DNA from: Perna viridis
Lineage: Eukaryota
Length of the DNA stretch: 64,000 nt
Assembly: GCA_037379345.1 (NCBI GenBank)
Contig: CM074519.1
Coordinates: 27,058,103-27,122,102 of the forward strand
Direction: 5' to 3'
Positions 1 through 64,000 of this stretch are shown piece by piece. The first letter of the stretch is position 1; each line of letters begins with the position of its first letter. Position numbers and translations under genes: made by a program. The notes beneath the pieces were generated by a model. The model saw only the letters and a program-made list of their open reading frames with translations, was not told the DNA's origin and searched no databases.

Positions 1-2378
1 CATCATTTGTAATTTTAAAATAACTGGCTGTAGAACTAAGTGGGCATGATATTTATGTTTATGTAGTGCAAGGCAATAAAGTTACTTTATGAAAGTATCT
101 TAATAACAACTTAAAAAGTTAACAAGTCAGAAAGTTTATAGTTTTAGAAAAAAATATATTTTGGCAATCATTGAAAATCCGTTTTACTATTGAAATGGCG
201 CAAATGCAATTAGTGTCATCCTACAGTCGTTTCATAATGAGAGAAATTTCGTGTTTTTTTTTTTTTTGTATTAAAGGAGGAATCTAAGTCTTCTCGATCT
301 TTGTCAAGCCAGGAAGAGAAGACAATTAAAACGTCTTTAACCCTACAAAATGAGAACATTTTATTACAGTTGACGAAGGTGTCAGTTTTCTCTCCATTCT
401 GCAATAATTTAATTTCCGTTCCAAAAATAAATCTGTGCAGCAAACAGATGCAGAAAGCTCCGTCGTAGTAGATTGTTACTGTAATATCATTACAAAAGGA
501 TTGTTCCCCTCGACACTTAACAGTATGATATCTATTTAAATGGGTACACGTTTCTATTTTGTAATTGTATATAGGGTTTCTTTTTACATGTTCAAAGCAA
601 ATCATATGGTTATATTTTGACATGGAATACTTTTGCACATATAAACATTAGTTTTTAACTTTTAATTGTTAAGATAACATATCTAATTTATGTAGGAATA
701 AATGCCACTACCAAACCAAATTAATGGTTTGTAAGCCATTTCATAATGAAATTCATCATAAAAGTAATATAAACAATACTCGATAATCTGCAATCAATTT
801 AACAAAAAAAAATCGTAAGAGTGAAATTGATGGTATTCCATAATATGACGTCCTAACTCATAAGTTTATGGTATTATAATCTAAAAACGTTTACAGTTAT
901 GATTTATGTAGACAAATAACATTGAAATAATATGTAATTCCCCGTAATTCTCCGTACCCCTACCCTTTTTATCCAAGCGTATATCTTAAAACAATGAAAG
1001 GTATAAGATTAAAGATAAATATATAGTACTGAGCTCTTCTTTTAACTTCCAATTTTATCTAAATGTAAACGAAATATTGTTTACAATATCGTAATATTAA
1101 ATATTTTTACTATTGTTATTACAAGTTGCTGTCCCACATAACTTTGGGCGTAATGGACCATGAGTAAGTAGTTTAAGCTTAAAAACGGAGTGTACCTGAA
1201 TAATCAGAAAAAAAAACATGAAATAGTTTTTAAATTATTTTATTCAATGAATCAAATAATTCAATACAAATTGAACAATTAAGCGATAATTCCCTATTGA
1301 TAGATGAGATCCTTTGAAATTGGTTGATGTACAATACAGTCGTATTTTATTGGAAAAAACCCTTTTTTTCTAAAATCTGGTCTTCGGGGTAACTAAATTT
1401 GACGGTAGCACGCTTCCTTGGAATGATTATTGGGTCCTTACATATGAAGTTGATAGGTTGTCAAATAACAGTTTCAATAGTAACGTCAATCTTCACGACT
1501 GATTTCATTTTATGTTTCACGAGACACCTTTTAGGTCTCAGTATCGTATAGATTTCTCCATTGGCTCTAATGCTAACTGTACATGTTTCAAATTTTTTTT
1601 AAAAATTGAAAAGTTGATTCAAATAAACTTTCATACATATATCATGTTTCAAGAAATGTTCAAATTTGATTTTAACTTAAAAAACCTAGACCAGTCCACG
1701 AAGATTGGAAAATCATCAAACCTTGAAGTCAAGAGCACATGTTTTCTACTTTCACTTTGGTGTTGTTGTTGTGCTGCAGTACTCCCTATCAACTAGATAT
1801 CCTTCCTCTTTCCTGTCTTTGAATCTGTAAATAAAAATCACACATTTTTTCTACTTGGATACATCTTTAAATATGGCCAAAATTCAAGTTCAAAATTAAA
1901 TGCAGCTGTTTAAAAAAAAATAAGAAAAAAAAGGAACTCTATTTTATTAGCCTCCATGTTTTGACGTACACCCGCTCAAGAATATCAATACGATACTGGT
2001 ATCCATTAGTCTTTGAAGTTGCTGTCTGTGGTTATATAGGGATATAATATCAATAACACCTACTTATTGGGCCTATGAGATTTATGCTGCAGTGTAGTAT
2101 ATTATTACGATTAGCATTGGTTCGGGCTATTTATTTTTTGCCCTGCTTTCAAAACACTGATCTTCAATTTCTAAACGTCAAGAAAAAGTAGATTATATAA
2201 AGAAACAGGATTTGGAACATGGACAAAAACAACACGTGAAGTTTAGAACGACTAGACATGCCCCAAGTCCAAGCTCGATCTGTCAATTCACTTCGATGTA
2301 TTCTCCAAGTTTCTCGCACGCTAAAGAACCCTGTTGTGGTATTCAATATGAATATGTACCTTTGCGCTCCACCACAGG

Positions 2379-2607
2379 AGGCTAAATTGCCCGAATATAT
2401 AGCTACCCCCATCCCTCTCTTTTTTTAGTGGCAATCAAAATTTGTCGACCCTATATATTATCCTTGTGTCCCATCTTTTTTTTCATTTCGACATCATCAT
2501 TTCATGTTCATTTTGTCATTCATTTCATGTTCATCGCCTGAATATACTGATATATTGCTGCTCGGGCGTTAAACCTCAATAATCAATCAATCAATCAATC
2601 AATCAAT
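2379..2607 (+). mobile_element. SINE/LINE 3' end with (AATC)n tail
   Basis: Ends ...atattgctgctcgggcgttaaacctcaat(aatc)n. Homologous copies at ~22082-22282, ~26073-26301 and a short one at ~32048-32092. Confidence 0.65.
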
Positions 2608-2939
2608 CCGATATATTTTCCTGATAATAACGATTATGTTAGATACAAGTGTATTACATAGAAAATGTGACATATCTATATATGTTGATATCGTTTATTC
2701 ATGTACTTATAATAATGTTTTAAAAATTAAATATTTATTCAACGAAATTACATCTACAATTAATAAGTGTACCGAAATTAACAACAACAACAAAAATAGA
2801 AATTATACACAACATTGGAAACAAATCTGTCACAAGAAACTGTAATTATGTATTGGTATGGTAAAAAATGTACATTATCGACAATACCTGCAATTGCATT
2901 GCTAACTCTGATGTCAAAGAATACATGGTTTAACAAAGA

Positions 2940-4176
2940 ATGATATATCTTATCATTGTTGTCATTATTGTGGTGTTTTTGCAGGAAACGCACTGTGACA
3001 TTCAGTCTAAACAACTTCTTTAGTTAAAGTCTCTACAATCTGGTAACTTTATTTTTATTCTAAGCACTAAATGTATGTATTACTATTATGACAATACATT
3101 TTCCGATACTGTGAAAGTACTTTAATTCGTGGATACCAATTTTCGTGGATTATTTAAAAACACAAATTCGTGGATTCTTAAATTCATGGTTTTGAGATTT
3201 TCAGTATACACATTAATGTAAATATCCTTTTCGTTGGGAACAAAATTTCGTGGTTTAGCCTGCCCACGAAAACCACGGAAATTGGTACCCCACGAACAAT
3301 AGGACTTTCACATTATGCATATTCTAACATATAAAACTACCAATGTAATGAATATTGCATGTCTAGATATGATGTAAAGTTAACGTGGTTCAAAAAGTAC
3401 AGTGTCATCAGCAGCATTGATGCCAAATGCATAGGAAGATAAAGAAAATGGTTGTCTGCAAGAGGTACACAATAAATATCTAAACAGGGGTGCAATTAAA
3501 GGGTTCTAACATGTGCAATACATAGAAAAAAATTAGTGTTTAAGGATATGATGTCTTAATTGTCATAAATTGACACAATTTCGCGCTATTCGATATCAAT
3601 TCGAGTTCGTTTCTGTTTAATTACAATATGTTTAACATGTATTTCATATTTTTGATACCAAGTTGCGGCGATTTTCTTTTGCGAAATTAGCGCAAAAAGT
3701 GTGTATCAGAATAAATAAGTATACTTCAACAAAGCAAACAACGTAAAAAAGTCATCTAATAAAATATTAATTCAGTTTAAGCTTGGGTAAATTAATCTGC
3801 TTATCTATTGAAAACGAGCAATTCAAAATTTGTAAAAAAAAAAAAAAAAAAAAAAAATCGAAAAAAAGGTATTTCAATTCTTTATTACTACGCACAAATA
3901 CGTAAGAATTGAATTTAAAAAAAAACCTCATTCCTCATCGATCGGGTATATTCCCCGTCAATTACTAAATCGGAATTATCAATGAATATTATCGAAATTA
4001 TATCAAATATGAATTTATTTAAATTATTAGCATTGGTTCAATAATATCACACTGAAAACAATCATGACTTGCTATTATATTCATTTCAGGTGTATCATTC
4101 TATGGTAAGGCTGCAAATTATATATTGTCGCTGTTGAAGAATGGTATTCACCCAAAATTTCCTCAGCAGTGTTTAG
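2940..4176 (+). pseudogene. FReD gene A, truncated: exon 1 2940-3042 (signal peptide, TAG at 3021-3023) and exon 2 4090-4176
   Basis: Exon 1 reads MIYLIIVVIIVVFLQETHCDIQSKQLL*LKSLQS followed by a GT donor. Exon 2 reads GVSFYGKAANYILSLLKNGIHPKFPQQCL, with an AG acceptor and gtaagt donor. Both are homologous to exons 1-2 of genes B, C and D. Confidence 0.85.
3109..3313. mobile_element. MITE with terminal inverted repeats flanked by TA
   Basis: ta-ctgtgaaagtact ... aggactttcacat-ta. Duplicate at ~26803-27008 and a diverged family member at ~56289-56463. Confidence 0.65.
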
Positions 4177-4859
4177 GTAAGTTTATACATAGAAACAATG
4201 CTAAGGCTTCCAAAGTAATAATTCATGGCAATTGGTGGAGGTGATTCATGTTGTAGACAATTATACTTAACAGAGGATGATTTTTTTTTTTGGTTCTCAT
4301 ATGAGTTTTTTATATATACTTTGTATACATATTAGGGTTATTTAGAATGACTTCTCCTGTACTTGCTCGGTACGCCGGGATTACCACAAGTGAGGACAAA
4401 ACAAATTTATTAGAAAATGCTGAGGCGCATGTTTGTGCAACAAAAACAATATCATGATACAAATACAATAATAATTCAACGTTTTTAGAAATTCAAGTTG
4501 CAACCCTGTGTAAAGAGGTTTGACAGACGTAATAAAACATTTCTGGATAGTTCTGGTTTCGACTAAGATTTGAAATGTTGTAAATATGTTAATGTAATGG
4601 ATTTCGAATTGAAGATGATTTGGTCAAACAAAAAAAAGCTAGACAATTACGATATAAACTATGGAATCAATAGTTTTTCATGTTAGATCAGGTTCATCAC
4701 AATCAAATCTTTGTCGTTTCTGAGTTTTTCATAGATATAAATTTCTCGGCTTTGGTATGGGTTTTAAAAGAAAACGTATCTACTTCTGTCCAAAATTGTC
4801 ATTTTCGTAGCGTTTAGTGCTTTCGTTCATTTATTTCTAACATTTAATGTGTTCAATAC

Positions 4860-5420
4860 CATTGTCACAATCTGAAGTTTTCCCTCTACAAACAGCTGAT
4901 CACGAACCAGTGAAATCTTTTCTCTTTCTTTGCATTTTTTTGTACTGGATAAAGTTTTTTTTTATTTTATTTTCGAACTTAGCTGAAAATTGTTCACTGA
5001 CCGAAAATTTGTTCCTTTCAATTTGTAACAGTTTTTCATGACTAACTGGTTATCTTTCATTGAAACAAATTTAGCGACGATTAGTCGATCGCAGTTATTC
5101 TTTTTGTTTCCAAAAGGGTGTACAATCATGAAACTTGCCTCAAAGTTTATAGTTGATATGATTTTTTGTCACGGCGCTCTCTTGGTCCTCCTCTGTTTCA
5201 ACTTTTATTCTCGACACAATGATATTATTATTCATAGGCCGCCATTGTAGCTCGCCTACATCACTTTCTAGACAGTTCAATTTCACATCAACTCTTTTCA
5301 TATCGACTTTAATTTCCCCGTGACTACTGCTTTATTGTAAAGATTTTATCATTGACACGTACAACGACACCCATCTGTTCTTCAACAAGTTTGTTTCTGT
5401 TATGCATATATTTGCATTTA
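4860..5420 (-). mobile_element. Degenerate non-LTR retrotransposon ORF1 (coiled coil + L1-ORF1-like RRM region); duplicate at ~28573-29130
   Basis: Frameshifted minus-strand pieces LQWR..NNIIVS, DRLIVAKFVSMKDNQLV, KLKGTNF..SEQF, KLYPV and SLVRDQLFVEGK resemble invertebrate LINE ORF1 proteins. Confidence 0.6.
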
Positions 5421-5799
5421 TTTTCAGTATTTTCACATTGAATCTAAAACTGAATCTTATTTAGCCACTAGCTGCATTATTCGTGAAGCTGCCCGTTCAA
5501 ATGTTTTGCTTCGATTCTGAAAATCTGATACAACAACTAAAAGAATTCAATATTGTGACATGTTTGCTCTCAAATTCCTTAATTTCCTACATTTGGATTT
5601 AAAACATTTCTTAGAACACTAAATTCACCAAAATGAACCATGAAGAACAATCGAATTGTCATGGATCGCGTTAGCAGCGGCAGTTGCGTCGTGAAATAAA
5701 CAGAAAAAAAGAGTTTTTTTTTAATTAAACATTATTTGTAGACCATAAATACCGTAAAACAATGTTCTATCATTCCGCATGGATTCCATTCCATTTATA

Positions 5800-7520
5800 C
5801 AGCAAGCTTCTTGGCCTGTAACATTACTATAAGTATATCCAGATTTTCGTAGGAGCGGATAAACATGAACGTCCTCAGACAACAGATCTTGGTGATCTAT
5901 AGACCCCTACATCTCTGATATAAAGCTAGACTATGACGTTATGTGTTAGATAAAATAGTACACTATAATTAGATCAGTACTTGTTTTACTTTTTGTAAAT
6001 AAATAGCAATTATGTAACAGGGGGAAACTGTAAGTTGTTTTTGACATTTTTCTAACTAACACTTTACGGCATTTAATAACCTCCTCTGAATGCTGTGAAT
6101 GAGCTCAAAATAGACAAATCAATTATTAGCATAATTGATAATCAAACAAAGATATTTACGGCTACGTCTGAATATTGTCAATTGGTCACTGTCTCGAGAC
6201 AAAAATTGAGGTTCGTCACGGGATATTTTATTTTGATTAGATGGACGAAGATAACATGTTTCTCAGTTTGTTCACAATTATTTCCGCTGTAGAAAATATT
6301 TTTATCAATAGAACTGGTGATGTCGGAATGGATGACGCACTTTCAGCTAGGATTTCTAAGTGAAGAAATCTTATCACCCCCCCCCCCGAATGTAAGAGGG
6401 TTAACATCTGTGGTCACACTATCCGCTGTTTAAGTTTGTATTTCAGAATCTTCTTCGTTGCAAGATTTTCCGATGACTGATGATAAAGAAATTCATTCGC
6501 ACTCGGCTCTTCTCTGACGTATTGTTTTCGGTTCATCGTCGTTATCTGTTGGAGTCTCATATTGTTTCAACGGCGGGATTTTATTTAATTTTGATTCAAT
6601 GTTACCTTCTGCCACTTAACGTCGTTAGTTTTTGTTTTTGTGCCATTCCCTTATATTGCGGGTCAATAATGCAGGCTAGAACGTGTGTGGTTTGTCCGAT
6701 ATTGCTGTCATTTGGCCTAATGGGACGCTTTAATTCATCCCCGATACATTTCTTTACTTTACTTACGAGTAATCGAACTAGCATCATCGGATGCTTTCAA
6801 CGTTTTCTTCAAAGAGTCCGCATACTTTGGGGTAAATCTGTAAGGCAAAGACTTTTGATTCAGTGCTCAAGTATTTTGTAACATCAGACAGATATTTCAG
6901 CACAAGGGATATGATCTACAAACCATGAATTTACGGTAACATATCTATCGGTTTTCGTAGTGTCAGTCAATACACGGCACTGTTCAACAAGACTTTCTAG
7001 CATAAGTTTAGTCGCGTTCCATCTTGTAACGTAACCATATCTTGGATCAGTTTATGTTGAGGCATAACACCTACTTTCTGTCGTTTTCATAATTCGGCTG
7101 TTAGTGTGCTTCAAATTTAGAAATGCCCAACTAGTTTTCGACACTTTGCAACAATCTTCCTTCGATACGGCGACGATTTCGATTGTGGGTTTAATACGTT
7201 ACTGAAGCATTGGCCATAACAGCCCAGATCATAGCATTCTGTGCATCTAGCCCCAGCACATTCCATATTTCTTGCGTTGCCATGGATCACAGTATATATT
7301 TTGCCTTCCATTCCGACTTAATTTTGACTGCAATGGTCTCCCCGTTATCATGGGTAAACAAAACATTTGATGTTATTTACTATTTATAGGTTAAATGACG
7401 TTCTGACGTTCTATTACTGACAAATTATGTCATTTGATGTGGATGTCCACTCATCGGTTGTCAACGAAACAAACTGCACGGATTGAAGATCCTGAACGAG
7501 ATTAAATATCTGTTCTTCTT
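5800..7520 (-). mobile_element. hAT DNA transposase relic (ZBED1/ZBED4-like), 5' truncated by the duplication breakpoint
   Basis: Minus-strand motifs in canonical hAT order: SLTTDEWTS (~7440-7470), KCRKLVGHF (~7120), VTRWNATKLMLE (~6995-7030) and LACIIDPQYK (~6650-6680). Many stops and frameshifts; ends approximate. Confidence 0.85.
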
Positions 7521-7857
7521 ACTCGATGGGTGTTTTTCTAGAAAATCAGAGGACGCTTAATCTACCGGTGTACGTAGTACATGCTCCCAGTTTTAAATGG
7601 AGTCCGAGTTTCTCATTTACTTTTGTTACTTCGTAGGCATTATTTTTGGTTATTTTGGTTATTAGTTTCGCGGTAAAATTGAAGATTTCATTAAAATGTT
7701 CAAATAATACTAATATTCAATTAACGGCTGTACATACTGGCAATACTTGATAAGAAAAAGTTTCATGAAAAAATTTGGTTCATACATATATTAAATTTCA
7801 AGACCCAGTAAAGACTGCTACAGTGTACATGTATTTTTTTTATCAAATCTTAGTTAG

Positions 7858-9069
7858 AATTGTCAACTTTGAATCAGAGGCTAGAGGTTGGAGAGTACTG
7901 CAAGTTTTGGATAAAATGTAATGGTAATCCTGCAGAACCGGGGTTAGTACATTATGTAATATACAATAATTTCATATTAAACGTGGACTTTGTGTGGGTA
8001 GAATTTTGCGACTTGCAATCTACCTACATTTTGCATGAACGATAAATGAAAAAAAAATCACCTGACATAATACATTGATATAAAGGTGGTCTTCGAAATG
8101 AACCTAAAATATACGTCATAGACTTTGCGCCTTTATTATTGTCTTGACATTTATAAAATAACACACTCGGTATATCAAATTGAATTCTACAAATTGTCAG
8201 ATAACAATATAAAATCTAAAGCTAACGTCTGGTTATCGGTAAAAAGCGTAAATTTTATATGCCTAAATTTACGATGATACCAGTTAGAATAATGTTATAA
8301 CGAAAGTTGCATAAGAATTGTTATTGGATTACTTATAGCTGAATTGGGAAACATCTATTTAGAAATGTTTGATGACAAACGATTAAAGCTTTGTCAGGTC
8401 AATAAATAAATAAGTTTTTTTTTTCTAAACTTATTTTTTGCCTTTTTTGTTCGTTTTTTAATGTAATTTTGGTCATCATAACATTTTTACAAACTACTTT
8501 AAATACGGAATTCAATGACTCTATCCTACTTGTTATTGCTTGCGAACATACATTATCCATGAAAGAAACTCTTTGTTTTGAAAACTTGATATGGTAAAGA
8601 AATGCTACGATACTACAAGTTGGTACCTTATAGGTTTGTTGACGGCAATACATGTATCTACCTAAAAATCAATTGAAAATAGTTTCGTGAAGTTATTAAA
8701 TTTTAATAGTTCAATGCCATATTGCATTGCCTTTTCTTCCATTTAAGTGGTTATGCCATCAATCTACAAGAGAAGCCGGATGATTCAACTACCATTTTGT
8801 TCCATTTTAATCCCAGAGGAGCATCTTCAAAAGTCGCAATTAATTCTTGCATCAAGAAAAAGTGGAAGAAAGAAGTAACAATATCCGGTATGGATGTGAA
8901 AGACATCTTCTATGACAACCGATATGAATTGAAACTTTACATCAAAGATCGCCGCCAGGTTGGCGTTTACGTCAACGATGTTTTGAAAACTGATTACGTC
9001 TGTCCGGAAGACATTACCGAAGCTAGATACGTCTGCTTCTCCGATGACGTCAGTATCCTTACTGATTAA
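7858..9069 (+). CDS. Galectin-like carbohydrate-recognition domain, two exons (7858 or 7854-7942; 8748-9069); no start exon of its own is visible
   Basis: The spliced frame is open: LSTLNQRLEVGEYCKFWIKCNGNPAEPG|GYAINLQEKPDDSTTILFHFNPRGASSKVAINSCIKKKWKKEV...YVND...SILTD*. It carries the galectin signature INL...FHFNPR...VxxNS...WxxE. The phase-2 intron is GT..AG, and AATAAA lies at 9100-9105. Confidence 0.8.
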
Positions 9070-10594
9070 ATATTGGCTGACTGTACGTTTATGTTTTGTA
9101 ATAAATTATTCATTATTTGAACTGCTTTATTACGTAATAGTTCTCTCTCTAGGTAATAACATAAGTATGTAAAGTAAACTCGTATAGTATTGGTTGCAAA
9201 CATGAAGCTGAAATACAAACTTATTTACTGATTACTCGTTTGTGTATTTTTGTTTACTCCTACACCCTTGTACATGTAGTGACATTCTATGTTTAGATTA
9301 ACGAAATAATCATGCAGTAGATCAATGTTTTATTTCCATTTTTAAACCCATCAAACTTATTGCTTATCGGATTTTATTCATTCACAATGTAACGGTGCAA
9401 CTGGTGGAGTAGGACATACTGTTGTGACTCCCAGTATTACACTGTAAGGGGTGTTCATATTTCACATGCTTTAGTCTTTTTGTGTTCTTTCTTAATTGCT
9501 TTACCTTCAGATTTTTACGATGTCTCTGAATCGCTCTGTTTCGATACTTCGGTATTGTTTTGCAGATTCGTTGATACAAAGGTGTAAATTCCTCTATTAT
9601 TGCTAATAGGGACTTCAGAGTCCATGTAATCAACAGAAGTATTTCAAGACATTGGGGAAAGTAAAAAAATAAATTGCTTACACACTGGTAGAATAGTTCT
9701 TATTGTTCTGTAACAGATGGTTTCAGATACCTGCTCAAAAACCTAAAATAGGCGCAATCAAAATATTTTGTATAGATGACATATAGTCCTGTTTGCCATT
9801 TTTTTAAGATTTTAAGTCAATGACCCCAGCAACTTAAAATCAGCAGCGGCAAGTTCGATCACGAAAACAATGAAGTCGAAATTCCAATAGTGTAACCAAG
9901 TTACGGTATTTATCTACAATGTAGCTGGAGAAACAACATCTTCCACATGTAGCAGACTGGTTATAAAATCATTTATAAATAAATGATTGGTACTTTTGTA
10001 TTTTGCAACTTAATTTATTTTCTGTTAGTTAGAGACACTGATTTGTGAATGAACATCACAAACAATGTAAACAAATGCATGATTATTTTCAACCAGCTAC
10101 AATGAACTAGTCTGTATACATGACTTGGGATAAAACAACTTTTGATGAGATACATTTGATTTATTTTGTTCAAACAGACAATTGATTATTTGATATTAGT
10201 CTGTTGGCGACAGAGTCTAAAGCATCTCAAAAAAGTATGTATCTGAAGCTTTCTGCTCGAAGTATCGTGCATTGCGAAAATATGTTAAGCTATGACAGTT
10301 AACAGCGGAAGTCGTTTTGTGCTACTTCCAGTTTAGTGTTATTTACGAAGTACACGTATATCACAATGGTATGTTTAAAATTTGACTGAGACCCATAGCA
10401 TAGCAAATTCTCGCATTAAGCCGTATTGCGGTATTTCATCATATCATGCCAGTTTGTCTTTAAAAAATGAACAAATGATAAATGTAGTAGATACAATTTT
10501 CCCCCAGCAGTTATATATGCGAGCAACCAAAAAGGAAAGAATCGTTCAAACTTTCGAATACATAAAAAAAATAAACAACACAAAGTAGAAAATA

Positions 10595-10799
10595 TTACGA
10601 TAGCCTATTGAGCACATTTTCGTAAACTAGAAAATTCACAAATGATAGCTTTTTGAGAAAAAAAATCTCGATCTCCATAATGCTTGTTTGCATAATAAAA
10701 AAAAATATTTTGCGTTATTACCCGTAAGTTTTGCGGTTTAACGCGTCACGCAAAAAATATGTTTTAGTCTACGAAAATGAGGTCAATGGGCTTTTGTAA
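10595..10799. mobile_element. MITE with ~38-bp imperfect terminal inverted repeats
   Basis: ttacgatagcctattgagcacattttcgtaaactag ... ttagtctacgaaaatgaggtcaatgggcttttgtaa. Confidence 0.6.
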
Positions 10800-11447
10800 A
10801 ATATCCCTTCAAAAGGAATACATAGAAAAAAAACTTATACAATAGTAACGAATTATCGATATAGAATAAGAATTTCTTTCAAGATGAACTTCGAATCATT
10901 AGCGACAGTTATGAAATACAACTACGGGAAATGTATACAGACGATAAATTAATTTTACACCAGAAGCAACATTATTCTGTTACACAATACACTCATTATA
11001 TCAAAATAAAAGTATTGTTTCAGAAACTACATAGTTTCTGTAAGGCAATAGAAACAGTGAGTTCAACAACAATGATATACATGTACCTTATCTCTGCTGC
11101 TGCTGCTACAGTTCGAAAACGTTTTAAAGTGAAATTAACAAAATTAACAAAATTGTCGGCCAAAAGGTACTTCAACACCCAGGACTCACCCCAGGGTAAC
11201 ATCTATGTTGACGATAGCATATGACGTAGAAATTTCAATTTTATGCATCTATATTATTGACTCTTAGGTGTACTATTATGGAATCTATTGCCCCCCCCCC
11301 CCCACACACACACCCTAGTATATACTGTTAATGTTTTCAGCAAATTTAAAATTGGTATTTCAGGTAAGTGTGTTTAGTGTTGTTTTTATAATTAGATCCA
11401 TTTTTCAATGCAATAAATGACTTTCCATTAACTAAATAAATGTTCAA

Positions 11448-11527
11448 GTAATACACATAACCACAGGATTACGTCACAAGGAAGTTATGAACTCAGATTT
11501 GATTTACGAGCTTAAGAAGGCATTACA
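11448..11527 (+). pseudogene. Orphan 5' half of a FReD exon 5
   Basis: Reads NTHNHRITSQGSYELRFDLRA*EGIT versus gene B exon 5 NKHINKLTSRGSYELRFDLRDWDDNT. Shares agttatgaactcagatttga exactly; the acceptor is mutated (caa). Confidence 0.8.
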
Positions 11528-11548
11528 TGAATCATCTTCCAAATATAC

Positions 11549-12632
11549 CGAAGAAAATATTTTCATAATGATGGAAGTTGAATCGACAACATATTTCTCA
11601 GTGTGGTGGACGCCTTTTTCAACAAACGTCGACATTTCTATGGGAACAGAATGCGATATCATAGCACGCTTAATCTTCCTGTTCCATTACAGTTGGTCAC
11701 CCTTGATAAAACAAAACGTACGAAAGAATTCTAGTAGACACTACGGGGTTTGCATTGTCAATTCCAAATAATAACAGGGAGGATTTAAATTCTAGTCTTT
11801 TAGTTTTGACTTGTTTTAAACTTTTAATTTTTTTCTTTTTGTATTTTGCTTATTTTTAAATATTACCTGCGCTTGTTGAAAATTTAACTTTGCCTTGAAT
11901 TCAAAGTAATAACATCTTCGTCTAAAGAGTATCCATCCAGCATCACTTTTGATAAATCCACCTTCAAGACACCAGTTAAAATTGACAAAGCATACATACT
12001 TACACAAGTTTCATATCAGATATGAACTCTTTTGGTATTTTTAAAATATTAATTGTATATTATTTTTATAATTATCAGTATTTTTTTACTTCGTTTTAAC
12101 ATACGACTAAAAAATTCTATACATGCTCGTTTATACAATTTAAAATCAAATGTAGGTTTGAAAGTACCCTGTTTACCTTCATCTCTTTTTTTTGCCTTTT
12201 ATGCCATCTCTGCCGGTCAGTCCCCTCGCCCCCTTTGGTCCCTGGTCTCCAACGTTTCATTTCGGACCCTGAAGTCTAGTTTGTCCTTCGACACCTTGAT
12301 TTCTAACATTGCCTTTTTCCCTGGATCACCCTCATCACCTTTATATCCAGTAAGTCCAATTATTTATCTACTTCCCGTGGACCCTTTGGCACCCGAATCA
12401 CCCCTAGGACCAGTATCCTACTTCAATCCTTTTAAACCGGGTAAACCAACAAAGCCTGGTTGTCCTCGTTCTCCTTTTATCCCTTGCAAGCCAGCATCTC
12501 TTGGATTACCCCGAGTACCGGGTTCTCCTTTTTGACCTTTCATATTTTTGTAACCTCCGTCCTTAAATTCCTTTTTTGTTTCTTCTTTGTTCATTTTACC
12601 AGGAACGTTAACATCCAAAGCTCATTTCCACC
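11549..12632 (-). pseudogene. Collectin-like pseudogene: collagen exon 12168-12632, C-type lectin exon ~11867-11973, possible second lectin exon 11549-11637
   Basis: About 40 Gly-X-Y triplets (GQKGEPGTRGNP..GLQGIKGERGQPGFVGLPGLKGLK*DTGPRGDSGAKGST...GDQGPKGARGLTGRDGIKG) with Gly-position stops and frameshifts. These are followed by KSDAGWILFRRRCYYFEFKAKLNFQQAQ|gt, typical of a long-form CTLD N-terminus (CxxGW..F...CY.F...A). The third exon (KCRRLL...MLSI...ENIF) is weak. Confidence 0.75.
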
Positions 12633-12634
12633 CT

Positions 12635-12752
12635 AAGATAAAACTGAATGTAAAACAATGTTACGATCACATTGAGACATTACAATAAATAAAATGTAAG
12701 ATAAAACTGAATGTAAAACAATGTTACGATCACATTGAGACATTAAAATAAA
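12635..12752. repeat. 63-bp period tandem duplication next to the collagen exon acceptor
   Basis: aagataaaactgaatgtaaaacaatgttacgatcacattgagacatta occurs at 12635 and 12698. Confidence 0.9.
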
Positions 12753-13215
12753 ATTTAAGATACATGTTTTGACATTTTTGTGTGTTTAATGTGTGCATGA
12801 AACGTTATCAATTGATAATTGATATTGTCATCAAATGTCAGTACGTATTTTCCAATTAAAGCGTTCATAACCTGTGGCTCTTACAGGAAATAGTGCTATG
12901 AAAACTATTCATACCGTTTTGGCAAATATTTTATTGAAAATAAACATATCTAAAGATGCATTCAAATTCAAAATTCGTTTTCGTTATTCCCAATAGCCAA
13001 TTTTTTTTTCAGATTTGTATCCTATAGCAGTAATCAAAATGTCGTTTATTTCCAGCGTATTGACATCATTTAGTTACTTACATTCCCCGAACCCCTTTTA
13101 CGGAAACATCATTGGAGAATACATTATATACCTCAACCACATTTAATAATTACATATGCGTAATTAGGAAGTTAAATAAAAGCGATTTAAAAAGATTTAA
13201 AAATTCACCACTTAA

Positions 13216-13482
13216 CAGACACTGTGAAGTCAGCCTAATATTTATACCTACAAATAGAAATCGATGGAAAAAGAATCGGTTGACCGAACTAAATGACAAA
13301 CGCGACGACTTTACATTCAATAATGTCAAATTTCCTTTCATCTGTGGCAAAATCCCTTCAGTACCTGCGTATGATGTGTATAACTCATACGTTATGCCAG
13401 AGCTTGCCGTAACTACGCAGACTTTTGTACCGCGCTAGACTTTTTACAATTATGCTTTTGTAACAGGGTTATGTTGCTACAA
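13216..13482 (+). mobile_element. Penelope-like retroelement RT C-terminal fragment
   Basis: LNDKRDDFTFNNVKFPFICGKIPSVPAY; homologous to 34823-35150 and 18730-19255. Confidence 0.75.
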
Positions 13483-14563
13483 AAAAAAATGGATTCAGTT
13501 ACTCGAATTGCATGAGTTTTACTACTTAAGATAGAAACAATGACAAATATTGATCCACTAACTGTGAACCCAAGGTTGGGACATGGTGTTATCATTTCTA
13601 GAGAAGTACAACTAACCGACAGAAACTGGGTTTTATGGGATATAAGAATATAAATTATGAATAAATAATAAGGAAGCTCAATTGTTCGCTTAATTTTGTT
13701 GAATCATATCAAAATATCCACATACATGAAAATTCCTAATTGCCTCTTCTTACTAATCAATTCAATGATTATATGAAAGGCTACACTTTGGTTTAATTGC
13801 ACATCATAGACAAGAAAGTCGTTGCAATGTATCCGATTTTGTAAGGTAAAGTAATAGTTTCAAATGACTTTATTAAATTGAAAATATAAAATATAAAATT
13901 TTATACGACAATCGATATGATACTGCCACGCAATAGAATAATTATGAATAGTAATAATGTCGATAAAAAGTGTTTAATTTTCATATGAGCCAAAGCAAAG
14001 ACATTTCCTCAACAATGAAAACCTTATCCTTGCTGCAGTTATCGGAATAGTTATTCAGCAGATGCGCTGCACTATGACGTCAAAACAACGTACTCTATTA
14101 CAGTCTTCACAATCTGGTGACTATCTTTATGACTGATATTTTTAAATAACTAAACTAATACATGGTTGCTTTGAAAATGAGTGAACCATTAAACCATGCA
14201 AGATTTATCATAAAATCTTAGTAGTGTAATTTTCTATAAATCATTTAAAATTTTCAATAAAACTTTTAAAATACTATGGGTTTAAGGCTATTTTCTTTGA
14301 TTGCATCGAAAAAAGAATTTGACAAGATTTCTTTTTGAGATCATTAGTAGGGACACGCGTGTGTTTTACTACAATTGAGATTCAAGGTTGTACATTACAA
14401 ATATGTTTTTTCTGATGTTGTCTGAATTCCTGTTGTTAAAAGCATTTGTTCAATTCACCTGATGAGGGCACCGTAAATGTTTAGTAACATTTATTTATTT
14501 TAATCACAATCTGCAAAAATAAACAAATTAAGTAGATGTCTTTAAAAGAATCATGCAAAATCT

Positions 14564-14735
14564 GAAAGAGTAATCAAGGGAACCAAGGTTATAGCGGTAA
14601 TCAAAAGAATGTAATCCAGGGACAAAGACCAGACATGGAAAACAGGCACACACAACAAAGAACACAAAGCAACTAAAATCATACATACAAAGTAACAAAA
14701 GTAAATGAGCAACTCGGACTCCACTAAAAACTGGT
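14564..14735 (-). mobile_element. Penelope-like family 3' terminal fragment
   Basis: gaaagagtaatcaagggaaccaag...aatgagcaactcggactccactaaaaactgg; matches the ends of the RT-bearing copies at 18433 and 34541. Confidence 0.75.
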
Positions 14736-17700
14736 GATACACCCCAAAAAGGCTACATATTTTTATTTTTGTAATTAAGTTGTTTTATGGGTCTATACTA
14801 TGAAATGTGTAATTATTCATTCAAGTCTGCCTGCTCTTAGAAGATAATTAACATTGAAAATCCAGTAGATTCTATTGTATTTCAGCGTCATTTACAGAGT
14901 TATCTCCCTTAATTTTAAAATCTACAGAGCATTCGGTATAATTTTTATCTCCTAAAAGAACATGTTATATGAAAAACCACATATTAATTTCTGTTTACTA
15001 TGACATTTCAAAAAAATATCAAAAATAAAAATATGTAGGCTTTTTACCCATGAATCACATTTTGCATGATCCTTAGATGGAGTGCTTCTTAAATGAAAAT
15101 GGTAGAATTTAATTCAAACGTTTTTGCAGGTATACTGCATATCAAATCAAAATTGTGTAATTTTGATTTTTATTTCATTTAATCTTTCTAGTACATCTTT
15201 GCTGCATTTACAATGACATTCTGGCTATGTGTAATAATAAACCTTTACCTTCTCATATCACTGTTATTGTATTTCTGCTTTTATACCCGACGCAAAGAAG
15301 TTGTGAGGTTATCATTTTGTTGACCCGTCTATGTATCCCTCTGTCCGTCCGTCTATCCGGGCGTCCGTCCCAACTTTTTGCTTTTTGAATAGCGCCTTCA
15401 TTTTTATCTATTTCATCAAAACTTTGATAAATGGTAAGTAGTACTAAAAATCTTGTATGGAACTAATTTTCACAGACTTTGATTACCAGGAGAAGCACTT
15501 GTAGTGCTTGTCGCTTTGATAGGACCTTCATTCAAGTTCTTTCCAACATTGGTGAATCTGGATTGATTTTCACAGGCAACTGGTAAAAAATACCATTTTT
15601 TATAACCGCCAAACAAAGTGTCGAGACATTATGAGATACCCTTCGAATAGTGGCGTGTCCGTCCCTGACGGTTTCCAGATGATAAATTTAGAAGACATAA
15701 AAGAATCTTTGCATAACTATTTAGTATAATAAATTACAGATCAAATACGACCCTCAGATTTTCCACATATTTTTACACAAATTTTACAACCATTGTAAGT
15801 TGTTTTAACTCCACCCACGATTCTCTGGATGAATTAAAGTTATCTTTAAGAAATGTAAAACTTAATTATTTCGGAAATGTGGAGCCGAGATCTAATTTTC
15901 ATTATTTGCCGCCATATTTTTTCATTCATTGTATCGATTAATTGGATTTATCCTTCTTGGAATATGGTTTTTTTTAGATAAATTTGAATGCTATAAAAGA
16001 TGAAAATATAATGAAAAGTCCTTTTACATACTCTATTTCCATTGGTGGTGGGCGGGGCTTATTAAAAAAAACCTATGATTTAGGCTGGCAGCCTGAATAG
16101 CGTCTCTATTTTTGACATATTTCCTTTAAATTATGGTGGAAAGTTAGTAAAACAAACTAGGTCGGGATTGTGATTATTTTATTTGCATAGATGGAATAAA
16201 GTTTTGCGAAAGAGTGCAAATGTGTGGGGATGGGGTATTGTGAGATAGTTTTCTGAGGTTCTTTAATTACCCACTTCAAACTAACATAGAATCATTGAAA
16301 GGACTATATCATACCACGTGTCTATCCATTAAAACATTTCTATACAGTAAGAAGATCGTGTCATGTCATAGTTGATTTACTGATAATATATTTGCTGATT
16401 GATAAAAGACTAAGCTTGAATTTGTTCACATTTAAGGAAATGCAAAATAATTTTAATTTTACGGCTTTAGTAGACTTAAAGGCTACAAATTAACATTTAT
16501 CAAAAACAATTTAAAAAAAAACTATTTTGGTTGGTAGTAATTTCAAAAATAAACCGTTGTTTACTGGGTATATTACTTGCATGGACGGCGGACACCTTAT
16601 GGAACATGGATCATGCAAAATACATCCATGTACCAAAACTGAGAATGCAATTTATAATTGTTTTTTTTACACACTGTACTTGTTTCATGATTATTTGTCC
16701 TGATGTATTTCTGAATTAATGTTTTTTCTTCCATTTTGTCAACTGCGTTGGACAACATTTAGACTTATTTAACTAATTATCTGTGTAAGTTGGACCTAGA
16801 GAAAAGCAGAATAGTATTAGATGTCATTAATATCCAAGAGTTATTGAATAATACATATCCAATACTGTTGATGGCTTTGACTTATGAAAATCAATTTTAT
16901 TTGGGAACACTTTTGCCAAATTATAACTTCTCGAATTTGTAGGTGTTGTGTTCTACGGAATGCAGCAACTTATATCATGTCGCTACTGAAGAAGGACCTC
17001 AACTCAAATCCTACATCCAAGTGTTTAGGTAGGGAATTACTACTTAAACGGTTAAACTTATGTTGATTGTAGCCTGGATAAACCGATAACCTGCCTAAAT
17101 AAAACACTTTTTAAGTCCCTTCATTTTAGTGTCAATGTATGTAGAATCTTGGTAACCAACCACGTGTCAAATCTGTGCAAACTCAACAGTCTTAAAAAAG
17201 TTTGGCTAGGTCATGTTTCGTAAATCCCTACTGAATTGGAAAAAAAATACCGAAACTTCAATCATTGGACAATTCAGATAAATTCATAGCCTATAAGTGA
17301 AAATAGAAACTACAAAAAAATGATCCAAGAAGACAACTATCACCGCAAAAAAGCAAATATGGACACTTTTTTGTCCTTGGTGAAAATTAACAGTTACCCC
17401 AAAAAGACAAGAGAAGACAATTTGTGGTCCTTGAAACTGTCACCACAAAAAGCAGAGATAAGACGCTTTGGTCTTTTATTAGACTGCCACCATCAAATGC
17501 AGGGATAGACACTTTTTGTCCCTTGATGAGAGATTTGAAGGACCCTTTAGTACTAGCAAAAACTGGCCATGAAAGTTGAACACAAATTGAAAGAAACTAT
17601 ACATCATTTGTACCCACTGTTTTGTACATATTTTTAGTTAGGTTACTCTTACTCCTACAAACCTTATAGTGGAGATAATGGGGAAAATACTTTGATATCA

Positions 17701-18432
17701 AACCAATATCCTGCAAATAGGCATATATTTCCTTTTTTCATAGCTTAAATACAACCAAGCTCATTTTTATACCCATTTCTATGGAAATAAGAATAGTATG
17801 CCGAGAAAACATCCATATTAGTTGAGTCTGTTTTTTGTAAAATCTGTAGTTCAAAGCAATATGATTCGACGTAAATAAGGAAAAATGTATTAGGTTCTGC
17901 AGAGCCTGATTGACATCAACCAGTCAGACTGTATGTCCAGTCTTTCAATTTTTTACACCATACTACTACAGGGAGTATCTTAGCTTCATTGTACAACTAA
18001 ATGATTGGTGATGGTAAAGTAGTTACCATTCTTGTTTATTTCATTCTAGTGGCTACGCTATCTACCATAAGGGTTTTTTTCTTCGCGTTTCGTGTGATAT
18101 ATTTTAACTTCATTTCAGATGGTAAACCGATCGACTGTGTCGACTTACCAAAGAGTTGTCCCAGTGGTGTCTATAAAATTTTCCTAAGATTTTCACGTGG
18201 TTTTAATGTTTACTCTGAAATGGAGAAGGATGGAGGCGGATGGACGGTAAGAACCATTTATTATCTTAGTAATTTTAGATGAAGGGTGTGTTTACATGTT
18301 TTCTCTACTTTTGTTTGTTTAATAGACAATACAGCTATTGTATATCACATTCTAAATGTTAAGCCTTTCATTCCATCTTTAATCTTGAATTTTGGTACAG
18401 TTTCTATTTTGTATGCTTCTTTACATTTGGTT

Positions 18433-19255
18433 GAAAGAGTAATCAAAGGGACCAAGATTATAGCGGAGATCAAAAGAATGTAATGGAGAGACAGAAAAAG
18501 AAAGACCAGACATGGAAAATAGACACACACAACAAAGAACATCAAATGACAAATATAATACAAACAAAATGACAAAAGTAAATGAGCAACTCGGACTCCA
18601 CTAAAAACTTGGAGCATGTACCAGGTGCACCGATAGGGTAAGCGTTCTCATAAACTTCATAAAAACACCCACCGAGTTGCTCACAAAAAGTCAAGTTCAT
18701 GGCAATCTAAATAGGAAAGGAAAACTGTGACACATTGAACAAATCAGCTCTCATGGTGCAGATGGCTACACCATAACGATCTGTGAGTTAATGATGATGA
18801 CCATAACACTTCTATAGTGATGACTTCATTCTTGTAGTAACATAACCCTGTTCTAGAAGCCTAATTGTTAGAAGTCTACCGCGATACAAAAAGTCTGCGT
18901 AGCTACGCCAAGCTCTGGCACATAAAAGTATGAGTTGTGATATGAAAACTCCATACACAGGTGCTGAAGGAATGTTGCCAAAAGGAAAGGAAAGTTGACA
19001 ATACGGAATTAAAAGTCATCGCGTTCGTCAGTTTTCCTAAACCTTTCATCACTAAGTGTAAATCAAGGTATGGGTCTGACTTCACAGTGTCTGTAGTGTA
19101 AATTACCTCAAGTGTTTTAGGGGTAGATGCGATGTATAAAATCACCGAAACTAAGGATTGTTAACGATAATACGTCATATATATAGCGGAAACTGAGATT
19201 TAAGGATATAGCTAAACGACAATTCTTCCTCTGGTTCAGATCAGCTATGAAGACA
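18433..19255 (-). mobile_element. 5'-truncated Penelope-like retroelement in intron 3 of gene B
   Basis: Minus strand reads SFRYIYDVLSL (degenerate RYIDD), TTDTVKSDPYLDLHL, followed by the shared 3' terminus. Confidence 0.8.
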
Positions 19256-21338
19256 ACAACCTTAAAAATGAATTAACTTTACATTAAACCTGCAATTTAG
19301 CTTTGCTGAACATTTTTTATGACAATGGAATCTGAAGGACACTTGAAAAAGTCAAAAACATTTTCAGCATAACATTGTACATTCTTTTTTCGTATATGAT
19401 ACAATTTAAAATCATGCATGGAGTGGCTGACTCTTCTAGCTTAAATACTTGGCTACACGGGATGTTTTAAAAAGGTGTCCATGCAAACACCTGCAGAAGG
19501 TGACACGTGGCATCTTTTTTTAAATTGTCACTCAATCCATATCACAAATGCATCCTTTCACAAAATTAAATTGATTTTTGTGATATGGATTGAGTAAAAG
19601 TTTTAAGAAAAAAAGTGTCATTTGCCACCCACTGCTTGGTTTTTTTAAATATCTGCCACTCTCAAGTACACAGTTAACACTTTATCTTGTTTTGTAATTA
19701 GTCGTCTTTAATCTTTAATTTCATTTTCCCCTATATAGATGACGTATTATCGCTAGCGTTAGTTTTAAAACAACATTTTGCATCAAAAGAGTTATCTCAT
19801 TTTTTCAACTGATTTCAGTGCTTTCTTTGGAATTTATTTCTCTTAAATGGTTGTAGTTATAAGCTTTATTAGGGAACAATAAAATCCTTTACTGATTCAT
19901 CCATCGTCGATTTAATAATATTTTTATAGTATTTGATATACATATGTTATACAAACATTACACTGGATAAAAAAAAACAGTTGGATTACATTTACCAGTG
20001 CCTGATTTTTACAATTAAAATGTTAAAGTACTACTAATTATAAAACAAATGGATGTAGTTAGCTGTGTAATTGAGAGGGGCAGATGTTTTAAAAACTTTG
20101 AAATGGCGAATGGTATATCGTCGAAATTCTACTGAAAGTGCAAAATCCATGATTAACCTTAAAGGCTATATTTAAAATTGATATACATTTTATACAGATA
20201 ATACAGAGACGAACAAATGGGTACACTGATTTTTACCGTGACTGGAATCCATACAAAAATGGTTTCGGTGATTTGGCTTGGTATGTTTTATATAATATTT
20301 TCAAAATCAGTACTAGACAATTCTTTGCAACAAACAAAACAAACAAGAAAAAGCAATCGTGACGACATACATCTAGTTTAGATAAATGTTACGTTAATCC
20401 CTGACATTGATTATATCTCTGCATTTATAAATGTATGTACAGGTGTATACACAGTAATAGAGGCGAAGGAATTCGATGGGAAATTCAAATACGCATCCAT
20501 TTGCGTTTCCCGTACATTTGGCTAGAAGATATTTATTCTGATTTATGTTACCAAGTACTTTGGAACACATTTTTATTCAACTTGATTAATAAAATGTATG
20601 GTTCTTAATTACTGACCTTATAAATATACTAAATTACATATGTAAAGAGATAATACTTTAAAAATGATTATACTCTAAAAGATATGTTTTTTTTTCTTTC
20701 ATTCAAGTCATTACATGTTTCTGTGATTTTATTAATTTCAGGGAACAAACATATCAACAAACTTACATCACGGGGCAGTTATGAACTCAGATTTGACTTA
20801 AGAGATTGGGATGACAATACAGCTTTTGCAAAAAACAAACATTTCGTGGTTGGACGTGAATCTTCAAACTTTGTTTTGAGCGTAAGAAGATACCATGGTT
20901 CGGCAGGTACATGAATGTATATATTGTGGACGTTTGGGTCAATGTTACTTATGTTGACCTAAAAATCCCTGTACGGTATTCACTGGCCCACAAGTAACAT
21001 TTGTTCCTATTTCGTTATTTTGCTCTGAGTACTTTATATATATATATATATATTTTTTTTTGGATTAGGATTTTTTTAGTTATTTTGTTTAAATACTTCT
21101 CTTAAGACTTTATTTATTGAAACACGTGTGCAACATATCTAAAATATCTATCTAAGATTAGTATTGTTCATACATATAATGGGCGTTTCTAAGCTTTCTT
21201 ACAATATTAAGTGTTACTCATACTTCCACACAAACTGAAATGTATGCTTGTTGATTACAAGTCTTGCTGACAACCCGTTTTCTGTCAAGATACTCATGAA
21301 TTAAAAATGGGTAACGCATCACAACAGGATCTGCTGAC

Positions 21339-22320
21339 TTTTTAGCTCACCTGGCCAAAGGACAGGTGAGCTATTGCCATCACTTGGCGTCCGTCGTCGT
21401 CGTTAACATTTATACAAAACTCTTCTCCTTTAAAACAACTTGACTAATTAGAACCAAACTTGGTATAAATGTTTTTGGGGTATCCTGCATAGAACTGATG
21501 TGGGGATTTTTGATTCGTTGAAAAACATGGCCGCCGTTACTAAAAATACAATAAAGGGGTCAGACAGCAGATTTTTGCATATATATCTCCAAAACCATTT
21601 GGTTTAGCGAAATTCTGGCTAGGTAAAAGTGTTTAGCATGATAAGATCTATCTCTGCTCAAATGTTGGTTGTAATCCGTTTAGCCATGTTTGCGTTGTTG
21701 CCCTTTTTCAACGATTATTGCTGTTTTTAATGTTATTTCTTTCTCCTGACACTACTTGACCAATTGAAACCTTATTTGGTATGAATGTTCCTTGGGGTAT
21801 CCTGCATAGAACTGATGTGATGATTTTAGATTCCTTGGAAAACATGGCAGTTGTTACTAAAAATAGAACAAAGGGGTCAGACAGCAGATTTTTGCATATA
21901 TCTCCACAACCGTTAAGTTCAGCCAAATTCTTTCAATAGCTGAAATGATCCTTATCATTAGGACTACAAAAGATAAAAGAGATAAAAGTTGTCAGATGAC
22001 TCCTTGTAAGAGTTATTACCTTGAAAGGGGTAAAACAACTTTTTCAAAGTTTTCAGTCAATATCTTGAAATCTATGACAGATGGCTAAATTGCCATACCC
22101 TACCCATCCCTCCGATTTTTTAGTGGCAATAAAATTTGTTCGACCCTATTATTCTTTTGTCCCATTCTTTTTTTTTCATTTCATCATCATTTCATGTTCA
22201 TTTTATCATCCTTTTCATGTTCATCGCCAGAATATACTGAAATATTGCTGCTCGGACGTTAAACACCAACAAACAAAATCAACCAGGTGAGCGATTCAGG
22301 TTCCTGGGAGCCTCTTGTTT
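21339..22320 (+). mobile_element. Non-autonomous Helentron/HINE-like element with internal tandem repeat and nested SINE 3' end
   Basis: Starts in a T-run with agctcacctggcc..caggtgagct, then (gtc)n, a duplicated internal block (~21440-21620 and ~21755-21930), and ends caggtgagcgattcagg..gagcctcttgttt. Confidence 0.7.
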
Positions 22321-23658
22321 TACAGAAACAATGATATTCTCTATATTAAACTAATGAAATAGAATGTATTCAATTAAATCAGAAATTATTGCAATGGTTT
22401 ATAATTGAAAAACAATGCGACTTTGATAACTAAAATCAAAATTATGAAATTGAGTCGTTCACATATACCAATAGAAGTTACAGGATCGGTTCACTAGATG
22501 TGCTTATCAGTTGTCTTTGGATTTGTTTAAACTAGCTTACAGAAAGAACGAGTACTCTTTCGTGGTAGGTGAAGACTATTGTCCTTTTTCCTAATTATCC
22601 TATTTGTTAAGGTGTTTGTTTTCTTCATTGATCGCAAGAGACTTTTATAGTCCGTTTATAGTCCAGTGGTTGTCATTGTTTCTTTATGTTAATTGTTAAT
22701 TGTTTTACGTTTTTTGCTCTTTAGATAAGGTCAATTTTTGCCTATTATGAATAGCTTGCTTGATGGTTTTGCCCATCATATAAAGCCGTGTTGTGACCTG
22801 TAGAAGTTTAATTGTTCCTTGCTTGGATTACTATTTCATTGACAATCATACCACATTTCCTATTTTTTATAAATAAATAGTCATAAATTATGAATATAAT
22901 GAAACAAGAAGGTTCCTATATAATCAAGATGTATAGTTTTCAAATTCAATTAAACTGTAGAATTCCAATTCTGATTTTTTTCATTACATTTACATTATTC
23001 CGTCTGTCTTAATATGATATATTTAAATATTATGATCACTAACGTAGATCGAAGCTTTAGTAACAAGATAGTCTTATAACGATTTTGATGTCAGTTGATC
23101 TAAAGGTAATACAACAATGTATTTTAACAGCCTTCTTTATTGTGTAGGTAATGGATTCGATTACAAGAATGGAATGGGTTTTACTACAAAAGACATAGAC
23201 AATGACAAGTCAAATGGTCAATGTGCACAAGACAGGGTCGGTGCATGGTGGTATAAAGCCTGTACAACCATCAATCTAAATGGGCAATATTTTGTGAAAA
23301 CACCGGATAAGGTTTACAGGGGTATATCATGGGCACCGTGGAAAACGTTTTCAGTTTCTTTGAAAGCAACAACTATGATGATACGTCGCGCATCAGATCT
23401 AACAAGCCTTTCACTACGTCCAACTGGAAACCTGAAAACTTTATTTCGAGTACACCAAAGAAGCTCTTGATATCTAAACAATGATGATTTTATATTTTAT
23501 TAAAGTTCCATTTACACTGCAAAAGTATATTTTCATAAAATATCATTCCTTTTGGTTGCTCGATTTTCTCAAATACAATATAATGATATAGATTTAACAA
23601 TGTTCATTGCAAAATCAATACGGTAAACCAAAGCATTGTTTCCAAAACCAAATCAAAA

Positions 23659-26600
23659 CATCATTTGTAATTTTAAAATAACTGGCTGTAGAACTAAGTG
23701 GGCATGATATTTATGTTTATGTAGTGCAAGGCAATAAAGTTACTTTATGAAAGTATCTTAATAACAACTTAAAAAGTTAACAAGTCAGAAAGTTTATAGT
23801 TTTAGAAAAAAATATATTTTGGCAATCATTGAAAATCCGTTTTACTATTGAAATGGCGCAAATGCAATTAGTGTCATCCTACAGTCGTTTCATAATGAGA
23901 GAAATTTCGTGTTTTTTTTTGTATTAAAGGAGGAATCTAAGTCTTCTCGATCTTTGTCAAGCCAGGAAGAGAAGACAATTAAAACGTCTTTAACCCTACA
24001 AAATGAGAACATTTTATTACAGTTGACGAAGGTGTCAGTTTTCTCTCCATTCTGCAATAATTTAATTTCCGTTCCAAAAATAAATCTGTGCAGCAAACAG
24101 ATGCAGAAAGCTCCGTCGTAGTAGATTGTTACTGTAATATCATTACAAAAGGATTGTTCCCCTCGACACTTAACAGTATGATATCTATTTAAATGGGTAC
24201 ACGTTTCTATTTTGTAATTGTATATAGGGTTTCTTTTTACATGTTCAAAGCAAATCATATGGTTATATTTTGACATGGAATACTTTTGCACATATAAACA
24301 TTAGTTTTTAACTTTTAATTGTTAAGATAACATATCTAATTTATGTAGGAATAAATGCCACTACCAAACAAAATTAATGGTTTGTAAGCCATTTCATAAT
24401 GAAATTCATCATAAAAGTAATATAAACAATACTCGATAATCTGCAATCAATTTAACAAAAAAAATCGTAAGAGTGAAATTGATGGTATTCCATAATATGA
24501 CGTCCTAACTCATAATTTTATGGTATTATAATCTAAAAACGTTTACAGTTATGATTTATGTAGACAAATAACATTGAAATAATATGTAATTCCCCGTAAT
24601 TCCCCGTACCCCTACCCTTTTTATCCAAGCGTATATCTTAAAAAAATGAAAGGTATAAGATTAAAGATAAATATATAGTACTGAGCTCTTCTTTTAACTT
24701 CTAATTTTATCTAAATGTAAACGAAATATTGTTTACAATATCGTAATATTAAATATTTTTACTATTATTATTACAAGTTGCTGTCCCACATAACTTTGGG
24801 CGTAGTGGACCATAAGTAAGTAGTTTAAGCTTAAAAACGGAGTGTACCTGAAAAATCAGAAAAAAAAAACATGAAATAGTTTTTAAATTATTTTATTCAA
24901 TGAATCAAATAATTCAATACAAATTGAACAATTAAGCGATAATTCCCTATTGATAGATGAGATCCTTTGAAATTGGTTGATGTACAATACAGTCGTATTT
25001 TATTGGAAAAAACCCTTTTTTCTAAAACCTGGTCTTCGGGGTAACTAAATTTGACGGTAGCACGCTTCCTTGGAATGATTATTGGGTCCTTACATATGAA
25101 GTTGATAGGTTGTCAAATAACAGTTTCAATAGTAACGTCAATCTTCACGACTGATTTCATTTTATGTTTCACGAGACACCTTTTAGGTCTCAGTATCGTA
25201 TAGATTTCTCCATTGGCTCTAATGCTAACTGTACATGTTTCAAATATTTTTTAAAAATTGAAAAGTTGATTCAAATAAACTTTCATACATATATCATGTT
25301 TCAAGAAATGTTCAAATTTGATTTTAACTTAAAAAACCTAGACCAGTCCACGAAGATTGGAAAATCATCAAACCTTGAAGTCAAGAGCACATGTTTTCTA
25401 CTTTCACTTTGGTGTTGTTGTTGTGCTGCAGTACTCCCTATCAACTAGATATCCTTCCTCTTTCCTGTCTTTGAATCTGTAAATAAAAATCACACATTTT
25501 TTCTACTTGGATACATCTTTAAATATGGCCAAAATTCAAGTTCAAAATTAAATGCAGCTGTTTAAAAAAAAAAATAAGAAAAAAAAGGAACTCTATTTTA
25601 TTAGCCTCCATGTTTTGACGTTCACCCGCTCAAGAATATCAATACGATACTGGTACCCATTAGTCTTTGAAGTTGCTGTCTGTGGTTATATAGGGATATA
25701 ATATCAATAACACCTACTTATTGGGCCTATGAGATTTATGCTGCAGTGTAGTATATTATTACGATTAGCATTGGTTCGGGCTATTTATTTTTTGCCCTGC
25801 TTTTAAAACACTGACAAGCCCTTAATGTGAAATGTTAACGACTTTCTATAAAGATCTTCAATTTCTAAACGTCAAGAAAAAGTAGATTATATAAAGAAAC
25901 AGGATTTGGAACATGGACAAAAACAACACGTGAAGTTTAGAACGACTAGACATGCCCCAAGTCCAAGCTCGATCTGTCAATTCACTTCGATGTATTCTCC
26001 AAGTTTCTCGCACGCTAAAGAACCCTGTTGTGGTATTCAATATGAATATGTACCTTTGCGCTCCACCACAGGAGGCTAAATTGCCCGAATATATAGCTAC
26101 CCCCATCCCTCTCTTTTTTTAGTGGCAATCAAAATTTGTCGACCCTATATATTATCCTTGTGTCCCATCTTTTTTTTCATTTCGACATCATCATTTCATG
26201 TTCATTTTGTCATTCATTTCATGTTCATCGCCTGAATATACTGATATATTGCTGCTCGGGCGTTAAACCTCAATAATCAATCAATCAATCAATCAATCAA
26301 TCTGATATATTTTCCTGATAATAACGATTATGTTAGATACAAGTGTATTACATAGAAAATGTGACATATCTATATATGTTGATATCGTTTATTCATGTAC
26401 TTATAATAATGTTTCAAAAATTAAATATTTATTCAACGAAATTACATCTACAACTAATAAGTGTACCGAAATTAACAACAACAACAAAAATAGAAATTAT
26501 ACACAACATTGGAAACAAATCTGTCACAAGAAACTGTAATTATGTATTGGTATGGTAAAAAATGTACATTATCGACAATACCTGCAATTGCATTGCTAAC

Positions 26601-27522
26601 TCTGATGTCAAAGAATACATGGTTTAACAAAGAATGATATATCTTATCATTGTTGTCATTATTGTGGTGTTTTTGCAGGAAACGCACTGTGACATTCAGT
26701 CTAAACAACTTCTTTAGTTAAAGTCTCTACAATCTGGTAACTTTATTTTTATTCTAAGCACTAAATGTATGTATTACTATTATGACAATACATTTTCCGA
26801 TACTGTGAAAGTACTTTAATTCGTGGATACCAATTTTCGTGGATTATTTAAAAAACACAAATTCGTGGATTCTTAAATTCATGGTTTTGAGATTTTCAGT
26901 ATACACATTAATGTAAATATCCTTTTCGTTGGGAACAAAATTTCGTGGTTTAGCCTGCCCACGAAAACCACGGAAATTGGTACCCCACGAACAATAGGAC
27001 TTTCACATTATGCATATTCTAACATATAAAACTACCAATGTAATGAATATTGCATGTCTAGATATGATGTAAAGTTAACGTGGTTCAAAAAGTACAGTGT
27101 CATTAGCAGCATTGATGCCAAATGCATAGGAAGATAAAGAAAATGGTTGTCTGCAAGAGGTACACAATAAATATCTAAACAGAGGTGCAATTAAAGGGTT
27201 CTAACATGTGCAATGCATAGAAAAAAATTAGTGTTTAAGGGTATGATGTCTTAATTGTCATAAATTGACACAATTTCGCGCTATTCGATATCAATTCGAG
27301 TTCGTTTCTGTTTAATTACAATATGTTTAACATGTATTTCATATTTTTGATACCAAGTTGCGGCGATTTTCTTTTGCGAAATTAGCGCAAAAAGTGTGTA
27401 TCAGAATAAATAAGTATACTTCAACAAAGCAAACAACGTAAAAAAGTCATCTAATAAAATATTAATTCAGTTTAAGCTTGGGTAAATTAATCTGCTTATC
27501 TATTGAAAACGAGCAATTCAAA

Positions 27523-27563
<41 letters not shown>

Positions 27564-30500
27564 GAAAAAAAGGTATTTCAATTCTTTATGACTACGCACA
27601 AATACGTAAGAATTGAATTTAAAAAAAAAAACCTCATTCCTCATCGATCGGGTATATTCCCCGTCAATTACTAAATCGGAATTATCAATGAATATTATCG
27701 AAATTATATCAAATATGAATTTATTTAAATTATTAGCATTGGTTCAATAATATCACACTGAAAACAATCATGACTTGCTATTATATTCATTTCAGGTGTA
27801 TCATTCTATGGTAAGGCTGCAAGTTATATAATGTCGCTGTTGAAGAAGGGTATTCACCCAAAATTTCCTCAGCAGTGTTTAGGTAAGTTTATACATAGAA
27901 ACAATGCTAAGGCTTCCAAAGTAATAATTCATGGCAATTGGTGGAGGTGATTCATGTTGTAGACAATTATACTTAACAGAGGATGATTTTTTTTGGTTCT
28001 CATATGAGTTTTTTATATATACTTTGTATACATATTAGGGTTGTCAATTTTATTTAGAATGACTTCTCCTGTACTTGCTCGGTACGCCGGGATTACCACA
28101 AGTGAGGACAAAACAAATTTATTAGAAAATGCTGAGGCGCATGTTTGTGCAACAAAAACAATATCATGATACAAATACAATAATAATTCAACGTTTTTAG
28201 AAATTCAAGTTGCAACCCTGTGTAAAGAGGTTTGACAGACGTAATAAAACATTTCTGGATAGTTCTGGTTTCGACTAAGATTTGAAATGTTGTAAATATG
28301 TTAATGTAATGGATTTCGAATTGAAGATGATTTGGTCAAACAAAAAAAAAGCTAGACAATTACGATATAAACTATGGAATCAATAGTTTTTCATGTTAGA
28401 TCAGGTTCATCACAATCAAATCTTTGTCTTTTCTGAGTTTTTCATAGATATAAATTTCTCGGCTTTGGTATGGGTTTTAAAAGAAAACGTATCTACTTCT
28501 GTCCAAAATTGTCATTTTCGTAGCGTTTAGTGCTTTCGTTCATTTATTTCTAACATTTAATGTGTTCAATACCATTGTCACAATCTGAAGTTTTCCCTCT
28601 ACAAACAGCTGATCACGAACCAGTGAAATCTTTTCTCTTTCTTTGCATTTTTTTGTACTGGATAAAGTTTTTTTTTATTTTATTTTCGAACTTCGCTGAA
28701 AATTGTTCACTGACCGAAAATTTGTTCCTTTCAATTTGTAACAGTTTTTCATGACTAACTGGTTATCTTTCATTGAAACAAATTTAGCGACGATTAGTCG
28801 ATCGCAGTTATTCTTTTTGTTTCCAAAAGGGTGTACAATCATGAAACTTGCCTCAAAGTTTATAGTTGATATGATTTTTTGTCACGGCGCTCTCTTGGTC
28901 CTCCTCTGTTTCAAGTTTTATTCTCGACACAATGATATTATTATTCATAGGCCGCCATTGTAGCTCGCCTACATCACTTTCTAGACAGTTCAATTTCACA
29001 TCAACTCTTTTCATATCGACTTTAATTTCCCCGTGACTACTGCTTTATTGTAAAGATTTTATCATTGACACGTGTACAACGACACCCATCTGTTCTTCAA
29101 CAAGTTTGTTTCTGTTATGCATATATTTGCATTTATTTTCAGTATTTTCACATTGAATCTAAAACTGAATCTTATTTAGCCACTAGCTGCATTATTCGTG
29201 AAGCTGCCCGTTCAAATTTTTTGCTTCGATTCTGAAAATCTGATACAACAACTAAAAGAATTCAATATTGTGACATGTTTGCTCTCAAATTCCTTAATTT
29301 CCTACATTTGGATTTAAAACGTTTCTTAGAACACTAAATTCACCAAAATGAACCATGAAGAACAATCGAATTGTCATGGATCGCGTTAGCAGCGGCAGTT
29401 GCGTCGTGAAATAAACAGAAAAAAAGAGTTTTTTTTAATTAAACATTATTTGTAGACCATAAATACCGTAAAACAATGTTCTATCATTCCGCATGGATTC
29501 CATTCCATTTATACAGCAAGCTTCTTGGCCTGTAACATTACTATAAGTATATCCAGATTTTCGTAGGAGCGGATAAACATGAACGTCCTCAGACAACAGA
29601 TCTTGGTGATCTATAGACCCCTACATCTCTGATATAAAGCTAGACTATGACGTTATGTGTTAGATAAAATAGTACACTATAATTAGATCAGTACTTGTTT
29701 TACTTTTTGTAAATAAATAGCAATTATGTAACAGGGGGAAACTGTAAGTTGTTTTTGACATTTTTCTAACTAACACTTTACGGCATTTAATAAACTCCTC
29801 TGAATGCTGTGAATGAGCTCAAAATAGACAAATCAATTATTAGCATAATTGATAATCAAACAAAGATATTTACGGCTACGTCTGAATATTGGTCACTGTC
29901 TCGAGACAAAAATTGAGGTTCGTCACGGGATATTTTATTTTGATTAGATGGACGAAGATAACATGTTTCTCAGTTTGTTCACAATTATTTCCGCTGTAGA
30001 AAATATTTTTATCAATAGAACTGGTGATGTCGGAATGGATGACGCACTTTCAGCTAGGATTTCTAAGTGAAGAAATCTTATCACCCCCCCCCCCCGAATG
30101 TAAGAGGGTTAACATCTGTGGTCACACTATCCGCTATTTAAGTTTGTATTTCAGAATCTTCTTCGTTGCAAGATTTTCCGATGACTGATGATAAAGAAAT
30201 TCATTCGCACTCGGCTCTTCTCTGACGTATTGTTTTCGGTTCATCGTCGTTATCTGTTGGAGTCTCATATTGTTTCAACGGCGGGATTTTATTTAATTTT
30301 GATTCAATGTTACCTTCTGCCACTTAACGTCGTTAGTTTTTGTTTTTGTGCCATTCCCTTATATTGCGGGTCAATAATGCTGGCTAGAACGTGTGTGGTT
30401 TGTCCGATTTTGCTGTCATTTGGCCTAATGGGACGCTTTAATTCATCCCCGATACATTTCTTTACTTTACTTACGAGTAATCGAACTAGCATCATCGGAT

Positions 30501-31371
30501 GCTTTCAACGTTTTCTTCAAAGAGTCCGCATACTTTGGGGTAAATCTGTAAGGCAAAGACTTTTGATTCAGTGCTCAAGTATTTTGTAACATCAGACAGA
30601 TATTTCAGCACAAGGGATATGATCTACAACCCATGATTTTACGGTAACATATCTATCGGTTTTCGTAGTGTCAGTCAATACACGGCACTGTTCAACAAGA
30701 CTTTCTAGCATAAGTTTAGTCGCGTTCCATCTTGTAACGTAACCATATCTTGGATCAGTTTATGTTGAGGCATAACACCTACTTTCTGTCGTTTTCATAA
30801 TTCGGCTGTTAGTGTGCTTCAAATTTAGAAATGCCCAACTAGTTTTCGACACTTTGCAACAATCTTCCTTCGATACGGCGACGATTTCGATTGTGGGTTT
30901 AATACGTGACTGAAGCATTGGCCATAACAGCCCAGATCATTGCATTCTGTGCATTTAGCCCCAGCACATTCCATATTTCTTGCGTTGCCATGGATCACAG
31001 TGTATATTTTGCCTTCCATTCCGACTTAATTTTGACTGCAATGGTCTCCCCGTTATCATGGGTACACAAAACATTTGATGTTATTTACTATTTATAGGTT
31101 AAATGACGTTCTGACATTCTATTACTGACAAATTGTGTCATTTGATGTGGATGTCCACTCATCGGTTGTCAACGAAACAAACTGCACGGATTGAAGATCC
31201 TGAACGAGATTATATATCTGTTCTTCTTACTCGATGGGTGTTTTTCTAGAAAATCAGAGGACGCTTAATCTACCGGTGTACGTAGTACATGCTCCCAGTT
31301 TTAAATGGAGTCCGAGTTTCTCATTTACTTTTGTTACTTCGTAGGCATTATTTTTGGTTATTTTGGTTATT
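23659..31371. repeat. Segmental duplication copy 2 (ancestral arrangement)
   Basis: Matches 1-7663. Beyond 31371 the interrupted Penelope-like repeat, the hAT element and FReD gene C all continue, whereas copy 1 is cut. Confidence 0.97.
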
Positions 31372-31810
31372 TTATGTTCTTTGTTGTTTTTCTGTTTTCC
31401 ATGTCTGGTCTTTTTTTTTTAATTTCGCCAGAATCTTGGATCCTATGATTACTCTTTCTATTCTAGAACGTTTGGTGTTACTGGACGGCACCTTGTAGCT
31501 CATGTATTCATGAGGTTTAGAAAACCTTCTCTTTGCTTCTCTATGCTTAACGACAGGTAGTCCCTGACGGTCATATCGGAAAATGCCAGCTTAACTCCGT
31601 TGTAGTCCACACGTTCTGGTTTTCTTCACAAAACTAGAGTTTTGATAACATCTACAGTATTGTTTGCGTACTCATTTAGATGTGTCCTACGTAGATGGTG
31701 TGCAGTTCCTCAACAAAAAATTTATTCAGCATCACAAAGTTGACATTTTATAGCTTTACCATCATTACTTCTTTTGAAGAATTTCAAAACAGATTTTGGT
31801 GGCAGGTTAA
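29510..31810 (-). mobile_element. hAT transposase relic including N-terminal BED zinc finger, interrupted by a Penelope-like fragment
   Basis: Same motifs as 5800-7520, plus EGFLNLM..YKVPS (~31480-31530) and KFFKRSNDGKAIKCQLCDAE...HHLRRTH (~31680-31790). Confidence 0.85.
31229..31458 (+). mobile_element. Penelope-like 3' fragment inserted in the hAT transposase; its duplicate 7521-7663 is cut at the breakpoint
   Basis: cagaggacgctta..ccggtg..catgctcccagtttt..ggagtccgagtt..gattactctttc; reverse complement of the family terminus. Confidence 0.75.
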
Positions 31811-34118
31811 ATGTTATTTTAACTTAAGGTCATCAAAACAGTTGGACAGCTATGGGGTTATTATAACTCACTATTCATAATTAATAAAGCGTGCTTGCAA
31901 AGGTAATTGTAACAGGATAAATGTTTTCTAATCAATGGCAAAATGTTCGATTAAAATAACAATTGTATGACCTCTTCCTTAAAATCGATCGCCGTATCTT
32001 ATGAAAGAGACAAGGGTGGGAAAAACCCAAACAAGAATATTTTTATAGCTGAAATATTGCTGCTCGGACGTTAAACCCCAACAAACAAACAATATATAGG
32101 TTCAAGGGTCAAAACACATTTAAATGAAAAGACTTCAAAAAGGGTCTACTGTAGACAGTTGTTCGCATTAAAGCATTTGTAGATAGATGTCACTGTTAAA
32201 CGGGTAGCTAAACTGCTTCTCAATACTTAGGCCTATCGAGCGATACTCGAGTACTCGTTGACATCTCTTATATATAATATAACATATCGGTATTCTTAAA
32301 GAGTAAAATACATCAATCTCCAAAATAAATCAACCAAATCAAGTTTATATGTTAGCATTATCTACATTATAATTTTCTCCTAAGTATAACGAAAAATGAA
32401 AAACTCAGACTAATTATGAGAATTGCATGTATTTTTTTTTCTGAATTAGAAATGAATTGAATTTGGTGAGTTTTTGACGTACACGAATCGCCTTTTATAA
32501 AGTCTGCTACTTACACGAATTTTCCATTTATAGGTGGTAGGCCTACTGACTGTGGCGACCTCCCAAAGGAATGCAATAGTGGTGTCTATACGATTTTTCC
32601 TTGGTCTTCACGTGCATTCAATGTTTACTTAGAAATGGAGAAAGATGGAGGCGGGTGGACGGTGCGAATAAATTATTTACTTTATCATTTTAAAGAAAAC
32701 GATTATTGGCTCATCTCAATTAAGTTGTGTTAAGCACATTTCCTGTCAGTATAACTTTCACTTGTTTCTTTGTTTGTTTGTTTGTTTGTTTGTTTTTTTT
32801 TTTTTTTTCGTTTTCGTTTTTGCTTTTTTTGTGGGGGAGAAATAACTATGAAACAACACAAGCCACACCAATAGAATTGTGAATTAACATTGAAAACGGT
32901 AACCAAGTCGAACTATTGTCTTATAAAATGTTATATCATAATGTATAGTTTTACTTTGATTTTTTGTAGATAAAAGAAAAGGCACTTCTTTTAAGTAACA
33001 CTGTCATGATTTACATTTAAAATAAGATGATAACAGTTTTTTACAATCGTAGGTTTGAATTGTTACCGCTTCAAGCAATCATCTGCCTGTCGCGTCATTC
33101 TTGTCGTCAGAAGGTTGTGTCAAAACAGTTCGTTCATGTATTATTTGCTTTTTAAAATTATCTGTAACTTCAAACAATATCGAAACACTTGATGTATAAT
33201 TTTCTGTTATTTCAATTCAAGGTTATACAAAAGCGTATAAATGGGCACACTGATTTTTACCGCGGGTGGAATGCATACAAAAGTGGCTTCGGTGATTTAC
33301 GTAGAGAATTCTAGTTAGGTATGTTTGCAGTATGAAGCAAAGTAAAAGAACCATGTCAGAACTTACATTGTTCCACTTCAACGTGCTCAAGATGCTCTGT
33401 ATTTTTACGACAGTAATTCACACAGGTATATTTTCTAGATCTTCCCATTTAGTCCGCAAGTCTAAAAATAAACAAAAAACTTCATAAAAGAACTTTCAAA
33501 TCGGATGTACATAGGCATTGTATTAAAGTTTGTAAGAAACATAATGGGTACTGCGATCGAAAAAATGATAACTAGGGAGGAAATATTTTAAAAAGGAAAA
33601 TGTGTACAATTGCTCGTGAAATAATCATCTTTTAATGTTTAGTATCCCTACTACACAATGAGCTATGGCATGATCCATGTTACGCTGAAGAAATTCCCAA
33701 AGTCAGTCAGGTCAAAATAGGAATGACCTTTGGATAAAAGCATCCCTTATAATTATTCCCTAAAAGTTTTTTTTTAAAAATACTCATCTTAAATTTTCGG
33801 GTTTATATGCATGCAAGTGTATTTTGAACCGATCATCCTAGAAGTTTGCTAACATCTTATCGTCATTCGATTCATTCTGATTAGTTGATTAATCAGTTAA
33901 AACTTGTTAAACTTAAGGGAACAAATTCACAAGCTTACGTCTCAGTACAGTTATGAAATCAGATTTGACCTAATATATTGGGAAGGCAATACGGCGTTCG
34001 CAAAATACAAGCATTTTGTAGTAGGACGAGAATCTAAAAACTTTGCCCTTGATGTGAACGGTTATAATGGAACGGCAGGTTCGTTATTATAATTTGTGTT
34101 TTCAGTTTTTATTAACAA

Positions 34119-34340
34119 CTCGGTGGGTGTTTCTAGGAAAGCATAGGACGCTTTAGCTATGTAACGGCATACCTGTTCCATGCTCCCAGTATTTAATGGT
34201 GTTCGAGTTGCTCATTTACCTTTTTTCTTTGTATTTTGGTTATTTTCTTGTATTTCGTTGTACGTGTCTGTTTTCCCTGTCTAGTCTCTATCCCTGGATT
34301 GCATTCTTTAGATTTCCGCTAGAATATTCGTTCACTTCTT
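34119..34340 (+). mobile_element. Diverged Penelope-like 3' fragment
   Basis: ctcggtgggtgtttctaggaaagcataggacgct...catgctcccag...cgagttgctcattt. Confidence 0.65.
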
Positions 34341-34540
34341 ATGTATTTTCAAGTTTAAACTAACCTTTGCGCCGAATGTATTAAATTGTTCCTCAATGGT
34401 TGTAAATTTAAAAAAAAAACATGGAGTCTTCTTCAGTAATGAGTGGTTAAAACTGTTCAACGTACTTCAGATGGTAAAATCTAAATAAGGATTGGATTAA
34501 ATCAAGAATAGGCTGAAGAAGAATTTCCCATTAAATCTAT

Positions 34541-35150
34541 TGAAAGAGTAACAAGGGAACCAATGTTATAGCGGTAATCAAAAAAATGAAATCCAGGGAC
34601 AAAGACCAGACATGGAAAACAGACATTCACAACAAAGAACATAAAGTAACTAAAACCATACATACAAAGCAACAAAAGCAAATGAGCAACTCGGACTCCA
34701 CTAAAAACTGGGAGCATGAACCAGGTGCACCGGTAGGGAAAACGCCCTCTGCTTTTCTAGAAACACCCGCCGAGTTGCTCATAAAAAGTCAAGTCCGGGG
34801 TAAACAAACGAGGAAATGAAAACTATGATCCGTAGAATAAATCAGTTTTCATGGTGCAGATGGATACACCATAACGATCCACGAGTTCATGATGACGACC
34901 ATAAAACTTCTGTAGTGATGACTTCAATCTTGTAGCAACATAACTCTGTTCCAGAAGCCTATTCGTTAGAGTTCTAGTGCGATACAAAAAGTCTGCGCAG
35001 TTTCGGCAAGCTCTTGCATAACGTGTGAGTTGTGATATGAACACTCCATACGCAGGTGCTGAAGGGATGTTGCCACAGATGAAAAGAAAGTTGACAATTC
35101 TGAATGAAAAGTCATCACGTTTGTCGTAAAGTTTGGTTAATAGTTTTTTT
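34541..35150 (-). mobile_element. 5'-truncated Penelope-like retroelement in intron 5 of gene C
   Basis: ORF 34823-35164: KLYDKRDDFSFRIVNFLFICGNIPSAPAYGVFISQLTRYARAC...LQKFYGRHHELV, followed by the shared 3' terminus. Confidence 0.85.
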
Positions 35151-37959
35151 TTAACAAACATCAATGCCCTCTAAATAACAAAGCCCCGTGCTTTTGAATG
35201 GAGGGCTTGGACCCATTCTCGTGAAATCACGAGTCACATGACGAGACTTACATACCATATAACAGATCGCTGGTTATAGTCACATGCATTTTTACTCTAA
35301 GAATTGGACAAAATGCGTTGTGAAATAACAAACTCCTTGTTATTCTACATAAAAATTGCCATTTTTGATAGCTTTAACTTTCACCGTACGCTATATCTGT
35401 TTTATTGTATGTGTAGGTGATGCATTTAGTTACCAAAATGGAATGAGTTTTACAACAAAAAACAGAGACAATGACAAGGACAATAGTCAATGTGCCAAAT
35501 CCAAAGTTGGTGCTTGGTTGTATGATGGATGCACTTTATCAAACCTAAATGGGAAATACCTTCATAAAAGACATCAGTTATGGCAGGGTTTATATTGGGA
35601 AAAGTGGAAAGCAAGTACATATTCCCTGAAAGCAACAGCAATGATGGTACGACGCGCAAGCCATTGATCACATTCAAGAATTGAATATCAATAAACATTG
35701 TCTAAACAATATCTCGCACAAGCTTTGTTCTTTATTGTCGCAAGGAATCAACGATTGGTTGAAAATAGATTTTTTGTGAATGATTCACTTCCATATAACT
35801 GACTTAAACTCTTATTTACCAATCAAAATATTTGTGCATATCTGAATTTTATCAAGTATTATTAATATTTAGAAAAAACTTAGTAAACGTTGATATCCTT
35901 GGTTGATTCTTTACCAAAAAAGTAAAGTATTTGCTATTTGCTTTAATACTGACAAAATTTAATTCAGTCGTATTAAGTAGAATAGAAAATATTTAAATTA
36001 GGAAAAAAAACTCATTAATTTATACATTTCTCCATTTCCGGTAAAGATTATATGTGGTTAAATGGCAGGTCAATCAATGAAGAGCAAGGGGAAATTTCAC
36101 GCGGGAACCGGTTTTTTGATAGCATAATTTAAGGTATAAAATCGATTTCTAAAGCAAAACAATACTCTTATTTTCTAAAAACAGAAAATTAGCGTCGATT
36201 ATGATAATTTTGGAAGGCCAACAACGTTTCAGACAAAAGTTTTCTTATACGAGTTACTGTTTATGTTTATTTTGGTACCAGTTTCTGTCCAGTATGGCTG
36301 TATGATTTTGAAAGAATTCGGAATTTCCAAATATGGAATATTCTCTCTATTCTAGCTACTACTTTGTCTTTCTATCCATTCATCTTCCCCAATGCAAACA
36401 TAGGTAATCCGACTTCCACATATGTACTGTATTGGTCATGTTGGACACTGTACATTCGTATACATGCACACATTATACATTGATTGAGAAGAAATTTTTT
36501 ATTGTATTTTAAAGTATAATGAATTATAAAGTAATTTGTTGATAGTATCACTGCAATAAAACACAATAAATTACGACATAAATTAAAGGAAACAAATGGA
36601 AATGTATTGCTTAAAAAACAGCAAGCACCAAAATTATAAATCAAATTGAAAAAGATAACAATAAAAAATAGAAAAAAAATGTGAGTAATTTTCAGTAATT
36701 TTTTCATTTCATAAAATGCACTTTTTGACTTTCAAATTGATTTGAACCAAAATTTAAAATATGAGGTGCACAATAAGAATATGTAATAAAGATTCTGTGA
36801 AAGTTTCATTAAGCTCCGTCAAGTTGTGTAGGAGGAGTAACTGATGATATGTATCCCCGCGTAACGTCAGGAATGAAGGAAAGACACTATAGGTTACAGA
36901 CCACCAATTCAACCAATGAGCATTTGGAACGTACGCAAAAATAATCCTACGCAGAAATTACCCCTGTTCCTCATAGTGCTGTGAAAAAAGTTTTCATCTC
37001 ATTTAAAAAATTGAAACAGTTTCTGAAAGGAAAAACATTTCTGTACATTTTATAGGTGCATTTTGCTTCTTGTGATGTGAAGCCTAATCTCCATAATGAT
37101 TTCTAAATATACCCCTATCTTGTGAAAACACTGGGATTTCCCATGCTATTTATAGACACTTGACTTCCGTAGACCAGTACTGCACTGCAAGTCGGCTAAC
37201 CCCACATGCCATTCTGAGGATTGTGAGCTGACATATGTAGAATAATGCTGATCCTCTGCAGGTTAAAGTTAAGGTAAAGTCCAGAGAAGCCACCGAATAT
37301 TGTGACATTAGCATAGGAGCCTATGGAAAGTGGAATTAGTGGTTTCTAGCCTATATACCCTTTATGATGGTTTGAGATATATATCAGTAAAGAAGGGCGA
37401 TGGAAAGGGTAAAAGGTAGAATGAATAACAATGGAGCCGGTCATTAAACATTTTAGTATTACCAGCAGTCCAATCAACTGATAACTGTTTTTTTTACATA
37501 TAGTCAAGAATAGTTCCTAACGATCTCGAGTTTTAAAAAAGCACAAAAAGTGCAACTATAATGGGAATAGGAACAAAAACAAAACCTGCACAAAAAAGTC
37601 ATAGAAAAATAATAATAACTCGTGTCCCGTCTCTCGGTACAGATATATAGACTTCTTTCATATCTGAAAATGTACGACATATTCCAAAATTATTTATCAA
37701 ATAATCTCACGTTGGTTTATACTGAGCAATGAACGATCAATCTATTGATTATGTTTGTGTTGATACTGTATGCAAATGTGTCAACAGTAATATTACATCC
37801 ATTGATTTTATAGATTAGCAAACTGTTAATAGAGAAACAAAATGAAATGTTATACCTTAAACGATACTACTATACTGTTACGCAAAAACGAAATTATTGT
37901 TCGTATTTTTACAATGTTGACAATGTCTCTAATTTTACTATGTGTAGTTCAACTAAATA

Positions 37960-40900
37960 ATGAGATACAATATTCTTGCTGCTGTTTTTGTGATTGTTTT
38001 AAAGAACTTACAATGTCATTTGACGTCTAAACAAAACACTCTGTTTATTCTTCGCTGTCTGGTAACTATGATTAAAATTTTAAGTGGTAAGTAAAAAAGA
38101 GTCTCATGATTTCGACTCGCATCCCGCGTAGATAAAATTCCTTATGGGGAATTCAACACGATACTTCAATAGCCTTCTATCAAATGAAAAATCAAGCTTT
38201 AGATTAGAACAATTAATGTTAAAAACTCTCCTTGTGGCGGAGTATTCCTTTTGACCACCTAATGTTAAAAGTAATCGGTCAAAAGGAGAATTCTTGTTGT
38301 TTTTTTATTATTATTATTATTTAAATTGCGCGAATAGAATACTGATATTATTTATGTTTTTATTATTCCGAGACTTTTTAAAGCTCTGAGCCCGTCGACG
38401 AGCGCAAGAACGAAAAATTGATTAAAGTATGTTCGTAATTATAGTTTAAAGTCGAACTTCCACCGAATACCACTTCGCGTGTGTTTTCTTTGTGTCCTTA
38501 ATGAGCCGATTCTAGTGAAGCGAGAAACAAAAACATGGATTTTAAGAAATACATTTTGTTTACACATCTAAGTACATTACCATGGTTACAGCATCCTGTA
38601 AAACTCTTTTTTGAAATCAGAACTAACTACATTAAAGACTACTTTCTTTCGGGTATTTTCTTCTATGGGGATGCAGATAAATATATGGTATCGCTGCTGA
38701 AAAAAGATCTTAATCCCAAACCACCCCGTCGTTGTTTAGGTATGTAAATAATAATAGCATTGCCGTCGAAAGGCGAGTGCGTTGAAAAAGATCCCTTCTC
38801 CTTTCGTATTTTAAGAAATATAAAACTCATCAAACTCAATGCAGAAAGCAACAGAAGTGCCCAAAATTGTTCGTTTTTCAAAACGTCTTAATAACAGACT
38901 GCATCTCCAAACCCTGTCTCGCATCCAACTTTGCCTACATCTAGCGTAGTTTTGCCTCAAATAGATGACCAGTTCGTGTTTGACCTGTTTATTTTGTCCA
39001 TAATTAAACATAAATATGTATATATAACATTTTTAGTACGTGCAATTTCGCTTGAAAAGAAACATGAAAGCCGCTGAATGGCACCTTACCAAAGGGTAGT
39101 CTAATGGATGTCTCGATGCTATTAAATTTCAGACGGTAAACCTATCGACTGTGGCGACTTACCAAAGAAATGTCCTAGTGGTGTCTATTAGATTTTTCAT
39201 AGGTTTTCACGTGCATTCAGTGTTTACTGTGATATGGAGAAGGACGGGGGCGACTGGACGGTATGAATCTTAATTAATCCTTCACTTTAAAAAAAAAGTA
39301 TTTATTTTAAACAAATCGGTTCTTAGTATCATATAATTGATTGACTCCGTTTTGTCAATTTCTAAACAAAATTATTTTAGAAATTTTAGAAAAAATGTAA
39401 TGGTGTAATTAACGGCTATAAATAAAATGACATTTACCCTTTCGAGTCGGAGAATATAGAGTTAGGAGTGTCCGTCCGTCCGTACTTCCTTCCATCCATT
39501 ACTCAGACGGGTACAATCTTTTATACTTTACTCCTCCTACACAATTGAATTGAATTAAATGAAACTTAAACATAATCTTTATTACATGTTAACATTCATA
39601 TTGCACACACTCTTTTTCAATTCAGTTTGGCGGTCAAAGGATGTATGCCACTTAATGGGGGTGGGTACAATGTTGGGGATATCAGGTTAGTGAGTATAAC
39701 TTGCAGTTTTCCAAGTTTCATTGATGCATATTTAAAAAAAAACACTAAAAAGAGTTATATTTTTTTTACAAAACTGGGTTTGGTCATAGATTTTTTTGTA
39801 ATGCCTAGTGTTTTCATTTGCCCCCGCATGCTATTGGTGCCAACTTCTTGTATCTTTATTTGAAGCTATTGCATACGTAGTAATACGATCAATGCTAATT
39901 TAAATAACTTTGATGTTAGAACTTAATCAAAATCTATGGGTTTAATTTTTTAAATGATAAGTTTTGTTTTAAGGTATTCCAGAGGTGAAAAAAACGGATA
40001 CACAGATTTTTATCGTGGATGGAACGCTTATAAGAATGGCTTCGGTGACTTGACCCGAAAATTCTGGCTAGGTAGAAATTATGATTTTTAAGCCTTTTGA
40101 CTGAGAGGGTTTTTTTTTACGTTCTTGACTATCCTGGCATGACATTTTCCACATATCGTGAATTATTCAATTTCTTTATTTTTAAACGGAAGCATATTAA
40201 TATGAGATATCAAATAATATATTGCAAGAGAATGCATTGTGGGTATAGTTTTATTGCACTTAAAAAATCCTTAATTCTTTTTTTTTATATTTTAGGTAAC
40301 AAACACATTCACAAGCTTACCTCACAAGGTGATTATGAACTAAGTATAGATCTAACAGACTGGGACGACAAAACAACGTTCGCTAAATATAAACATTTTG
40401 TGGTCGGACGTGAATCAACTAACTTTGTGTTGGGCGTCAGTGGATACTATGGTACTGCAGGTACGTAAATGTATCTACATGTATAGAAAAGGGTTTTTAT
40501 ATTATTTTACACTCTTAGCCATTAAACGTCTCAGGAAACCATTACTTACAAATAGGAGGGGAATATATTGGTTGGGGTTTCCGTCTTTCCTTCGAATTCA
40601 TCCTTCCTTCCTTTCCTCTTATCTGCTACTTCTTCTACACCATAGAATGAAACAGAACCCACTTTTACAGAATCTTTATAACGTATTGCCATTGTGCATC
40701 TCTTATTTAAGATTTTGATTTAGTCAGTTTGGGGGTTTCACATTAACTAAACATGGGTTTGTCGTTCATAAATATGCGTACACGAGGGTACCTTTCTTTT
40801 ATCTATTACAACTCCTACAACATTGAATTGAATTTAATGAAACTTTCACGGAATCTTAATAACATATTAATATTGTGCATCTTCTGTTTTAGATACAAAT

Positions 40901-43620
40901 TAATTTGGAAGTGAAAATGTGAATGTTATCGAATCGGGGAATATGGGTATTAATTTAGTGGGCAGTGCTTGCAGTTTTTATATTTTAAGATTTAAATTCA
41001 TTTTTATGTAAAAAATGAGTTATGTTTTAGATAATTAGTCTCGTGTGGCAATTATGTTATAATGGTTAAACATACTAGGTGTTATGTCATAAAATGACCC
41101 TTTTTTCTAAAATGTACATGTACAAAAGATTAACTAAAATTAAAAGTCACGTGTCCGTCCGCCCGTATGTCCGCCCCGACGGTATTCGATTGATAACTTG
41201 AGAACAGATTAATGATTTTTCTTAAACTTTGCACGGTCGTTCAGTACCATGTAATACGGGTAAAGTTGAATTTTCAGCAAAGTCCAAAATGATTTTTTTG
41301 GGGTTAGGCCATTTTGAACATTTTGCCATTCCCATTTTTCACCATTGCGTGTCGGCGTATTATGCTCCATTAACACCCTCTTTTTTATTCTATAGAAAGG
41401 TATAAAAAACGACCGGATAATACTTACGGTGGTCGTGAAGGAGGTGGTCAAGACTTTTATTCAATCGTTTCCGTTCTGGTGTACAACCGGTGTAGACCGC
41501 TTCGAAAGCTTTCAAACAATGAAAGAAGATGATATATTTGAAATATCAACATTGGACATATCAAATGTGTCAGGTATTGACCAGGTTGGAAGAAAAAGTA
41601 TCAGGTATTCTAATAATCCAAACCTGGACATTTCAGTAGGAGTTCAAAAAGGACCTTAATGTCAGTGTATTGTAGACGATTCTTTGTGACAATTGATAGG
41701 TTGTACTATTGCCATAATAATTGCTTTCTGGATCACACAGGACTTCCGTAAAATAAATAAGGATCTCATGATGGCACTTAGTTGCATCAGTGCAATAAAA
41801 GGATGAGACAAATTTCAATAAAGCTTATATAAAATATGAAATAAATATAAAGATTTTACAATCATCCTTGTATTCATTTACACAATGCAATCAGTTGTAA
41901 CAGTTGCAGATACGTAAAACGTGTTTTGAGTACCTAGAAAGTGTTATGAAATTTGTTCACGACCATGTTCACGATCTGCAATTTTCTTTGTCATAATTGA
42001 ATACTAGTATGTAAATAGCTGATAACCAAAATAATGCTCATTTCGTTTAAAGAAGTGATTTGTTCACATTGTTTCAGTGTTGGAACATGCAGGAGCACCA
42101 CATTCTTTTAGCAAATCAGTGAAAACCTACCATTTTTTTCAAAATCATAACTACAGTGTAATAATCCAATATTAGTAAAATATGTCCTCCTTTAATAAAT
42201 AATTGTTCACGATACTAAAACGTGCGCGATCTGGCAGCAACATTGATATATCTCGCTTGACAGTGTGACGGGATGAAAAGGGTATTTCAGAGATCGATAT
42301 ATAATATCATTTGATCCTCAGTACATAGCAAGTACATATAAACTTTGATAAGCGGGTTCTATAATATTTTCTAAACAAGACAATAAATTGCTGTCCGAGG
42401 TTACGTTCTCTTGAATAAGAAATTTTTACTTTGGAACGTAATTGTGCTTCCGTCAATATATAAATTTACATTGTAAAGATTTTGTTGGACATCTTCAAGT
42501 TTTTGTTTGTTTGTTTTCAGTTTGTTTTTAACCTAAATTTCTTGGATTGAAAATAAAATAATAAGTTTACGTTTTTACATTTTTATAAGGATCGATATTA
42601 ATTCCTAGATGTGAAAAACGTGTATCTAAAAATTTCAAATTCTTAATATTCGTATTAAAAGGCATTTCTACAGTTTCATCAGGTCAGATATCCAGACAAT
42701 TTTTCATTTCTTTCGACAAAGAGAAACAGTATTCGTTTGATTTTAGGAAAAGTTTGATCGAAACAATCGTTTTTTACCTCATCTGGCTCGAAAGGCCATG
42801 TGAGCTATTGTCATCACTTGGTGTCTGTCGTCGTCGTCGTTAACAAAATTTCAAAACTCTGAAACTACTTGCCAATTTGAACCAAACATGGCATGAATGT
42901 TCCTTAAGAACTGCATAGAACTGAACATGTTGCTTATCAAACTAGGGGAGCGATTCAGGACTTTTAGAGTCTCTAGTTTTTTTGTTGTTTTTTTGTTGTT
43001 TGTTTTTTTGTTTTTTTGTTTGTTGTTTTTTTGTTTGTATTTTTGTTTGTTTGTTTGTTTTTGTTTTCGTTTTTGTTTTGTGTTTCATATTTCTTTGCGA
43101 TTAGTCTCCATGCTTTGGGAAAGCGGAAGGATACGCCTTTCTTCCGTCATTCTTCGTTTCATTAGTGAATTCCACATTGTGACAAGATAACTTTAGCTGT
43201 TAATCTTAGGGTAGTGAAATCCTGCGCAGATGGAAACCACCTTTGTTCGAAGTCATGTCAAGATATATTTTCCGAGTCAGGAGACTAAGTTTTCACTCAA
43301 ATATTTCTCGTGTTTAATAAATTACTTAAATGAATATTCTTTCAGTCTTTTATTCTGTACGTGTAGGTGGTGGATTTAGTTACAACAATGGAATGGGTTT
43401 CACCACTAAAGGCAATGACAATGACGAGGCCAGTTTAAATTGTGCTAAAGATAAGGTCGGTGTTTGGTGGTACAAGGTATGCAGTTATGTAAACCTAAAT
43501 GGAGTATATTCTTTGAAAACCCCTAAAACGCATTGGCATGGTTTGTGTTGGTAGCAATGGAAAGGAAACATGTATTCTATGAAAGCTACAGCCATGATGA
43601 ATCGACGCCCAAGGAATTAA
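37960..43620 (+). pseudogene. FReD gene D; exons 37960-38061, 38653-38739, 39133-39260, 39974-40071, 40296-40460, 43367-43620
   Basis: Signal peptide MRYNILAAVFVIVLKNLQC. Lesions: -1 in exon 1, exon 2 acceptor AG changed to GG (38651-38652), TAG 39189-39191, TGA 39986-39988 with a +1 in the A-run, TAG 43552-43554. Ancestral stop TAA at 43618-43620 after AMMNRRPRN. Confidence 0.9.
42771..42980 (+). mobile_element. Short internally deleted Helentron/HINE-like copy
   Basis: Shares both ends with 21339-22320 (gtgagctattgtcatcacttgg..(gtc)n ... gagcgattcagg..ctctagttt). Confidence 0.6.
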
Positions 43621-45365
43621 GCACTTCAAATAAAATTACGTTTCAACAGTTTTTCTAAGTCTGAGCTTTTTTAGTCTCATACATAAGCAGGTTTTATGGT
43701 GTACAGAAATCATACTTTCCGCCACAACTATTGTTATTATTATGAAAGCGCGATTTATATTACATTTATAGGTGTGCCAGCAAAGTTGGTGTTTGCGTAC
43801 TTAACCATCAATCAGAATATATAAAATTGAATACTGACTTTTCTTTTCTCTCATTTCCTTTTATTTATTCATTCATTGAATCATTTACAAAATGCATTTA
43901 TTTAAATTTATTTTTTGTTTTTGTTTGTGTTTTCGTTTTTTTGCTTTACTCGTTATGGGACAAAGTAGTTGTATTCATAGTGTTTCAGTTCTTGACTTTA
44001 CAAACATATACATGTATTAGGCTAAATGCAATTGACTTCTTTCTTTCTTTTATAGAAATTCGTGTATACATCCATAAAGCGATGTATTTTGGTCCGTTGA
44101 CAGAAATTGGAACCCAAGAACAAGGGGTAGCTAGAAAGTGGGAATTAGGGGGCGGCAGAAAGCATAAATGAAGGGGTCAGGGTCTTCAAATGAATTTATC
44201 TATCCTATTTTTATTCACATGGCTTCGAAAGCAGGCATTATAAGATAATGATCATGGTGTCCGTTCGTCCGTCTACACCTCTTTGTTACATTTTTCCGTG
44301 CGTCTTTTTAATCACAGCCTTTTGATATTATGACAGAAGCTTTTTTGTATGCCATATCGTGGGATTCTATTTTTGACTGAAATCAACATCAAATTCCTGT
44401 TAGACATTTTTTTATATTTAAACATATAGTACATGTATCTATGCTGAAGAGCTAGGCTATCTTCACGTAAGCTTTTCCCATTTTTTTTCTAGTTTATTTA
44501 TGTAAGAAGGGAAGTTTGAAAACAGGGGTTTGAGAAAGTATAGGTAAGTCAAAGTAATCTTAAAAGTTGCAGGGATGGATCCAGAATTTCAGGTTAGGGT
44601 GCATAGATAGAATTAATACGAAGCGAAGCAAGATCATTTCTTTTTTTGGAGGAAGGGGTGGAATTTTGTGAAATATTGTGTAAAAAGTTTTGTCCCCTTT
44701 TTATTTTTTTAGGCCGGGGGCTACGCATGGTCCGCCACAGGGTTAGGAAGTAAAAACTTCTACTCCCTGTCATAAATATTCAGAATCGTCAATTGTCTAT
44801 TGTCTTCCGCTTTTAAACTTGTAAAGTGGAACCTACCTGAATCAACACTTCTTGAAAAAAATATATATGTAATTCCCGGTAAATAAAACACGTGTATTAA
44901 TTGAAGTCCCGGATGGCGTCTGATAAGAGGATGTAGATATCGGAAATGAATCATTATTTCCTGGCCATATCTAAAAACAGAAACAGGAGATATATTTTTT
45001 TCAAATACATGTATTTTAATCTTTTTGCGTTGTCACACCATTATTTTGTTATTTTACTTGCGACCAGAGTGTGAACAGTGTTGGTAACACGGATGTACTA
45101 CATTATTGTAATGACCATTAATGTATTCCCAAATAAATGATAACTTCCGTGTTTAGAGACCTAGGCCTGAAAATATGCAATTGAGATGTTTGCCCTTTCA
45201 GAGAACTTCTAGACATTAAAGCCCGAGGTACAACAAATTGTTGTTTCAACTGACCTAAAGGAAATTAAATGGCAATTGTGACATACGTCGTATTTTGTAC
45301 GAGTCAGTGTTACAAAGACGGTTTTAATGTATTATAAGTGTTAGCCCTTTTATTGCCTTTAAAAG

Positions 45366-45582
45366 AAAAGCAGAGGACGCTTACCCTACCGGTGCACCTG
45401 GTCCATGCTCCCAGTTTTTAGAGGAGTCCGAGTTGCTCATTTGCTTTTGTTACTAAGTATGTATGATTTGGGTTACTTTGTGTTCTTTGTTGTGTATGTC
45501 TGTTTTCCATGTCTGGTCTTTGTCCCTGGATTACATACTTTTAATTACCCACTATAACCCTGGTTCCCTTGATTACTCTTTA
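45366..45582 (+). mobile_element. Penelope-like family 3' fragment
   Basis: aaaagcagaggacgcttaccctaccggtgcacctggtccatgctcccag...gttcccttgattactcttt. Confidence 0.75.
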
Positions 45583-46601
45583 AAGTAAAACATGAAACTG
45601 TTGGAAATATATGACTGTAGCTTATGGTTATGCTTATGTATACTGAAAAAAATCAACAAAAATAAACTGACACAAAAAAATTACATAACAAAATGTTGAA
45701 CTAATACCATGTCAGATATACACTTGTACACATTGACAAGATATGCTATATACGTGTATACTTATTGTATCTAACTTGTAATATGTTTCTTTTGCAGGGG
45801 AAATACTCATTCGATACTATCGGTTCTATAAAAGCAAGACCTAATCGTCGCATTTCCTAAATCCGGTTGATTTGTCTTTTCGTTCTATTCTTGCTTTGCT
45901 CAGCACAAAAATGTCTTAATAACGCTTGTCAAAAATATCCTGGAAAACTAATGCGAACATACTCCCTTGTCATTTAGTTATTCTTCACAACGCCACTATC
46001 TGCATACACACACGTTTTTTATAAAGCTGTTTTTTCCTTTGCTTGCAGCAAACGCTCAATTACAGATATAACTGGTTCAGTGGCGAACACAAGGAAAAAA
46101 CAATTTCAGTGCAAAATAAGCAAAAGATAGTCTGGAAACCCCCTTTTTTTTTAAATAAAAATGTCTGGATGCCGCCCTCTTTAAAAAAAAACCAACAGGA
46201 TTCGCCCCTGCTAAAAAATCTATACTGCTTACTTATCTCATATACAGTGATTTTAGGACTGTGAGCATTGGTACCTATCTTACATTTGAGTGCCGACGTA
46301 CGAAATTCGAACAACTTTCGCGTTTCTCCGACTGCTTTTTTCTGTGTCCTTTTCTTTTCTTGGTTTATTTTGTTGTCTCTTGCTAGAAGATTCCCTTACA
46401 TAGAACATACCATTTCTTATTGATTAATATTCAAAGAATAATAGACATTGATGAATTCTGTTTTAATTTTGTTGAGTCCAATTTGCTCAATAAGGCAATT
46501 ATTTATACACAAGTTTATGTATTTCTTGCAGTTTTCTGTTTTACTTTGTGTTGTTCTGTTGTTTTGATTTTTTTGGTCATCATTCATTACTTTTTAAGGG
46601 G

Positions 46602-46919
46602 TTACACAGCCAAATGTGCCACATATGATAATCATATGGTGCTTGATTCATATGATAATCATATGGTAATCATATGACAATCATATGATATTGAACATAT
46701 GGTAGACATATAATTATCATATGATTTTCATATGGTAATTTTGGCTTAAAAAACATATGACAATCATATGTTTGTGAAAAAAAAATGACTATCATATGAT
46801 AATCATGCGATAATCATATGTATACCAAAACATAAGATTATCATATGGTGCTCAATTTATATGATAATCATATGATGCAAACCACACGATTCTCATGTGT
46901 GGCACATTTGCCTGCGTAA
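46602..46919. mobile_element. MITE with ~39-bp inverted termini, filled with CATATG-containing repeats
   Basis: ttacacagccaaatgtgccacatatgataatcatatggt ... accacacgattctcatgtgtggcacatttgcctgcgtaa. TTA/TAA ends suggest a PIF/Harbinger type (inference). Confidence 0.7.
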
Positions 46920-49900
46920 ATGGAAGGAGTACCTTTAGCTCCTGTGTATAGATATCAATTTTTAATGCCAAATACCAACTAAATTAAACCCATTATTTTT
47001 CATATTTTAATTCATTTTCACATGCACTAATTCTTTACAATATTCTGGTCCTCTGTGCATCACATTTTTAATGGAAAAATTCACATATCCACACACTCAT
47101 AAAAAACAATGCATTTCTACATTCCATACACACCTTGCTGTACAAAGTACAAAAAAAAATGAGAACTCCAGTTCAATCAAATCGTCACTTATTACATGAA
47201 AAAAAAATTAACGCTACAAAAATAATTTGCTCTGAGCAAATTCACAAAATTAAACTGATATGAAAGAAAACTGAAACTAAAGAACAATAAGTTTTGCTAA
47301 AAATATACAAGCTTGCTTAGTCTTATGGTAAACAAATGTATGTTTTATGTACAAAGCATACCATCATCACTTGTATATATAATTCCTAACTGTACAAAAT
47401 TCAAATACTATAATAATATGTGATTCATAGAAGAAATATAAGGTGATCTTCTACATCATCACTTAGATGATTAATCTAATTCTTCAGAGACCTTCAAACT
47501 TCCTATTTCAATACATGTATAAAAAAAAAACAATCTGATACTAATTACCCCTACTTATTTCATGTTCTGTCATAAAAGGTCATTACTCATACCAACTATA
47601 TTATGAAACATATTGCCTTCCACAAAAATGCTCTTTTATAAAAGGGTAATAACTCAGTGATTTTGAATGACAATGAGCTGGTACTTTCAAATAGCTAGAT
47701 CTCTAGAACATACATGTGTATACATGTAATTAACCATGAAATACAGCGCCAATCAAACTCTAAGTTTTGAGGAATCAGATAAATTCTGAACACTGATGGT
47801 GAGATCATACTTTATACAATGCCCAAGTGTGTTATTGCCTTCAACTTAAAATAATCTTCTCCAATTCTCAGGAAGAAATAAAGACACATTTCTTTTAAAC
47901 TATAAAGCCATTGTAAAAATTGTCAAGTATCCTGCCATTTCATATCATCCATTATTTCTGCAGTTTTCAATTTCAGAAATTTGCCTTCATTCAAATCTTA
48001 CATCAAAATATTTATCTACTTTCAATAGTAGTTTGAACTTCAATGTAAATCAACTTGAACAAAAAAAACCCAAAAAACAAAATAGAAACACTTCTATCTG
48101 AAGAAGAATCTACACATTTTTAATTGTCATAATGAATTTTCTTTGTTCAATGTCAATCTAATTAAATTCAAATTAACATGCTTGTATTTCTTTCCTGTGA
48201 ATGCAACAAAAAAAGGTTCAATTTTAAATTGGACTTGTGTCAAGTTTGAACACTATTAAAGAACTTAATCAATACAAATTCAAAAGGTTCTTTTCTTAAT
48301 TCATTTAAATGTACCTGAATCTCTTTCAATCATTTATAAAGAATTTGTCTTTTAACTGTTAACAGTCAATGTCTCAATTTCAAGCTTTTCAATAATGAAA
48401 TGGACTGGCTAACAACAGCCAAATTAATGATGAAGATATATGAACAAAAACTTATGGTGTTAAACTTAGCAATAAACAAGCAAATAGAGTCGAGCTCAGA
48501 AGTATGGAATGTCTAAAATATCATAAATACAAATATGGAAGTAATAATAATATACAAATGTCAATTGAAAATAGATTACAAGGCTTACAAAAAATGAATA
48601 CCACTTCTTGTCCGTGTTGACTGTGTACATGTAAAATCTATTGATTAGATTACCTCCCCTAGCAAACATTCTACAATAATTCTAATTCAGGCACATTTAG
48701 TATAGTTAACACCCTACAAACTTTAACAATAAGGATTAATCAACATTAATTGATCTGTGTTGTCAAGACACAGAATTATAGACAGAAGAACAAAGTCGGA
48801 TGATTCCAACACTATATACATTTGTACAAATGTATATACCTTCCAAAATCATGCACAGAGGCGGGTAATGAACAAATACACACAAAAAAAATTAGAAACA
48901 AAACCATATCAGAAATACAAGGCCTAAACAAAATACAGGGGCATGTACACATACAATTATCTACAGCTGTCTAGAAGAAAGAACAAATTTTTCAAAATTC
49001 ACACTTCAGACTTTAAACTATGATAAATTTTAAAATTAACCACCTTAGAATGTTAATCAATAATCTAGTTACTTAATGAAAAAGTAAATATAACACTCAA
49101 GCTTCAATTGACCACATTTTCCCTTTATAGGGAGTTAATAACTTACTAATGTGTATTTACATGTAGGCACATGAGTTTCTAAATTATTGATACATGCATA
49201 TAAATTGGGTCATAGTTATGTTCTGTTAGAATAATAAATAGATCCAGAAATTTGAATTATATTTTTTGTAATTTAAAAAGCTTAATTTTTAGTATTTAGT
49301 TTTTAAGTATGAACAACAAATTCATTTGTCAAAATTGCTAAGAAACAGTGTTCATGCATGTTTAACACAGTAGAAAATATACATACACAGTATTTTGAGA
49401 TAAATTTTTTACAATCAAGGAATAATCTTATAAAATTTAGGAAGGTGAAAATGTTGAACACTTAATAATGATAGGAACACACTGACACCAATTAGATTTT
49501 CTAGACCAACTATGTTCATGTACATGTAAGATACATGTAGATGTAAAATAATGAATGTACAATTAGGTGGAATCTGTTTTTTTATGAATACAAAATGTTT
49601 AACCACAGAATTCAACAGTTCAAACTAAGAATCATGCAGTAAACGAAAAAATAAATGTTTTGGCAACTTTTTCAGGAAATTGAAAATTACCTATGATATA
49701 ACATAAACAATAATATTACTCTAAGATTGGAAAGAATCAAATTTGTCAACTAAGTTCGTTAACTCTATAGAAAACTATTCCCTACCAATTTTTTGTTCAC
49801 TGCAAAGCACTATATAACCAGTCAATGAGTCATTTCTCCACTTTCCTATCTTCAATCCTTACTTGGCTCTTAAATTACAAATGGAAGATACTGAATGCAT

Positions 49901-51465
49901 TAACACTAAAATGGAGCATTAATTGATAGCCTGTCACATGATGGTGAAAAAAGGGGGATGGCAAAAGGTTCAAAATGGTTTAACTCCAAAATTTGCTGAC
50001 AATTAATCTTAACCTGTATTTTACAGTACTTAAAAAACAAATGTGTAAAGTTTAAGAAAAATTCATTGATCCATTCTCAAGTTATCATCTTGAAACCTTC
50101 GGGGGATGTCTCAGGGACCTTGCAGATCATGTGGCTGAGAATAAAAAATAAAGTTTAACAAAAAATATAGACTTATCATCTGCATGATTCTTAGATGGAT
50201 TAATAGAATGTTAATTACTTTAAATTTAAGAAAATAGGGGGTATGGTCCAACCAGAGCACAACTAGCGCATTTTTCAACAATCTAACAAGAAATAAATGA
50301 TGAAGTGTACACTTCATTTACGTGTTTTACTGATTTATCTCCATCTTCCAGAGTCTTGCATTTACACTAAAGAACCTCATTCCTCCTCAAACATTCATAA
50401 GATAAACATGAAATTATTAGAACATAATTATGATTAGTTTCAAATTAGCATTTACTAAAATTATCAAACCAGTATTTATTTACTAGTCTATTAATCCACA
50501 ATAATCAAATTGTACTTATCAATTTAAAAAATATGGCACTTGTTAACAATTGACAATCAATTTATTGTTATAAATGTAAGGTGAATAGAAACTACACACT
50601 GATACAGTTAAACTTGTCTGATCCTATAAAGGAAATTAGCTCTAAATCCCTCAGCAGAATTAGAGGGCCCTGAACCTGGAACCACCACTAGTTCATACTT
50701 GTAAACCCTCCAACATTAGGGAGACTCAACCAAAATCAATGAAAAATTTAGAATCTCCCACATAAAAATGCAAGATTTTGGTTAAAATGAAATTTTCTGT
50801 GAAAATACGAAGTAATGAATTTTTTACATGAAATATTTGCCTCTCCCACATGAACAGTTCCAAACGACCAACGATTAACAGGTATGCAAGTATGAACCCT
50901 TTCTTTACAGTAAATCATCTTTCAAAGAAAATTAATAGATTCAACAATGTGTGTGTCATCTGGCAAAGTTTTCTGATGTATACCATGTTAGAGGAGACTT
51001 GTTCTCCTGTATATGGATAGTAAAGGGGAGACCTGTTCTCCAGTTTAAGTATAGTAATACTGTAATAGTCATAAAACCCATAATTAAATACAACATTGCA
51101 AAAAGAAAAATAAAATTATATATAAATTATTTTTATGATTCAAATTGCTTATCAAAATATTTTTTATCAACTTCAAACTGAATTAAGTGTTTGCCTAGAA
51201 TAAATCATTTGTTACCTCATGTTTCTCAAATTGACATAGCAAAGCTACAAATTCCCTATAATATACAAAAGTAGTATATAGAATAAAATTAAAATGGGCA
51301 AATTACTAAAAAATCACTATACATGTAGATGAAATTTCACATTTTTGAAGTACTCACAGCCTTTTAAAAAACAGGAAAGTAAAATACAAATTGAGCTTTT
51401 GTTTTAACACTTATTTATATATACATATACATGTATCTGTTTGTATAACAAACTTTACAAGACCA

Positions 51466-53482
51466 TTAATCTTTCTTTACATATTGTACTTTTTGACCAG
51501 GATGATACCTATGAATGTGAGGTGCAACCTCATTCATTGACAAAGGAACCTGATTTGGACAATACGGACATTTCAATGGTCTTTGGTCCACAGGCATAGG
51601 TCCAGGGTGTTGAGCATAAGGACCCTGGTGTTGTTGATAAGGTGGGGGTGGCCGGTACGGCATCTGGTTGAACATCCCAGGTCTTGTATAAGCTCCAGGA
51701 TTGAACCCCACAGTTTTTTGTGCTCCACTCTGAACTTGAGAAAATGGGGCTGATCCTCGTTGCGGAGCTCGCAACTGAGGTTGCAAATTAAATATTTGGA
51801 ATGCATCTGGTGGAATATCGTCAACATCTTCATTATTGTCTTGTTGACTGTTTGGTGTAGAGTTCCTTGACAAATCTAATGGTGCTCTATCTGATACGGC
51901 ACCATCACTGTGACCTGGGGATGTTGCAGCACGGCGGAAGTTCACTGACGGTACTTTGAGTACAGGTCTACCTTGTGGTGGTGGAGAGACAGCACTTGAT
52001 AAAATTTGTCCTTGTGGATGAAGTCTCTGGACTTTTTCAGTCATAGAAAAGTTAGTACTCCTAATAGAAGCAGGAGAGGAAGACAGAACCATTGATGCCT
52101 GTGATGAATTCCCCTGGAATCTGATGAGGGGAGGAGGTCCCCTCATTAAAGGAGGGGGAGTTGTTACCTTTTTACCATCTTCAGGGTGATGTTGTATGGT
52201 GTGGGGAGAGTGAGATGAACTTTGCTGAGGAATATGAACAGGTCGGTAAGATTTCCTTGTAGATGCCTTATTAACTGGGGGATTTTGAGGTGGTGGTGGC
52301 GGTGGCGGTGGCGGTGGTGTTGGCCGAGGAGCAGTGTGTTGTGGTTGCTCTGGTAATGATGCTGGAACAGGTGCTGGCATTCTGATTGGTTGATTTGGTA
52401 TCATGCCAGGGAAAACTGGCTGCATTGGCTGATGTACAGAATGAACAGGTATTGATTGAATTGTTTGTTGAACTTGCTGTATAGGTCTGTGCTGAAACAC
52501 AGGAAATCTTTGGCGTATTTCTGGTGCTGTTTGAATTCCTTGTGGAGGTTGCCGAACTAAATTTGTTGCTGTAGACAAGGTAGGAGGTATTTGTTTTTGT
52601 AACTGTCCTTTATTTTGTGACGATTTATCCTTTGTCATGCACATTACACGGGTGAATAAATTTTCTTCTATGGCTAAAGAAAGAATTATATTGTCAGTAT
52701 TTTTGTTATGAACAGTTTTTATGTGGTTATAGACAACCTCTTCTTCCTTGGCACGGAATCGTTTACAATCTGGACATACATAAACAAACACTTCATTATG
52801 TTCTTTTTCTAAATGTTCATAAATATACTCTAAAGATGGCATGTGTCTCTTACACTTTAAGCACTTGTAAATGTCTCTCTCTATCAAATATTTCCCATTC
52901 ACTTTGGGCGTATCTCCGATAGGCACTTCAATTGTTCGTAAATGTTGCTTAGCATCACTGGACAAAGCAACCGGTGGACTTCGTGTATCAGGTGACGGAT
53001 GAAATTGTTTGATATGCTTATGAATGTCTGGCTCGGTTGCTCCTTCATATTGTCGACAAAATGGACAGAGAAATAATCGAGGAATTTCTCTGTGACTACT
53101 CCTTAAATGTTCAACCATTTGTGACAACACTGGTGCATGAACGTTACATTTTTCACACTTGTAAGTTTGACATGTTTCCTTCATTTTCGTTGGATCAGCT
53201 TTACTAGCACCTGACGGCATGGGCAGAATAGGGCGTTTAGATTGTAAATGTTGCTGTACAGTCGTTGACGGAATCAGATTAGGAGGCCTTTGTATGACCT
53301 GCATCGGTAAAGCGATGTTGAAAGATACCGCAGGCAATGCTGGTTTGCTTACAGTTGGCGTCTCTCCCCACACATTTTTGGCGAAGTCACTTCCTCCTTG
53401 CAGACTACACACATCCACTATTTTAAGTCCCATGTCATTTCCTGCACTGTCATCAGCAAGCTGATTGGATTTTGGTTCAGAA
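51466..53482 (-). CDS. Terminal coding exon of a large C2H2 zinc-finger protein with Pro/Gln-rich region
   Basis: Open frame of ~670 codons with CEKC..H..SH, CPFC..H..FHP, CLKC..H..EH, CPDC..H..VH and a terminal CPYC..H..YHP. Pyrimidine-rich acceptor ttttgtttccatttgtag ends at 53483 (phase 2). Confidence 0.92.
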
Positions 53483-56400
53483 CTACAAATGGAAACAAAA
53501 TTCAATTAAGTTCTTCTCCATCTAGGAATTAGGCAAAATGTGTATACGATGTGGCACATGAAGGAAAAAACGCAGATATTTTATTGCATTAACTGAGTAT
53601 TTACACTTGATTACCTCCAGATTTAACCATCAAAGTGTATATAAAATTTGCCTTTTTAAGGTACTGATAGCTCAAATTTAGTTAAAATGCACTATGGCAA
53701 AATGGTGGGAAAATTTTGGTACTTTTTCATTATATAAGCAGTCAAAAAATACCGACGTCACAGATGCTCCAGGATAAATTTAAATAGCTTCTCAGTTGCT
53801 TTCTAGATTTACTGAATATATTTCAGGCAAAAAAGTTCAAATTGAGAAATATGATGTGCCACCCATTGCCTGATTCTTAGACATAATGGTACTTAAGTAT
53901 CACAAGAACAAAAAATTTATGTATTTACAATCCTGAACATGCTTCCCCTTTTTCATCTCACTTTTTTAAACGTTTGTGGTACATGTAGTTGGTGAGAGCC
54001 TGAATTACTAGCTAAAAATACTAACCACCAAATTCAATAGTGTCCAACAACAATGTGGATCAGTGATCAGGTAGATGTTAAATTAACTATCATAACATTT
54101 GTTAACATAAATATCTTGAAGATTTTATAGTACTTGTGATAGCATGTAGTGCTAAAAAACGGCTAAGGTCAACAGGTTGAAATTCATAATACAAATGTCA
54201 AATTTGTCAAATAAAAGTAGATGCACATTGTTAAATATGTACATGAACTAAAACATTGTATAAAGTCTGAATTATATTGGTGCTATCCTTTTTGAATTTC
54301 AGATTTACAGAAAATATGTACTGTACACAATAGTGATGGATAAAGACTAAATTTAACATGCTTAAAATGTAGGAAAATACTGTCTACTTTTCCCATTGAA
54401 GAGATACATGTACATGTATGTTCATAAACACTGGACAAAGTTTGAATAATGTTGGTTCAATATTATTTGAGTTACAGATCACATTAAGTACAAATGTACA
54501 TACTGTATAGATACCCCGGAGCATGACAGACAAACCAACAGATAGATGGATGGATAGATCTGAGCTGCTAACTGACCTGCTTTCACCACAGATAATGTAG
54601 ACAATTTTTTTTTTTTAAATATACATGTATATATTTATACACAGTTAGATTTACATGTTGGAAAATCCATTTAAGAGTTTTCTGTTGAAATGGGATAAAG
54701 GTAAATTGTCAACCCTTATCTGACCAACTGGCAAACAGGGTACAAAATTAAAAAAAATAAACACAGATTTAGCATACATGTATCAACACTAAGTCTTCCC
54801 CTTCAAATTGAAATTTGAAGAATTTGGAACCTATATGTAATTCTTTTCAGGTTATGGCCCAACTTCAAATTTTCTGAGAGATCATTTCAATTAAATGTAT
54901 AAAGGTAAATGAAAGTCTAGAAACCAAATGTTTAAATTATGTAAATGGCAAGAATAACTACAACATTGCCCCTAACATTATACAACCACAATTTTTGTTT
55001 CAGTCAAATAAAAAAAAAAAACCAAACCAATTACATGTCTGGATTTGTTTGAAGATCATATATTATCAGCACATAAATTTCTTTAATTTATGTGTTTTCA
55101 CTGACATGGAAGAAGATAAATAACTATAGTGTAGGTTACAAATTGAAGTAAAGTATGTACACTGCTGAAAAATGAAACAATTCATTGTAAATTTTATCAA
55201 ATTTCTCCATAATAGTACAGGTACATGTAGGTGTACAAAAAAACCCTGAAAAGTATGAATAATATTCATACTATTCTTTTTGAATAACAGATTTAACTAA
55301 GTACCCAAAAATATGGCAAAGTTAAACATGCTTAAAATTGTCAATTTTCTCTTTAATTTATCAATAAAATGATCAACAGGATGCAGCTTGAGACAACCAC
55401 AAAGGTTAAATACTGAACAGGTGGGACAAGTATGGACGCATCAGTTCATTCAGACTTAATACAGTTCTGAATTCTATTTCGAATTAAATATTTGGCACAG
55501 GATATATAAGGACTTGGCAAGAATGGGAGAGGCTCCTTTTTTGCTGCTCACTCCCAAATGGTTCCATGCAGTCACAATCCCCAAAATCAATCCCAAACTT
55601 CCACCTAGGGGTATGGCACCTTGTAATACAATTTCAAAGAGATCTATTCAATCTTACTCAATTTATTATATGTACATTAGGAAAATGTTTGTGTCCAGCA
55701 TTCAATTTGGTCACTCATTCCTAAAAATTATAGGCTTACTATGCTTACAGCAGAAAAGTAACAGTTCAAGTCAAAGCCTTCAAATCAATCCAAGCCATTC
55801 TATCAAGAATAACACATTCTAGTATAATTTCGAAGAGATTTTCAATTCACTTGTTCTCAATTTATTGTCCAGACATTATGAAATTTGCTTATTTGGCCCC
55901 TTTTCAGCCTCTTATTCCTGAAACAATTCATTTCATAACACCCAAAATAAATGCCTTAGTGGCATGGCACCTTGTGGTACAATTTCATAAAGGCCCATTC
56001 ACAAACCATAGAAGTTTTTGTCCAAAAATCTCAATAATGCCTGCAAATACTGTTATTGACTTTTTGCACTCATAATTTTTTTAGGTATAGCACTTTGTTG
56101 TACATTATGTATATGTATCCAAAATAAAAATTATGAGTGCAAGAAGTCACAAACAATATTATCAGGCATATACCCTTACATTTACATACATGTACATGTA
56201 TATCTGCATGTATACTCCAGTTATAATCTGGACATGAAATGTCCATGGGTATAAAGACAACAACACACAACATGATACCATTATATAACTGTGGATACCA
56301 ATTTTTGTGGATTAGGGAAGAAATTCTTAAATTTGTGGCTTGAATGTTTTCAGTATGCAACATCAATGGAAATCTCCTTTTTGTTGGGAACCAAAATTTG

Positions 56401-56675
56401 TGGTTTGGCCTACCCATGAAATCCACGAAATTGGTACACCATGAACAATAGTACTTTCACAGTTATCAATGGACATCTTTATGTATATAAACTCTAGACA
56501 AAAGTTTAAATAATATGAAACATTTAATTGATTAACAATTTTTGAGTTAAAGATTTAACAGTAAAGGTAACTCTTTTAATGAAGTAAAGACAAACAGATA
56601 GAGTGAGAAATTCACCACTGGTGACACAGGTACTTGTACAATGTTATACATGTGTAAGTCTACACAGTCAAATCT

Positions 56676-56886
56676 GTCAACAAGTTTTGAATTCTCCACT
56701 CTCCACAGTGGAGATAAAATGAGTATATTAAATGGTTCTAGCAGTTACATTTTAGTAATTAACAGAAATAAATAATGAAAAGTAAAGAAATGGAGCAATT
56801 TTATCCCAGTTTTCACTTTTGCGGATTCACAGTGAAGAACGTGTGTGACTCCACTGTGAAGGGTGGAGAAATTAAAATTTTGGTTG
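56676..56886. mobile_element. MITE / foldback element
   Basis: caacaagttttgaattctccactctccacagtggag ... ctccactgtgaagggtggagaaattaaaattttggttg. Confidence 0.55.
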
Positions 56887-57099
56887 ATGGTTGTATACAT
56901 GTACATGTATTTGACAAATCATTAAGCATGAATCACTCACCTGGTCAAAAATAGTCTTATATTAAAGCTTTCTTAAAAGCTGGACTCTAAACCTTACTAT
57001 ACTATTGTCACAAGAATCATTTAATCAATACAGAGCATCTTACATGTAGTTATACATCCGGCTTTCATTTTATAAAATGAATCTCTAATTGTCAATTTA

Positions 57100-58059
57100 T
57101 TACTCTTCAAGGGCAATAACTCCAACACTGAGCAACAGATCTTTATGAAAATTTCTGCATAGGTTGGTCTCACCGTGCCAATCAATTCACCTTCCTTTAG
57201 AAAGTTAGGATAAACACTTTGGTTTTCAAGTAATTTCAACAAGTGGTCAATTTTTAATACTGGTGGCCATGTTTACAACAGATGAAAAATTGTAATAAAT
57301 ATCCTAACAAAGTTGTCTAAGAGAAGATTTAAAAAAAAAAAACCCACATCATGACCCATAACTCAATTCATTTGTCAACAGATCTGTCTGAAAATTACAG
57401 CATAGGTTAATCCCATCATGCTGAACAATCAACCCCCCCTAACAGATTTTAGCTAAACCCAACTGTTTTTGAGTAATTCGCAAAATTCTGCAATTAGACC
57501 CTATGGTCTATTTTAAGTAACGGTCGCCATGTTTTTCGCAAATTTAAAAATCTCCACACATAGATTGTTAAACATGTTCTACATAACATTCATGCAAAGT
57601 TTTGTTTAAATCCATCCTGTAGTTTTACAGGAGAAGAAGTTGAAACTGAAAAATTCGGGAATAAAATCCATTTCAGGAGCCGTAACTCATTCATTCGTTA
57701 ACAGATCTTTCTAAAAATTTTAACATTGGTCCATTCAATCATGCTGAAGAGTTTTATCCAAACCAGATTTTAGCTAAACCCAACTGTTTTTGAGTTACTT
57801 GCATAATTTTGCAATTTGATCTTTATGGTCTATTTTTAGTAACAGCCCCCATGTTTTTTGCCAGATCAAAAATGCCCCACACAAGGATTGTTAGAAATAC
57901 CATTTGTAAGGAACATTCAAACAATGTTTGGTTACAATCTATTGAGTAGTTTCGGAGAAGAAGATGTTTGAAAATGTTTACAGACGACGACGACGACGAC
58001 GACGGACACATAGTGATGGCAATAGCTCACATGGCCTATTGGTCAGGAGAACTAATAAA
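57100..58059 (-). mobile_element. Helentron/HINE-like element with ~330-bp internal tandem repeats
   Basis: (gac)n followed by gtgatggcaatagctcac at ~57983-58030 is the reverse complement of the 21339 element head. cagattttagctaaacccaactgtttttgagt is repeated at ~57443 and ~57764. Confidence 0.65.
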
Positions 58060-58899
58060 TGTACTGTATGTAAGAACATTGAATACTGCATCAATAAATT
58101 AAAATACATGAACAAGTACACTAATTCATTAATGGCAGGCACATGGAAATTCTACGGAACAAAAGGATCTGGTTAGATGATGTACATGTACGTTGTAACT
58201 TAGCTCCATGTACAAAATGTTCATGTATGCTAACATTTTCTCTTTACTTTAATTTTTTTTATTGATAATATATAAAGAAAGTACAGTATAGCTCGCAGCA
58301 TAGTTTGATAAATACCTGATATACCTCATACCTGACATCCAATGCCAGGTATTTATTGCTTATTGGCACTAAACAAGGTACCCATCCCCCAGCATCACCA
58401 GTATCCAATATACAACAGGAAATGACTTATTAACTGAACAGGTACAATGTACATGTACCGACTGGTAGTTTTACCTCTACAGTTAATTATCACACATAGG
58501 TGGCACACCTCAGTATTTTAGAATTAGTATATAAGTAGAATAAATTAAAAATAGGTCTTTTTAATAAAATTTGGGGTTTGAAATTTTTAAGTATGTGTAA
58601 TTGAAATTTCAAAAATATTTAGTTCTAGGGAATTTGTAAAAAATATATATTGTATCATGTTGGAATACCAAAATGCATGCACTTGTATTCATTTAAGATG
58701 ACCATGCACACTTTTTATGGAGGTATCAATACAACCATCATTCAGCTAATATAAACCTGCTTTGGTCCTGCAGGAGCAAGCTACATTGTATCTTAATGAA
58801 ATCCTATATGAAGCAAACCCTATATTTAAACATGGTAAATAATCCAGAAACCCATCTTAAACTACATGTAACCCTGATAAAGACTGTTGAACCTTAACT

Positions 58900-60830
58900 C
58901 TGCATAACCCATAAACCTGCCATAACAAAACCTTGCATCACCTATAAACCTTCCATAACAAAACCTTGCATAACCCATAAATCTGCCATAACAAAACCCT
59001 ACATAACCCATAAACCTGCCTTAACAAAACCGTGCATAACCCATAAACCTGCATTAACAAAACCCTGCATAACCCATAAACCTGCCATAACAAAACCTTG
59101 CATAACCCATAAACCTGCATTAACAAAACCCTGCATAACCCATAAACCTGCATTAACAAAACCCTGCATAACCCATAAACCTGCCATAACAAAACCTTGC
59201 ATAACCCATAAATCTGCCATAACGAAACCCTGCATAACCCATAAATCTGCCATAACAAAACCCAACATAACCCATAAACCTGCCTTAACAAAACCGTTCA
59301 TAACCCATAAACCTGCATTAACAAAACCCTGCATAACCCATAAACCTGCATTAACAAAACCCTGCATAACCCATAAACCTGCCATAACAAAACCTTGCAT
59401 AACCCATAAATCTGCATTAACAAAACCCTGCATAACCCATAAACTTGCCATAACAAAACCTTGCATAACCCATAAACCTGCCATAACAAAACCCTGCATA
59501 ACCCATAAACCTGCATTAACAAAACCCTGCATAACCCATAAACCTGCATTAACAAAACCCTGCATAACCCATAAACCTGCCATAACAAAACCTTGCATAA
59601 CCCATAAATCTGCCATAACGAAACCCTGCATAACCCATAAACCTGCCATAACAAAACCCTGCATAACCCATAAATCTGCCATAACAAAACCTTGCATAAC
59701 CCATATACCTGCATTAACAAAACCCTGCATAACCCATAAACCTGCATTAACAAAACCCTGCATAACCCATAAACCTGCCATAACAAAACCTTGCATAACC
59801 CATAAATCTGCCATAACGAAACCCTGCATAACCCATAAATCTGCCATAACAAAACCCAACATAACCCATAAACCTGCCTTAACAAAACCGTTCATAACCC
59901 ATAAACCTGCATTAACAAAACCCTGCATAACCCATAAACCTGCATTAACAAAACCCTGCATAACCCATAAACCTGCCATAACAAAACCTTGCATAACCCA
60001 TAAATCTGCATTAACAAAACCCTGCATAACCCATAAACCTGCCATAACAAAACCTTGCATAACCCATAAACCTGCCATAACAAAACCCTGCATAACCCAT
60101 AAACCTGCATTAACAAAACCCTGCATAACCCATAAACCTGCATTAACAAAACCCTGCATAACCCATAAACCTGCCATAACAAAACCTTGCATAACCCATA
60201 AATCTGCCATAACGAAACCCTGCATAACCCATAAACCTGCCATAACAAAACCCTGCATAACCCATAAATCTGCCATAACAAAACCTTGCATAACCCATAT
60301 ACCTGCATTAACAAAACCCTGCATAACCCATAAACCTGCATTAACAAAACCCTGCATAACCCATAAACCTGCCATAACAAAACCTTGCATAACCCATAAA
60401 TCTGCCATAACGAAACCCTGCATAACCCATAAACCTGCCATAACAAAACCCTGCATAACCCATTAACCTGCATTAACAAAACCCTGCATAACCCATAAAC
60501 CTGTGATTACAAAATCTTGCATAACCCATAAACCTGCATTGACAAAAGCCTGCATAACCCATAAACCTGCCATAACAAAACCTTGCATAACCCATAAACC
60601 TGCCATAACAAAACCCTGCATAACCCATAAACCTGTCATAACAAAACCTTGCATAACCCATAAACCTGCCATAACAAAAGCCTGCATAACTCATAAACCT
60701 GCCATAACAAAACCCTGCATAACCCATAAACCTGCCTTAACAAAATCTAGCATAACCCATAAACCTGCCTTAACAAAACCCTCCTTAAACCAGTTAAAAA
60801 CCACCCCTGCATAACCCATAAACCTGCCTT
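58900..60830. repeat. 33-bp minisatellite, ~58 units, intronic
   Basis: Unit gcataacccataaacctgccataacaaaaccct; seen as an 11-aa periodicity in the ORF track. Confidence 0.97.
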
Positions 60831-60993
60831 CGCCAAACCCTGCTAAAACCCAGAAGCACGTCTTAATCACATCCCGATTAAAAGTCTAACCCAATCTTAA
60901 ATAACCTGTAGACCTGTCTTAACCAAATTCTTGAATAAGTTTTACAGAAATCTGTCTTAACCATTGGCCAAAATAAAAAAAGATATCCTACAG

Positions 60994-61382
60994 TACACCC
61001 AGAGAGGGAGGATTCTCTTACTTTTATTCCGGTGTTCAGTGGATCACAGAGTTTTACAGAGTCCAGTCCCAAAATCCTCCAAGTAGTTTCTCCCATCTGG
61101 ATGTATTTCATTGTTTTTTGGGAGTATTTCAGAGTCACTCCAAGTATTTTATTACTTTGTGTATTGTAATCATGTTCACCTGACAGGTAAGACAGGATGT
61201 AGGTGGTACTTCAAAAGAATAATCAGGGCAATAAAAAAACTCCCTGGGAGAATTTATTGACTATTGGAGAAAGTATGCTAAGATCACTCCAGAATTTTTA
61301 TGGCATTTTGGGGAATTTCCTGGAGTCACTCCGAAAAGTGACACCAAAATGGGAGTTTGAGAATCTATACTCCCTGGGTGTA
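60994..61382. mobile_element. MITE with terminal inverted repeats
   Basis: tacacccagagagggaggattctc ... gagaatctatactccctgggtgta. Confidence 0.6.
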
Positions 61383-63474
61383 TTGTAGATACTCATTCCC
61401 TCCTGATCAAATTTTTTCACCCTCTCTCAAATTTTTTTTTTCATTTTTCCCAATTTAGGTAATTTTTTTCTCAATTGACAGCATATTTCACTTAAATTGA
61501 TAAAAAAAAAAATTAAAAAATTAAATTTGCCAGCCCGCCACCCCTAATTTTGAAAAATGTTGAAAGACAATCTAAGAATTTTAATAAACCAGTTTACCAA
61601 AACCTAAAATCTTTCTTTAAAAACCGGGAATAAACATTTAACTGGTCTCTTACCAAATCCTCAATAAGCGTTAAAAACTGTCTTAAGAACACTCGAATAC
61701 AAAAAAAAAAAGCCTGAACAAAACCACAAAATCAACCCATCTACTCAGAAACCATTATTAACCAATTAAAGTGTATATTGTATGACATCCAGTTAACAGT
61801 GGATGATTTTTTTTTTAATTTACACCTACATGTACAATGCATTTTGAACCATTGTAGACCAAACATTAACCCCTGTCTTAAATGAATAAAACTTTCATTC
61901 CAAAAGGGAATCTGTTTCACAAGTATTGCAAGTTAATTCTTACTTCAGTTCTCAACTTTATATGGCAACTCACTTATCTATGCAGGGTTTTCCCTAATTT
62001 TTGCTGAAACTGGCCAAAAACACCTATGATCACGTCAAAACTTAATAATATTGAATACAGTTGTATAGAAATCAAAGTGCTGTTAGCACTGGAGGTTTTT
62101 GATTCTTGTGAAACTTGTAGCCTGAACAAAATTTCAAAGAATACATGATGTAATCAAAAACTGTGATATTTTATTTAGAACTGTTTTCCCTAATATATAT
62201 AACTGAATGTCAATCAATACTCCAGATTTCTGAAGTATAAACTAATCAATACTGAAAGAGAATCCAATTTCAGATACATAAATACAAATTTTGTTAAATT
62301 TCATCTTTTTTCTAAATTTTTAAACCTGTCCATTAGTTAGTTTGCATTTACATTCAGTAACTAAATTAACAGTGTATATATCCTACACTGTAATTAAACT
62401 TCAACTTAACCAAATTCACCTTAAAAAATAATTTCCTTCATGAACATAAAATTTTGAAAAATCAGAGACTTTCATCAATTTGAATTTTCCTGCCAATCTT
62501 ACTTAGTTAAAATCACCGCTATTCACTTCCTGTAACATGTTTATTAATTGGTAAAATAAAAATTATAGAATGGAGATTTTTACAGATTAATGTATTAAAT
62601 GGAACACGCTCAACAAATTTATTACATCTTGACACTTTACAGCGAGAATTAAATTCCCGAGTGAAAATTTATTACTAAATACAATGTATCTTTCATGGCA
62701 AAAAGGAGTCCCAAAAAACTTCAGTTGATTTGAAGACTAGATCTTAATTTTAATTGCAAAAATATTGGAATATTATTGAGCTCAATAATTGCCAGAAACA
62801 TATTTAATGGTTATAAAAAGGCATTGAATGATATTAAAAGAATTACATTTGGACTATATTTTTGTGTAGTGTTCAGAAATAGTAGGGAAGTTCCACTGAT
62901 GAACCGACGACGGGGTATTTTGATCCTGAAGGACCAAAAACCCAAAACCCATTTTGAACAAGCCAAAAGTGTGCTTGAACCATGCAATTTGGACTCAAGT
63001 CGCTTCTTATGGAAAACCCTGTCTATATGTTTGCTATATAGCACTTGACCTACATTATCAAACTACATATACATTTGTACATTTACATGATAATAAGAAC
63101 TAAAAGTACATACATACAAGTATGCAGTACTTCCACCACAAAGAGTTGTATGACAAGTCCTCGGTTTAAATAATTACAAACTTACATGTATGTTGAAATG
63201 CTGAGTTCAACACCCAAAAGTTGAGGTCCAGTAGTTCTGTGCCTACATAATTTGAGAGAGGACTACCTTAAAATTTCTAATGATAGTCCTTTGCTCTACC
63301 TACATGTAGTTATATCTCAAAACTGTATTAAACCTTTAATAAGGGGAAAATAATTTTGATGACTACCTATTTTATGTACCAAATCATCCTGTAGGCTACC
63401 TAGGGAGACAAGTTAGTGCCACACCCTGAAATGGTAAATTATAGCAAGATGTATTGCAGAAATATCCCAATTAC

Positions 63475-64000
63475 CTGCTGTCATCAGTTTTACTTTTTCC
63501 ATTACCAGTCGACGATGCCTGGGCATACATCTGGGCTAGCTGCTCTATTCCATCAGGCTCTGACCTTTGACCCTCACTGTTGGTAGCAGGTCTTGCCGCC
63601 GAATGAACCAATTCTTCATCAGTTTCAACAGTTGTGCTGTCCGCCTCAGCACTTGTTTTTTCTGGCACTGGCTTTGAAGATTTGTCGTGATTCTTTTTAC
63701 CGGAAAATAAATCACTCATTCTATCGAATATATTTCCTTTGTCTCCATTGCTAGGTTTTTCAATTGTCTTTTTAACATCGTAAAAGTCAGGAAGACTCTT
63801 ATATGCAACAGGTTGATCAGGATGTTCATTTGAGAAATGTCGAGCGATACCTTCTCCATAGCGATTTACAGGTTTGTTACACACAGAACAAATGTACTGA
63901 ATTAGTTCTCTATGATTCTCCTCAACATGTTTACTGATCTCTTGAACATTACTTGATGAGCATTCACAATAACTACAACAATAGCAAGCTGTATTAGAGT
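63475..64000 (-). CDS. Upstream coding exon of the same zinc-finger gene (continues beyond the window)
   Basis: Open frame ..YCCSYCECSSSNVQEISKHVEENH..YICSVCNK..RHFSNEHP..KTDDS; donor AG|gtaatt at 63474 is phase 2, compatible with the 53482 acceptor. Additional small exons between the two cannot be excluded. Confidence 0.88.

Follow-up and report, generated by a model that had tools for sequence, protein, structure and literature searches.

Does this locus encode a newly formed secreted lectin? In the window, which is the whole 64,000-nucleotide stretch of Perna viridis contig CM074519.1 that was analyzed (positions 27,058,103 to 27,122,102, forward strand), exons 1 and 2 of a FReD gene lie ahead of a galectin that has lost its own first exon, and an earlier note had read this arrangement as a possible exon-shuffled lectin. 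The part of that reading which stands is the rearrangement itself, a true joint with FReD 5' exons upstream of a headless galectin on the same strand, but the making of a secreted galectin does not. The fusion is structurally real and non-productive, an ordinary by-product of duplication and no new secreted lectin. On direct reading of the sequence all observations of the note held: where the exons lie, TAG at 3021, a phase-1 donor at 4176, the breakpoint at 7663, acceptors at 7854 and 7858 and an intact galectin part. The features are as follows.

1..7663, + strand: tail of unit 1, with FReD gene B from its promoter through exons 1-2 into intron 2, most of which is included (identity to 23659-31371)
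2940..3042, + strand: FReD exon 1 (copy 1), with a hydrophobic start resembling a signal peptide, ATG at 2940, phase 1 end, donor GT at 3043
4090..4176, + strand: FReD exon 2 (linker), ending ...TGT TTA G in phase 1 before GTAAGT at 4177; paralogous exons at 16962-17033, 27816-27887 and 38643-38741 (tblastn)
7521..7667, no strand: multi-copy repeat fragment in FReD intron 2, holding the right breakpoint; 80-82% matches at 18544-18677, 34663-34775 and 45364-45491
7660..7663, no strand: duplication joint TATT, where the alignments overlap
7660..31371, + strand: tandem unit 2, with the headless galectin, a collagen-containing gene (- strand), FReD gene A and the 5' region of FReD gene B (alignment, tblastn, Pfam)
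7664..7853, + strand: the 190 nt at the 3' end of galectin intron 1, kept in the window copy and identical to L007:4029-4218 of the upstream copy
7854..7942, + strand: galectin exon 2, native acceptor 7854, phase 0; the RNA contig match starts at 7854
8748..9069, + strand: galectin exon 3, the bulk of the carbohydrate-recognition domain (PF00337), stop TAA at 9067-9069
26634..35661, + strand: FReD gene B, exon 1 at 26634-26736 (same TAG) and exon 2 at 27796-27882 (tblastn and Pfam)
32521-32694, 33219-33299, 33904-34083 and 35383-35661, + strand: fibrinogen exons of FReD gene B (tblastn and Pfam)

Alignment of the window together with 50 kb upstream revealed a head-to-tail duplication of ~23.64 kb, in which the unit -15975..7663 is matched by 7660..31371 at 98.6-99.2% identity. 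Window positions 1-7663 align to 23659-31371 at 98.8-98.9% and the match ends exactly at 7663/31371, while extension upstream placed the start of the duplication beyond the window edge at -15975 (C9:27042128), giving a complete tandem unit which also holds a second, complete galectin gene upstream of the window. No further unit copies were found within the 50 kb upstream, so that there is one tandem pair only. Unit 1 ends and unit 2 starts with a common 4-bp microhomology, TATT (7660..7663); comparison of the breakpoints found no identity rightward of 7663 and these four bases only leftward of 7664. The breakpoints are both in introns, of two different genes on the same strand, the left one within galectin intron 1 and the right one within intron 2 of FReD gene B. 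The repeat fragment at 7521-7667, over which DNA word depth rises to ~190,000 (bin 7535-7734), was considered as a driver of the duplication via homologous recombination and was rejected because the upstream partner is without the repeat and only 4 bp are common to both.

Fibrinogen exons 3-6 (PF00147, 32521-35661) follow the second copy of FReD exons 1-2 alone, as had been noted earlier and as tblastn and Pfam now place them. PF00147 matched at 32521-32694 (2.9e-6), 33904-34083 (3e-11) and 35383-35661 (8.6e-22), and by paralogy these exons are presumably spliced to exons 1-2 of FReD gene B. Exon 1 encodes a signal-like peptide and exon 2 a linker of 29 residues; no Pfam family was found on either peptide, and the two together have room for ~63 residues. 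The TAG at 3021-3023 is in frame, read directly as codon 28 of exon 1, and is present in both unit copies. This lesion, which the earlier note had recorded for both copies, extends beyond the assembly to an independent DNA sample X3 (record 8) and to a third sample X12 (record 1), with 0 other letters. Where exon 1 has TAG, its paralogue at 14023-14115 reads a sense codon.

On the galectin side, both exons (7854/7858-7942 and 8748-9069) are open, and an AATAAA at 9100-9105 lies past the stop. Exon 3 matched PF00337 with an E value of 9.1e-11 (41.8 bits where the cut-off is 22.1, covering profile positions 30-127 of 132); exons were searched singly, and exon 2 at 27 aa is too short for a Pfam score of its own. 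A PDB search matched galectins, the best being 5nld (E 1.6e-4 over 42 residues). No relatives were returned by a word-based protein search with the exon-3 frame 8710-9066 (119 aa) at 0.55-1.75x query length, which shows no more than that the protein is either divergent or not represented there. The sugar-contact motifs HFNPR, VAIN and W-K-K-E are seen, and the arginine of W-G-x-E-x-R is replaced by threonine (WKKEVT).

The parent of this galectin, together with its first exon, was located by a genome search 23,636 bp upstream, where exon 3 is 100% identical; there is one other genomic paralogue only, on C14, at 35% identity. The native coding exon 1 contains 9 nt (ATG CCA TAT followed by GTAAGT, L007:3755-3765, coding part 3755-3763) and lies 261 bp 5' of the left breakpoint, and this exon and the remainder of intron 1 have stayed with the upstream copy only. 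An RNA contig (X12 record 7, with 1567 nt at a depth of 1805) aligns to 7854-7941 and 8747-8930, and its loose end before 7854 is identical to L007:3736-3763, that is, native exon 1 joined to 7854. The joint 7941>8747 was found in 20 + 10 raw RNA reads (30) plus one contig, with read strand fitting a + strand gene. We considered whether the galectin might have a first exon of its own inside 7664-7853, and rejected this since the stretch is the tail of the parent's intron 1 and is skipped by the RNA contig. The native N-terminus is Met-Pro-Tyr followed by LELSTLNQ, and the next residues, LELSTLNQRLEVG, are not hydrophobic when judged by eye; on this reading the native galectin appears to be without a signal peptide. 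The working galectin, 139 residues encoded by exons 1-3, is the upstream copy, with its own promoter and a three-codon first exon (Met-Pro-Tyr).

The fusion has two acceptors to splice to, four nucleotides apart. The AG at 7852-53 gives an exon start at 7854 in phase 0, and the AG at 7856-57 gives a start at 7858 in phase 1 (G+AA, Glu), which is the sole acceptor in frame with the FReD donor at 4176. A caveat of the earlier note, that 7854 may be the native acceptor and would break the frame, proved correct, as the X12 contig joins native exon 1 to this position. Computed splicing from 4176 to 7854 gives (G)TT, then RIVNFESEARGWRVLQVLDKM, then a stop, a frameshift which terminates after 21 codons. 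Given the TAG at 3021 and the frameshift at the native acceptor, there is no open reading frame across the fusion. The 4176>7858 junction suggested earlier was sought in RNA along with 4176>7854, and neither joint was found at a 1% threshold in two RNA-seq runs and one transcriptome. RNA depth over FReD exon 2 was 0 (bins 3935-4334) in runs X21 and X22, and zero in the transcriptome too; about one fifth of each run was covered, and the FReD promoter could be active in particular tissues or upon infection. The fusion is non-productive because FReD-B exon 1 already had a nonsense codon, because the acceptor used by the galectin (7854, phase 0) mismatches the FReD donor (phase 1), and because its FReD-B 5' exons show no transcription in the RNA examined. 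The earlier note had named in advance, as outcomes counting against a productive fusion, galectin transcripts with their own first exon or only the 7854 acceptor, or a fixed TAG together with the absence of a chimeric transcript; native exon 1 joined to 7854 is what was found, and the samples examined show the TAG and no chimeric transcript.

A newborn secreted galectin would arise if the FReD promoter, a 4176 to 7858 splice and a TAG-free allele came together to give a single protein with a signal peptide, a linker and a galectin domain. Strand, architecture and intronic breakpoints suit a fusion transcript, the 7858 acceptor restores the frame and the galectin part is intact. Against this, native splicing takes 7854 and so frameshifts the fusion, the TAG is carried by both copies and by X3 and X12, FReD exon 2 is at zero depth with the fusion joint absent at the 1% threshold, and three independent favorable events are required. 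We regard this explanation as highly improbable. A version restricted to some animals, in which a segregating duplication, firing of the FReD-B promoter in a particular tissue or upon immune challenge, some use of 7858 and TAG-free alleles would together give a signal-peptide galectin, has an equally slim chance of being correct; if true, it would be a lectin-head swap caught while polymorphic.

A separate matter is whether the joint exists in animals. In the samples examined, the FReD|galectin joint did not turn up outside the assembly, and a 38-nt word spanning it had no exact match in metagenome contigs, where animal DNA is rare. A long DNA contig from another individual (X3 record 15) begins matching exactly at 7660 and its other 2635 nt have no match in 2935-7659; X3 therefore carries the ancestral upstream|galectin joint. 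The differences between the unit copies (~1-1.4%, with small indels) segregate in the population, and X3 is a mosaic of both copies. An age for the duplication based on this 1-1.4% divergence was rejected, and dating was dropped, because the copy differences are segregating variants. An uncollapsed haplotype pair would give the same pattern of copy differences.

The two 23.6-kb units might accordingly be haplotypes of a single-copy locus laid head to tail by the assembler, in which case the joint at 7663 and the headless galectin would be present in no animal. The copy differences are in the allelic range and are shared piecemeal with the single haplotype that X3 has across the 5' region of the FReD gene, no second diverged copy turns up in X3 beside its ancestral joint, and the X12 transcript has native exon 1 joined to allele A at 7878, an allele which the assembly puts in the downstream, headless copy. 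However, the joint is seamless, the window and the 50 kb before it are free of Ns, and its partners share 4 bp only. Since overlap-based assemblers connect reads through the long stretches that they share, one would look for a falsely joined pair of haplotypes within homologous sequence or at a gap, and not at a sharp, non-homologous point inside two introns. Unequal exchange between different homologues would likewise produce copies with allelic differences from the outset. We consider an artefact unlikely, and infer that the joint is present in the animal and not in the assembly alone.

The joint is probably the novel joint of a recent, likely polymorphic head-to-tail duplication of ~23.64 kb in a lectin cluster, giving a non-productive fusion. 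The duplicated segment would begin midway through intron 1 of a prototype galectin gene with three exons and end midway through intron 2 of FReD gene B, taking in the collagen-containing gene as well as FReD gene A, and its end would have been joined to its start via the 4-bp microhomology. The result would be the promoter and exons 1-2 of FReD-B ahead of galectin exons 2-3, the architecture of a fusion gene. The sequence at the breakpoints points to non-homologous or microhomology-mediated joining as the mode of origin.

This duplication offers a resolved example of how, in a fast-evolving invertebrate immune-lectin cluster, tandem duplication brings together the exons of unrelated lectin genes, with the parent gene 23.6 kb away as a built-in control. 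It also illustrates why most such joints fail: the phases do not match, the donor gene is dead and the promoter is silent. Annotators should not turn the galectin copy in the window into a model of a secreted FReD-galectin, and should regard the region as a possible copy-number variant or false duplication.

The snail VIgL proteins (FREP, CREP and GREP of Biomphalaria) are defined as a group by N-terminal Ig-superfamily domains (PMC5433772, PMC10875847). The Perna arrangement resembles them in the idea of a secreted N-terminal module carrying a fibrinogen, C-type lectin or galectin head, and differs in having a signal-like peptide and a 29-residue linker without a Pfam domain, and in that the fusion is not expressed in the RNA examined. 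The analogy drawn earlier with FREP/CREP/GREP does not extend to membership, as no Ig-superfamily domain is found on the two FReD exons.

In vertebrate galectin-1 genes the first coding exon is tiny, as it is in the Perna galectin. With the prototype single-domain galectins (chicken 5nld, vertebrate galectin-1/-2) it has in common PF00337, HFNPR, V.N, W..E and the lack of a signal peptide as read by eye. It differs in being very divergent and in having threonine for the arginine of W-G-x-E-x-R, and sugar binding is putative.

Chimeric gene structures at tandem duplication joints were described in a population survey of Drosophila yakuba (PMC5460883). Compared with such chimeras, the Perna joint differs in that no fusion transcript was found, the phases are mismatched at the native acceptor, the donor carries a nonsense codon and the duplication is known from the assembly alone. 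It is like them in its same-strand intronic breakpoints, in fusing 5' exons from the downstream gene with 3' exons from the upstream one, and in leaving both parents intact.

The 5' end of FReD gene B, as present in its first copy, was read directly as two exons on the plus strand:

2940-3042 (+), FReD exon 1, starting with ATG at 2940 and ending in phase 1
4090-4176 (+), FReD exon 2, ending TGT TTA G/GTAAGT in phase 1

An earlier note had proposed that these exons, set before a galectin lacking its own first exon, could form a secreted galectin caught at birth, and its coordinates (the exons, the TAG at 3021, donor 4176, breakpoint 7663 and acceptors 7854 and 7858) were exact on direct reading. 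Exon 1 codes for a hydrophobic signal-like start in which codon 28 is an in-frame TAG (3021-3023). Neither exon matched any Pfam domain, and all they code for is a short linker behind a signal-like peptide. Downstream of the second copy lie fibrinogen exons (PF00147) at 32521-35661; the first copy is followed by none, in line with their reported absence after 7663.

Comparison of 50 kb of upstream sequence with the window (negative positions lie upstream) revealed a single, simple head-to-tail duplication, with unit 1 at -15975 to 7663 and unit 2 at 7660 to 31371 (98.6-99.2% identity); within it window 1-7663 aligns to 23659-31371 at 98.8-98.9%, the match ending at 7663/31371. As this was the one pair of units found in the window and 50 kb upstream, 7663 is the sole novel joint in this assembly, where unit end meets unit start. 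The partners share only TATT (7660-7663) with no longer homology, and the right breakpoint lies within a multi-copy repeat fragment (7521-7667) missing from the left partner, which points to a joint of non-homologous or microhomology type. No Ns were found in the window or the 50 kb upstream. Since both breakpoints are intronic (galectin intron 1, FReD-B intron 2) and both genes lie on the plus strand, the joint has the architecture of a fusion gene; the left breakpoint falls 190 nt 5' of the galectin acceptor, so the window galectin copy is truly headless.

The searches took each exon as a separate query. Both galectin exons of this copy (ending at 7942; 8748-9069) are open, and the larger matches PF00337 (E 9e-11, profile positions 30-127 of 132) and also PDB galectins, so the galectin part is free of lesions as described. 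The HFNPR, V.N and W..E motifs are present with the last Arg of W..E.R replaced by Thr, and the protein is best described as a divergent prototype galectin. When the assembly that holds the window was searched in six frames, a second galectin exon 3, 100% identical, turned up 23,636 bp upstream, and the only other genomic relative was a paralogue on another chromosome (35% identical). That paralogue (G000:C14:5936900-5940205, minus strand; PF00337 2.2e-7) likewise has its domain split over two exons, and the two probably make up a small, divergent lineage-specific galectin pair. The sole coding difference between the galectin copies is at 7878, AGG (Arg) in the window and GGG (Gly) upstream.

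The parent gene was thereby found together with its first exon. In L007, the upstream stretch holding the parent copy, ATG CCA TAT is followed by GTAAGT (L007:3755-3765, the three codons at 3755-3763) 261 bp 5' of the left breakpoint, and is a three-codon coding first exon ending in phase 0. An RNA contig from a third sample (X12 record 7, 1567 nt, depth ~1800) aligns to 7854-7941 and 8747-8930, the intervening intron being spliced out, and its 30 letters 5' of 7854 are identical to L007:3734-3763, ending in ATGCCATAT. The native mRNA therefore runs from its own exon 1 through acceptor 7854 to exon 3, giving a protein of ~139 residues that lacks a signal peptide and starts Met-Pro-Tyr then LELSTLNQ. 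The intron 2 joint 7941>8747 (GT..AG) was crossed by 20 and 10 raw reads in RNA-seq runs X21 and X22, on the strand expected for a plus-strand gene.

The fusion is non-productive for three reasons: phase, the TAG in exon 1 and expression. Two AGs 4 bases apart give acceptors 7854 (phase 0) and 7858 (phase 1), and the phase 1 FReD donor at 4176 joined to the acceptor in use, 7854, yields 21 wrong codons and then TAA; only the AG at 7856-57, left unused by galectin, would restore the frame. The suspicion that 7854 was the native acceptor was thus well founded. The TAG is carried by both copies, as already observed, and two contigs that span the site agree with it at every letter, one of DNA from another individual (X3 record 8) and one from the third sample (X12 record 1); a paralogous exon (14023-14115) has a sense codon there. 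On this basis the donor gene was disabled before the duplication took place. RNA depth on FReD exon 2 was zero in both raw runs, and no joint leaving 4176, including 4176 to 7858, was reported even at a 1% threshold, compared with 30 reads across galectin's own intron. These RNA results cover about one fifth of each of the two runs and one transcriptome assembly, so fusion transcripts specific to a tissue or challenge may still occur. With the native first exon and 7854 in use, the TAG shared across samples and no chimeric joint seen, all of them results which the earlier note had listed as grounds for refutation, the proposal of a newborn secreted galectin was not upheld: the juxtaposition is a rearrangement joint with a fusion layout that is non-productive.

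A transcribed, very high-copy repeat lies in FReD intron 1 (3105-3316; also 26869-27011 and 56323-56466), with a DNA word depth of ~76,000; RNA reads in the hundreds leave it on both sides into unlike sequence. Whatever RNA depth seems to lie around FReD exon 1 comes entirely from this repeat.

The weakest point of the case is the reality of the duplication. The only long DNA contig of the independent individual at the joint (X3 record 15, 3905 nt) begins its match exactly at 7660 and its remaining 2635 nt match nothing in 2935-7659, so it carries the ancestral upstream-galectin joint. Over the FReD 5' region X3 has one unbroken haplotype that is a mosaic of both copies; of the 14 differing sites in record 14, 7 carry the letter of copy 2 and 7 that of copy 1, and there are 2 private changes. 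In an X12 transcript, native exon 1 is spliced to an exon 2 with A (Arg) at 7878, an allele that in the assembly sits in the headless copy. The 1-1.4% difference between copies is accordingly standing polymorphism and not divergence since duplication. Such polymorphism would also fit if the assembler had wrongly placed two haplotypes head to tail, a reading we consider rather unlikely, as the sharp, gapless 4-bp joint would be unlike overlap-based assembly errors. The same joint leads us to favour, as the probable origin, a non-homologous, unequal exchange involving two distinct homologues, which would have produced a young and probably polymorphic duplication.

The surrounding cluster is heavily decayed, and the unit also holds a collagen-containing gene:

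11444-11509 and 13488-13592 (+), isolated FReD exon fragments between galectin and FReD gene A, the latter with in-frame stops
11549-12632 (-), collagen-containing gene inside the duplicated unit (ORF 12421-12621, minus strand, PF01391, 1.2e-6)
14014-14118 (+), exon-1-like piece 5' of FReD gene A, its ATG out of the conserved reading frame
38643-43608 (+), FReD gene C, a third FReD gene and a pseudogene, downstream of gene B

In gene C in-frame stops lie in exon 39126-39263 and the last exon (43363-43608), and the isolated fragments are relics of older cluster rearrangements. Read from its ATG, the exon-1-like piece meets a stop after 11 codons; gene A may be disabled too or use another first exon. 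ORF 11819-12010 (minus strand), resembling a C-type lectin domain start, had no Pfam match at E<=0.01. Elsewhere, a 33-bp minisatellite at 58896-60852 (~60 units, GC skew -0.43) is open for 522 plus-strand codons with an 11-residue repeat (KPCITHKPAIT-like) and is possibly coding. Minus-strand open frames at 51469-53505 (679 aa) and 63474-63998 (175 aa) contain Cys/His-rich zinc-finger-like stretches and have no relation to the lectin cluster.

The suggested likeness to snail FREP, CREP and GREP proteins did not hold. What defines snail GREPs is their Ig-superfamily domains at the N-terminus (PMC5433772, PMC10875847), whereas the FReD 5' exons supply a signal-like peptide and short linker, so the fusion is, judged by domain content, no relative of GREPs. 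The layout at the tandem-duplication joint is a true fusion architecture, and the fusion was dead on arrival. In architecture the joint has the textbook form of tandem-duplication fusion genes (PMC5460883), a known process of which it offers an ordinary example, if a neatly resolved one.
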